Assembly (NCBI GenBank): GCA_002245135.1
Contig: NGBS01000012.1
Span: 1 to 64,000 of the forward strand
DNA length: 64,000 bases
Reading direction: 5' to 3'
Source: Proteromonas lacertae
Taxonomy: Eukaryota
Made by a program: the position numbers and the translations under genes. Positions 1 through 64,000 of this stretch are shown one piece after another (positions within the stretch are counted from its first letter, which is position 1; each line of letters starts with the position of its first letter). Under the pieces are notes generated by a model that saw nothing but the letters and a program-made list of their open reading frames with translations, was not told where the DNA came from and made no database searches.

Positions 1-3000
1 AGTTTTGGTTAGAAATTAATAATTTAGCTGAGATGGAAATTATGGCAGCTGATACTGAAGACAACTTAAAAGAAAATGAAAATAAGTTGAAATTAATGTA
101 TTATAGAGTAATGAAATTATCAATAAAACGAGGAGAATCTCATCAAACAATAAGTGTTGTATTGGAAAGAAATGCGGATCAAAGTTATTCAATTTATTTA
201 TATGATGAAGTATGGATAATTAACCATAGTGGAAGTGATATGTATTTAACCAGTAAAAAGAATGATAAAAATGCAATTTCAATACCTTCAACACAAGTAT
301 CTTTAACTGATATTAAGCCAGATGAAAAAGAAAAAGAGAATATTCCAAAGAATATAACAATTCCTATGAGTTTTACTACATCATCTAATGATAATAGATT
401 ATTCTTTACTTTAGATAAAAGTATATCTACTACATCTGAACCATTTAATCCTAAAACTGTTGGTATGATGTCCATATAGAATTCCAATTAGTAAGAGTGA
501 AGGAGATAAAGAATATATTATTGCTTCTTATTTAGGTAGAAGTTTATTCAGCCATACTTCAATCATTGAAATTAGACCAAAATATTGGGTTTGGAATAGA
601 TCTGAAACTGATATATCAATTAAACCAATATAAACAGAGTAAAGAGATTAAGGTAAATGCTAATACTTCTATTCCATTTAATTGGACTTGTATTGATGAT
701 AAAAACAACAATAATATGTTATTACAATTTACACCTGTTAATGGTAAAGAAGGAGATGATAGTTCTTATGAATATAGATGGAGTGGATTATGTAAAATTG
801 ATACTTTAACTGTACCAATCATTATAAAGAGTAATAATAAAGAGAATAAAGATAGAAAATACTATACAATTAGTCATACTGTTAGTAATGACAGTATAGT
901 GTTTATCATTCAAAAATTGGAAATAGAAAATTCTAATTTCATGTTTTATAATAATACTAGTCGTTATTCTATTATAGCACATCCTCGTCATTGTGATTAT
1001 TCAAATACAATTGAAATTAAACCATTAGAACATAAAGGATATGCATGGAAAGAACCATTAAAATCTTCACTTATTGTATTATCAATTCTTCCAGATAATC
1101 CAATGGAAATAAATAAATATAAATTAGAAGATTATGAACCATGTTCTACTTATACAAATATAATGTCTTTTGACAAAAATACTGAGCAAAAAATATTCAA
1201 AATTGGTGATACTGAAATTACAGCAACTGTTCATTATGAGAATGGTAAAAAGGTGATAATATTTGATGATAAACACTTCACTATTACAAGTTTATCAGAT
1301 ATAAACCATAATTTGAAGATAATGAATAGAATAAAGTTGAATATTGATGAAGAAATGAAAAAATTAGAAACAGAAAGATTGGAAATTGAAAAAGAGAAAG
1401 AAGAGAGTAAGAATTTAATTATTCAATTATTACATTGTAATGGAGTAGTAAGAGAAAAAGATAATAATTATTATTGTGTAATAGAATGTGATGGTCAAAA
1501 ATATAGAAGTAATAATGTACAAAAAACACCAAATCCATACTTTAACAAATATCAAGAAATACCAAATGTCAAAAGTAATGAAGTTAAGATTATTGTTTAT
1601 TTAGCAAAAGATAATAGTTATTATGGTAATCCAATAATGTTGAATTTAGATGATTTTGAAGTGAATAAACCATATTATAAACATATACATATATCTCCAC
1701 AATGTTCTTTATTATTCAATATTGTCAGTTGTTCAAATATAAAATTAGGTAAAAATATATTACAGAATTATTTGTATGATTTACATAAGACTGAATTAAC
1801 AACAATATCCAAGAAATTATTAGAAAATGAATTGAAGATAAAGAGTGGAAAACAAATCAATAGTGGAAAAACAGAAACAGTAATGAAAATACAAGTAACC
1901 AATGCTCATATTCCATTTGAAGGATATGTATATGCAGTAATCCAAACACAGAATAGTGATAAATTCTCCACTGTAGATAATTACGTTGAGATTGAAGATA
2001 TTAGTGAAGATATTGGTGAATTAACTCCAGTAACAGTTACAATAGATAACTATACACCTGAAAAATTAAAAATCTCTTTGATAAATGATGAATTTTATGT
2101 TTCTAATGTCAGTAAAGATTATGGTATTTATTACAACATAGAAATAGGTTCAGAAGTAAAACAAATTGATGATCATTCGTTAGATAATATGTCATTGAAA
2201 GATGTGATAGATTTATTAGGTGAAAAGACATCACATAAAATCACATTAATTCAAAATGTGAGAACTCAAGGTTATGGAACAGTTCAATGGGAAGATTTAT
2301 ATATTCTTCGACATACACTCGATAAAAACGATTCGATTCAAATCTCAATATTTGGTCAATCAGAGAATCTGGTAAGTGATAGTAACAAAGGAAATATCTT
2401 AACATTTACAGGAGAGATAGTAAAAGATGAACCATTAACAAATTTAGGTCAAAAATCTCCAAATGATATATTATTGGGAAGTACAATAATCCAATTCAAT
2501 CCTGATGAATTACAAAGTGTGATATTAATAAATGAGAATGGAAGTTCAATCAATTTATCAATCTCTTATGAAACATTAAATACAAAACTATCTGTGATGG
2601 ATATAAACTGTAAATGCAATATTCGTGGAATTGGTATTTCCTTTATATCCTCTGAACCTCATGATTTATTATACTTCACAATGAGAGAATTAAATGGAAA
2701 TATATCTTATAATACATTAGGTGGAATGACAATTCAAAGTTCATTGAAAACAATTCAATTAGATAATTTAATTCCCAATTGTGCTTATCCAGTGTTATTA
2801 TACACTCCAGAAAGTGATAAAAATGCATTAGAAATGAAGATTCAAAGTAAAGAAAGTAGTTTTTATGAATTAATCGAATTTAATTTACAACAATTTATAA
2901 TTCATTTCCATACAGATACATTGAAAGTGTTATATGATGAAATAAATCATTTATCAATTGAACATTTAATGAATTACGAAATTAATCCGTTAGAGAATTA

Positions 3001-4854
3001 CAGTCCATTGTTTATGTTAGATATAAATGAATATGAAAAAGATATGATTTATATAACTCATTTGAGAGTTCCTCCAATCAAATTACGAGTAACATTTACA
3101 GTTGGTGATAATAATTTCTTAGAATTTTTACCCAAAACAATTCGAGCGATAATTGGAAGTGTATTAAATATCGCTGGAAATTTAGAAGATGTAGTAATAA
3201 AAATCAATCCTTATCATACGAATTATTTATATTATTCTACTGTATATATTATTATTATTATTATTATAAATAGATGTTATTAATCTACAATGTAATTGGT
3301 CATTATTACAAACAATTTGTACTTCAAGGCTTGAAAGTATTTGGTAGTTTAGATGTGATAGGAAATCCATTTGGTTTAGTAAAGAATATTGGAATTGGAT
3401 TTCGAGATTTATTTTATGAACCAGCAAAAGGTTTAACTAAAAGTCCAGCAGCATTTGGTAAAGGAATAAAGAAAGGAGGAGTATCTTTTGCAAAACATAC
3501 AGCTGGTGGAGTATTAAATACAGTTGGTAAATTAACAAATACAGTTGGTTCATTAGCTCATGGTTTAACATTAGAAAAAAGAAAAGAGCCAATTCATAGT
3601 AAGAATGCCAAAGCTGGAATTGAGAATGGTGGAAAAGCGATATTTAATGGATTTAAAAGTGGTTTTACTGGTTTAATAAATGATCCAAAGAAAGGTTTAA
3701 AAGAAGGAGGTGTATTAGGTTTAATGAAAGGAATAACAACTGGAGTAGTTGGATTAGCTGCAAGACCAGTAGCTGGTGTATATATTATATTATATTAATA
3801 TTAATATTAATAGATAATTGATGGAGTATCTTATACAGTAAATGGAGTAAAGAATTCAGTAAGTGGTGAAAAGGAACGAAGTTTAATTCGAAAAATGCGA
3901 TATTATGATAGTAGTCGAATAATCTATGGATATGAAGATCGAGACAGTTTAGGATTATCCATAATGCAAAAGAACAAAATGAATATAGATCAATATTTAT
4001 GGTGTGAAATCTGTAACAATCGTCAAAATGTATTAATGGTGAATAGTCAAGAAATAATTAGTTTTGATAATCGAAGTAATAAAAGACTTTATCGAATAAG
4101 TATAGATAAAGTATCAATAAAATATGATGGATGTATATTGAGTTTATTACATGATGGTAATAAAAGTGAAACTTTTATATTTCAGAGTGAAGAAACATGT
4201 GAATTTTTAAATGAATTAATAAAACAGATGAAAGAAATGGAATGTTTAGATATTGAACATATGTGGGAATTGAGACAATGGATATCTAAGAATGCTCTAT
4301 CTAATAATTCGATAAAAGAAATTGATAATAATGGTGAGAGTGAATTAAATGATGAAAATGAATTAGATAATAATAATAATATAAAAGAAAAGAAGATCGA
4401 AATGGAGAAATTGAAGATAATTGATATGAGATTCGTAGGTCATGATAGCCATAAAGAAGATAAAGATATAATAGGAAGTGCTCGTAGTTTTATAGTTTAT
4501 CGATTAGAAATGATAAGTGAAAATAATGTTTATAGTTTTAATACATTTAAAAGATGGAGTCAATTACAATGGTTATTCGATAAACTTCATAGTTTAGATA
4601 AAAATATAAAAATTCCCAAAGAAAATCTATTTAAAGCGTTTGGAACAAGTATGAAATATATATATATTATAATTATATTCTGAATAGAAGTTCATTTAAA
4701 ATCGAAAGATGATAGTGGTTTAATAAAAGAAAGATCTGAAGCGATAATTCATAATATAGAAGTAATAAAGAAGAATAAATGGTTAGAGAGTAATACTATG
4801 TTGATAAATTTCTTGAAAGAAGATGCAATAAATGTGAAAAGAATAAGTGAATGA
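1..4854 (+). CDS. VPS13: VPS13-family lipid transfer protein, 3' part (VAB/SHR-BD repeats, C2, PDZ-like, VPS13_C/ATG_C, PH-like, C-terminal PX-like); 5' end outside window
   Basis: Motifs GISFIS..DLLYFT, IQLDNLIPNCAYPVLL, VFGSLDVIGNPFGLVKNIGIGFRDLFYEP and the Gly-rich GLMKGITTGVVGLAARPVAG. Introns 3242-3273, 3777-3813, 4649-4687; stop TGA 4852-4854; two apparent +1 frameshifts near 471 and 627. Confidence 0.92.
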
Positions 4855-4914
4855 GATGTTTGAATAATAAAAATATAACAATAATAATATTTGATTAATA
4901 ATAGAATTGTATTT

Positions 4915-7900
4915 TTATAAATTGTCATTTACTTTTTTCAACATTTCTTCAAATTCTATCCTCTGAAATTCATCTTCAACACTGGATATGTATTTACTTG
5001 CTTCATTCAAATATTTCTTTGATTCTTCATAATCTTTCTATTTTCATTATAATCACATTCATATATATACAATATCAAAATAACATTCACCCATTTCATT
5101 ATTACATCTAAATCTCTCATAATCACTTTTAGCTAATTTTAATGCATTATTATATTGTTCTTTAGCTTCATCAATAGTACCTAGCTTAAATAAATACTTA
5201 CACACATATATATAATATAGGCATCTATCTTCATCTGATTCAGCAAAGTCAATTGCCGAAGTAATACAATTAAATGAGTTTTCATAATTATTCTATTATA
5301 AAACAATTGAAATATATACAAAGCCCAAATAACAATCACCTAAATTCATTAAACACATATATTTTTGTTTGTTTGTAGTTGCAAATCTTGATGCTATGTT
5401 ATAATGATCTAATGATTTTTCATACTCTTTCTATAACAAAAGTAAATCAGACACTACTATACAATATTAAAATAGCATAAACCAATATTTAAATTGCAAC
5501 TATAATTCTCTTCATCTGTTGATGCAAGATTTAATGCACATTCAAAATAATCTTTTGCTTTTTCATATTCCCTCTATAATAATAATAATAATTGTTTATA
5601 ATCATACAATCTTCAAATCACAAACACCTATTCTAAAGTTGCATAAGTAAATCTTTTCATTTGTGGAAGCAAAGTCTAAAGCAGATTCTAAATATTCAAT
5701 TGCTTTTTTAATTTCTCTCTATATTATCATTTATATCAAGTATAATACTGTTAGTTCATAAAAATTACTGATAGTGAAACAACATTCGTATTTTTCTTCA
5801 TTTTTAGAAGTGAATTGTAATGCAGACTCAAAATGTTCTAGTGAATTATTTAAATCACCCTATAATATGAATATTTTTATGGTTATACTAGATTGCCATA
5901 ACACAATGCTATATGGTTGTTATATAAATATTTCATTCTGTTAATATACTGCAAAGATTCTTCATCTAAAGGGTTAAGATGTTCTAATTCATAGAGATTC
6001 TCAAATGCAGTTTTAAAATATTTTATAGCTTGTTCATATTCTTCAACATTTGCACTGCACAAACCAATATTAAAGTAACAATCACATTTTTCTCTATTTG
6101 TAAATGCAAAAACTAATGCTGATTCAAAACGCTCTTTAGATTCTTTAAATTGATTCTATATATTCATTTATACACAAAATTTATACTAGATTTCGATAAC
6201 TTTCACCAATTTTGAATTTGCATTTAAATTTTTCATTATTTGTAGATGAATCATTTAGAGCAGTTACAAGGTATTCTATTGATCTTATATAATTCTTCTA
6301 TAAAGAAATAATAGATAATATATTTACTGAATTAAAACTTTCATATCCTCTTGTATAATTTTCAATGTATTTTTTTACTTTTGTAAATTTTTCAATATAT
6401 TCTTCATCTTCTATTGAGTATAAGAACTTGATTATTGAGTTGATTGTATCCAGGTTGTTATGATCAATTAAATCAATCAGTATATGTAAATCATTTAGAT
6501 ATATTTCTTTGTTCTTTTTCAATTCTACTGCATCATCTTCACCATATGGAGGATTTTCTTGATTTATTGAAGGAAATAACACCTATGATTTAAATAATAG
6601 AATATATTTATGTTTATATACAGTTGTTAATTCAATTTTCCAATACGATGAGAATTCTTTATTGCTCATTTTAATAATTTCATTCAATGTTTTACCTTCT
6701 ATAAAACCACCTCCTAAATAAAAATTCAGAATTTTAGAATCACAAAAAGAAGTATCTTCACTTGTTCCATTACTCACTGAAGTTGAAGGTAATGTTGAAT
6801 CATTATTAATATAAGCATTAACTTCTTTAAACATATCTTCAAATAATTTCTTATCATATGGATCTTCTACACCTGAAATATAAATATTTGCTTCATTCAA
6901 ATGTTTCTTGGATTCTTCATAATCTTTCTATTCTCATTATAATAATCATCATATTATATACAACATCAAAATAGCATTTACCCATTATATATTCACAACT
7001 AAATTTCTGATAATCAGTTTTGGCTAATTTTAATGCTTTCTTATATTGATCTATAGCTTGATTATTAATACCAAGTTTAAATAAACATTCACACATAAAC
7101 ATAGAACATATAAGTCTATCTTCATCAGATTCAGCAAATTCTAATCCTGAGATATAAAATCCCAAAGCTTCTTTATATTCTTTCTATAATTATTATAACT
7201 GCATAAATTATACAAGATTCATATTAATACAACCTAAGTTTATACTACATTTGTGTTTATTTTTTTTATTATTGCAAATTTTGACGCAGATTTATAATAC
7301 TCTATTGCTTTATCTAATTCATTCTATTGTATTATAAATAACAAATAATCATACTAGATCTGCATAACATACACCTATACCAAACACACAATTGAATTTT
7401 TCTTCATCTGATTCAGCAAATTTTAATGCATCATTCAAATGTTCAATTGATTTTATATTTTCTTTCTATAAATCAATTTATATCAACTATTATACTTTCG
7501 ATAAAAAATATCTACTTATATTAAGATAACATTCATATTTCTGTTTCTTTGTTGAGGAGAATTCTAATGCAGAATTAAAAGAATCAATTGCTCTGTCATA
7601 TTCAAGCTATAATATTAATTATATCATAATTATACTATTGCAGAATAACATTTACCTATAGTAGAATTACATTCATATTTATCTTCATTTGTTGAGGCAA
7701 ATTCTAAGGCAGAATTTAAATAGCCAAATGCTCTGTCATATTCAAGCTATAATATAAACAACTGTTAAAATCAATACTAAATATGTATAACACACACCAA
7801 GAGTGTAATTACTTTTGCATTTCTTGTCATTCATTTTAGATTTTGATGATTCTGTTAAACTACAATCATTTTCTAATAAAGATATATTATCTAATGTAGT

Positions 7901-9559
7901 TTTTAAAAAAGTAATTGACTGTCTGTATTCTTTCTATCACATTAAATAAATCATTAGTTATACAAGAGCAGCATAACATAAACCAATATAAAAGTTACAA
8001 TCACATTTTTCTTCTTTTGATGATGCAAAAACTAATGCAGATTCACAATGCTTTAATGATTCTCTGAAGTAATTCTATCACATAAAATTCTTAAGAAACA
8101 ATACAATTTCAAAATATGATTTACCTAGATTGTAATTACATTGGCGTAATTCTTCATCTGTATTAGCATTCTCTAAAGCAGATTTAAAACATTCTATTGC
8201 TTTTTCTATTTTTGCTATAAAATAAGATAAACATCCTATATACAGAATCAAAATATTTTGTAGCTTCTTTAAAATTTTCTTTGAATGTTTTTTCTTTTGC
8301 AAGTTTCTCCATATATTCTTTATCTTCTATTGAGTCTAAGAAGTTAATCATTGAGTTGAGTAGATCATCGTTGTTGTGATCAATTAAATCAATTAAGACA
8401 TGTAAATCATTTAGAAAATTGTCTTTATTCTTAATTAATTTTTTGGCGTCTTCTTTAGTATATGAAGGATTATCTTGACCTATTGAAGGAAAGAACATCT
8501 ATTATATAAATGTATTTATGTTTTTATACAAATTTAAATTCATCTTTCCAGTAGGATGAAAATTCTTCTTGTTTTATATCACAATATTCTGTCAATGTTT
8601 TACCTTCTATATTACCTTTTCCTAAATAAAACGATAAAATTAATGAATAATATGATGAAAAACTAGCTAATTCGTCTGAAGCTTCAGCTATTGATGGCGA
8701 AGAAAATGATGAATCACTTACAGAAGGAACAGGAGGAGTGTTTGATATTTTGTTTATTTCTTCTTCTATTTCATCAAGGTTTATTCTTTTATTCACATTT
8801 TTCTCTAACATTCGCTTTATTAATGCTTCTATTTGAGGAATTTTAACTCCACTTACTCTCGCAAAATCTAATTCTGTTCTTAAAAATAAATTATTTATTA
8901 TCTCCCTTTTGTTCTTTCCTTCAAAAGCAATTCTTAAGGTGTATATTTCAAACAAGATACAACCTAAAGCAAATATATCACTGGCTGTTGAATATGGAGG
9001 AGGTCTGGTTTGATATAATTCAGGAGCCATGTAACTATAAGTTCCTTTCAATACATCATCAGTACTATCAATTCCAGTTGCTAATCCAAAATCACTTATT
9101 ATTAATTCATTATGATCTCCTACTAAAATATTTCCTGGTTTTAAATCTCGATGGATTATTCCTTTACTATGAATATACTTTAAACCATTTATTAAATCTT
9201 TCATATACATCATCATTTCCTATATATCATTAATATATCATCATATATACATTTACTGAGAAATCTTCTTCTTTTTCAATCTTTTCATCTATCAGCTTCC
9301 ATAAATCACCATTTTTTAAATACTCTGTATATATATAACATTTATTTTCTTCTTCAATTATTACACTATCTTTTAGTATCAAGATATTTCGATCTCTCAA
9401 CTCTTCTAAAATCTTTATTTCATTTTTTATTGTCTCTAAATATCCTTTTTTTATTATAATCTCTTTTCTAGCTAGCTTTAAACCATTATGTCTTACTAAA
9501 CACACTTTGCTAAAACCACCTTCTCCAATTGTTTCATATTTTTCATCATTTATTTTCAT
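4915..9559 (-). CDS. Ser/Thr kinase (NEK-like) fused to two tandem [OGFr-like domain + 9 TPR-like repeats + capping helix] modules; 21 exons
   Basis: Intact kinase motifs GEGGFSKV, ARKE, HRDLKPGN, DFG, GTYSYMAPE, DIFALG. 20 phase-0 GT..AG introns of 27-39 nt traced by hand (e.g. 9220-9250, 8499-8529, 8075-8104, 6928-6961, 5038-5070). The frame runs from module 1 into module 2 within exon 6622-6927; stop at 4915-4917. Two exons are 1 nt short in A-runs. Confidence 0.85.
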
Positions 9560-9628
9560 TACGCTCTTAAATCAAATTGTTATTGTTATCAGCTAAAAAT
9601 TTAATTAAAAATTTTGATATTCAAACCT

Positions 9629-9649
9629 AAGAATCAAACCTGCATTATT
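9629..9649 (-). promoter_or_regulatory. Conserved upstream element AATAATGCAGGTTTGATTCTT (copy 1)
   Basis: Identical 21-mer at 12106-12126; lies about 70 nt upstream of ATG 9559. Confidence 0.55.
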
Positions 9650-9759
9650 TACTCATTCATAATTATATGTGGTAATATTTAGACACTGCTTGACAAATCA
9701 AAAAAATCATTATAAAGCAACAAAAAACATTGATAGAAGCAAAGAGAATAATTGTTTTT

Positions 9760-12069
9760 TTATTTATCATTCAATTTATTAAATATTTCTTCTAATTCTC
9801 TATTTAACTCTTCATTTACACTTGATTTATATTTATATGCTTCACATAAATACTTCTTGGCATTTTCTATATCATTCTATTTTCAAAATAATAATAATAA
9901 TCATTATAGTATATATACTCTTTCAAAAAGAAGTTTACCCAATTTATAACTACATATAAATCTTTCAACATCTGTATTAACTGATTCTATTGCTCTATTA
10001 TAATTATCTACTGCATCATCTATCATACCAATACTATACAAACAAGCACACATATACATATTGCATAAGCACTTATCCTCATTCAATTCTACATATTCTA
10101 ATGCTAAAAGTAGGTATTCCATAGATTTTTCAATATTATTCTATTATATTAACAATTCAAATAATCATACAAGTTTCAAATAACTTGCACCTAAGTAGAA
10201 ACAACATTCGTATTTTACTCTATTTAAGCATGGTAGTTCTAAAGCCCATTTGAAATGTTCTATTGATTTTTCATAATCTTCCTATTTAATTATATAACCA
10301 TTTAAAAACTTACAATATCATAATAACAATAACCTTTTTTATATTCAAATATAAAACACTCATCTTTTGTAAATATATCTTTCACTCGAGATGAAAAATT
10401 TTCTATTAATTGTTTATATTCTTTCTATTTATATATATATATATATTATTAAAAATGAATATATACTATTTTGTTGTTACATATATCAATATTTAATTCA
10501 CAATTCTGTCTTTCTTCACTTGTTGTACATTTTTCTAGTGTTGATTGTAAATATTTCATTGACATTTTATTTTCTCTCTATCATAATATTATTCATTATA
10601 TTATACAAGAAAGGAACAATAGTTAGACATAATAGCTGAATAATATGAAAGCATTTTTTGTTTCGTTGTTGCATACTTTAATCCTTCTTCTAAATATTCT
10701 GTTGATATATCATATTCTTTCTATTATAATGTCTATAATTATATGCATACTAGAACTGAATAGCAAATAGCTATATCATAATAACAAGAGCTTTTTTCTA
10801 TATCTACATAAGATACTTCCAATGCAGATTTAAAATAATCAATTGCTTTTATGTAGTCTTGCTATTAATTCATAAAGTCAAATATATATACAACACTTTC
10901 ATAGCATTTACCTAAATAGTAAATACATGAACATTTTTCTACATTTGTATATGCAAATTGTAAAGCAGTAGTCAAACATTCTATCGATTTTTCATTCTCT
11001 TTCTATTAAAAAAAAAGTATAAGTATTAATTACTATAATCATACAAGATTGTAATAACATCTTCCAATGTTAGAGTAGCAAAGACATTTATTTTCATTTA
11101 TATAGGCAGTTTGTAATGCAACTTGATAAAACTGTATAGATACTTCATATAATCCCTATTCAAAATAATAAACAACACTTATATATACCATTATTAAGTA
11201 ATTTTCACCAATACTAGTATTACATTCAAATCTTTCTACATCATCAGTTGCCAACTCTACAGCTTTAAGTAAAAATTCTATTGATACTTCACATTCACCC
11301 TATCAAATTGATAAATAAATGAATATAAAATACAAGATCCATATAACAAAAGCCAATTTTGCTACTACATTCATATTTTTCTTTATTTGTAGATGCATAT
11401 GTCAATCCACGATAAAAATACTCTAATGCTTTAGCATATTGCTTCTAATTGTATAATAGTAAAAAATAGATTTACTGTAGAGAAATAGTTATCTCCTGTA
11501 TTTATAAATGATTTACATGTTTCTTGATCTGTTTTGGTAATTAATATCTTAGTATTATCATTAGGTATTTCATTTACATCATATGAAGGTTTTAAATATT
11601 CCAATTCCCTAAAGATGTCTACTGGAGGTTGTTCATATTTTTCTATAGATCTTTTCACTTCAATCAGTTTTTCAACATATTCATTATCTTCTATAGACGA
11701 TAAGAAGTTTATCATTGAATTGACTACATCTTTGTTGTTTTTATCAATCAAGTCAATTAGTTTATGCAAATCATTTAAATATTTGTCCTTGTTATTCTTT
11801 AATTCTGCTACTTCTTCATTTGTATATGACGGTTCTACTTGGTTGATTGAGGGAAAGAATATCTATTGTATAAACAAATATAATAAATGATATACAAATA
11901 CAAAATCATTTTTCCAGAATGAAGAAAAAACTTCTGGCTTTATTTCAACAATCTCTTTTAAGGTTTTGCCTTCAATTACTCCATTTCTTAAATAAAAATT
12001 GAGTACTAAAGAATTATAGTTAAGAGAATAATTAGCTAGTTCACTAGATGCAACACAAGGTGGTAACAT
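9760..12069 (-). CDS. Kinase-less paralog: OGFr-like domain + 11 TPR-like repeats + capping helix; 13 exons
   Basis: ATG 12069 (MLPPCVASSELA..LNFYLRNGVIEGKTL). 12 phase-0 introns of 29-42 nt (11863-11895 through 9877-9918). Repeat exons are 111 nt, with one 114 and one 222 nt; the spliced frame is open to TAA 9760-9762. Confidence 0.87.
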
Positions 12070-12105
12070 CAGAAAAAAAAAAAAGATTTGAACGAAATCA
12101 AGCCA

Positions 12106-12126
12106 AAGAATCAAACCTGCATTATT
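12106..12126 (-). promoter_or_regulatory. Conserved upstream element AATAATGCAGGTTTGATTCTT (copy 2)
   Basis: Identical to 9629-9649; about 37 nt upstream of ATG 12069. Confidence 0.55.
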
Positions 12127-12404
12127 ATTTGATGATGAAAAAGAAACTCTATTAAAGAAAAATATTCCATCTGTTTTATATCCATTTGTAGAAATAACAT
12201 ACAGTGGAGTTTATGTTGAGTTATTGTCTTTTATTCACTAATGAAGATGTAGAACAAAGAGTTTATGACTTTATTATTATTATTATTATTTTATTTTAAT
12301 TTTGTGTTGTTAAACTAAAAACAAATCATTAAAAATATTAATAATAGGAATATATATTTTTCATTTTACTTTTAATCTACTATAATCATCATCATTTTCA
12401 TTCA

Positions 12405-15400
12405 TCACATTCGACTTTTGTCAAGAGGACCATGACATAATGGACAATATTGAGTATCTCGAACTTCAATCTTTTCAGTCTTATGTTTACATCGACTACA
12501 TCGATAAAATGAATCACTCGTTATTGGTAAACCACTTGCTACACTCCAAGCAACTTTCGCTCCACATTTTATACACTCTGTACTCCAACGATACAAATAT
12601 TCACCACATTTCTTTGGACATTCCATTTTCTTATCTTCTTTATCATTATAATTATGTTTTGTAAAGATCTTCACTGCTACACTCTCATATTTCTTTCGAT
12701 CTTCATTACTGATATTTGGTAAAGATTCTAAATTCATAAACGCTTGACTACATAATCGATAATTCTTACTTTGATAAGCAGTATAAGCTAATAACGAATA
12801 GATATCTTCACCATCTAATATATCTTCATAAGATGATAATCGATTAGCTACTATCATTGCATCCATCATTCGATTCTCATATAAGTGACGATGACATAAT
12901 AAGTATAAATGATAAGCTTCAGCACCTCGCCAATGTTTCTCTAATAGTTTATTACCAGAAGTAGCTGAATCTTGAGTCATTAATTGATCTAATGTTACTG
13001 CAGTTGCTGTGGCAGTATCTAATGTAGATGTCATTGTTGTATCAAGGGTTTTGTTTTTATATTCTTCCATTATTAATCCACTTAAGACATATAATTGTTT
13101 ACATCGTAAGGGATTTACTTTCAATTTACCACAATCATTTGCTAATTCAGATAATATACTTGCTGCTTCTGTTGCTTTACCAGCTTTACGATATAATTCT
13201 ACTGCAGCAAATTTACTTTCAGTTGTGTTTTCTTCTAAGATATGAGCAGAATATTTACCTAATAAACCTTCGATTTGAGGATATTGATATTGTTCAGCTA
13301 AATTCACTGCTTTATCCCATTGATTCAATAATACACAACAATCGATTGATCCTTTTATATCACCCATCTTTAAGTATGCTTTTACTGCACTTTCAGTCAT
13401 TCCAACAGATTGAAATTTTTGAGCTAAATCATTTAATAATGGAGAAGAATCAGGAACTTCATCTAATAATCGAGCTAATGCTTCATATTCTTCTAATATG
13501 TAATAAGCATTGATTAATGCTTCGATATTTCTAGCTTGAACATAATATCCAACGGAATATTTCCATTGTTGACGTTCGGCATAATAATCACCAATTTTGT
13601 TATAAGCTAAATTTAACATTTCTTCATTTGGAGTATCAGTCTATTTCAATAAATATAATATAATAATATAATAATATATACAGATTGTAATAATTGAATT
13701 ACACAAAACCAATCGCCCAATTTCATTCTCAAATCAATTGCTAAATCAAGACGATCAATCTCTTTATAGATTGATTCTGCTTCCTCAAATCTCTGGAAAT
13801 ATACGGCTACTTCAGCTTTCTGTTTCTGTTTATCAGTAATTGCTTTTAATCTTTTCACAAATTGAATTCCTTGATAATCTTCACATTGAACAAATGCTTT
13901 ATCAGCTACTAAGAAATCTAATTGAGATAATGCATATTCTGCTAATAATCGCCATAATCGAGGATGACTATGATCTTGAACATATTGATAAGCATCATTT
14001 AAACTAATTGTATTGATCATAGCTCGAGCATCTCTCAAACTTATTGTCTCAAAATTTATCATACAACTCGATTTTGGTTCATCAGGTTTTTCCATTATCT
14101 CATCTAAATTAAATGAACGAATTTCTAAATCTTTAAATTCAGCTAAATATCCATTACATAATATTGGTTCCTCAGGTTCTGTTCCTCGCATTATATATAA
14201 TCGATTCTTCTCCATTACAGCGAATAAATCAGGATTATCATCAGCCCAAATCATATCCCAACTGTCTTTCTTTTCATATGATAAAATCATTCCATTTGGA
14301 TGTTCAGAATCAGTTTGTTTGAATGAAAAGAAGTTTAATGTTCCATTTATATCGATTATTGAGATCATTGTGGAATTGGAATTAATGGCTATCTTATCTG
14401 GTCGACATTTCACTTGAACTTTCTTTTCTAGATGAATATTTGGTAATGAATAACATTGGATTATTCCAGATTCTCTAGCGACTACTAATAGGTTATTACT
14501 GGCAGAAATACAACTAATATGATCAGTTGTAGTAGCTCCAAATGTCTCATCAATATGGAATGTTGTTTCTTTACCTTCTTTACCAAGAGAAGGATTTAAA
14601 TCAGCAAATTTAGCCATTGTCGATGTAAATTGCCAAACATAAATCATTGTACTGGAAGCAACGATAATGAATTGTTTATTCATAAACAAATGATCAGGAG
14701 TTATATCAATATAACGATTTTCTAATGGACTTCCTATTGCATTACATAATATCACAATATGTTGATTGGAATCTTCAGCTTTCGTTACTAATACACAATG
14801 ATCACCATATGCTTTTATATCTATCAATCTATTCGCATATTTTATGTATTTCTCATGAGATACTACATTATAGAACATTACGCTATTATCTTCACGATCT
14901 GGACGAGTATAAGAGTAGACTAAAATATTACTGAAATAACCCCAACGATAATCAGGTCTTACACTTGCAAAGAATATATGACTACCAACTGCCATTGCGA
15001 TTCTTAAACCATTTCCTTCCCAAGCGATTCCTTCTAAAGGACCTCCAGGAACTTTAAGAGATCGACGATTGATACCATAAGGAGTATAGAATTGGATTTT
15101 TGTTGATTCTTTTGGTTTTCCATCAGCTGTGTCAGTATTAGTTTCAATTCCAGCTAAGGCAAGTAATGTTCCATTGTTGTTCCATTGACAATGAGTTAAT
15201 TTCATTCCAGTATCGATTAATATTGGATTATCATCTATCTCATTTCGAGCTATTTGAACTCGACCATTTGCAAAAGCAATTGCTAAAGTCGGAACATTTG
15301 GCTCTAATAATCCTTGACTACCATTGTACCAATGAATTCCTATACATTTTACATGATCTTTTGGATTTACGGCGGCTAAGCGTAAAGCAGTTAAACGATT

Positions 15401-16052
15401 ACCTGTATGGTCGTATAAAACAGGTAAACCAGCATCAGTTACAAATACGATACTTTTATTATCTGGAGACCATTCAGCAAATCTTAATGGCTCACCTAAT
15501 GATTTACCCCATAAACGACCTCCATCTACTGAACCAACTATCACCATACCATCAGCATACACAATACAGATACGATTACCATCAGGAGTCCATTTCAAGT
15601 CATTCACTACACTCTTAGATCTATTGTTTATCATCTCTTCATACCACATGCCTTTGTGTAATACCCACACAATGATGTGTCCTTGATCATCACTACTACT
15701 CATCTTTCTATATGGAACATTCCAAGAAATAGCAGCAACAGCGCCTATCAATTTTAAAAATTAAGATATATACCAGCATGACCATCCAAAGTTTGATTCA
15801 TTGACAAGTTACTTTGTGGGGGTTTGTTAGGATCATCATCACTTCTTCTAGGACTTTCTAGTTTTAAAACCTATTGATTAGAATAAGCATTATAATACTT
15901 TTAACAGTCCACCTTCTCCTCCACATGCTATATAGCCTTGATTTTGATTCCAACTCACACATCGAAGGTGAATAGCATTGGGAATGGCGATCTAAAAAAT
16001 ATAATGCATAAATAGAGAATTACAATACTTTTTTTGTTAAGAATATAAACAT
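12405..16052 (-). CDS. WDR35: WD repeat protein 35 / intraflagellar transport IFT-A subunit IFT121
   Basis: Spliced N-terminus [76 protein letters not shown] and a C-terminal Zn knuckle ending CPLCH. Three short 5' introns plus one near 13623-13681. Confidence 0.96.
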
Positions 16053-16192
16053 ATAATTCAAAAAATATGAAAACGCCGCAACAAAAATTGAATTTCAAAC
16101 TCAAGTTTGACTTGATAGAATTTTATTGCTTGATAATTGAAAGTATAATATTGATGTATTATAGGTAATAGATAAAGTAATAAAGTTGCAAA

Positions 16193-17939
16193 ATGCCAAG
16201 AGGACGAAAGAAGACAACTCCTGCAAAAGTATATTTGCATTTTTATGATTTATAGGCTTCTAAGAAGGAGAAGGAAGGTATTTATTTTGTTTTATTTACT
16301 AGAAGAACATGAAAATATTGAAAATGAAAATAATGTATTGTTTAGTATAAATCTGTAAAATATAGATGGAAACAGAAGAACCAGAGGAAGAACAACCTGC
16401 TACAAAGCGTAAAAGAGCTGCAACTCCAAGTATTCTATAAAATAGTTTTATTATTATAAATAGAAAAAGAATCAGCAAAAGCAAAGAAAGCAAGATTAGC
16501 CAAAGAAGCTGAAGAAGATAAAAAAGAACAAGAGGAGAAGGAAAAGCAAGATCAGGATAATAAAATGGATGAAGAGAAAGAGAAGGAAGAAAATAAAGAA
16601 GAAGAAAAGAAAAATGAAAAAGGTATAGAGAATGAAAAAGTGAATAACAGTGAAGATATAAAAGAACAAGAGAAAGAGAAAGAGAAAGAGAAAGAGAAAG
16701 AGAAAGAGAAAGAGAAAGAGAAAGAGAAAGAGAAAGAGAAAGAGAAAGAGAAAGAGAAAGAGAAAGAGAATAACAAAATAGAAAAGAAAGAAGAAGAAAA
16801 AATGGAAGATAGTAATAATAAACCAAAAATAAATACAACAAAACAAGAAGATGATGAAGCAATTAATCTAGATGATTGTGAAGTAACAATTCAAGAATCA
16901 CAACAACAACAACAACAACAACAAGACAAACAACAACTAAAAAAAGGAGAAACACCAAAAAGAAAATTACCCGATGAAATAATGAAGAAAATCAATAAAA
17001 GATTAGCAACCTATCAGAATGAAACACCAGTATATATAATATAAATATAATTAATAGAAATCAAAACAAACTGATAAAAATTCACCAACAAAAGAAACTA
17101 AAGAATCAGAAACAATAACAGAAAAGACTGATTTATCTTCTTCTCCTTCTACTACTACTACACAACAAAAACAACAACAACAAAAGGATAGTAACAAAGA
17201 ATTAGAATCAAATGAAACACCTCCTACTGTAACTACTCCATCCAATAAAAACAATAATAATAGTGATAAAAACAACAACACACCAAAACCTAATACTAAC
17301 AGAATATCAGTATTTGAAAGATTAAAGAAGAAGAAAGAACCAACTGTACAAATACAACTACCACCTTCAACAAAAACAGAAATTAAAGAAAGTGATAAAG
17401 TAAAAGAAAAGAGTAAAAAGAATGAAGAATCAAAACCAATAGAAATCCCTCAAAATGTAACAAGAATAATTCATATCACAGGTTTAAAAAGACCATTTAC
17501 TCCCAAAGAATTAATAGAAATGTTAAAGTCCAAAAGTAAATTTGAACCTAAGAATTTCTGGTTAAATTCCAATAAAAGTGAATGTGCAGTAAATTATGAT
17601 ACAGTTGATGATGCTGTTTCAGCTTATAAACAGTTATATGGTATTTGTTGGCCAACTAAGATTATTCCTTTAACTGTAGAGTTTTCTGATAAATCATTTA
17701 GTTATTTTACTTCAAATAATAATAGTAACATTTCTTCACCAACTAAATCTAATTCATTTTCAGCTACTTCACCCAAATCAAATATTAAAGTGATTGATCC
17801 AGAACAATTGTTTAAAAAAACAAAAGCTAAACCAGCTATTTTCTATTTACCATTAACAGATGAAGAAGTTGCAGAAATGAAGAGAAAGATGAGAATTCCT
17901 CCAACAGAAGAAGCAGTTGAATACAAAAGAAAAAATTAG
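16193..17939 (+). CDS. Acinus-like splicing/EJC-associated protein (charged low-complexity region, RRM, RNPS1-SAP18-binding motif)
   Basis: RRM starting IHITGLKRPFT and C-terminal LFKKTKAKPAIFYLPLTDEEV, which matches the Acinus RSB motif. ATG 16193 is followed by several short introns. Confidence 0.82.
16670..16770 (+). repeat. (GAGAAA)n hexamer microsatellite, about 17 copies, encoding (EK)n
   Basis: Perfect tandem hexamer inside the Acinus-like exon. It explains the spurious minus-strand (SL)n/(FL)n/(FS)n ORFs. Confidence 0.97.
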
Positions 17940-18098
17940 ATTCAATTTTACTTAAATTTCCATTTTTCACATTTTAATTGTTTGAATACCACGTAATGTT
18001 TATGAAATCATAATATTTATTACATCAAAACTTGACTGTTAAGATAAAAATAATTACATAAAACGAGTATATTTTTGATTAAATTGGGTTTTTGATGA

Positions 18099-19087
18099 AT
18101 GTGTCAAAGATATAAACTTATAGTTCAATATATTGGTACTAACTATCATGGAATAACTGTATTTATTTATTGATTATATTTAAAGGGTGATAAAAAAGGT
18201 ACAGTAGTATATGAGTTGATGAACTCACTGAGATCGATTTATGGTGATAAAAATGTAGGCGAATTATCCTGCTCAAGTCGTACAGATAGAGGATGTTCAT
18301 GCCATATGCGAATGTATAACACTTTTCTAATATAAATCAGTGTTTTCATATCGATGTAACAAGAAAACATAAGAAAACTGGTTTGAATGTTGAACCATAT
18401 GACGCTGATACACTTCAAATTGCATTAAATTATAAACTAAAAGAAACTGAAGTATAATTTATCATATTAATTGAATAGATATCAATATTGAAAGTAGAGT
18501 CTGTTCCATTTACATTTCATGCAAGACATAGTGTAGTTGATAGATCTTATATCTATAAAATCCTCTGCAACTGTGGAAATATTCATCCGATTAATCATCA
18601 TTTTTTATTCAATGAAAAAGATCGAATTTGGTGTATGCGAGAGGATTTGAGTGTTAAAAGAATGCAAGAAGCAGCAAATCATTTAATTGGATATCACGAT
18701 TTTTCATCTTACAGAGGTATAACAAGTGAAGATCAAAATCCTTGGAGAAATGTGAAAAATATAAAAATCAAAGAAATTAAGAAGTATTTAAGTCTAATTT
18801 GTATTTAAATAGAGTTTAATAATCATTTAATATATAATAATAGTAAGAGAGTTGATGTGTATATTACTGCAAAGTCATTTGTCTATCATATGGTGAGAGA
18901 TATTGTAGGAATGTTATATCTTGTTGGAAGTTTTCAAAGATCTACTTATTTTGCTAAATATGCTTTAGATCAACATAATAATACTGTATTTGATAAAAGA
19001 GCACCACCTTATGGATTGTATTTAGCTAATGTAAGATATCCAGAAGATCCACCATTTGATTATGATTTTTTTCAATTAGATCGTTGA
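18099..19087 (+). CDS. tRNA pseudouridine synthase, TruA/PUSL1 family
   Basis: MCQRYKLIVQYIGTNYHG; SSRTDRG-VHA (needs two single-base corrections at about 18294 and 18302); FHARHS..RSYIY; LIGYHDFSSYR; AKSFVYHMVR; APPYGLYL. About four introns. Confidence 0.9.
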
Positions 19088-19646
19088 TAAATATTTATAT
19101 TTAATAATAATATTTTGTTTACCATGTGTTTTTAGGTTGAATATAAATAGTTTGTGATCTGCCTTAACAATGTATTGCATGACAGTGTTTATCTTGATTA
19201 ATATTCATAATAGGACAATATTTATGTCTGCCAAGTCGCATTTTTGATCATAAATACATTTTGCGTAATAGTGTTACATAGCCTTTAGAATTCCGTCTTA
19301 TGTCACATTTGCTCATTTATAAGCCGGCATAGAAATATAATACAAATACAAGATTGGATTGAATTTATATCAATTTGATTATGTTTATTTTTCAAAATGA
19401 TTTATTATTATGGAATTATTTATATTCAAGCAATGTTATTATGGGTATGAAAGTCAGATTATTCTATTCTACGAGGATGTAATGAGTGATGAAAAATGAA
19501 TTACATGTCACAAAAAAATATAGGGAGTAAATGACAAAATGGCACAATTCTATTGGCTCATTCAGTCATTCATGTAATTCCAATCAAATCGTCATTTGGT
19601 TTTTTCTTAGAAGTTCTGATTCATTCATTTTTTGACTCTTACGAAT

Positions 19647-22600
19647 AGTATAATGATATAATTCTTATATATAAATCATTATATACTTATTCTGCATAGT
19701 GTCCGCTACTACAATTGCTTGTAACAACACTATTCCAAGAATCAATGATACTCAAGGTAAGTTAGTATTAGCTGATGGTACAACTTTTCAAGGCAAATGC
19801 TTTGGTGCTAAGAAGCCTGTCACTGGTAGATTGGTTTTCAACACATGCTGCGTTGGCTTCCCAGAATTGATAACTGACCCTTCAGTAAAAGGTTTAATTG
19901 TTGTCTTCACCTATCCATCTGTAGGTGGATATGGTGTTCCAAAGACACAATTACGAGATGAATTGGAACTTCTTAAGTATTATCAATCAGAACATATCCA
20001 AGTAGAAGGTGTAATTTGTGAAGATTATAGCGATACATATAGTAATTTTGAAGCAGAAAAATCCTTAGGTGCTTGGTTAAAAGAGAATAATGTTCCTGGT
20101 TTATATGGTATAGATACAAGAATGTTAACCAAGAGAATAAGAGAAAATGGATCATGTGGTGCAAAGATTGAATTTGATGGAGAAACTATTCAAATTGTAG
20201 ATCCAGATAGTGTTGACTATGTAAGTCAAGTGTCAAGAAAAGATGAAAAAGTTTATAATAAAGGAAATAGTCCAAAATTGTGTGTTGTAGATTTAGGTTT
20301 AGATTATCAGACATTAAGATACTTAATTCAACAAAAATGTGAAGTTACTGTTGTTCCATTTAATTATGATATGAAATCAAATGCTTCAAAATATGATGGT
20401 TTCGTAATAAGTAGAGGTCCAGGAAATCCATTACTGTATAGTCCAATAGTTGAACAATTAAGATCATTGATCGAATTAAGTAAGCCAATCTTAGCTATGG
20501 GTTTAGGATACAATTTATTATGTTTAGCTGCTGGTGGTAAAGTAATTAAAATGAGATATGGTAATCATAGTACCAATTCCACTGCAATTGACTTAAGAAC
20601 CACTAAGTGTTATGTTATCCATCAAGATCATGATTATGTAATAGATGAAGAGTCCTTACCTTCAGAATGGATCCCATTATTAATGAATGCAACTGATCAT
20701 AGTAATGAAGGTTTTGTACATGTCACAAAGCCATTTATTGGAGTATCTTTTCTACCAGATGCTAATCATGTTACTAATAATACAAGTTATATATATGATT
20801 TATTCTTCCATAATGTCAATGAACATACATTACCTATTACTACAGTACCAAAAGCTACTTATGATAAACCAAAACCACAGAAAGTATTGTTATTAGGTTC
20901 GGGAGGTTTGTCTATTGGTCAAGCTGGTGAGTTTGATTATTCAGGTAGTCAAGCAATCAAAGCTTTAAAAGAAGAAAGTATTGAAGTAATATTAGTTAAT
21001 CCAAATATCGCTACAGTTCAAACATCAAAAGGAATGGCTTCAAGAGTATATTTCTTACCAGTTACAAAGTATTATGTAACAAGAATCATAGAGAAAGAAA
21101 GACCTGATAGTATATTAATCTCAATGGGAGGACAGACAGCATTAAATGTTGGTTTAGAGTTATATGATTCAGGAATATTATCCAAATATGGTGTTAGAAT
21201 ATTAGGAACACCTGCAGAAACAGTAAGAGAAACTGAAGATAGAGAATTATTTGCAACTAAAGTCACTGAAATTGGTGAAAAGATTATAGAAAGTTGTTCA
21301 GCTAAATCAATGGAAGAAGCAATAGCCGGTGCTGAAAGAATTGGTTATCCTGTATTAGTTAGAGCTGGATTTGCTTTAGGAGGATTAGGTTCAGGATTTG
21401 CTAAGAATAGAGAGCAATTTGTTGAATTAGCTAAAAGAGCATTTTCAGTATCCTCTGATGTATTTATTGATAAAGATTTAAGAGGATGGAAAGAAATAGA
21501 ATATGAAGTGGTCAGAGATGGTCATGATAATTGTTTAACTATCTGTTCAATGGAGAATTTCGATGCATTAGGTATTCATACTGGTGATTCTATTGTTATT
21601 GCTCCAACACAATCATTAAATAATCATGAAGCTGGTATGTTACGTGATGCTGCTATTAAAGTTGTTAGACATATTGGTATAGTAGGTGAATGTAATATTC
21701 AATTTGCATTAGATCCATATAGTGATAATTATTATATTATTGAAGTGAATGCTAGATTATCAAGATCATCTGCTTTGGCATCTAAAGCTACTGGTTATCC
21801 ATTAGCATATGTAGCTGCAAAGATTTGTTTAGGTGTTGATTTGATTAATATAAAGAATAGTATTACTAGATTCACTTCAGCTTGTTTTGAACCATCTGTT
21901 GATTATATTGTATGTAAATTCCCAAGATGGGATTTGAATAAATTCAACAAAGTATCCAATAAGTTAGGATCTTCAATGAAATCAGTAGGTGAAGTCATGT
22001 CTATTGGTAGAAAATTCGAAGAAGTTATTCAAAAAGCAATTCGTATGATTAATCCTAAAAGAAATGGTTTTGAAGCTGATGGTGCTACAAAATATACTAA
22101 AGAGGAATTAGATAATATATTAGAATATCCAGATCATATGAGAATCTATTGTATTGCTGAAGCATTTAATAGAGGTTATACTGTCCAACAAGTATATGAT
22201 TTAACAAAGATAAATGAATGGTTCTTATATAAATTAAAGAATATTCATGACTGTAGAATGTCATTGAAAGGAAAGAATTTATCAACATTAAGCGAAGAAA
22301 TAATAAGATCCTTAAAATGTGATGGTTTTAGTGATATTCAAATCGCTTCTTATGTAAATACCACAGCGAATGAAGTAAGAGCAAAAAGATTATCAATGAA
22401 TATTCATCCTTATGTAAAACAAGTAGATACAATGGGTGGTGAAGTAAAAGCCTATGAGAATTACTTGTATATGACTTACAATGGTTCTGAACATGATATA
22501 AAATTCGATGATCATGGTGTAATGGTATTAGGATGTGGACCTTATTCAATTGGATCATCTGTAGAATTTGATTGGGCAGCAGTAAATTGTATTCGTACTT

Positions 22601-24117
22601 TACGAAGTGCTAAAATCAATACAATCGTAGTAAATTGTAATCCAGAAACAGTTTCAACTGATTATGATGAATCTGATAAATTATATTTTGAAGAATTAAC
22701 ATTAGAAAGATTATTAGATATTTATAATTTAGAAAGTTCATCTGGAATAATCGTATCTGTTGGTGGACAAATACCAAACAATTTATCAAAACCATTATAT
22801 GATAATGGTTGTGTGATTTATGGTACAAAACCAGAACAGATTGATCGTGCTGAAGATCGATCTGTATTTAGTGCTATGTGTGATTCATTACATATTGATC
22901 AACCATCTTGGAGTGCATTAACATCAACTCAATCTGCAATAGATTTTGCTAAGAGTGTTGGATATCCAGTAATTGTTAGACCTAGTTTTGTATTATCAGG
23001 TGCAGCTATGTCTGTAGCTCATAATGAAGATCAATTAAGTCAATTCTTAGATAAAGCAATAGATTTTTCAAACAATAATGCATCAGTTGTAATATCTAAA
23101 TATGTACAAGATGCTCGAGAGATTGAATTTGATGGTGTTGCTAAGAATGGTCAGATATATGTATATGCGATAAGTGAACATATTGAAAATGCAGGTGTTC
23201 ATTCAGGAGATGCATCTGTTATGTTACCAGCTCAAAAATTATATGTCAAAACAGTATTTGAAGTTAGAAGAATTGCATCTGCAATAGCGAAAGATTTAAA
23301 AATTACTGGTCCATTTAATATTCAATTATTAGCTACTGATAATGAAGTGAAAGTGATAGAATGTAACTTACGAGCTTCTCGAACATTCCCATTCATATCT
23401 AAAACCTTTGATTTTAACTTTATTGACTTAGCAACAAAGTTAATGGTTGGTTTACCAGCAAAATTACCAAATTTCCATTTAAAAGATATTCAATATATAG
23501 CAATCAAAGTTCCAATGTTTTCATTTACTCGATTGATAGGTGCTGATCCAACATTAAGTGTAGAAATGGCTTCAACAGGTGAAGTAGCCTGTTTTGGTGA
23601 AACAGTTCATCATGCTTTATTAAAATCATTAATAGCTTCTGGTTTTAAGATTCCTCCAAGTGGATCAAATATATTAATATCTGTAGGAACATTGAAACAA
23701 AAGATAGCATTTTTAGAATCATGTCGAGCTTTAGTAAAGATGGGATACAATGTATATTGTACAAAAAGAACTTATGATGTTTATAAAGAACATAATATAG
23801 ATGTGAAATATATATCTAAACCAAGTAGTGATGAAAAACCAAATGCAAAAGATTTAATATGTGATGGTAAGATCTCTTTAGTTTATGTTGATCCTCAAAA
23901 AGACAGTGAAGCTGAAATAACTGATGGTTATATAATCCGAAGAACAACTGTAGATTTTGGAATTCCTTTATTAACAAATAATAAGATGGCAGTTGCTTTT
24001 GTATTAGCTTTACAAAAATTGAATGAAGTAGGTTGGGATAAATTCTTTGGTATAAAATCGATGGATGAATATTATGAAATGGCTTCAGTAGAGATAGATG
24101 GTCCTAACTCAATATAA
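19647..24117 (+). CDS. Carbamoyl-phosphate synthetase, fused small+large subunit with C-terminal MGS-like domain; glutaminase site degenerate
   Basis: LYGIDTRMLTKRIR, LGSGGLSIGQAGEFDYSGSQA, GIHTGDS, EVNARLSRSSALASKATGYPLA, GVHSGDA, IECNLRASR. No DHO or ATC fusion. ATG formed across intron 19648-19699. Confidence 0.96.
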
Positions 24118-24596
24118 GCTAAATGTTGAGTTGTTTAAATATAAAAAGTTCGTTATAATCGTTTTTATTGATTTTGATTTTGTTTATTGATGAATATAGA
24201 TGTGAAAAAATGAAAATGAAAAATGTTAGGATTATTTCTTCACAATATTGAAATTAATTAATCCAGAATTCCTTTTATTTGGTATAAATCACAAAATTAT
24301 AATTGAAATAGAAATTGATCGTTCTTTTGATTATGATCATCTAACTTCTACTCATTCAAAAATGATTTCATCATATCTTCATCTTAACTATAAATACTTT
24401 ACTATATTACAGTAATGTGGTTTTTGTAAGATTTACTATATCAGAAAGCATCAAACAACATCGAAATGTTGTAATTTAATGTAATATCTTGTTGTTATAC
24501 TTCTCTTTATTGATAAAAAATAATTATGGTAATTATTACATTTTTACAGTCAATGTTTGTGTCAAAGTCGTTTTTTATTTATTTTAAGTTTTAGAA

Positions 24597-27500
24597 ATGT
24601 CTGCAGGAGAAGCATTAGAAAGTATAAATGAATTAGATTCAACACGTGAAAGTCAGATAATTGCTGCAGTACCAGTTTATAAAAACACGATGCAGCAAAT
24701 AACCCAACTCTATTGTTGCAGAGAGAAGGAAACCATTCAAAAATGTATATTTGATGTATGTTATTTAATTACGATAGTTGTTACTAATACTTCAGATGGT
24801 AATCTATTAATAGCATCTGCTACATCACTGACAGTATTTTCAATTAAAAGAGAATTAGCATATCGAACATTTGAGTCACAAAAATGTCTAGCCTTATATT
24901 ATGTTGATATAAGTAATATGTATTTAGAGAATTTTATAATATTAATAATAATAGGTATATAATGATATGTCAAAAAGACAAAGAACCAAATAAAACAATA
25001 ATAATACTGTATAATGCAAAACTACATAAGTTATCTGAATTAGTTTTAAATGTCAAAATAGATTGGTGTGATTTTTACAGTAGTGGATTAATATTAATAT
25101 TAGCATGCTCAACAAATGTCTGGGCATATAAATTATGTATAGCTCCCAATCAAAATCCACCAATTTCAATACAGTTATACTCAGAATTCCCGAAGAAAGG
25201 AAAAGTGAATAATTTCTATATAACTCAATATTCTGGTTTATTATTAATACGAATGGATCAGATTTTTTATCTATTTGATTTAAATCAAGAGAATCATAAT
25301 CAATATGCGTTTGTACAGAAATATACTGGTGTAAGTGAAGATAATATCAGTCAATTCATTTTTGATTCAGTTCAGTATTTAATAATTATTTATTTTTATT
25401 ATTATTATTTATTAAAATAGTCATATTTTATGTTTAGTATTAGATAATGGAATTATTTCAATTTATTATGCACCAAGTAATTCAATGAAAGTTCATCATT
25501 TATTCAGTATGGAAGGACACAATCCATCAATTTTGAAGATATTTTTTACAGATCAACCATATGAGTTATTGACAATAGGTAATGATGGATATATTAGACA
25601 TTGGTCTTTAGTGAAGAAAAGAATGTTAAGTGAAATGAAAATATCACATTATGAATCAAATAAGAAATACACTCCATTTTGTATTCTTCAAAATGATAGT
25701 GTAAAAAGGCAAAACGTGATTTTAGTTTCAACTGCTAATTATATTAATTTTTATGGTTTATTTTGTGCTACTTTTTTATTTAAAAGTATCTTGGAGCGAT
25801 CAGGTGTTGCTAGTGTATGTGATGTTCATCATAATTATGATATTGATAATACAAAGATTATAATTAATACTCAACAAAATAAAATGATTGTATATTTATT
25901 TTTATTATTATATAGTTACTTTCAACGGAAGATAGTAATACAATTAACATGAATAATTTCAATGAAACAATAACAGCAATGTATTATAGTGAAACGATGA
26001 ATAGAACGATAGTTGGTAATTCAAATGGGAACTACCAATATATATGATGAAAGATTCAGATGTGAATTGACTCTCTTTGATAAAATGAATAAGAATAATG
26101 TCACATATATCACTGTGTTAAATTTTCCAGATTATAATTGCAATAGCAATGTTTGGACAACTTGTGTAGGTACAGCTGATGGTAATTTTTATGTTTATAA
26201 TATAACTCAACAAGGTAATAGAAATACATCATATCAATTAGCCTATAAACAAAAAGCTCATTCTAATGATATAATATTAATTCATCCAGTACAAATTGAA
26301 GAAGATAAATTCTTAATAACTGTATCAAGAGATGGAGTTATTAAGTCATGGACTTATCCTAATTTCAAGATGCAAAATTGTATTTTTATTAAACAAAACA
26401 ATGAAGTAATAACAAAAGGCGGTGGTGGTGATGTAACATCTGCATTATATATTCATAATTATATCATTGTTGGTTTAGACTGTGGAATAATAGAAAGTTG
26501 GTATAATCCATTACAGGATGATATTTTAGATGATGATATATCATTTACATTCAGAGAAGCGCATAAAAAGAAAATATTATCGTTACATGCTTATAATCAA
26601 GCCGAGCCTCCATTTGAAGATGATCGATATTCGATGTATAGTGCTGATAGTCGACCACAATCAAGGAAGAATAAATATCAAGAAATGAGACCAGAAAATC
26701 CAAATGAATTCTTTTCATTAAGTAAAGATAACAGTATAATTCACTGGAGTGGTGCTGATTTAATACCATTAAGATTATTCTCAATAGAAGCTGAGATAGT
26801 TGATATTTATTCACAAAATAAGAATCTTATTTTATTAATCTATCCAGATCATATTAGACAGTTATATATTGATTATAATATCGATTTACCTGATTTCCGA
26901 TATGGTGATGATGAAGGAGTAATATCATTAGATGATGCTGGAAAAGGAAGAAATAAAATGAGAAGGCATCATCGACATGGAAAAGATGAAAATTTAGAAG
27001 CATTTGTCCCACCCAAACCTGATCCGTATGCACAATATCGATATTTATTTACACCAGCACAACATGCATTGTTTCAAAGTGGATTTTTCCAATTGTCACA
27101 AACAGGTTATATAAGAGATAATGTTTTTGTTGATTTATTATATAAAGTGTATAATTTAGAACATCCAGAACCAAGATTGTCAATGAATGTAATTTCAGAT
27201 GCAGTATTTCAAGCTGATTATCATACAAGAGCTATGTTTAATACATTTCAAGGCTATGAATCTGTGAAGTTTATTTATACATATTTACAGGAACATCCTG
27301 AAGTAGAAATACCATCAGTTCCTCCTCTAAATATTAAAGGAGTTGATAATGATAATAGTAAGAAAAAAGGAATAGTAAAATCACCCAGAAGAAGTATAAC
27401 TGATGGTAGAAAAAGTACATCAAGAAGCAGTGCGACAGAAGGTTTAGAAGATGCTACATTAGAAGTAAATCAATCTGGAAGAATAGAATTGGATAGGATT

Positions 27501-30500
27501 AGTGAAAAATCAACTCCATGTACAAGGCCAACTACTACAAATTCATCAAAAAGAAAAAATGCTCAATCTCCATTATCGATTGTATCACAACCTCCAGTTC
27601 AAAAGAGAAAGAAAATAATGTATGATGCAGCTGGTGAAAGAATAGTGGTTGATGTTGAAATACATTTGTCCGATGATACAATTAGTAGACCAATTACAGA
27701 GAATGTAGAAAAAAGAATAGATAACCAATTAGAATTTGTTGATCCAGAAGGCCATTTTGAGATTAGAATACCCTATTCATTTTTACCATTGTGGCATACT
27801 GATGAATCAGGTGAATTGCCATTAATTGGAGCCAAAACACCATTGTCATTAGATTTAACAATAAATACAATAGAAGAAATATGGAAAAGAAAAGATATCA
27901 GTGATAATATTTCTTCTTTATCATATAATGTTCCTGTTCAGTTATCTCATATTAGTTATCAATACTTTATTAATCAGTATGGTGATTGGTCACTTAACAC
28001 AAAACAAATTATTACAATTCTTATACAGTGTTATTATCTATAAATCAATACCTGAATGTCATTCTTATGGTTTATTATTAGGTTTATATACAAATGAAGG
28101 TGAAGTAAGATATGATGCTTGTAGTGTATTTTGTAGTGTAAGAAGATATTTAAATACAAGAGTGTTATATGGTAGTAATATTGATCGAAGTAGACATCCT
28201 GGACATGGATATTTACTACCACTTAGTATTGTAACTGTATATATATATAATATTTATATTATTATTTCGAATAGGATGTATTAGAAAATACTTTAAGTCA
28301 ACTATTATCAAGTGAAGCAATCTCATCACTTCAACAGAATGTGAAAGCATTAGCATTTCATCATGAGTATAAATATATTAATATCAACTTATATGCTTAT
28401 TATAATTATATATATATATAGAAAAGGAGATTGTGTTTATGTTGAAGAAGTTTTATTACATTTAATTGTATTGTGGAATAACAGTCGATCATGATGATGA
28501 TTTTAATAATACAAATATCTCATTGAAATCTTCACTTTCGTTAAAACCAATAGCAGTGAAAAGAGAAGTAAATGATAATTTAATGCATTTGTTAAGAGAA
28601 CAAATATTATTTAATCTTGATAAGCAGTTTAGATATTATGATAAAGGACAGACAGGATTTATTCCAACCACAAAATTTAGAGAGATTTTGAGTAAAACAA
28701 AAGCAATTTTGTGGGGTAAAAACTATCCACAATTAAATGAAATAAGAAAGATTGAAGAAGCTTATTCTTCTGTAGAAAATGAAAGATTTGATGATTTGCA
28801 ATTTTCCAGTGAAGAATTAGATAATCCAGAGAATGGAATGGTTAATTATGGAAGTTTTATTAATCGATTATATGAATTTACGGATAGAATTCCTGATTTT
28901 ATTGATGTAGTAAATGATACAGATTGTTCAATATTAGATGATCCAATATTTGCATTGAAATTCAAAATTGAAGACAACAATCCTTTTATTGATCTTTCTA
29001 AGACAATTCCTGTTGATGAAAATGTAAATAAAAAAGTTGAAGATACTTTGGTGATTTCAAAATCAAATTTATTACCCAAAACTGATGCAAATATTACTAC
29101 CAATATTGATGCTAATTTAAGTAGAGCTAATCCTCATGTAAATGGTAAATGGGTTTGGGGAACTTTTAAGAATGGAAAACATAAAGTGTTGAGATTAATA
29201 GAAGAAGAAATAGCAATAAAATCACCTCTACAATCACCAAGACGATTACCATCATTCTCAAAGAAAAGAAGGAGATCTTCATTCTTAAGAGAGTATATAT
29301 ATAATTATTAATCTATAAATTATTATTGTTTATAGATCTACAATCACATTATCACCAACAAAACAAGGTGAACAACAAAGATTTGTCACTTCACCAATTG
29401 AAGACCTTGGTTCAATTACATATATGACAACTACACCTCCAATACCAAGATCAAGAGGTCATTCTGAATCAAGAGGATCATCGACAGAAAATGAAAAGAG
29501 ATATTCAATGGTTTCTATTCCTGAAGTGAATAATGATGTTTCAAGATTATCAGTCTCAGAACCTGTAAGAGTATCTGTAATAACAGAAGAACATAGTCGA
29601 GAAACAACACCACAACAATATCAGCAAGAACTACAACAAGAGGAAATAGAACAGCAACTACAGCAAGAACAAGGAGAAGAAGGTTATATTCGTCCTAATT
29701 CTAAAGTTAGTAATAACAGTCATATTTCAATTGAAGTAGCATCAATGCCAATTCATAAGAATACAATCTTTGCCAATACAGAGACTGAATATTATGATGA
29801 ATTATGGAATTGGGAAGTTCCAGATGTAAAAACATCACCAAAACCAAAGAAAACAAAGAAGAAGAAGAAGATTTATAATGAAGTGAAGAAAGATGATAAA
29901 TGGAGACCTCCAAGACCAGCTATTAATACAATCCCTGAAATTACAATGGAAATGTTATCAGTAGTTTCTGGATTAAAAGCTGATGGATTTAATGATCCAG
30001 AAGCTGATAAGAATAGATATAACAAATTCAATGAGCCAACGAAGAAATATCAATATTACACAAAGCCAAAAACGTATTGTTATTATATTAATAGTTTTAT
30101 TTTTCAATAGACCAGAATTGCAAGTAATTGAAGAAGAAAAAAAGCCGAAACATTCAGGAGGAGGAGGTATGTTATCATATCCACTAAATCAAAAAACAAA
30201 TGTAAAAGGATTAGGTCATTTACCAGTAAGAACAGATATGCCTTCAGTAGTAATGCAAGCAATACAAAGTGCCAAAAATACTCCAAAACATCTAAAGCAA
30301 AGACCAGAATCGCCAGAATTACAAAAACAAGGTAGTTTATCAAGAGGTACAACTCCAAATGTAGGTAAAAGAGATAGTAAAATGATAATGAGACCTGAAT
30401 TAGAACATTTGAGATTTTCACAAGTATATATATATATATTTATATATTCTTTTTATTATCATTATTATAGATTGGAAATAATAGAAATAGTCCAACAGCA

Positions 30501-31529
30501 AGATCAAATGTTAATACACAAAGAGCACAATCACCACCACAAAGAGGACAAACACCAGGAACACCAGCAACTCCAGGAACTCCAATGACAAAAAGAAAAT
30601 CACAATCAATGGCAAGTTATTATAGAACCAAACCAATACAACACAAAGAGAATGACTTATGTATTGAAGGTGAAGGTATTGAAGATACAAGACCAAAGAA
30701 TGATTTAGAGATGCTTGAAGAAATGGAGAGAATATTAAGAGAAGAAGAAGAAAAGAAGAGATTAGCCAAAATGAAACAGCAGGAAGAAATAAAGAAGAGA
30801 ATGGAAGATAGAAAGAAGAAGAAGGTTGTTAAAAAGAAGCCAAAGCCACAACCAAAACCAAAAACTCCATCTCCGGTTGTATCACCAGTTAAATCACCAG
30901 AACCTGAGCCAGTGGAAGAAGAAGAAGAGGAAGTTGTTGCTTATGAACCTGAGCCAGAACCTGAACCAGAAGTTGAGTTTGTTCCAGAACCAATTCCAGA
31001 GCAAGAGCCAGTTCCTGAAGAGCCAGAAGAGACTGAAAATGAGCCAAAAGAACCTGTAGAAGAGAAAGAAGAAGTAAAAGAAGGTAAATCAATAGAAGAT
31101 ATAATGAATATGGATGGATTTGATTTAGATGAATGGAAAGTGGAAGAAGATCCAACAGTAAAGAATTTGATGTTTGGAGATAATATTGATGTATATATTA
31201 TTTATTTTATATTTATATATTTATGTTTTAGATGAATCCAATTGATTTATTGCCAAAGACAGATTCATTACCACAATGGTGTCCTGAAGATAACAAAGAT
31301 CCATTAATACCAAAAGAATCCATAGTCAGAACACCAGCAATCAATGAAAAAATAGCCATAATGGAATATCATAAAATGTTCCAAAGACAGAAGACAATGA
31401 AACCAATAAAAATAAATGTAAGATATGAATATCCTTGGAAGAAATACTTTCAAGGTTATGAAAGAGAAATGGGTTTGCTGGGAAGAAGTAGAGATGAAAA
31501 TGATGATGATAACTTTGATTTAGTATATA

Positions 31530-31590
<61 letters not shown>

Positions 31591-32535
31591 TATTATATTT
31601 AGACATTACCTAAAAGAAAAGCATCTCCAAGAGATTCACCAAAACAACATGAAGGTAGTTTAATGAGAAATGATAGAAATAGAGTAAAAGAACTATTAGC
31701 TGACAAAACCAATCCATATAACTTTCAGAAATTGTTATTTGGTATTACAGTTGATAGAGAAATTGAACCATCTGAATGGCATTATTATTATGCTGATGTA
31801 TTACCTGATGATGTATTTATTGAGTTTAAAATCTCTGCTGAAAGAGGTGAAATTGATTTATTTGTTAGTAATGATACTGTACCGACAACTAATGATTTTT
31901 ATTGGCATTGTGAATCATTAGGTGATCCTCATATACTCATACCTCCAAGTGATCCTCATTTTAAATGTGGTAATTATCTAGTTGGTGTTTTTTGTCATTC
32001 TAAAGCTGCTAAATATTCGATTAGTGTGAATAGATTCTGTTTTACTGAAGCAGCTCATACTAAAGCCTTAGATGTATAATTTATAAATATATTATTCTTT
32101 TAATAGAATGTGGAGAAGTGTATTATCAGATTTAATATGTTGGGATGTAGAGATTTAGATCTAGATAGGAAACTAGCCAAATTAGAGGAATTAGCTAGAA
32201 GAAAAGAAATAGAGAATGACAAGCCAGAAATATATGATAAACTGCTAAGAGATTGTGATCAAAGAATAACTCAATTGGAGAATTATGTAAAAGGTAAAAA
32301 TAACTCAATGATTGATTCAAACATCGAAGAGATAAAGGAACAGATTGATGAATGGCAAGATGTGACTATAGGAATAAATCAAGATGTCGAAGGTGTAAAA
32401 CTACCTCCAATTCAGTCAATGCCAAATCTCACTATGAGTAAAGTAAAAATACCAAATTTCAAACCTGTTAAATATAGTTTACCAAATTTACCAGAACATG
32501 GTATGAAACATTCAAAAACAACAGGATCTATTTAA
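24597..32535 (+). CDS. Very large multi-exon protein (roughly 2,400 aa): N-terminal WD40 repeats, central helical and EF-hand-like region, Pro/Glu-rich coil, C-terminal beta-sandwich-like segment and coiled coil
   Basis: The listed ORFs join through short GT..AG introns (e.g. 24920-24954, 25890-25915, 29293-29335, 30074-30110, 30424-30470, 31191-31231, 31523-31602, 32074-32106). WD signatures TIGNDGYIRHW and VSRDGVIKSW; EF-like loop DKGQTGFIPTTKF. Needs three +1 corrections. Confidence 0.68.
31531..31594 (+). repeat. Intronic (ATT)n microsatellite, about 21 copies
   Basis: Perfect triplet run inside intron 31523-31602; it is the source of the false poly-Leu in the ORF track. Confidence 0.95.
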
Positions 32536-32718
32536 ATAATTTACTTGTTTTCTTTTTTTGTTGTGATAAACTTTGATGAATAACTTTCTATGAACTTTCT
32601 TGACAATTATTAATGTCTTTTATCTGAAATATTCCTCGAATGACGATTCATATTTTTTGTGTAACGGACGAAAAGAATAATTATTCAAAAATAATCTTTA
32701 AGATTATTGAATAAAGTC

Positions 32719-35700
32719 ATGTCGTCAGATCTTAGTATATAACACACAGAATACTAATATATAGGGTCAACGATTGGTAGAATCAGTAGAAGTTCAAGGC
32801 AATCAAGAACTTCATTTGGAGATTATGCAGGCCAGATGAAAATGGCTACTGATAAAGCCATCTATATTCGTAAAAGTCAAGCCGGATTACAGCCTGTAAA
32901 ACCAGAAGAGATAAGATCAGCAAAATCAACAACTGATGCTAGTAAAAGAAAAAAGAAGGATGTAAAGAAAGACAACACTGAAGATCTTAAGAAGGAATTG
33001 GATATGACAGAACATCTAGAAGATATCCAAACTTTATTGGATAATTACCACTCAAATGCTGAAACAGTATATTTAACCTAATCTCTGATATAATAGGGTA
33101 TGACAGAAAGTGATTATGAAACAGCCAAGGAAAGATATGGCTTAAACAAGATGAAACCACCTCCAACCACTCCAGAGTGGTTAAAATTCATCAAGGAAAT
33201 CACCAAAGGATTCTCATTATTATTATGGGCTGGTGGTATCCTTAGTTTCATTTCTTATGCATTACAAGGAAATAGTTCTGATTTATACTTAGGTATTGTT
33301 TTATGTTGTGTAGTTTTATTAACTGGTGTGTTTCTCATACTGGCAAGATAGAAAATCAGGTGCTTTGATGGATAGTTTCAAGCAATTAATGGCTGATACT
33401 TGTACAGTTATAAGAGGTGGTAAAACCTTTGTAGCAGCAGCAGAATCATTAGTTCCTGGTGATATTATATTAATGAAAGGTGGTGAAAAAGTACCTGCTG
33501 ATGTAAGAATAATTGAATGTAGTGATGATATGCAAGTTGATAATGCTTGTTTAACTGGTGAATCTGAACCATGTAAAAGATCACCCGAATCAAAACATGA
33601 GAATCCTCTTGAAGCTGATAATTTAGCATTCTTTGGAACACAAATTCCAAAAGGTAGAGCAACTGGAGTAGTGATAAAGACAGGTGATAATACAGTAATG
33701 GGAAGAATAGCCAAATTAGCAGTAGCAACAGAAACTGAAGAAACACCAATCTCCAGAGAATTAGGTCATTTTATTAAAATGATTAGTTGTATAGCTCTTA
33801 TACTAGGAATTGCAATATTTATTATTGGATTTATCATTGGTACTCAATGGCTTCAAAATTTTGTATTTATGATTGGTATTATTGTTGCTAATGTTCCTGA
33901 AGGATTATTAGCAACAGTTACTGTTGCACTGACATTAACTGCTAATAGAATGTACTTAGAGAATGTATTGGTGAAGAATTTAGAAGGTGTAGAAACATTA
34001 GGATCAACTACGTGTATTTGTAGTGATAAAACTGGAACATTAACTCAAAACATAATGACAGTGACAAATGTTATGTATAACTGTGAAATTAAGAATTGTG
34101 AATGTTCATTATATGATGCTAAATTATTTGATGTTGACAAGAACAATAATTGTTTTAAGAAGTTAATGAGATGTGCTTGTATATGTAATAAAGCTAAATG
34201 GGATGAAAATAGTAAAGTTGAATGTGATCAAGATGGAAAACCAATATTAAAAGATGGTAAAGAAATACCAATTCCATTCATGAAGCAAGTGAGAGTTGGT
34301 AATATCGTAGATCATGTAGTACAATGGAAACCAATAGGAGATGCTAGTGAAAATGCATTGATTAAATATGTTCAAGGATTTTCTGGTATAACTGATGATA
34401 TTGATACATTTAGAAAAGATTTCCCTATTATTAAAGAAATTCCATTCAATTCAACTAATAAATATCAAGTAGCAATAACAAAACAAACCGGCAAGCCAAA
34501 TCATTTAATAACAATGAAAGGAGCTCCTGAAAGAATCTTAGGTCGATGTAATAAATATTATGACAATGATGGAAATCTTCAAGATTTAACAAAAGAAGTT
34601 TTACACAAGATTGAAGAAAACCAAATCGAATTGAGTAAGCGAGGATTAAGAGTATTAGGATTTGCTGAATTAGAATTAGATGCCAATGAATATCCTGAAG
34701 ATTATCCATACAAATCTGATAGACCAAACTTCCCATTAGGTGAATGTTGGAAAGAAGGAGAAGAACCAAATTCACAACAATTTGATCCACAACATGTTAG
34801 AAAACCATTAAACTTCATAGGAATGACTGCTATGATTGATCCTCCAAGACCACAAGTGCCTGGAGCTGTTATGAAATGTCAGACTGCTGGAATTAGAGTA
34901 ATAATGGTAACTGGTGATCATCCTATTACTGCTAAAGCTATTGCAAAGAAAGTTGGAATAATTTGGAGTGAAACTGAAGATGAATTAGTAGAAATCAATA
35001 AGAAGAATGGATTTTATGATGAAAAGAATCCGAAAGAAAGAACTGCTGAAAATGGTTATAGAGAACCTGCCTTAGCTGATGCAATCGTAGTTCCTGGAAA
35101 TGAATTTGGAGTTGATACACCTGATGAAGTATGGGATGATATTTTGAGTCATTCTCAAGTTGTATTTGCTCGAACAAGTCCTCAACAGAAGTTATTGATA
35201 GTAGAAAACTGTCAAAAACGAGAAGAAATTGTAGCTGTAACTGGTGATGGAGTAAATGATGCTCCAGCGTTAAGAAAAGCTGATATAGGAATTGCGATGG
35301 GTATAATGGGAAGTGCCGTAAGTAAAGATGCTGCTGATATGATTCTGTTAGATGATAATTTCGCTTCGATTGTTCAAGGAGTAGAAGAAGGTAGAATGAT
35401 ATTTGACAATTTGAAAAAACCAATTATATATACACTATCATCAAACATACCAGAATTAATACCATTTGTATCATTCATAGTCTTAGGATTACCATTACCA
35501 TTAGATACAATAACGATATTATGTATTGATTTAGGTACAGATATGGTTCCAGCAATTGCTTTTGCTTGGGAAAAGGCAGAAAGTGATATAATGAAAAGAC
35601 CACCAAGATATGCCAAAGAAGATCGATTAGTTACAGGTAAATTGTTAATGTTCGGTTATCTACAAATGGGTGTGTTTCAAACATGTGCTGCAATGTTAAC

Positions 35701-36862
35701 ATATTTCTATGTAATGAGTGATTATGGTTATCCTGCTGATATATTACCAAGATCTGGTGCTAGTTATAACTGGGGATATCAGACAATGTATTGTTCATTC
35801 CATAATGGTGTATTTAAGAATATTAATGGTGAAGAATATCCTAAAATGAATCAGATTAAGTTTGATCAAGGTAGTGCAACTGTTGAAGCAATTCATCAAG
35901 CTTTTAATGATGGATATTGGTTCTATGATGCTGACAATTATAGAGGAAGTATTGAAAAGTGTTTATATGCTGCTAGGAACTTTGATAGTAGTAGCACTAA
36001 ACCAGAAGGCTATGAAAGATTCTATAATGTTAGTAATTTTGGTAATGGTGAAAAAACAATCTCAGATATGTCAATCCAAGCATTATACAACCGTGGAATG
36101 GTTGAATATATTCCTTATAAATCCGTACAATCTGTATTTTGGGATAATCGATGGTTATCTTGGGATGTTGAAAAAGATGGTGCAAAAGTTTTGGGTAAAG
36201 TCGAAAATGCCCCAGGTGATACAATATTCTATTTATATCAACCATATGGTGTGTACCAGATATTATCTAAAGATCAGAATGGTGAAAATGCTGTTTTAAT
36301 GAAAGATAACTATGAAGGTATTACTTTCAACGGATTAGCTGTAAATGAGAAGAAATGTTTCACCAATGCAACATTAGTTACTGGAGATCCTTCTATTGCT
36401 GATAATATTTATCAATTCCCTTACAATACTGTTCGTAAGAATGGTAAATTCTATATAAATGTCGCTTCTCGTATGTGTCAAGCTGAGGTTTTATCGCATG
36501 CACAATGTGCTTACTTCGTTTCGGTTGTCGTTGTTCAATGGAGTAATGCTTTATCAATTAGAACTAGAATAAACAGTATGTATCAACAAGGAATGAATAA
36601 TTCTGTCTTAATCTTCGGTTTTATCTTTGAAACATGGTTAGCTATGATGTTGTGTTATGTTCCACCATTTTGTACTGCTTTTGGTACAAGACCTTTGAGA
36701 ATTACTCACTGGTGTTGCGCTATGGTATGGATGATGTTCATGATCGTTTATGATGAAGTGAGAAAATATTTGATGAGAAGATTTAGCCATGTTTATGAAG
36801 ATAAACAAACTCACCAAATATTTAGAGAGCCATGTTGGTTAGAAAGAAATACCTTCTGGTAA
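32719..36862 (+). CDS. P2C Na+/K+-type P-ATPase alpha subunit, copy 1
   Basis: LTGESE, IIVANVPEGLL, CSDKTGTLT, MKGAPE, MVTGDHP, TGDGVND, ILCIDLGTD. Introns about 32735-32764 and 33067-33096; +1 frameshift near 33331. Confidence 0.95.
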
Positions 36863-37045
36863 ATGTATTAAATATCTGTTAAGCATTACTTTCTGATTGT
36901 CACTTGTTTGTTTATGAATATTTTTAAAAAAATACAAATACTATTTTAAGCCTCAGATGTAAGATCTGGTTGGTTGTTATAAAATTGCTTTTTTAGAAAA
37001 GGTATTGTTATTATTAATTATAATTCTCATAGAAACGAAATAATA

Positions 37046-40000
37046 ATGCAACTTGGAAGAGAGTCAAGAAATTCAAGGACTAGTAGAACCTCTTTAACAG
37101 TTAGTTATGCTGGTCAGGTGAAAAGTAGCCAAGATGAAGCAGTTGAGTTTAGAAGAAGTCTGCATAATGCAAACAACATGATAGTATCACAAAATGAAAT
37201 TAAACATCCAGAGGTTAAAAAAGGTAAGAAGGCCAATAAATCCAAAAAAGATACAACTGCTGATTTGAAAAAGGAATTAGTGATGCATGAGCATATGGAA
37301 GACTTAACCAATTTATTGGATAGATTAAAAACAAATGTAGAGACAGGAATGGAACAACCTGCATATGAAGATGCTATAAAAAGATATGGACCAAATAAAA
37401 TGACTCCACCACCAACAACACCTGAATGGGTGAAATTCTTAAAAGAAATTACCACTGGTTTTTCATTATTGTTATGGGCAGGTGGTATTCTTTGTTTTAT
37501 TTCATTTGGAATTCAAAGAGGAATGAGTGATGTATATTTATATAAATATATATCATTAATTTATATTTCACTAGTTATACTTAGGTATTGTATTATGTGC
37601 AGTTGTATTAATTAGTGGTACATTTTCTTATTGTCAAGAAAGACAATCCAGTCAGTTGATGGATAGTTTCAAGCAATTAATGGCTGATCAAGCTACAGTC
37701 ATTAGAGGAGGTAAAACTATTACAGCTCCAGCAGAATCATTAGTTCCTGGTGATATTATATTAATGAAAGGTGGTGAAAAAGTGCCAGCGGATATTAGAA
37801 TAATTGAATGTAGTGATGATATGCAAGTTGATAATGCTTGTTTAACTGGTGAATCTGAACCATGTAAAAGATCAACTGATTTTCATAATGAAAACCCATT
37901 AGAAGCTGATAATTTAGCATTCTTTGGAACACAAATTCCAAAAGGTAGAGCAACTGGTGTTGTTGTTAAAACTGGTGATAATACAGTAATGGGAAGAATA
38001 GCCAAATTAGCAGTAGCAACAGAAACTGAAGAAACACCAATCTCCAGAGAATTATCTCACTTTATTATCATAATATCAAGTGTAGCTGTTGCATTTGGTG
38101 TTGTTTTCTTCATCATTGGTGTTATTATTGGAACTCCAGTTATTCAATCTTTAGTGTTTATGATTGGTATTATTGTTGCTAATGTTCCTGAAGGATTGTT
38201 GGTTACTGTGACAGTATGTTTGACATTAACTGCTAATAGAATGTACTTAGAGAATGTATTGGTGAAGAATTTAGAAGGTGTAGAAACATTAGGATCAACT
38301 ACGTGTATTTGTAGTGATAAAACTGGAACATTAACTCAGAATATGATGACAGTAGCAAACTTGATGTTTGATTCAAAGATATTTGATTGTGAATGTTCAT
38401 TATATGATAAAAGTGATGTTACAATGGATAGTCCATGTTTTAAGAAATTAATGAGATGTGCTTGTATATGTAATAAAGCTAAATGGGATGAAAATAGTAA
38501 AGTTGCTAAAGATAAAGAAGGTAAAGAAACTCCAGTTCCATTTCTTAAAGAAGTTCATTTAGGACAAGTTGTTGAAAAAAAAGTACAGTGGAAACCAATA
38601 GGAGATGCTAGTGAAAATGCATTGATTAAATATGTTCAAGGATTTTCTGGTATAACTGATGATATTGATACATTCAGAAAAGATTTCCCTATTATTAAAG
38701 AAATTCCATTCAATTCAACTAATAAATATCAAGTAGCAATAACAAAACAAACCGGCAAGCCAAATCATTTAATAACAATGAAAGGAGCTCCTGAAAGAAT
38801 CTTAGGTCGATGTAATAAATATTATGACAATGATGGAAATCTTCAAGATTTAACAAAAGAAGTTTTACACAAGATTGAAGAAAACCAAATCGAATTGAGT
38901 AAGCGAGGATTAAGAGTATTAGGATTTGCTGAATTAGAATTACCAGCAACAAAAGAAGAAGCTGAAGCAATGAATTTAAAACACGAATATCAAGAAGATT
39001 ATCCTTATGACACTTCTGCTCCAAATTTCCCATTAGGTGAAAAAGACAAGCCTCAAACATTTAAAGAAGAATCTGAATGTCCATTAAACTTTATAGGAAT
39101 GACTGCTATGATTGATCCTCCAAGACCACAAGTGCCTGGAGCTGTACAAAAGTGTAAAACTGCTGGAATTAGAGTAATAATGGTAACTGGTGATCATCCT
39201 ATTACTGCTAAAGCTATTGCAAAGAAAGTTGGAATAATTTGGAGTGAAACTGAAGATGAATTAGTAGAAATCAATAAGAAGAATGGATTTTATGATGAAA
39301 AGAATCCGAAAGAAAGAACTGCTGAAAATGGTTATAGAGAACCTGCCTTAGCTGATGCAATCGTAGTTCCTGGAAATGAATTTGGAGTTGATACACCTGA
39401 TGAAGTATGGGATGATATTTTGAGTCATTCTCAAGTTGTATTTGCTCGAACAAGTCCTCAACAGAAGTTATTGATAGTAGAAAACTGTCAAAAACGAGAA
39501 GAAATTGTAGCTGTAACTGGTGATGGAGTAAATGATGCTCCAGCGTTAAGAAAAGCTGATATAGGAATTGCGATGGGTATAATGGGAAGTGCCGTAAGTA
39601 AAGATGCTGCTGATATGATTCTGTTAGATGATAATTTCGCTTCGATTGTTCAAGGAGTAGAAGAAGGTAGATTGATCTTCGATAACTTAAAGAAATCTAT
39701 TGTTTATACTTTAACTTCCAATATTCCAGAGTTAGGTCCTTTCTTATGTTATATTACTATTGGTATTCCATTACCACTAGATACAATAACAATATTATGT
39801 ATTGATTTAGGTACAGATATGGTTCCAGCAATTGCTTTTGCTTGGGAAGAAGCAGAAAGTGATATAATGAAAAGACCACCAAGATATGCCAAAGAAGATC
39901 GATTAGTGACTAAGAAATTGATATTTATGGGTTATTGTGAGATTGGTGTATATCAATGTGTTTGTGCATTATTGACATATATTATTGTTATGGATGATTA

Positions 40001-41135
40001 TGGTTTTCCAGCAAAGATATTACCAAGAGCTGGTTCTAATGATAATTGGGGAAAACAAACGTTATATTGTTCATTTACTGGTGGTGTATTTAAGAATATT
40101 AATGGTGAAGAATATCCTAAAATGGATCAGATTAAGTTTGATCAAGGTAATGCAACTGTTGAAGCAATTCATCAAGCTTTTCAAGATGGTTATTGGTTTT
40201 ATGATCCAGGTTTTAGTCAAAAGCATCTTGAGAAATGTTTATTTGCTGCTAGAAACTTTGAAAGTAGTGGTACTAAACAAGATGGATATGAAAGATTCTT
40301 CAATGTTGGTAGTTATGGTGATAAGGAATTATTAGTTACAGATTTAGCAGTAGAAGGACTTTATGAACAAGGAATGGTTGAATATATTCCTTATAGATCA
40401 GTACATTCAGTATTTTGGGATAATAATTGGTTAAAATGGAATCCTGAGGATGGTGCTGCTGATGGAATGGGTTCTGGACCAGCAGATTCAATTACCTATC
40501 TTTACCAACCAAATGGATTATATCAAGTATTATCCAAAACTCAAAGTGGTAAAGATGCAATAGGAATGAGAGGTTCTGAAGATTTTGTTACTTATCATGG
40601 TGATACTGAAGGAATAAATCCAAAGAAATGTTTTAATAATGCGACATTGGTACAAGGTAATTCAGAAGTAGAAGGTTATCAATTCCCATATAATACAATC
40701 TTTGAAAAAGGTAGTAAAAAGAATAGAATTAATATTGCATCAAGAATGTGTCAAAGAGAAGCATTATCCCATGCTCAATGTGCTTACTTCGTGTCTGTTG
40801 TTATGGTCCAATGGGGAACTAATTTAATTTCTAAAACAAGATTGAATAGTTTATACAACCAAGGAATGAAAAATTATGCTATGAATTTTGGTTTTATCTT
40901 TGAAACTTGGTTAGCTATGATGTTGTGTTATGTTCCACCATTTTGTACTGCTTTTGGTACAAGACCTTTGAGAATTACTCACTGGTGCTGTGCTTTCCCT
41001 TGGTTTATTGGGTTAGTTTGTCTAGATGAATGCAGAAAATACATTATGAGAAAGAAAGTTGTTATGTATGCAGATAAAGCAACAAAGCAAGTGTTTAGAG
41101 AACCGTGCTGGTTAGAAAGAAATACATACTATTAA
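37046..41135 (+). CDS. P2C Na+/K+-type P-ATPase alpha subunit, copy 2 (start may lie further upstream)
   Basis: Same P2C motifs; KKSIVYTLTSNIPE; C-terminal RNTYY; intron 37532-37573. Intron-like segments upstream of 37046 make the exact start uncertain. Confidence 0.95.
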
Positions 41136-41293
41136 ATTGTGAAATGACCAATCTTCATTATATTATTGTTCTTTATAAGAGTTTTATTCTCAATTAACGT
41201 ATAAGGATGATAGTCATAAGTTTTTTGGGGGGTTTCTGTTTGAAAATGAATTATTATAAGATATAAGTTTGAATTCTGATTTGATCAGAAAAA

Positions 41294-43062
41294 ATGTGTT
41301 TCAAATTTATCTCTCTATTTTGTATATTTACACTCGCTTTTTGTGTAAAATCTGATGAATTTCGATTAGCTACTGCGATTGGAGATCATATGGTTTTACA
41401 AGTATGTCATTTTTTTATAATCTTACTTATTAGAGAGCGCCTGAAAAATCAGCTTTATGGGGATATTCAACACCTTCAGATGAAGTGACTGCCCACTTTA
41501 ACGGAGGAAATTATTCTTCTAAAGCAAATGAAGTAGATGGGTATAAAATTTGATAAGATATATTCAAAAATAGAAGATGGAAAGTGTTATTACCTCCCAC
41601 TGAAGCTAGCTATACTTCTTATACAATAACAGTAACTTCAAAACAACATGATAATGTTTTAACCATAAAGGATGTATTATTTGGAGACGTATGGTTTTGT
41701 TCAGGTCAATCTAATATGGAAATGACAGTCAAGCAAACCAATAATGGTAGTTACTTTATTCAAGATTCTGTGAATTATCCTTACATAAGAGTAAGATCAG
41801 TAAGTGAAACTTGGTTAGAAACACCAATTGATGATTTGAATATATCATTATACAGACAAAATTGGATGGTAAATGGTCCAGATGCAATAGGTGGTGAACA
41901 ATGGACATATTTCTCAGCTGTTTGTTATTATTATGGACTTCTATTACATAAAAGATTAAATGTATTAATATTATTTTTATTTTATTTTTTTATAATATTT
42001 TTTTCATAGATTCCAATGGGTTTATTCTCATCTCCCTATGAAGGAACATTAATAGAACCATGGACACCTCCAGAAGCTTTAGATCAAGTATATTTCTAAT
42101 ATAATAGTAATAAATAGTGTAGTGAAGTACAAAAATCAAAACCACCACAACCTCCAAATTACCATCCATCATCATTATATAATGCTCAAATACATCCATT
42201 TCTCAATATGACAATAAAAGGAATGATTTGGGTTCAAGGTGAAGCAAATGTTGCATATAATCCTGGTAATAGACAGAATAAAGCTGGATATGCTTGTATA
42301 TTCCCTCAAATGATAAAATATTTAAGAAAATATTGGTCTGAAGTACCAGATACAACTAATTCATTATTTCCATTTGGTTTTGTAACTTTAACAGGATATA
42401 GCAATAATGGTATTTCTTATGGCCAAGAATGTAATTTGGCAGCTTTAAGATTCTCTCAAAGAGCAGAATACCCTTATACTCCTAATCCTGATTTACCAAA
42501 CACATTCTCAATTGATTCAATTGATTTAATGGATTCTTTAGAACCAGGAAACCCTTATGGACCAGTTCACTGGAGATTTAAATATGAAACATCTGTTCGA
42601 TTATCTAATTTAGCGCTTGAAAAAGTGTATGGGCTGAATGATTTACCAAACGCAATTCCAGTATATGCAGGATGTGAAATAATCGATAATTCGATATTAT
42701 CTGTAAAGATAAATAAAACTTTAATAAAAACAGAAAAGATACTAATAAAAAATGCATTTGGATTTGATGTTTATAATAATGAAACCAAGAAATGGATTCA
42801 AGTTCCAATTGTGAACAATACATCAATCATTGACGATTATTCAATAAAAATCAATATATCTAGTGTTGGATCTAATAGAGTAAGTAGAATTAGATATAAT
42901 TGGTATGAAAATCCATGTTGTCCTTCGGTTTACAGTAAGACAGGTCCTTATCGTTGCTATTTACGAGAATGTGCAGTGTATTCTTCCAAATCTGAACTTC
43001 CTTTACCGTTCTTCAGATCAAATATTACTAATTCTAGATGTATTTTGGAAGAAACCTTCTAA
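41294..43062 (+). CDS. Secreted sialate O-acetylesterase (SASA/SGNH family)
   Basis: Signal peptide; GDHMVLQ|RAP; DVLFGDVWFCSGQSNM; FSAVCYYYG; IWVQGEAN; PYGPVHWR. Four short introns. Confidence 0.9.
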
Positions 43063-43301
43063 ATAGATTATATTGAAGTAATTGCTCATTATGAATATGT
43101 TTTGGCTTGCTTTTAACTTCATTAATATCGATTATGCTATCTGACGTGTATAAGTGCGCCCACCTCATTGGAATCAAAATCAAAAATTAGAGCTATTTGC
43201 AAAAATTATTTTTCGATTATATTTTTGTTTTGTTGAAAAAATGAAAATGGTTTCTAGAAAAAATTTAATTGGGTCATCAAAAATTATTCTTACATTTTCT
43301 A

Positions 43302-44511
43302 ATGCAAGTTATTGTTTACATCTATATCGTTGTAATCTTTGTAGTGGGAATATTAGGTTCTTATTTACCTTATCTTGTACTTCGATCAGGTAAGACTCCA
43401 TCTAAGTTTCAGGTATATAATAATTGCTTAATCTTCTATAGTCTGCATTCTTAAAATATGCAAACTGTTTTTCAGGAGGTGTTCTACTCGCTGCAGGATT
43501 AGCGCATATGGTTCCTGAACGTATAGTGATTTAGTTATTCTTTGTTTAGAAACGGAGGATGCCGAAGTTCTTGGATTAGAAGGACCTACAGCACAAATAT
43601 TCATACTAATCGGTTTGCTATTTCTTCTTTTCTGTGAATATTCAGGTTTTGTAACCTTTGCTATGGAGCACCTTAGAGATAAACATTGCCCCGAAGATGT
43701 TGAAATGGTAGAAACAGGAAAATTAGAGTATTACTCATCATTTTTATTCAATAGTTCAAAAAATGAGATTCTAATTGAAGAAGCAGGAGTTATCAAAGAC
43801 GATGTTGAAGAAAATGTAGAAAGATTACCCTCAGAGATAGTAACAACTATGAAAAGTGCCTGTTGTGCATATAACAAACAATATGGAGACAAACCAACAG
43901 CATGTATTGTCTGTCAACCACATCCAGAAGGAGAGGAGAAAGATGGTATAATCAAGAGTTGTCATACTCATCTGTTATATCATGCAGTACTTAGATTTGA
44001 CCATGAACTTCATCATAAGCATGAGCATCCAGAAGGAGACCATCATAGTGCAATTATTGGTAAATCTTTACCAGTAATTATGATATTGGTTCTATCAATT
44101 CATTCAATTTTAGAAGGATTAAGTTTAGGTGCTGTTAGTAGCGCTACTTCAATGACTTCTACATTTATTGCTATTGTTGCTCATAAAGGATTTGCTGGTT
44201 ATGCAATGGGAGCTGTTTGTAGAAAATCTACTATGTCTGCTTTGAGTGTACTTCCTGGTTTCTTAACATTTAGTTTAATGTCTCCTATTGGTGCTATTAT
44301 TGGAGCTTTAGTGTCCAATGCTATGGATGGAAATGCGCAAACATGGTTTGCATGCGTATTCAAAGGTATTGCTGCTGGTACTTTTCTTTATGTTGGTTTA
44401 ATTGAAGTAATCATTCATGAATTACATGAAGAGAATGAAAACAACTTGATGAAACTTCTTTTCATATTTATTGGTACTGCAGCTATGGCTGTCTTGGGTT
44501 ATTATGTGTAA
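43302..44511 (+). CDS. ZIP-family zinc/iron permease
   Basis: NCFSGGVLLAAGLAHMVPE, His-rich loop, LSIHSILEGLSLG, AIVAHKGF, GIAAGTFLYV. Introns 43413-43441 and 43521-43549, probably also 43728-43754. Confidence 0.93.
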
Positions 44512-44697
44512 AGCATATTATCTAATTTATCGATATAATTGGCTATATATAAGTGCTATTTGTTAATGTTGTTTTGTGTTGAGATATAAATTATTGTTTA
44601 TAATGAAAATCGTTAAATAATTGTCACATCAAATGAATGATGTTTTTTGTTCAAACATTTTTGTTTTTGTTTTATAATTCTTTTATCTTGTTAATTC

Positions 44698-47600
44698 ATG
44701 TATATTATCACTTGGATTAACCAATTTTCGTGTTTGTTCGCTAAATCATTCAAGATATTCTACAGAAAATGGACTAGTTCTATATACTTCCTAATCTTCC
44801 CAATCCTTTCAACAGTTGTCACATATTTGATAACAACTATTGGGTATACCTAATATTATCATTTTAGCTCTACTACTCTTCAACCGAAGCTAGTTAAAGC
44901 TGATTTCTATAATTGTAACATTTATAACGCAATAAACTTGAAAACAGGTCGTATATATTTCATTTTATACTTCTAGAATATTGTAATTTTGTTGGACTCT
45001 TTTATAATGAAGATCATAAATTCGATGGACTTGTCAATTATACATCCTCTTATATGAATAAGAATGAAATTTCAAATACAATATTTGAGAATAAAACAAC
45101 AGCATTAGAATACCTTTTCAATAATCCAGGAAAGTTAAGGAATTTAGTTGAATTTATAAGCAATACCAAATATAATTTATATTATAATGATACAACAAAT
45201 ATAGGAGATGCTTTTAACCATGTAGAAGAGGGATATGAAAGAAATGGTGTTAGTTCTATCACACTTAAGTTGACTGTATTTATTATTGTTTATTATTATC
45301 TATTTTAGGCGACAATAGATAGTGCAATAATGTCTTATTCTTCAGGAAAGGAAATTTCAATTAATCCATCATTAATGAAGATGAATTCATTTACTGACAG
45401 CAATGATGATAGCGCATATTCGAAAGACTATACAATATACGTAATGGCTTGTGGTTTGGTACTTTGTTGTGGAATGATATTAAATTTATCAGTTTATATG
45501 AATTATATTTTGTATGAAAAAGAGAATGAATTATTAAAAACATTGAGAATGATTGGTTTATATGAAAGCGCTTATTGGATCTCATATTTTATATTATCTG
45601 TTATTTTATCTGCATTAATTGCTCTTATTACAATTGCTTTAGGTTTTATATGTAATATGGATGTGTTTAAATATGTTGATTTTAGTGTTTTATTTATTAC
45701 ATATTTCTTAACAATGTTGATGTTCTTTTCATATGGTTCATTCTTTTGTAGTTTTATTAATAAGTCTTCTAGATTGAATTTTGTCTTGTATATTTATACT
45801 ATAATATAAAACATTTATAGAATTGGATTATTGATCTTTACAGTTTCATTTAATGCAGGAGCTTATGGGTTTTTTACCATGTTGTATTTATATATTATAA
45901 TATTTATATATATAGTTATAATGGTAACTTTGGTTTAAAAATCGTACTTGTCATATTCCCATCATATCATTATATAACTCTCATTTATAATTTTATGACA
46001 GTTATTCATTCAGGAGGTAGTGCAAAGTCGTTAAATCAATTTCATTGGTCAGATTTAGGACTACAAGAATTCAAAAAAGTAGAGTTAGTAGTAAGTTCTG
46101 ATATATTGTTATTTGAATTTCTAATTTCATTGATTCTTTTAGTGTTTACTTGGTATATTAGTCAATCATTGGATAATTCTCAAGGTGCAAGAAAAGGATT
46201 ATTCTTTATGTTTAAAAGATCATATTGGGATAGAAATGCTAATAATAATCAACAAGTGAATGAAGGTGACACATTAGCTAAGTTACAGAAACAATCAAAT
46301 GATGAAAGAAGTATAATCATTCACAAACTGTCAAAATCATTTGGAACAGTTAGAGCTTTGAAAGAAGTAAGTCAAGTATTTGAAAATGGAAAATGTACAG
46401 CTTTGCTAGGGCAAAATGGAAGTGGAAAAACAACATTAATCTCAATCTTATCAGGTCAATTGAACCTCACATTTGGTAATTCATTTATCAATAGTTGTGA
46501 TATTAGAACTCAAGTTAGTCAGATTCAAAGTATGATTGGAATTTGTCCACAATTTGATCGATTATGGGATGTATTAACAGCTGAAGAACATATTAGATTG
46601 ATGTGTATATTTCATAGAATACCTCTAAATGAACTTACATTTACATCATCAAAAATACTAAGTGATGTAAACTTATCAAATGAAAGAAATCATTATGCAA
46701 CAACATTTAGTGGTGGAATGAAAAGAAGATTGTCATTAGGTTTAGCATTAGTTGGTAATCCATCAATAATATTCTTAGATGAACCAACAACTGGAATGGA
46801 TCCAGTAAGTAGAAGAATGATATGGGATTTAATTGAAAGAACAAAGAATAATAAGATTATATTATTGACTACTCACTCAATGGAAGAAGCTGATGTTTTG
46901 GGAGATAAAATCTGTGTATTGAGTGATGGAAGAGTTAGAGCAAGTGGAACTCCGTTATATTTGAAGAATCATTTTGGTAGTGGTTATTTGATTAGAATTA
47001 CTTGCAGTAAAGAATATGTGAAAGAGTTGAATGTAATAGTGAAAAGACATTTTGTTGGTGCAAGTGTAGTATATGACAAAATGGGAACTTTAGAAATATC
47101 AATTCCAACTAATTTGCTATTACATTTATCAGATTTTCTCAAAGACTTAAATGAAACATATAAAGACATTAAAGAATGGGGTATTAGTAGTACAACATTG
47201 GAAGATGTATTTATGAAATTAATTTCAAAAGATAAGTCAATTAATGAAGAAGGAAATAAAGAGAATAAAGAAATGGTTTGTCCATTATGTAATAGACATC
47301 AACCTGATTTTGTCACATTATTTACATCTAATGGTATTGGTGTTGGTGTAGCTGATTTAGTATGTCAATATTGCGCTGAAGGTAGAAGTATTGAAGTAGG
47401 TGGTGATGGTAATGGAGTTCCAGATCAAGATATAAACAATAAAAAGAATGAAGAAGATTTAACAAACCAAAAATCAACTTCTCATAAAGCAATGAATATA
47501 ACTAATTCAGTGGTTAAACAATCACATATCACTTGTACATCTCAAGTAGCTGCAATTCTATATAAGAATATTCATATTCAATTTAAATCAAAGAAAAGTA

Positions 47601-50398
47601 ATTGTTGTGTTATTTTTGTATTTTTGATTCTTGTATTAGTATCTGCTTTAGTTGGAGCAAAGAAGAATAACGAAACAAGTTGTATTGGAAGAGTATATAT
47701 TTACTTTGTTATATTTTTTTATATATAGGGTCATAGCTATTACTGTTATCTTGATGAGTTTATAAATGAATTTGATAGAGTCAGTTCATGTTCCAGCCAC
47801 AAATACAACACTTATTATGGTAAATACGAATATCAATGGAGTAAAATAAAAGAAGCTTTGAGGTATTGTTTATATGATTATATATATATATATATATATA
47901 GTGCTAGTTCTGGCTATCCTAATTATACTGAGTGTTATGACAATAATGCAGTTAAGATATTAATAGATACATCTGCTGTAAAAGATAGTATTGATTCATG
48001 GAATTTCAGTGGTATTGTTGATGATAATTTAGATGGAGAATATACTGATACAGAATATAAAGTTGATTTTAAATATTCCAATGATGTTTTAGGAGATAAT
48101 ATAGTTGGAATTAATGACATTAAGAGTGAAGTTAATTGTGATACAATTAACAGATTTTGTCCAATTATAACAAAACATTATACAGCTGGAGGATTAAAAT
48201 TTGAAAAAATACAACAATCATCCAATAGAATAGATTTTGATTATTCAATTTAGTATATATATTATTATAATATAATATAAATAGTCGAAAAATATCCACT
48301 CAGATGACTATAAGTTCATCTGATACAAATTGTTATAGAGGATATTCTTATGATTCAAAGTCTATATACTCTATATGTGATTCCCTGTTATACATTAATA
48401 TGATGGATAATGGTTTAGCTTCTCATTATAATGTATATTTTTTTATATATTAAATATCAATAGCTTTTAGATGATGAAGAAGATGATGATGTTATTATTG
48501 TTAATTATTTCGCATTTCCAAATTTAGATTATATTCCTTTATATGATCCTGAAGGAGGTAAATTACAATCAGTTTTCTCTATTTTAACAATGTTAATGTT
48601 AATGTCTCCAGGTTTATCAATTATAGTTGAAGAATTGAATGGAAGATTATTGCCTCAAATGAAGTTACATGGTTTGAATTTTTCAACATATGTTATTGGT
48701 AATGCCATATATTGTTTCATTTATCCATTTATAAGTTGCATATTGTTGTTGATATTGAAGTATAATAATTATATTATATATATAAATATAGTACAATTGT
48801 TGGTTCAATTGCTTATGATTCAGCGAATTATTTGTGGATGTTTTTGATATATTTCTTATGGTCTTACTGTCAAGTTTGTATTATTTTCTTCATTGCCTCA
48901 ATAATAAGAAGTAAAGCTGTTTCAAAGATCATTTGTTTGATTATATTTATTACTCCACCTGTTGTTACAAATGTGATGGAATTGTATATATATTTGTAAT
49001 ATATATATTCTTTTTAGTGAAACAGAATATCCACTTATTTTACAGTTATTACCACCATTTGCTTTTGCTCATATTGTTACTGGATTTCTTGCAGTATAAT
49101 TCTGTTTTTATTATTTCATTTTAGTATGGAAGTGATGTAATTAATGGTGATTTTCAGATTAGCCAATGTTTCTATTGGATGTTTATTATTTCCACTATTC
49201 TTTTGATAATTGGATTGATGATTATAATGATTCATGATTATTCTACAGTATATTGTCATATCAATAATATACATTTTCCACAGTTACCTACCTGTTCTAA
49301 AGAAAAAGTATATTCTGAATTAGTTGATAAAGAAGGAATTACATCAGTAGAGGTAAATGAAAGTATAGATGATGATGTAAACCAATTGAATGATTCTGTG
49401 ATGAAAGGAGTAGAAAAGGATGATTTGATCTATATAAAGAATTTGAAGAAAATATTTAAATCAAGAGGAAGTACAAAAACTGCAGTTAAAGATTTATGTT
49501 TAAAAGTAAAAGAAAATGAAATATTTGGCTTGTTAGGACCAAATGGAGCTGGTAAAACAACATCATTAGAAATATTATGGTATATTTGTTGTTTTTATAT
49601 CTTTATAGTGGTTTACAGCAAAGAACTTCAGGTGAAATAATGATAGATAATCATTTAGTAAATGGAATTAGTGATGTAAGAGAATTAGTTGGTGTTTGTA
49701 CTCAATTTGATGTATTATGGAATGATTTAACAATAAAAGAACATTTAGAGTTTTACAGTTTATTAAAAGGAGTATCATTGAAAATGATAAAATCTGTAAT
49801 AACAAGTGCAGCTGAATCATTAAATCTTGATGGTGATGTTTTTTATTTATGTCCTGGTGCTTTAAGTGGTGGAAATAAAAGAAGATTGTCTTTAGCAATA
49901 TCACTATTAGGAAATCCAAAATTGATATTGTTAGATGAACCAACAACAGGATTAGATCCAGAGAATCGTCGATTTATATGGGATGTTATAAAAGATATAA
50001 AAGAGAGTGGAATATCAATTGTATTAACAACTCATTCAATGGAAGAAGCTGATGCATTATGCAGTGAAATAGGAATTATGGTAAATGGAAGTTTACAATG
50101 TATTGGAACTCATCAGCATTTGAAAAACAAATATGGAAGTGGATATAAACTGAAAGTCTTATCTCCTAATGAAGAATGGGATAAAGTTGATAATATTATT
50201 ATGAAGAATGTATGTCCAACAGCAGCAGTTGTTAGAACTTCAGGTAAAACAAGAACTTATCAATTGAATTGTGAGAATAATGATATTACTAGTGTATTTG
50301 AAAAATTGCATGAAGTGAAAGATGATGCAATAAGAGAATGGAGTATGAATCAATCTTCTTTGGAAGAAGTGTTTATTAAATTGTGTCAAGAAGAATAA
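44698..50398 (+). CDS. Full-size ABCA-subfamily transporter
   Basis: Two NBDs (GQNGSGKTT / FSGGMKRRL / LDEPTTG / TTHSMEEAD and GPNGAGKTT / LSGGNKRRL), YEKE...LRMIGL, TLEDVF and SLEEVF. Many short introns; the internal exon structure was not fully verified. Confidence 0.93.
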
Positions 50399-50483
50399 AA
50401 TATTATATTGTTGTTTTTAAATAATTGTTTGTAAATATATAAAAACAAATGATTGAAAAATAAATAAAAAATATACATAATAA

Positions 50484-52068
50484 TTACACATCCAATTCAC
50501 CATTATCATTACCTATTTGCCTTGGACTTACTGAACCAACAAATAATGAACTATTTTCTAATCAATTATATATATTATAACATACTATATTCATTTCTTG
50601 TACTAGCAGCATTATTAGAACTATTATAATGATCTATTACTACTGCACTATTTACATGTCTCTCCCTCTGACTATTACAACTCATTAAAGTATCATTACT
50701 CTCATCTGCACTTATTGTATGTACAATATGACTATGATGGCTATTATTATTATTATTACTATTACTATTATTATGAGTGTGGTAGTTACTACGATTTATA
50801 GGTAAATTATTCGTATTATTATTATCAGGAGGTATAGTAGAATAAACTCCAACACCACCTCCAACGATATTATAATTGTTGCTATTATTATTATAAATAT
50901 TAGTTGGTAAATTCAAATTATTCACTACTCTCCTCTGAGATAATGAAGTAACAGAACTTAATCTTGATTTAACAGGAGTATTATTATTATTATTATTATT
51001 AGCATTGTTAATAGTAGTTTTTGGGGTATTAAATATGACTAATGAAGTGGATGATTGAATTGATTTACTAGGAGGATATGTTGATGTAGTTGATGATACT
51101 GAATTCAGTCTACTTTCACTATATTGATTACCAACATTGTGATAAACTCTCTTACGAAATGATGGATCGTATAGGCTGTAAAATTGGATTAATAATTGCT
51201 GGAATCTTTTATTTGCAGTGCTTGGCTTGAGATTAGTGTTATCTTTATTGTTACTAAGATAAGAAAAATTGTAATAATAAGGATGTTTCAAGCCTTCGAA
51301 ATATCGATAGAATTTTTCATTGCATGATAACTTTGGATATATATTTTTACCATTGACTGATTCATACTTTAATATTATTTCAATATTATTCTTTCTATAT
51401 ATAACATCTTCCCATTTTGAAGTGGATAGTGTAAATTTCTGTAATTGAGTTTGAAACGACAATAGATATCTATATAAATATTGTTGTTCCTCTGCAAAAC
51501 ATAAATATTCAGACAGAGTGAGGTGTTTATCGTCATTTTGGTCATAATGTTCCAACATATACACTAAATATGCATTATCTGGTATGAAATTAATTCCTAA
51601 TACATTAACTACTTTTTCTACATCCTCAAACGAAATAGCATATGGTACAACATGTTCTAAACTTGCAATTGCTAAAGTAGCTAAATCACGAAAAGTCATT
51701 GTACAAATTATCAGTACAAACTGCAGAAACTGATTCCATTCCATTTCATTTGACTCTAATAATAAGATTAAATCACTATTTTATACTGTACGGCCCAAAT
51801 AACTTGTCAAGTAAGTTCGTTGGGCATGATGTTATTTTATTTACAATTGTGTGGACTAATATGTGTTGTTTACTAGTGACGTTTAAGAAATTATTATACT
51901 CAGGTGAATATTTACTAAAAATGTCTTGCAGTTCCAGTAGATCATCTTCTTGAACTAGAAAAAATAGATAATCGTGTATATACAATAGCATAGCTTCAAA
52001 AGATCTAGTGATTCTCTTTCAAGATTAAATCTGTTTAAAATGATTTCTTCTTCGGTCATAGATTGCAT
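50484..52068 (-). CDS. EF-hand-like protein with Asn/Ser-rich disordered C-terminus
   Basis: EF loop DQNDDKHLTLSE. ATG 52068 and three short introns (last 50558-50585) give a continuous frame to TAA 50484-50486. Confidence 0.65.
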
Positions 52069-52196
52069 TGTATTTATTATAGATTTTTATGACACATATA
52101 TCACTTCTAACGATAAAAAACTAAATGAAAAGTCACTTTCTTAAGCCGATTTGAGGTCGAACGGTTTGGCCACTTCTTGTCATTTCTCATTCTTAT

Positions 52197-53212
52197 ATGT
52201 TTTCAAGGCCTTTGAGCTTGTTAACAAGAAGGAGTGCAGTTTCATTCAATATTGTTCGTAATGCTCCAAAATTATTTGCACAATTTTCAACAAAACAGAA
52301 AGAAATCAATGAAATTGTAGATGCGGCGATAAATGAAAATGAATGGCAACAACAATATGATTCGCACACTGGTTTAGTGTCGTATTATAATCCTTTTACA
52401 AAACAAATCAAATTTTCTATTACTGAAGACTTTAAAAAAGCGACACTATGGCGTCGTGCAGTTGCATGTGGAATTGACTTAATATTAGCAGAAGGTATAC
52501 TCAATAATTGTGATAATAATTTGTAATAGTTGTTGCAAATGTAGCTTCAGCGATATTTTTTTATGAGATTGAAGATACAGGCTTGACACAGATACTGAAT
52601 TTATTAATTACAACATTTTGTTTTATGTGTAGAGATGCTTTTATCGAATGTGGAACTAGATCCTTCGGTAAGAAGATAATGAAATTAGAAATCGTCGGAA
52701 GAAGTGGACAACTACCCTCTAGATTCGATAATATCATTAGAAACTTCTATTATATATATTTATTAACTCCAATAATAGGATTTATTCCATTCACATTGTT
52801 AGGTTTTGTTTTAACAGCCTGTGATGCAATAATTCCAATATTTTCAAAACAAGGAAAAAGAATAAGTGATATGCTTTTTGGTACAGTTGTAATTAATGAA
52901 TTACCTGAAAGAAAAAAAAGAATAGAAAAACTAAAAGATTCATTATCTGAGCTTCGTCAAAAAGAGGAAATTGAAGCAATGTCAGCCTTATCTAAAGAGT
53001 TTAATGCGAATGTTGCCTATCAAAAGAGATTACAACAACAGAAAAGTGTTTATATCTATACAGATCAGAGCTTATTAGAAAAGATATTGTATCCTGTACC
53101 ACGTCATGCAAAAATGCAAATTACGGAGTTTGTACAGACTGGTAAGAAAGAATTGAAGGAGAAATATGGATCACCTACAAAGATTAGCGTTGATAATGAT
53201 AAAAAAGAATAG
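52197..53212 (+). CDS. RDD-family membrane protein with putative mitochondrial presequence and WW/OCRE-like segment
   Basis: N-terminus MFSRPLSLLTRRS; ATLWRRAVACGID, SFGKKIMKLEIV, KRISDMLFGTVV. Intron 52495-52529. Confidence 0.75.
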
Positions 53213-53464
53213 AAAGATTTTGATTATCTTTTTATTGCATTTTTTTCGTTTATTGATAATGTTTTTATTTAGTGTTTGTAGTTATTACTATTATTATTTG
53301 TATTTTTCATTTTTTGGTTTATGAAAATTTTCGTAAAATCACAATTATTTAAAATCGTTTTATCTCATTTTTGATTTTATTTTTATAAATTTAATATATT
53401 AATTTACTCTATTTTTATATGATAATTGCTATTACATATATATAAGTACACAACGTTCTGATTT

Positions 53465-55185
53465 ATGTCAACAACAGCTCAAAACCAGAAATATGTGAAG
53501 TATATGAACGAATGTAATGAAATAATAAGAATGATGGATATGAAAACTACAAAATTTTATAAAAATCATTTCATGACAAATATTGTATTTAGTAGCATTA
53601 GTGAAGTAAAGAAGGTGAAAATATTTAAATTAATTTTAGATAAAATTGAAAAATTGATTTATTTTGGATTAACAACATTTAACATCGAAATGCAAAACGT
53701 TTTTATTGACGATAAAGGTAACATATCTTTAAATGATATATTCTCATATATTACTAAAAGAAACAATATTATAACTTTTGATATAAACAAATTTGTACTT
53801 ACATTTGATATAAAAGAATTGAAAAGTAATCAAAGTATAACAATAGAGGAGTTGGTTATTCTTCTTAAGCAAAATGAAATTATAGATGTAAAAGAAGAAT
53901 TAGATAATATATCGATATTAAATAAATTATTTAAAGTAAATGCAAATGATTATTATTACACAAAATATCATTTTCTACAGAATAAAAAATCAATTATTAA
54001 ATATGAAAGAATGAATGATAATAATTATATGTATTTTGATTCTGGTATGTTTTATATATATATATATATATTACTATAGACTCTTTGGGTAATTATGGTT
54101 TGGAATTAATATGTGATGAGTTAGAAAAATATGATAATATTACAGGATTGATATTAGATAATAATGAAATTAATGATGAAGGAATGAAATATTTAAGTTT
54201 AGGTTTACAATATTTACCAAACTTACAAACACTTACATTAACGCAAAACAACATATCAGATAATGGTATGATAATATTTAGTAATAATTTATATCATGTT
54301 CCATTTTTAAAAGATTTGACAATCTCAGAGAATAAAATAAGTGATAAAGGAATAATTGCTTTTAGTAAGAATCTACGTCGTGTAAAGCACTTTAATATAA
54401 TATATATGAATGATAATAAAATAGGTAATATGGGATTTACTTCATTTTGTAATAATTTAAAATGTATTCCCAACTTGAATGATTTAGAGGTGAGTAAGAA
54501 TATAATAAGTGATGATGGAATTATGTCATTAGTTTATAATATTCATTCCATACCTAGATTAGAATCATTATATATTGATGATAATAGAATTGGTGATTGT
54601 AGTTTTATACCATTATTTAATTCATTTTACTCTACAATTACTTATTTGATTGATCTTAATCTGAATTGTATAAATATATTCTATTTCTATAATTGAATAG
54701 CAAATTATCTATCAGATAAAGGAATGATTTGTTTAAGTGATAATTTAAAGTATATTACTAATTTGCAGAGATTGTATATTTCTCATAATAAAATCACAGA
54801 TATTGGTGTTATAAATTTGTGTAAGAATATTTCATATATAAAAGAATTAAATACTTTGTCTTTATCAGAGAATAATTTATCAGATAAATCAGTAATAAAG
54901 CTTAGCATGAGTTTTAAATATATGTCAAAACTGTTTGTATTGGATTTAAGTAGCATTAATATGGGAGATGATGGTATAATTGAGATAAGTAAAAATCTAT
55001 ATCATTTACCACGATTGGATTGTTTAGATGTAAGTAATAACATGATTACTAATGTTGGAATGAATAGACTCGTAAAAGAGATACATACAGGTAGTAGATT
55101 GGATAGAATTGTGGTTTATGACAATGAAATAGAAAACATCAATTCATATAAAAGTGAACATATAATTGTTAATTATAACGAATAA
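53465..55185 (+). CDS. Leucine-rich repeat protein (RI-like 28-aa repeats)
   Basis: Repeated LxxLxLxxNxIxDxG with 28-aa period; introns about 54045-54079 and 54668-54700. Confidence 0.88.
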
Positions 55186-55303
55186 ATAAAATTTTTACTA
55201 TCTTTTTGTGATATAAAATAAATGATGCATTGAAATAAACACCCTTTTAAAAAACAAAAGGTTTGAGAAGCTTGATTTTAAATTTTGCATTTGAGAAAGA
55301 TTA

Positions 55304-55950
55304 ATGCTTCGTAGAGGTATAAAAAGTATAACAAAGTCTTTAACAGTAAATAAAAGATCTATATTTTCAATAATTCATTCATCCAGGGACTCCATTCAAA
55401 CTTTTCAAAGCCATAAGTTTCCTGAGACTGTTTTAGGTCTTCCTAGGTATATTATTAGTTATGTTAATTTTATATAGAAGTCAAGCTGCATTAGTACTAT
55501 TATCTTGTTATATTGGTTTAGATCTCAAATACTTCAGAAGTAATATATACATCAGGTTTATATGGGATAAATCATGCTGGTCATTTAGTTGGACCAACTA
55601 TACAAGAACAAACAGAACAAGTATAATAAATTCCAAATAATATGTTGTTTTATTCTTTTTAGATACTAAAAAATCTATCAGGAGTACTAGAAGACGCTGA
55701 TTCAGGTCTTGAATATGTAGTTAGGACAGAAATATTCTTATTAAACATGAAAGATTATGAAATTATGAATACAGTGTATAAAAAATACTTTTTAGAAAAT
55801 CTTCCAACTCAGAATGTATCACCATGCACAGGTTTCCCAATAGAAGGAGCTAAAATAACAATGAGTTGTGTTGCTCTTCCTTTGAGAACAATTAACGAAT
55901 TAAAGAAATTAAGAGAATTCTCATTCAAAGATTGGGATCCTAAAATATAA
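55304..55950 (+). CDS. Rid/YjgF/UK114-family protein, copy 1, putative organellar presequence
   Basis: GLPR|SQA, IYTSGLYG, TIQEQTEQ|ILKNLSGVLEDADSGLEYVV..FLLNMKDY..MNTVY. Includes a 16-nt micro-exon at 55478-55493; the 5' exon structure is less certain. Confidence 0.8.
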
Positions 55951-56031
55951 TTAAATGTAACTTAAAAGTTTATTATATTGTAACATTTTGTATGAAAGAG
56001 AAATTCAATTTTTAATTATTTTGAAACGATA

Positions 56032-56733
56032 ATGTTTTTAATATCTAGGTTTGGTAAGGTTTGATTGTATTTTCTTTATTTTCTTTTGATTGATGGCTTT
56101 TTTATTTAAGAGATCATTTTCATTGTTATCAAAATCAATAAATATTAGTAGAGCCTGTTGTAGAACTATTGTTACATCTTCAAAAGACACAATTAAGCCT
56201 ATTCATGCAGAAGAAGCACCAGAGCATCACTTAGGTCTTCCAAGGTATATAATTGTATTTTAATTTTACATAGAAGTCAAGCTGTTCTGGTATTTTTCGT
56301 ATTTTCATAGTTTATAGACGCCAGACGATACAGAAGTTATATACACATCAGGATTGTATGGTACAACAATTCATGGAGATTTAGTAGGACCAAGTGTTAA
56401 AGAACAGACAGAACAAGTATATTTGTTCTTAATTACTCTCATTAGTTACTTAAAAACCTAGCTGCTATCTTAAAAGATGCAGATTCAGGTCTTGAATATG
56501 TAATAAGAACAGAATTGTTCTTGTTAGATATGAAAGATTATGAAATTGTCAATACTATATATAAAAAGCATTTCAGTTTAGCTTTACCCACTCAAAATGT
56601 GTTACAATGTACAGGCTTCCCAATAGAAGGTGCTAAATTAACAATGAGTTGTGTTGCACTTCCCTTAAGAACAATTAACGAATTAAAAAGACTGAGAAAG
56701 ATATCTTGGAGATATTATGGAGGAAAAGTATAA
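56032..56733 (+). CDS. Rid/YjgF/UK114-family protein, copy 2 (tandem paralog)
   Basis: IHAEEAPEHHLGLPR|SQA, IYTSGLYG, VKEQTEQ|LLKNLAAIL. Same intron positions, with a 16-nt micro-exon at 56274-56289; start approximate. Confidence 0.8.
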
Positions 56734-56889
56734 ATTAACATGTTATTAACATTATTTCTTGTTTTAATTGGTGTTTTTTATTAACCAACAAAGAGAATTT
56801 CAAAAATATATATATTAATAATCTTTAAATTGTATATATATATAATAAAGAACTATCAATAAATACTAACGAGCTTTATAAAAGATAGT

Positions 56890-57372
56890 CTAAACTGATG
56901 TATGCTGTATTTTCTTAATAATATACTTCCTTTTCTTCTTCAAAGAACAATAATTACATTCTTTTTGTCTTTTCTTACCATTTTTACATATCTTATACCT
57001 ATCTAATGTTTTATAACATCCACATCTTGGACATTGACAAATATTATCAGTAAATTCTACGGGCTTTTGTATATATTGCCAATCTACAAGTCTATATGGA
57101 GGGTAATAAATAGAACAGTTTAAACATATGTATTGTGATAAATTGAGTGTGTATTTAAAACACAATGATAAAGGTATATAATTACAGCAAACAGCACAAT
57201 AAACGCTCTGTTCATTCACATTTTCATTTTTCTGTAAGAGTTTTTTTGGCTGTATTGGACTAAATGAAGGAGTAAGTGACTGGTATTGCAGTTCCTCATC
57301 AGATATAAATTTGGGGCAAAAGAACCCATCATTTAAATCATCTTCTACACCTGAACTATCTTTATTTATCAT
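56890..57372 (-). CDS. Small Cys-rich putative zinc-finger protein with basic C-terminus
   Basis: 160-aa ORF with four CxxC pairs (CAVC, CLNC, CPRC, CNYC) and a KKKRK tail. Confidence 0.6.
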   Translation of the reverse strand: MINKDSSGVEDDLNDGFFCPKFISDEELQYQSLTPSFSPIQPKKLLQKNENVNEQSVYCAVCCNYIPLSLCFKYTLNLSQYICLNCSIYYPPYRLVDWQYIQKPVEFTDNICQCPRCGCYKTLDRYKICKNGKKRQKECNYCSLKKKRKYIIKKIQHTSV

Positions 57373-57428
57373 GTTTCTATATCAGTTGTTTTTTGTGTGT
57401 GAAGAGTGAAACGCCTTTATTTTTTGAA

Positions 57429-60135
57429 ATGCAACAAAAAGAAGAAGATAAAAGAGAATATGTATGTGAAAAATGCAATAAGTATATTTTTATTTATGTT
57501 TTTTACCAGGCACTTTGTCAACCAAAAGAAATATAAAAATCATGTTGAGAGCAGAGTTTGTGATAAAGAGAAAGTATAATTCTACATTATATTAAAAATA
57601 GAAAAATGATATGAATGGTGAGAAAGATTCAGAAAACCAATTTGTTTGTAATACTTGCTCTAAGTATGTATAAAGAATGTTATGTTGATATATAGAGTTT
57701 TGAAAACATCATTAGATTATAAAATCCACATTGAACAGATGATTTGTGAAAGTAAATTAGTATTTCACTAATGAATTATTTTATTATAGGATTCAGGAAT
57801 AAAAGATGAGTCAAACAATATTATAGAACAGAAATATGTATGTGAAAAATGCAATAAGTATAAAATTATTCACCATATTGTCTTATCCTATAGAGAATTT
57901 ACAACATTGAATGGATATAACTATCACACCAAGCAAAAAGTCTGTGAAGCAAAGAAACCACCAGAACCAATTATTGAGCCAAATGAAAAGGGTGAATATG
58001 TATGTGAGAGATGTAAAAAAGCATTCAAATCACTTCCAGGATATAAATATCACGTAAGGCAAAATGTGTGTGAAAATAAACCAATTATTGATATAGAGAA
58101 TGATGGAGATAATGAAAAGAAAGAAGAAGAAAGTGAAGAAGAAGATAATGAAAATCAAAGCATATTTAAATGTGATAAATGTAAAAAAGGATTCAACAGC
58201 CAAATGAAGTTAAAAAAACATCAAAGTATTTGTTCAAACAAATCAAATGAGGTTGTTTATAATAAAAATGGAAAATTACAATGTGAAAAATGTCAAAAGA
58301 TCTTTACATCTTTACCTGGATATAAATATCATATGAATAATAATAAATGTATCAAATATGTCAAACCAAAATCAGATATTGTAGAAGAATGTGAATGTAA
58401 ATTTTGTAGAAAGAAATTTGCAACTATTAAATCATATAATTATCATATAAGATATAATAATAATGAAAATAATATAAGATGTAATGAGAGAAGTAGTAAT
58501 TTTACACTTTTATTTCCACTTCAACCAATCTTACTACTAACAGATAATAATCATTATAGTTTTAGTTATTGTGAAGCAATGCCATTTATATATAATAATA
58601 AAGAATATAAAATAAATAAATATGAATGTATGAATATTCCTGAATCTAATGATTATGTGTTTTATAATGGTTATTCTTCTTATTGTACAGATATTTTATA
58701 TACGAATAGTAATGTAGATTATTTAATCACCAGTCGTTGTTCAAATGATTGGTCTTTTAATACAATAAATGAAAAAACAGAAGAAGAAGAAGAAGAAGAT
58801 GATGATGATGATGCAGGAGATGAAACTGAAAAAGAAGAAGAAGGAGAAAATAACGAAGAAGAAAGAAATGGTGAATTATTTGTAGTAAAAAATCCGTTGA
58901 AAGAAGAAGAAAATATTTTATCAAATCGAACAATTGTTGATGTATGGATTATATCTAATGATAATAACATTCCAACACATTTAATCTCAATAGAAGTAGA
59001 ATGTAAATATATAATACAAATGAAATGGTTTCAAAGTAATGATTATACTGACAGAATTGGAATATTTTACTATTTAACGAATGATAATTGTTTAGGTGTT
59101 ATTACTGTACCACTAAAAAGTGATATTGATAATATAACTAAAGATTGTGAATTAGATAATAAAGTGATAAAAATAAAACCAAATGTAATCTTTCCATTAT
59201 TAAATTTAACTACCTGTTTTTGTGTTTGTCCATATGATCCAACTCTTATTGCTTGTGGACAATGTAATTCTGATGTTTCTATATATAAATATAACAATTT
59301 CAATATCGTATATATTATTATTATTATTATTATTATTATATTTTAGAGGTATTGTTTTTCATTACAACATTCATATGAAAAAATAGAAATTACTACCATC
59401 GATTGGAATCCAATAGAAGATATTATATCAATAGGTGATATAAGGAATGTAGTAATACTATGGTCATTAAAAACACCAGAATATCCAATATACTATTCAA
59501 AAGCAGGAATTAATCCAATTGTAGATATGAAATGGATTAATGAAAGTAAGTTAATATTTTCAACAGATGGTGGTGTATTATATGCATTGTCATTTGCTTC
59601 TGATATTGTTAGACCAAAATCACTGTATATTAATATATATTATTATATATATAGGATATCAATGAAAGGTGTTCAACTTTGTTGTATTGATTCTACATTA
59701 GATAGTAGTAGTATATATTGCTGTGGAGATGATGGTATAATCTATTATTGTGATGCTACTAATATACATAAGAATAAGAGTAGAGTAAAGAATAAAACTG
59801 AAAATACTGTTAATTCTTTTTATTCACAATTCTTTTTATCTGTTTTAGTAGATAATAATAGTGATGGACCGACTTGCCCTTTTCCTTCAGTTAGATTGAC
59901 TAATAAATCACCAATTATAAATAAATACTCTAGTGATGGTGCTCATCAACAAATTGATGTTAAATATGATAAGGATGTTAAATTAATTCTTAATTCTAAA
60001 TTACAGAAAGATAGTAAAGTTCAACCACAAATTCTGTTTGATTATAGAAGAAGTGTTATTAGATTACACTGTACGAAGAAGAATGTGATATATGAGACAA
60101 GAAATGGATTATTTGTTGTTGTTCCATATCATTAA
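57429..60135 (+). CDS. About 7 C2HC/C2H2-like zinc fingers followed by a degenerate WD40 region
   Basis: Repeated (Y/F)xCxxCxKxFxxxxxYxYH..xC. Five 5' introns at 57482-57893; acidic tract; WD-like segments IDWNPIEDIISIGD and MKWINES. Confidence 0.75.
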
Positions 60136-60292
60136 ATCTATAATACATATTTTAATTTATTTTATTGTTTTGTGTAGTTTTAATTAATGTAAACAATACA
60201 CTTGTTGTATGAATTTACATAAAAAAATGACTATTGAAGGACAAAATTTCAAATTTGAATTTAGTTCGAAGTTTCTCGATCATTAATTTGAC

Positions 60293-62246
60293 ATGTCTGG
60301 TATTTACACATCATATATATCATATTCATCTTTATTTTATTTTATTCTACTCACTTTACTAATAATAATTGAATAATATCATCTAATTTCATAGAAACAC
60401 CTAAAGAGCCGGAGGCTTCGCCAAAAGGTATATTATATTCCTTCGTGCTATATTATTTAATTGTTTTATTGTGTTTAAATTGCGAAATTTTAAAGAATAG
60501 ACTCTAATTTGTATAGAACAAGAAACTCCATTGGAATTGAAGGAGAAGGGTAATAAATATTATAAAGAAAAAAACTATTTGTATTATTAGTCCATTATTT
60601 TCTAGTGAAGCCATAAAATGGTATACAAAGGCAATTATAGCAGAGCCAACCAATGCCACATTTTTGAGCAATAGATCTGCAGCATATATGATGTTAAAAA
60701 AATATGAAGAATGCCTGAGTGACTGTTTAAAGGCAATAGAATTAGATCCAAAGATGTATAAAGTGTATTCTCGAGTATTTCAAGTGTATATGATAATGGG
60801 AGACTATAAAAATGCTGAAAATATAGTGACTGTATGATTTATGTTATATTTATTTTTAATTAGACTCATTTGCTTCATGATCCACGAAGTGATTTAGGAA
60901 CTAAAGATAGAGACACATTAACTCTCAATAAACGTAGAATTGATCGATGTAATGAGATGATGGAAAAGAAAGACAAATCATCAGCAGAGAAAGCTTTAGG
61001 TATATTAAATACACTCTTAGAAGTAAGTCCAGAATCATATGAGTTTCAAATGAAAAAAATCGATGTATAATTTAATTAATTATTAATTTTTCAAAATAGT
61101 GTTTATGCATAACAGGTGGTTATGATGAAGCAATGTCAATGCTCACAAATATAATGAGAGTAGGAAATCATCGTGATGATGATAGTAAAATATTAATCAA
61201 AAGAGCTTATTTATTCTATTTACAAGATAATTTCACTCAAGCCATCAAACATCTCCAACAATTACTACGTGGTGATCCAGATAATGGTGAATGTAAAGAA
61301 ATGTTGAAGAAAATAAAGAAATTGGATAGATTAAAAGGTGAAGGAAATGATGCATTTAAATCAGGAGATGTATAAATATTATATAATTTATTAATTATTA
61401 TTATTATATTTAATTATTAGTATCAAAAAGCCATTGATATTTATACAGAATGTATGACTGTTGATCCATTGAATTTAACCTATAATGCCAAATTATTGTG
61501 TAATAGAGCCAGTTCAAAAATCAAATTAAATCAAACTAAAGAAGCTTTGAAAGATTTTGCAAATGCAATAGAGTATATATATATATATAATTATTTATTA
61601 TATGTGATTAGAAATGATCCAAATTATGGTAAAGCCTATTACAGAAAAGCTGAATGTTTAATGGATATAGGAGGAGAAGAGAATATTCAAGAAGCAATCA
61701 ACTGTTATCAAAAAGCTGGTGAATTAATGAATGAATTATCAGAAGATGATATTCGAATGAAAATTAAAAAGGCAGAAAGAGCTTTAAAAGTAGCTCAACG
61801 TAAAGATTATTATAAGATATTGGATGTTCCAAGAAATGCAGATGATGATCAAATAAAGAAAGCTTATAGAAAATTAGCATTAAAATGGCATCCAGGTATA
61901 TATTATCATTATATATATTAAATAGATCGACATGCTAATGATTCTCCTGAAGAGATTAAAGAAGCAGAAACTCAATTCAAAAATGTTGGCGAAGCATACG
62001 GCGTATTAAGTGATGCAGATAAAAGGCGAAGATATGATGCTGGTCCAAGATATAAATGAATTAGATCATGATGATCCATTTGGTGGAGGTATGGGTGGAG
62101 GTATTGATCCAAATGTGATATTCCAGATGTTTATGGGTGGAGGTATGGGTGGAATGGGAGGAATGGGTGGTGGCAGAAGAGGTGGAAGTAGAGGAGGTAT
62201 GGGAGGTATGGGAGGTGGATTCCCATTTGACATTCATTTTGGTTAA
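60293..62246 (+). CDS. DNAJC7: DNAJC7/TPR2-like TPR + J-domain co-chaperone
   Basis: [40 protein letters not shown]...[24 protein letters not shown], Gly/Met tail. +1 frameshift near 62045. Confidence 0.92.
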
Positions 62247-62888
62247 TTTTTTTTTATTTTTTTAATAATACATTATTTTCTGTTATAATGTGTTTTGATG
62301 ATAAGCAATAACATTTTATGCAATTTTATTATGGGTATAACAGCAAGAACTTATAAAAAATCATGATTTTGAGAAATGTGCTTATATTAATAAAAAAACG
62401 TTGATGAAATGCTAATTATATGTAATATTAAAATAAAATAATCTAATATCATTCAGTAAAAGTGTTTGAATAATAAATTGGACTGACAGCCATTACTGAT
62501 GAGTTGTAAGCATAACTAGAGTGATAATTTTTAAAATATGATTAGAATATGCATTGTTAGATCAAGGAACTTAACTTCATTTAATAGATTTGTTTAGATT
62601 AAGTCATTCTGCTCTACATTTCAAGTGGCATTTATTTATCAAAAAATATAGAAACATAATATGGTATTTTTAATTGTATCAAACTAGTGTGATTTTATCT
62701 TGAATGTAGTTTAATGTAGTTAAAATACTTATATCAGCTTATTACATTAATCAAAACATTCAAAAAAGCTCGTATATGTTGAAATGAAATTTTTAATGAT
62801 GTGTTTTTTGTTTAGTGATGATGAATTTCTTCAATATGATTGGATGATTAAAAATCTTAACTCGTCATTCAAATATCATTTTGAATCA

Positions 62889-64000
62889 ATGATGAGATTT
62901 GTGGTGTTATGTGGTGTCTGTATGATTATTTTTATTATATTTCACTAGTGTTATGCGTGATACCTTCATTGTGTGTTGATTCTTTCGAATATGATGAAAG
63001 ACGTCCATTTTATACTGTGGGGAAGGCTATCACAGAGAATAAACCAAACCCTCCTAAAGAAGGATCATACACTGTTAAGCCTGATCTACCAGAAGGCTTA
63101 TCACTTGATCCAAGGAATGGATATATATCAGGAACTCCAAAAGTAGAAGTTTATAATCGATATATTGTTACTTTTAATGCAGGCAAAGGAGATGAAGCTG
63201 TCTGTACATTAGAAATTGTTTGTATTTATAACTTCTTTTTATTATCTGTCTAGGTTTGGCTGTTCCTTCTGTAAATTGTGGTGTATCAAAGCTTACAGCA
63301 GTATCCCTTATAAATACATTTATTACATGTACAGCCACTGGTGATCCTTCTGATAATGAATGGAAAATGACTCCAAAAGAAGTGAAAGGTATAACTCAAG
63401 ATGGTCCATATTTATGGTTCCATAATTTCAATCCTCAAACCAACATGAAAATTACTATTGAAGTTGAAAATGCAGCTGGAATTGGTAAATTCGAGATAGA
63501 AATTGTTAAAGTTGAAAATCCTGAATTAGGTTATGGTATTTACGTTTCATTCAATGACTTAGAAACAACAAAATGTGGTGATTATTATGATGGTATTGCA
63601 AATTATGACTTCTATGAAGGTGCAATGGATGATTTGTATGATTTAACTGATTTTCAACAATGGCAAGGTAAGATGGGTATTTATGTGTGGGGACAAATAA
63701 CAACATTTAATGGTACAATGGATGGATTTATTGATATAGCAAATAAAGGTGAATATACTTTCTATATGCAAACTGGTAATGAAATGAATGCTAGAGTATT
63801 TATTGATGATAAAGAAGTGTTATCTGATTGGGGCAAATGTAATCAATGGAATGAAACTCCATTAACAGCAAAAGTACAATTAGAAACTGGTTTACATAGA
63901 GTAGTAGTTGAATTTATGGGTGGTGAAGGATTAGATTTCCGATTTGTATTAGATTATTCAACTCCAGGTAGTGTAGAAAGAATGACAATTCCATTCAGAT
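62889..64000 (+). CDS. Secreted/surface protein with putative-Ig (He_PIG-like) and PA14-like domains; runs off the window end
   Basis: Signal peptide after splicing 62920-62948; PDLPEGLSLDPRNGYISGTP; second intron 63222-63253; GFIDIANKGEYTFY..ARVFIDDKEVL..GLHRVVVEF. Confidence 0.8.

What the first reader, a model, noticed from the sequence alone, without database searches (positions are those of the whole stretch)
4915..12069. Candidate variable-receptor system: kinase-[OGFr-like/TPR]x2 gene paired with a kinase-less paralog
Seen: manual splicing recovers two adjacent co-oriented genes built from one module, an OGFr-like domain plus a Cys/Tyr-rich 37-aa TPR-like array plus a cap. One gene has an intact Ser/Thr kinase and two modules of 9 repeats each; the other has one module of 11 repeats and no kinase. 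The three modules are strongly diverged in the repeats but keep the same exon scaffold. The locus sits between housekeeping genes VPS13 and WDR35. Established: exon-per-repeat TPR/LRR genes with signalling domains have been proposed as immune-like receptors in the brown alga Ectocarpus. Inference: a sensor/effector or receptor/decoy pair with a diversifying binding surface. I do not recognise this architecture from known proteins.
Basis: partly seen in the sequence, partly recalled or inferred. Interest (0 to 1): 0.85.

Follow-up and report, generated by a model that had tools for sequence, protein, structure and literature searches.

The report
Exon-cassette TPR kinase and kinase-less twin
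A single-celled eukaryote carries two neighbouring genes that build protein-binding repeats one exon at a time behind a worn-down 'OGFr-like' domain, one with a kinase (broken by two single-base gaps as assembled) and one without; they likely belong to a fast-changing family of intracellular sensors, with an immune role untested.

Summary
The structure is real. Gene A (633 aa, 13 exons) is intact. Gene B (21 exons) has a kinase with all catalytic motifs and two modules. All 32 introns are phase-0 GT-AG; the modules hold 11, 9 and 9 repeats of 37 aa. The module domain D is probably a degenerate OGFr_N relative (profile probability 42%, E 2.6e-4, above 150 of 150 shuffles) but lacks the family's invariant residues and has no Pfam hit. 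Each exon encodes helix B of one TPR plus helix A of the next. Groove positions vary most, and modules gained repeats by independent exon duplications; positive selection is borderline. Unnamed Logan proteins show a family: same exon boundary, and kinase-D-X-D with another repeat. Both genes share an identical 21-nt upstream element. Best reading: a birth-and-death family of cytosolic kinase-repeat sensors, resembling brown-algal NB-ARC-TPR and Giardia Nek/Protein 21.1 genes. Pairing and immune function are not shown.

The parts
9760..12069 (-). Gene A: short linker + D + 44-aa insert + 11 repeats + cap; 13 exons, 633 aa, open frame
4915..9559 (-). Gene B: kinase + [D + 9 repeats + cap] x2; 21 exons; two 1-nt deficits as assembled
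8767..9559 (-). Ser/Thr kinase domain (exons 1-2): Gly loop, beta3 Lys, alphaC Glu, HRD, DFG, APE all present
   Evidence: Pfam Pkinase E 1.8e-11 and 4.9e-35; motifs
11638..12003 (-). D domain of gene A (degenerate OGFr_N-like, about 110 aa, one phase-0 intron)
8274..8637 (-). D domain 1 of gene B
6358..6729 (-). D domain 2 of gene B
9919..11444 (-). Repeat array of gene A: nine one-repeat exons and one two-repeat exon
6962..8214 (-). Repeat array B1 (9 repeats; r4/r5 a module-specific exon duplication; r1 and r7 one base short)
5071..6297 (-). Repeat array B2 (9 repeats; r5/r6 a module-specific duplication; r2 and r3 in one exon)
9760..9876 (-). Cap exon of gene A (last helix B plus capping helix)
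6820..6927 (-). Cap of module B1, continuing into linker and D2
4915..5037 (-). Cap exon of module B2 and stop
8209..8214 (-). Break 1: 1-nt deficit in the first three codons of exon 4, at a run of 5 A
7240..7295 (-). Break 2: 1-nt deficit within exon 10 (codons 10-27; an 8-A run at 7260-7267 lies inside)
12106..12126 (-). 21-nt element 36 nt upstream of the ATG of gene A, identical to the one before gene B
9629..9649 (-). 21-nt element 69 nt upstream of the ATG of gene B

Best explanation
Two tandem paralogues are built from one module (domain D plus a TPR array encoded one repeat per phase-0 exon) and likely belong to a lineage-specific, fast-turnover family of cytosolic kinase-repeat sensors, in which the variable TPR groove would bind protein or peptide ligands and D, a probably non-catalytic OGFr-like domain, would couple binding to the kinase. 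Shown: gene structure, kinase motifs, no hydrophobic signal or membrane segment, TPR register, groove variability, exon duplications, family members elsewhere, a shared upstream element, two breaks in gene B as assembled. Inferred: gene A arose from a B-like gene by loss of the kinase and is co-expressed with B as an added sensor or decoy; the phase-0 cassettes let repeats be gained, lost or skipped in frame; the breaks are either assembly errors or inactivated exons or copies, as birth-and-death families have. That the ligands are foreign (viral or bacterial) I put at about 0.3.
For: 32 of 32 introns phase 0 against 28 of 59 elsewhere. Pfam register puts exon residue 32 at TPR position 9, so exon columns 25, 28, 29, 32, 35, 36 are the groove positions 2, 5, 6, 9, 12, 13 named in PMC1261162; they include the five most variable of 37 columns. 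Tree of 29 repeats: terminal repeats group by position (98, 98), r2 (96); B1 r4/r5 (99) and B2 r5/r6 (88) are within-module duplicates. Profile search of 1.84 billion representatives gave 11 hits; 9 are D relatives, all those looked up from Logan only, 2 are unrelated. P0121 and P0122 carry a Val (the GT donor read through) at the same offset as B exons 3 and 13; P0125 continues into a 37-aa repeat. Intronless P0131 bridges the D intron exactly. P0136 is kinase-D-X-D, its kinase 49% identical to B: D recurs in front of different repeat types. Identical 21-mer before both ATGs (chance 0.01) although synonymous sites of A and B differ at about 55%. A's N-terminus aligns with B's post-kinase linker. 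Maximum 19-residue hydropathy 1.06 and 1.58.
Against: Gene B is frameshifted twice as assembled, with no canonical rescue of break 1. Groove hypervariability holds for TPRs in general (PMC1261162). pN/pS is 0.89 over all B1-B2 repeats and 0.80 for D in B1 versus B2, and synonymous sites are near saturation (pS 0.45 over all repeat pairs), so relaxed constraint fits as well as diversifying selection. The four close pairs were picked by identity. No inactivated repeat exons lie in the introns or elsewhere in the window, so no cassette reservoir is seen. With introns of about 31 nt, exon skipping needs introns far longer than any parsed here (longest 59 nt). Family size within this genome is unknown.
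Confidence: 0.5

Rival explanations
1. Housekeeping-type targeting: the TPR arrays dock a divergent kinase to fixed cellular partners (for example cytoskeleton), as proposed for ankyrin repeats of Giardia Neks, and gene A is a scaffold like Protein 21.1; no foreign ligand is involved.
For: Same architecture logic (kinase plus variable repeats, kinase-less siblings, pseudogenes) in Giardia, where deleting an ankyrin repeat changed localisation (PMC3218828, passages). Selection signal here is not clearly above 1.
Against: Independent exon duplications in each module and only 22% identity at groove positions between the two modules of one gene fit fixed partners less well.
Confidence: 0.25
2. Decaying duplicates: gene B is a pseudogene (or yields only a 420-437 aa kinase-D product) and repeat divergence reflects relaxed selection; only gene A may still work.
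For: Two 1-nt deficits in one module; 9 of 16 other regions need no frameshift; pN/pS near 1.
Against: All kinase motifs, 20 of 20 splice-site pairs and the upstream 21-mer are intact, with no nonsense codon in about 4 kb; both deficits can be placed at A runs, a common long-read error (general knowledge). Seven of 16 control regions did give frameshift calls, so the control is weak.
Confidence: 0.15
3. D is a working nucleotide or ADP-ribose sensing domain, and the proteins read ADP-ribosylation marks.
For: D resembles OGFr_N; one bacterial OGFr_N gene lies beside an ADP-ribosylglycohydrolase (1 of 3 neighbour proteins scanned).
Against: The invariant H, Q, W and H-N-x-x-R-x-x-R residues of 11 OGFr_N sequences are absent from 6 of 6 full D copies; OGFr_N itself has no established biochemistry (PMC11062026, passages).
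Confidence: 0.1

Closest known systems
[quoted passage not shown]
   Same: One TPR per exon, signalling domain plus variable repeat array, clusters, frameshifted copies and inactivated exons.
   Different: No NB-ARC or ROC-COR domain; Ser/Thr kinase and D instead; 37-aa exons cut in the A-B hairpin rather than 42-aa exons; introns of about 31 nt with no relic exons; whole module duplicated inside one gene.
Giardia Nek-ankyrin kinases and kinase-less Protein 21.1 (PMC3218828)
   Same: N-terminal kinase followed by a variable repeat array, kinase-less paralogues, rapid turnover, no membrane segment.
   Different: TPR not ankyrin; exon-per-repeat structure; intervening D domain; kinase subfamily here not assigned (MAPK13, PLK2 and GRK2 tie at 75-77 bits).
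OGFr_N domain (Pfam PF04664; OGFR, OGFRL1, bacterial and phage homologues)
   Same: N-terminal 60 columns align in order, with the F-P motif.
   Different: About 110 aa rather than about 150; invariant polar residues lost; no Pfam hit; repeated as a module behind a kinase.
Plant paired NLR sensor/helper genes and kinase-fused receptors (recalled, no call)
   Same: Adjacent paralogues, one with and one without a signalling domain.
   Different: No NB-ARC domain; genes are tandem, not head-to-head; pairing untested.

Membership tests
TPR | Match to TPR profile with small/hydrophobic scaffold pattern | tested here: met
   TPR_1 E 5e-5 to 2e-3 on 3 of 4 two-repeat exons (0.18 on the fourth), all below the curated cut-off; G, Y, A scaffold columns in register
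TPR | Canonical 34-aa period | tested here: not met
   Period is 37 aa in 26 of 29 repeats (two of them counted with an X), 38 in one, 52 in two
TPR | Superhelical fold of the array | not testable with these tools
   No spliced full-length protein exists in the collections to fold
Eukaryotic Ser/Thr kinase | Pkinase match and catalytic K, E, HRD, DFG, APE | tested here: met
OGFr_N (PF04664) | Pfam score over the cut-off | tested here: not met
   No hit on window exons nor on intronless P0129, P0131, P0136
OGFr_N (PF04664) | Remote profile homology | tested here: inconclusive
   hhalign probability 42%, E 2.6e-4, 62 columns; 0 of 150 block shuffles and 0 of 19 WDR35 decoys reach the score
OGFr_N (PF04664) | Invariant H-x-x-x-Q-W-x-F-P and H-N-x-x-R-x-x-R | tested here: not met
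   Only F-P kept in 6 of 6 full D copies
OGFr_N (PF04664) | Same fold | tested here: inconclusive
   Model pLDDT 58; best Z 4.3, rmsd 4.5, 82 aligned
Brown-algal NB-ARC-TPR | NB-ARC domain | tested here: not met
   No such Pfam hit in the 9 locus frames scanned; the parsed proteins consist of kinase, D, repeats and caps
Brown-algal NB-ARC-TPR | Same-phase, equal-length repeat exons | tested here: met
Brown-algal NB-ARC-TPR | Exon gain and loss between paralogues | tested here: met
   9, 9 and 11 repeats; within-module duplicates with support 99 and 88
Brown-algal NB-ARC-TPR | Diversifying selection on the binding face | tested here: inconclusive
   Groove pN/pooled pS 1.21 (0.93-1.6) and 1.64 (1.01-2.71); saturation
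Brown-algal NB-ARC-TPR | Alternative splicing of repeat exons | not testable with these tools
   needs transcripts
Giardia Nek/Protein 21.1 | Ankyrin repeats | tested here: not met
   Repeats hit TPR models, none ankyrin
Giardia Nek/Protein 21.1 | Nek-family kinase | not tested
   No kinase tree built; PDB hits do not single out a family

The most novel reading that the evidence does not exclude
A new class of intracellular immune receptor kinases in short-intron protists: a pseudo-enzyme derived from the OGFr domain serves as a plug-in coupler that joins a kinase to interchangeable sensor blocks (exon-cassette TPR arrays here, a different repeat X in relatives), with co-regulated kinase-less twins acting as sensors or decoys through D-D contact, and with 110-nt exons as switched-off cassettes.
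Probability: 0.2. Interest if true: 0.88.

Novelty: new variant of a known kind. Interest (0 to 1): 0.62.

Why it matters
Exon-per-repeat candidate receptors were described in brown algae; how unicellular protists sense viruses or bacteria is largely open. An independent version with a kinase output, in a genome with 30-nt introns, would be a convergent design and easy to test: small genes, defined groove positions, a shared upstream element. D would also be a second life of the OGFr domain, whose function is unknown even in humans, and a handle for finding the whole family.

Tried and rejected
No whole genome is held, so copy number in this genome was not tested. Five window frames looked up in seven forms: 0 of 7 in the collection. 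Word-index searches: A1 among longer proteins, 0 of 7992 candidates; A5, 4 of 3419, all already known. Contig scans for D: 0 of 592 metagenome and 0 of 312 viral candidates; the kinase exon gave 30 generic kinases, none reaching D. Single-sequence fold of P0136 failed (pLDDT 33). The D model gave no Foldseek viral hit at E 0.001 and no Z of 5 or more in the PDB; weak model, no conclusion. D profile against PDB sequences: 3 hits, E 0.14 or worse. NCBIfam and PHROGs name neither D nor X. ESM Atlas: no usable hit for A exon 2; the second query did not complete. Rejected: the 21-mer as first exon plus donor (the donor would be GTT, all 32 introns start GTA; by eye no acceptor restores the frame); GC-donor or repeat-truncating rescues of the breaks. 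The figure 0.017 for both breaks falling in B counts only regions without frameshift calls and is not relied on.

Full report
Setting. The window is an AT-rich eukaryotic sequence (GC 22-36% per kb) with introns of 25-59 nt. The locus lies on the minus strand between the end of VPS13 and WDR35. WDR35 has unnamed relatives at 97% and 82% and named ones at about 50%. Short introns and low GC resemble what PMC12129017 reports for Blastocystis (passages), while WDR35 points to a flagellated cell; I did not fix the lineage. No whole genome is held.

Gene structure. A splice parser gave gene A from ATG 12069 to stop 9760: 13 exons, 633 aa, no break. Gene B runs from ATG 9559 to stop 4915 in 21 exons. 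All 32 of 32 introns begin GTA, end TAG, are 27-42 nt and phase 0; 28 of 59 are phase 0 in a rough parse of 16 other regions. Each module is D (about 110 aa, one intron), repeats (11, 9, 9) and a cap. Intronless protein P0131 aligns across the D intron without a gap, which confirms that junction independently. The kinase has Gly loop, Lys, alphaC Glu, HRD, DFG and APE. Neither protein has a hydrophobic leader or membrane segment.

The breaks. Exons 4 and 10 of B are 110 nt where all sister exons are 111. As assembled, translation stops after residue 420, or 437 if intron 3 is kept. Break 1 has no GT-AG rescue (10 of 10 options need GC donors); break 2 has 2 rescues, both removing part of the repeat. 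Skipping both exons keeps a 1267-aa frame. Both deficits can be placed in A runs (5 and 8 bases). Control: 9 of 16 other regions needed no frameshift, 4 had one call near my hand-set start, 3 had unresolved internal calls. So error and real decay both stay open. In Ectocarpus, shortened and inactivated TPR exons and frameshifted copies are part of the family picture (PMC3341825, passages).

The repeats. Pfam TPR_1 matches below cut-off and fixes the register: exon residue 32 is TPR position 9. Each exon therefore holds helix B of one TPR and helix A of the next; the D exon supplies the first helix A and the cap the last helix B. Columns 25, 28, 29, 32, 35, 36 equal TPR positions 2, 5, 6, 9, 12, 13, the peptide-binding positions in PMC1261162 (passages). 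They include the five most variable of 37 columns, and their mean entropy ranks 2 of 100,947 sets among non-scaffold columns (I had seen the entropies before applying the set). That paper shows the same for TPRs at large, so this marks a binding groove, not an arms race. B1 against B2: D 60% identical, repeats 40%, groove 22%, scaffold 53%. Groove pN over pooled pS is 1.21 (0.93-1.6); in four pairs chosen for at least 70% nucleotide identity it is 1.64 (1.01-2.71); pS is close to saturation. A tree of 29 repeat exons groups the two terminal repeats and r2 by position, but B1 r4/r5 (99) and B2 r5/r6 (88) are within-module duplicates; most deep nodes are unsupported. Nine repeats were thus reached twice by separate exon gains and losses. 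No further repeat lies elsewhere in the window.

Domain D. Pfam gives no OGFr_N hit. I collected 11 OGFr-related sequences (5 of 5 scanned pass Pfam's cut-off). Profile comparison gives probability 42%, E 2.6e-4 over 62 columns; 0 of 150 block shuffles (max 22 against 30) and 0 of 19 WDR35 decoys (max 16) reach it; the three Logan copies alone give 20%. With the first, smaller alignments it was 13% over 96 columns. The family's invariant H, Q, W and H-N-x-x-R-x-x-R are missing in 6 of 6 full copies. D is probably a shortened, degenerate OGFr_N relative, not a member by the family's own features. OGFRL1 function is described as largely unknown (PMC11062026, passages). One bacterial homologue lies beside an ADP-ribosylglycohydrolase (1 of 3 neighbours scanned), which agrees with unchecked earlier notes.

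Family. A profile of the three D half-exons against 1.84 billion representatives gave 11 hits; 9 are relatives, all from Logan, and 2 (a fungal F-box protein, a PAS protein) are chance. P0121 and P0122 show Val at the same offset as the donor after B exons 3 and 13; P0123, P0124 and P0126 within four residues; P0125 reads on through a 37-aa repeat. P0136 is kinase-D-X-D and P0131 kinase-D-X-X, where X is an unnamed repeat of about 90 aa and the kinases are 49% and 44% identical to B. D thus stands in front of at least two kinds of repeat. Whether these come from one or several species is unknown.

Link between A and B. An identical 21-mer lies 36 and 69 nt before the two ATGs; these are the only 2 matches in the window at up to 3 mismatches (chance 0.01), while synonymous sites in D differ at about 55%. 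A begins with a remnant of B's post-kinase linker. I infer that A is a B-like copy that lost the kinase and kept a shared control element. This supports co-regulation, not binding.

Mechanism and comparison. Most likely (0.5): cytosolic kinase-repeat sensors of a birth-and-death family; the groove would bind ligand, D would relay it, A would add or compete. It works like brown-algal NB-ARC-TPR genes in gene design (PMC3341825, PMC11378527, passages) and like Giardia Nek-ankyrin and Protein 21.1 in domain logic (PMC3218828, passages), and is a member of neither. Rivals: fixed-partner targeting (0.25), decay (0.15), ADP-ribose reader (0.1).

Literature. Searches listed no paper on a kinase-OGFr-TPR protein; passages of PMC12129017 and PMC5608401 mention none, though the latter reports a subtype-specific expansion of 58 kinases. 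I read passages only and no supplements; domain tables in those supplements, and subscription papers, may bear on novelty. The comparison with plant paired receptors and the remark on long-read homopolymer errors are recalled.

Verdict. Observation partly confirmed, interpretation partly supported. New variant of a known kind; interest 0.62.

Noticed in passing
window 33323-36862 and 37575-41135 (+): Two tandem P-type ATPase genes that look like Na/K-ATPase alpha subunits (label recalled), with long identical central stretches, suggesting recent gene conversion.
   Followed up: no
window 53462-55185 (+): LRR-type gene with three short introns, all phase 1 in my parse.
   Followed up: no
window 19675-24117 (+): Fused carbamoyl-phosphate synthetase; best hits in a prokaryote-only collection are mostly Bacteroidota at 52-60%. 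No eukaryotic comparison made, so no transfer claim.
   Followed up: partly
P0131, P0136, P0129: Repeat X, about 90 aa with a W-W-C end, follows D in kinase-D-X proteins; no Pfam, NCBIfam or PHROG name.
   Followed up: partly
L111:327-2262 (-): Bacterial OGFr_N gene directly upstream of an ADP-ribosylglycohydrolase gene.
   Followed up: partly
L114, L117, L118: Jumbo phages of Xanthomonas and Stenotrophomonas carry OGFr_N-like proteins annotated as hypothetical; 2 of 2 scanned pass the Pfam cut-off.
   Followed up: partly
window 5889-6155 and 7778-7933 (-): Third repeat of both B modules carries a 15-residue insertion between its helices; in B2 the intron before it is missing.
   Followed up: partly

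What the first reader, a model, noticed from the sequence alone, without database searches (positions are those of the whole stretch)
5071..11444. One repeat = one 111-nt phase-0 exon across both TPR-like genes
Seen: repeat exons measure exactly 111 nt, e.g. 7964-8074, 7636-7746, 7496-7606, 7355-7465, 6187-6297, 5749-5859, 5608-5718, 5463-5573, 5320-5430, 11334-11444, 11189-11299, 11045-11155, 10892-11002, 10751-10861, 10467-10577, 10314-10424 and 10171-10281. The last repeat pair is a 222-nt exon in all three modules, and every intron is phase 0, whereas other genes here use mixed phases. Inference: any exon can be skipped, duplicated or swapped in frame, permitting combinatorial splicing or recombinational shuffling. 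The 9 vs 11 repeat difference fits this.
Basis: partly seen in the sequence, partly recalled or inferred. Interest (0 to 1): 0.75.

Follow-up and report, generated by a model that had tools for sequence, protein, structure and literature searches.

The report
Repeat-per-exon TPR arrays, slowly reshuffled
Two neighbouring genes of a microbial eukaryote build their predicted protein-binding repeat arms almost exactly one repeat per short exon, and the arms have likely gained or swapped single repeats by DNA recombination over evolutionary time rather than by splicing, a design already described in brown algae and ciliates.

Summary
The layout is real. Two minus-strand genes (A: kinase + 2 x [N-domain + 9 repeats]; B: N-domain + 11 repeats) hold 29 TPR-like 37-residue units on 25 exons: 17 of 111 nt, three of 222, and five exceptions (110, 110, 114, 156, 267). 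All 32 predicted introns are phase 0 (33 of 68 elsewhere in the window), and 28 sit at the same helix turn. This is the signature of one exon+intron unit copied in tandem, not 32 independent events. Exon trees give a mixed result: order is broadly kept between the two A modules, but strict collinearity is rejected (AU p=0.018), one neighbouring pair is a young duplicate or conversion (96/99 support), and single-repeat exons are silent-site diverged while the frame is not. Predicted ligand-groove residues vary most (omega about 1.4, not significantly above 1). Combinatorial skipping is untested and unlikely: predicted introns are 25-60 nt, and a skip needs 169 nt or more. Two 110-nt exons break gene A's frame as assembled, probably sequencing indels. 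Closest known: Ectocarpus NB-ARC-TPR and Tetrahymena 90-bp LRR arrays. This is a new variant: no NTPase, micro-introns, and an unnamed N-domain.

The parts
4915..9559 (-). Gene A: protein kinase + [N-domain + 9 TPR-like repeats] x 2; 21 exons, 20 phase-0 introns, about 1,340 aa if the two one-base gaps are sequencing errors
8530..9559 (-). Ser/Thr kinase domain (exons 9251-9559 and 8530-9219), with Gly loop, HRDLKPGN, DFG and APE present; the 3' end of the second exon starts the first N-domain
   Evidence: Pfam Pkinase E=5e-35 and 2e-11; motifs read from the translation
8244..8664 (-). N-domain copy 1 (about 120 aa, split by the phase-0 intron 8499-8529), ending in the first TPR helix A
6962..8214 (-). 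Repeat module A1: exons of 110*, 111, 156, 111, 111, 111, 110*, 222 nt (* one base short)
8105..8214 (-). 110-nt repeat exon A1r1, one base short in an A run at its start; gives a stop codon as assembled
7214..7323 (-). 110-nt repeat exon A1r7, one base short in a run of eight A; frameshift as assembled
7496..7746 (-). Young tandem pair A1r4 (7636-7746) / A1r5 (7496-7606): 77% identical, 85% over the first 78 nt
6328..6927 (-). Capping helices of A1, Ser/Thr-rich linker and N-domain copy 2 (intron 6583-6621)
5071..6297 (-). Repeat module A2: exons of 111, 267 (two repeats, no intron), 111, 111, 111, 111, 222 nt
9760..12069 (-). Gene B: N-domain + 11 TPR-like repeats + cap; 13 exons, 12 phase-0 introns, 633 aa, open frame
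11476..12069 (-). N-domain copy 3 (intron 11863-11895), with a 44-residue insertion before the first helix A
9919..11444 (-). Repeat module B: exons of 111 x5, 114, 111 x3, 222 nt
9629..9649 (-). 21-nt element 70 nt upstream of gene A's start codon, identical to the one upstream of gene B; likely a shared promoter element
12106..12126 (-). The same 21-nt element, 37 nt upstream of gene B's start codon

Best explanation
The two genes encode predicted cytosolic TPR-solenoid binding proteins, one with a kinase, whose repeat arms likely grew by tandem copying of a single unit of about 141 nt (one 111-nt exon plus one ~30-nt phase-0 intron) and likely still change by occasional unequal crossing-over or gene conversion at the scale of one exon, while the mRNA is likely spliced one intron at a time without skipping. 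Shown: the exon register, the intron at the turn between TPR helices A and B (positions 14/15), one young neighbouring pair, patchy divergence between modules, differing repeat numbers, and fast change at groove positions. Inferred: each exon carries helix B of one TPR and helix A of the next, so all six groove residues of a repeat travel on one exon, and a gain, loss or swap would change one binding patch without breaking frame or fold. Phase-0 symmetry is the filter that let such events survive. The bound ligand is predicted to control the N-domain/kinase, as in a sensor. The ligand and any defence role are unknown.
For: Register: 28 of 32 repeat boundaries have an intron and none lies elsewhere in a repeat. 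Pfam TPR_1/TPR_2 matches (weak, best E=2.5e-5, below the curated cut-offs) place exon residue n at TPR position n-23. An AlphaFold2 model of the 222-nt exon (pLDDT 83) has four helices with a turn at 38-39, and its top Foldseek neighbours are mostly TPR proteins (NprR, LapB, BBS4; none at E<=0.001). Exon-scale change: A1r4/A1r5 clade 96/99 in DNA (82/74 in protein), 17 of 19 same-residue codons identical against a 65% background (p=0.018). Strict collinearity is rejected (AU p=0.018), collinearity without r4-r6 is not (p=0.45), and whole-module homogenisation is rejected (p=3e-5). A1-A2 identity by position runs from 55% to 81% (chi-square p=0.0009). Silent identity is 70 of 87 in the non-repeat frame but 64 of 98 in r1-r7 (p=0.03). 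Groove positions 2,5,6,9,12,13 (named in PMC1261162, passages) are the most variable (0 of 100,000 permutations), with omega 1.4 against 0.35-0.47 elsewhere; omega 0.4 is rejected by profile likelihood. Relatives: unnamed Logan reading frames run into Val (consistent with a GT donor, phase 0) right after the same helix in 5 of 6 clusters that reach it, and the sixth has a 37-residue unit followed by Val. Against skipping: a skip needs 169 nt or more and predicted introns are 25-60 nt; cassette exons track long introns and none was found in Paramecium (PMC2397502, passages).
Against: Only one young pair is well supported; A2r5/A2r6 is weak (81/78 support, z=1.7 after centring, third positions at background). 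Most internal branches have low support with 111 columns. The SH test does not reject strict collinearity (p=0.155), and the test restricted to r4-r6 is not significant (AU p=0.074). The order-keeping alignment of A1 and A2 prefers no register shift. The patchwork could equally come from conversion of the frame rather than replacement of exons. Omega=1 is not rejected at the groove, and groove variability is general to TPRs. Only three modules of one genome were compared. Gene A may be a broken gene. Exon skipping is associated with short introns in a few species such as Bigelowiella natans (PMC6142364, passages).
Confidence: 0.62

Rival explanations
1. Frozen relic: the array arose by exon duplication long ago and order and number are now fixed. 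The A1r4/A1r5 likeness and the patchy A1-A2 divergence come from local gene conversion and uneven rates, with no change in what the protein binds.
For: Mean repeat identity is 54% DNA and 27% protein. A1-A2 order is kept (p<0.001; p=0.0065 without the terminal pair). Both A modules have 9 repeats, the 15-residue insertion sits in r3 of both, and introns are missing at 4 of 32 boundaries. No spare exons lie in the window. Neighbouring repeats are not more alike on average than non-neighbours.
Against: AU rejects strict collinearity. Silent sites of r1 and r3-r7 are at background (48 of 76) while the frame is not (70 of 87). B's order cannot be traced to A outside the terminal pair (p=0.56 and 0.098). 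Repeat number is 9 versus 11.
Confidence: 0.22
2. Combinatorial splicing: symmetric exons are skipped in various combinations, giving many TPR isoforms from one gene, as reported for brown algal ROCO genes.
For: Every intact repeat exon is a multiple of three and phase 0-0. Up to nine transcripts are reported for Ectocarpus ROCO genes (PMC11378527, passages). Skipping the two 110-nt exons would restore gene A's frame if those gaps are real.
Against: A skip needs an intron of 169 nt or more; the longest of 68 predicted introns elsewhere in the window is 60 nt. All 32 splice-site pairs are uniform GTA...TAG. In short-intron protists retained introns outnumber cassette exons (PMC2397502, passages); here 27 of 32 retained introns would contain an in-frame stop.
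Confidence: 0.1
3. Repeats first, introns later: an old intronless TPR array gained introns independently at a favoured site in each repeat, so the register says nothing about exon duplication.
For: Four boundaries lack an intron, as does the first boundary in relative P0005; P0018 has intronless N-domains.
Against: 28 introns at one of 111 possible positions per repeat and none elsewhere. The exon bases flanking the introns vary, so there is no shared insertion site. Introns behind matching exons are themselves alike (A1r9/A2r9 is the best of 378 pairs).
Confidence: 0.03

Closest known systems
Ectocarpus NB-ARC-TPR genes with repetitive TPR exons (Zambounis et al., PMC3341825; abstract, passages and section 18 read)
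   Same: Stramenopile genes with one TPR period per equal-length exon, variable repeat number, local duplications within a locus, and variable binding surfaces.
   Different: There the unit is 126 nt / 42 aa behind an NB-ARC NTPase, introns hold inactivated spare exons, and order is barely kept between paralogues. Here the unit is 111 nt / 37 aa, there is no NTPase (kinase and unnamed N-domain instead), introns of 27-42 nt cannot hold a spare exon, and order is largely kept between A1 and A2.
[quoted passage not shown]
   Same: Unicellular eukaryote, exact-length repeat exons with one intron phase, clonal origin from one exon, change by unequal crossing-over, some fused to a protein kinase.
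   Different: LRR not TPR, phase 2, thousands of genes, retrotransposon-linked and longer introns in young copies. No such element fits in these introns, and family size here is unknown.
Brown algal LRR-ROCO genes (Teng et al., PMC11378527; abstract and passages read)
   Same: One repeat per symmetric exon; candidate receptors.
   Different: 72-nt phase-2 LRR exons, ROC-COR domain, reported splice variants in a long-intron genome.
OGFr_N (PF04664) domain, as a lead for the N-domain
   Same: Collinear likeness over 68 columns to eight bacterial OGFr_N proteins (hhalign P=0.003).
   Different: Probability only 6-10%; the conserved H-D-[YF]-I-Q-W stretch of those proteins is absent; Pfam does not report the family for any copy.

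Membership tests
TPR superfamily | Helix-turn-helix repeat with small/large hydrophobic pattern at positions 4,7,8,11,20,24,27 | tested here: met
   G8, Y11, A20, F/Y/L24 and A27 are conserved; Pfam TPR_1/TPR_2 E down to 2.5e-5 but below curated cut-offs on single exons; four-helix model; consensus-TPR structures are the top sequence hits
TPR superfamily | 34-residue period | tested here: not met
   Period is 37 (34 + 3 linker residues), so TPR-like in the strict sense
Ectocarpus-type NB-ARC-TPR | NB-ARC NTPase domain | tested here: not met
   No NTPase family in the 30 exons of the two genes scanned; the translations show only kinase, N-domain and repeats
Ectocarpus-type NB-ARC-TPR | One TPR period per equal-length, frame-preserving exon | tested here: met
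   17 of 29 repeats exactly; 28 of 32 boundaries carry a phase-0 intron; unit 111 nt instead of 126
Ectocarpus-type NB-ARC-TPR | Inactivated spare exons in introns | tested here: not met
   Introns are 27-42 nt; a DNA profile search of both strands of the window finds strong matches only at the 29 repeats
Ectocarpus-type NB-ARC-TPR | Exon order scrambled between recent paralogues | tested here: inconclusive
   A1-A2 order kept but strict collinearity rejected by AU; B not traceable to A outside the terminal pair
Ectocarpus-type NB-ARC-TPR | Diversifying selection on the binding face | tested here: inconclusive
   Groove omega 1.4, about 0.7-3 by profile likelihood; 1 not excluded
Brown algal ROCO-type splicing repertoire | Multiple transcripts with different repeat exons | not testable with these tools
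   No RNA reads could be laid on the locus
Tetrahymena 90-bp LRR arrays | LRR unit, phase 2, retrotransposon beside young units | tested here: not met
   TPR-like unit, phase 0, introns too short for an element
OGFr_N (PF04664) | Profile match over the domain with the conserved His-Asp...Gln-Trp-Leu-Phe-Pro block | tested here: inconclusive
   hhalign score 22.8 against 7 proteins, above 100 of 100 shuffles, P=0.007; 24.9, P=0.003 with 8 proteins; the block is only partly kept; no Pfam hit
Ser/Thr protein kinase (PF00069) | Gly loop, catalytic HRD, DFG, APE | tested here: met
   activity not tested

The most novel reading that the evidence does not exclude
An undescribed receptor family of a micro-intron flagellate stramenopile: kinase plus a degenerate OGFr_N-like module wired to TPR arms whose binding patches are each packed on one 141-nt exon+intron cassette and are exchanged among many paralogues fast enough to differ between strains. 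It would be an NTPase-free, independently evolved counterpart of brown algal shuffling receptors, working purely by DNA recombination because its introns are too short for skipping or for storing spare exons.
Probability: 0.2. Interest if true: 0.7.

Novelty: new variant of a known kind. Interest (0 to 1): 0.4.

Why it matters
Repeat-per-exon arrays are known, so the layout alone is not surprising. This case separates the two mechanisms usually invoked together: with introns of about 30 nt, skipping and intron-stored spare exons are largely ruled out, so any repertoire must come from DNA recombination. The genes are short enough for one amplicon or read to span an array, so strain or single-cell sequencing can measure exon turnover directly. 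It also adds an unnamed domain, found by these searches only in unnamed sequence-run contigs, that links kinases to TPR arms.

Tried and rejected
No RNA or DNA holder was listed for window 4800-12200, so no reads were laid; this says nothing about expression. No whole genome is held, so family size and genome-wide exon trees could not be made. N-domain searches: no longer relatives among 7,993 candidates; 10 hits among 1.84 billion representatives, of which 2 (P0007 fungal, P0009 bacterial) were set aside as chance and 8 kept; a near-length search returned only the 7 proteins already in the query alignment; nothing in JGI metagenome contigs by protein or DNA pattern, in prokaryote genomes, phages, PDB sequences or the ESM Atlas. 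The N-domain model was too poor to use (pLDDT 43) and its viral fold search gave nothing. The first OGFr comparison used the wrong strand for 3 of 7 loci and was redone. Codon-model searches did not print omega; one search did. A two-duplication model (A1r4/r5 and A2r5/r6) is not rejected (AU p=0.23) but its second half is weak. A chimeric origin of A1r4 was examined and is unresolved. Alternative splice sites that would restore the frame of the 110-nt exons were looked for among the candidates; none gives a full repeat. A bacterial promoter scan of the spacer was uninformative. Blastocystis was considered because of the 30-nt introns and rejected: the window has IFT121 and Blastocystis has lost nearly all flagellar genes (PMC10690189, passages). 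Literature: 10 searches listed no paper on 111-nt TPR exons or this domain arrangement; subscription papers and supplements were not seen, and the Plant J 2023 NB-ARC-TPR splicing paper was seen only as a reference-list title. Earlier scan notes: none for this genome, sequence or look-alike stretches.
Full report
Setting. The window is AT-rich, gene-dense eukaryotic DNA read with the standard code. A gene finder written for it predicts introns of 25-60 nt with GTA...TAG ends. The neighbours are a VPS13-like gene (name from my recall of its sequence) and IFT121/WDR35 (Pfam), so the organism likely has a flagellum. In a single-gene IFT121 tree of 40 rows (39 of the 120 listed hits, chosen for having names or high identity) the window's protein sits on a long branch in a 15-row group with oomycetes (SH-aLRT 99). 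A stramenopile is likely, not proven. No named relative is above about 51% identity; two unnamed ones are at 97% and 82%.

Observation. All 17 listed exons are exactly 111 nt, on the minus strand, flanked by TAG and GTA, and open from base 1. Full models: gene A, 9559 to 4915, is kinase + N-domain + 9 repeats (A1) + N-domain + 9 repeats (A2); gene B, 12069 to 9760, is N-domain + 11 repeats. The 29 repeats lie on 25 exons: 17 x 111, 3 x 222, 2 x 110, 114, 156 and 267 nt. All 32 introns are phase 0, against 33 of 68 in other genes after dropping 15 doubtful predictions (p=4e-8). These are copies of three positions, so the fair figure for phase alone is p=0.11. The strong fact is the register: 28 of 32 repeat boundaries have an intron and none falls elsewhere in a repeat. 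An identical 21-nt element lies upstream of both start codons and nowhere else in the window (0 expected), which supports two genes of one family.

The two 110-nt exons. Each is one base short in a run of A, and as assembled gene A stops after about 420 residues. At least five other one-base frameshifts are visible in unrelated genes of the window: two in the VPS13-like gene, one in a P-type ATPase judged against its paralogue, and two in the gene starting at 26025. At 5 per 47.6 kb, two or more in these genes has p=0.12. Sequencing error is the simplest reading; real decay of gene A is not excluded.

What the unit is. Pfam TPR_1/TPR_2 match the two-repeat exons weakly (best E=2.5e-5, under the curated cut-offs) and fix the register: exon residue n is TPR position n-23. 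A profile of 18 single exons finds consensus-TPR structures first. The AlphaFold2 model of the 222-nt exon (pLDDT 83) has helices 2-20, 23-37, 40-53 and 57-73, with mostly TPR proteins as the nearest folds (none at E<=0.001). So each exon is helix B of one TPR, a short linker and helix A of the next, and the intron sits in the A-B turn. TPR positions 2, 5, 6, 9, 12 and 13, which contact ligands in HOP (PMC1261162, passages), all fall in helix A and so on one exon. They are the most variable columns (mean entropy 3.15 against 2.10 bits; 0 of 100,000 permutations). Omega is 1.4 there and 0.35-0.47 in the other classes, 0.33 in the N-domain; 0.4 is rejected for the groove but 1 is not. These estimates use few columns and near-saturated silent sites.

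History of the exons. Mean pairwise identity is 54% (sd 6) in DNA and 27% in protein over 406 pairs. Position-true pairs: the terminal two repeats group by position across all three modules (98-99 support), and A1r2 goes with A2r2 (90/95); r3 carries a 15-residue insertion in both A modules. Order is kept between A1 and A2 (0 of 2,000 shuffles; p=0.0065 without the terminal pair) but cannot be traced between B and A outside the terminal pair (p=0.56, 0.098). Position-discordant: neighbours A1r4 and A1r5 group together (96/99), are 85% identical over the first 78 nt, the highest of 406 pairs, and share 17 of 19 same-residue codons against 65% background. AU tests reject strict collinearity (p=0.018) and module-wide homogenisation (p=3e-5) but not collinearity without r4-r6 (p=0.45); the SH test does not reject collinearity (p=0.155). 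Between A1 and A2, identity is 76-81% at r2 and r9 but 55-67% elsewhere (p=0.0009). Silent identity is 70 of 87 in N-domain and cap, 64 of 98 in r1-r7 (p=0.03), and at background in r1 and r3-r7 (48 of 76; a grouping made after seeing the data). This is a mosaic: a kept scaffold with exon-scale turnover or conversion. A DNA profile finds no spare or inverted exons in the window.

Relatives. The N-domain profile found 10 proteins among 1.84 billion representatives; 8 are unnamed Logan reading frames and 2 were set aside as chance. In 5 of the 6 clusters that reach the end of the first helix A, the next residue is Val, as expected when a gene caller reads into a phase-0 GT donor; the sixth (P0005) lacks that intron and shows a 37-residue unit followed by Val (p=4e-6). 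I could not see their DNA, so the introns are inferred. P0018 has kinase + N-domain + another domain + N-domain without introns, so the N-domain is a mobile module that follows kinases. I recalled a likeness to OGFr_N and tested it with 8 bacterial members found in about 1,100 genomes searched (one weak match with many stops dropped): hhalign P=0.007 with 7, above 100 of 100 shuffles, and P=0.003, probability 10%, with 8. It is a lead only.

Mechanism. Shown: register, uniform phase, one young pair, mosaic divergence, 9 against 11 repeats, variable groove. Inferred: a 141-nt exon+intron unit was amplified in tandem; unequal crossing-over and conversion still add, remove or overwrite units; occasional intron loss fuses pairs, and the fused terminal pair is the best-kept part. 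Skipping is unlikely: it needs an intron of at least 169 nt where the longest predicted is 60 nt. Across 42 eukaryotes cassette exons track long introns, and none was found in Paramecium (PMC2397502, passages). A few species link skipping to short introns (PMC6142364, passages), so it is not excluded. The likelier splice variant is intron retention, and 27 of 32 retained introns would contain an in-frame stop, giving shortened arms or decay. A sensor role (arm binds, N-domain/kinase signals) is inferred from the architecture; nothing here shows immunity.

Comparison and verdict. It works like the Ectocarpus NB-ARC-TPR and Tetrahymena 90-bp LRR arrays (PMC3341825, PMC6564038; passages) but belongs to neither: no NTPase, no LRR, another unit length and phase, no room for spare exons or retroelements. 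Earlier notes of this scan report several similar arrays in other protists, mostly judged old and fixed (unchecked), so the layout recurs. This case shows somewhat more turnover than those notes describe. New variant of a known kind; interest 0.4.

Noticed in passing
window 9629-9649 and 12106-12126: Identical 21-nt element upstream of both genes (29 nt at 93%), absent elsewhere in the window; likely a family-specific promoter or 5' UTR element.
   Followed up: partly
window about 470-500, 600-640, 27977-28028, 28433-28484, 33320-33340: One-base frameshifts in otherwise conserved genes (VPS13-like x2, gene at 26025 x2, first P-type ATPase), suggesting indel errors in this assembly.
   Followed up: yes
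window 32719-41135 (+): Tandem pair of Na/K-type P-type ATPases with long identical protein stretches in the middle, suggesting gene conversion; only the second has the intron at 37532-37574.
   Followed up: no
window 53465-55185 (+): LRR_6 gene with many repeats but only two predicted phase-1 introns: a repeat gene in the same window that is not built one repeat per exon.
   Followed up: partly
window 60618-62059 (+): DnaJ-TPR (DNAJC7-like) gene with internal exons of 186, 201, 270, 152 and 284 nt and mixed phases: TPR genes here are not repeat-per-exon in general.
   Followed up: partly
window 57429-57893 (+): Zinc-finger gene whose first internal exons are 64, 62, 64 and 68 nt with alternating phases 2 and 0, a second periodic exon pattern (predicted only).
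   Followed up: no
window 55304-56733 (+): Two tandem RidA/YjgF-like genes (family name from recall) with the same predicted intron phases and a 16-nt exon.
   Followed up: no
window 4915-12069 introns: 17 of 32 introns have a length divisible by three (p=0.02); being phase 0 and ending in TAG, each carries its own stop if retained.
   Followed up: partly
P0018 / P0010 (unnamed Logan proteins): Kinase + N-domain + a predicted beta-rich domain + N-domain in one intronless frame: the N-domain is combined with other domains than TPR.
   Followed up: partly
window 19675-24117 (+): Fused small+large carbamoyl-phosphate synthase in one 1,480-codon frame without introns.
   Followed up: no
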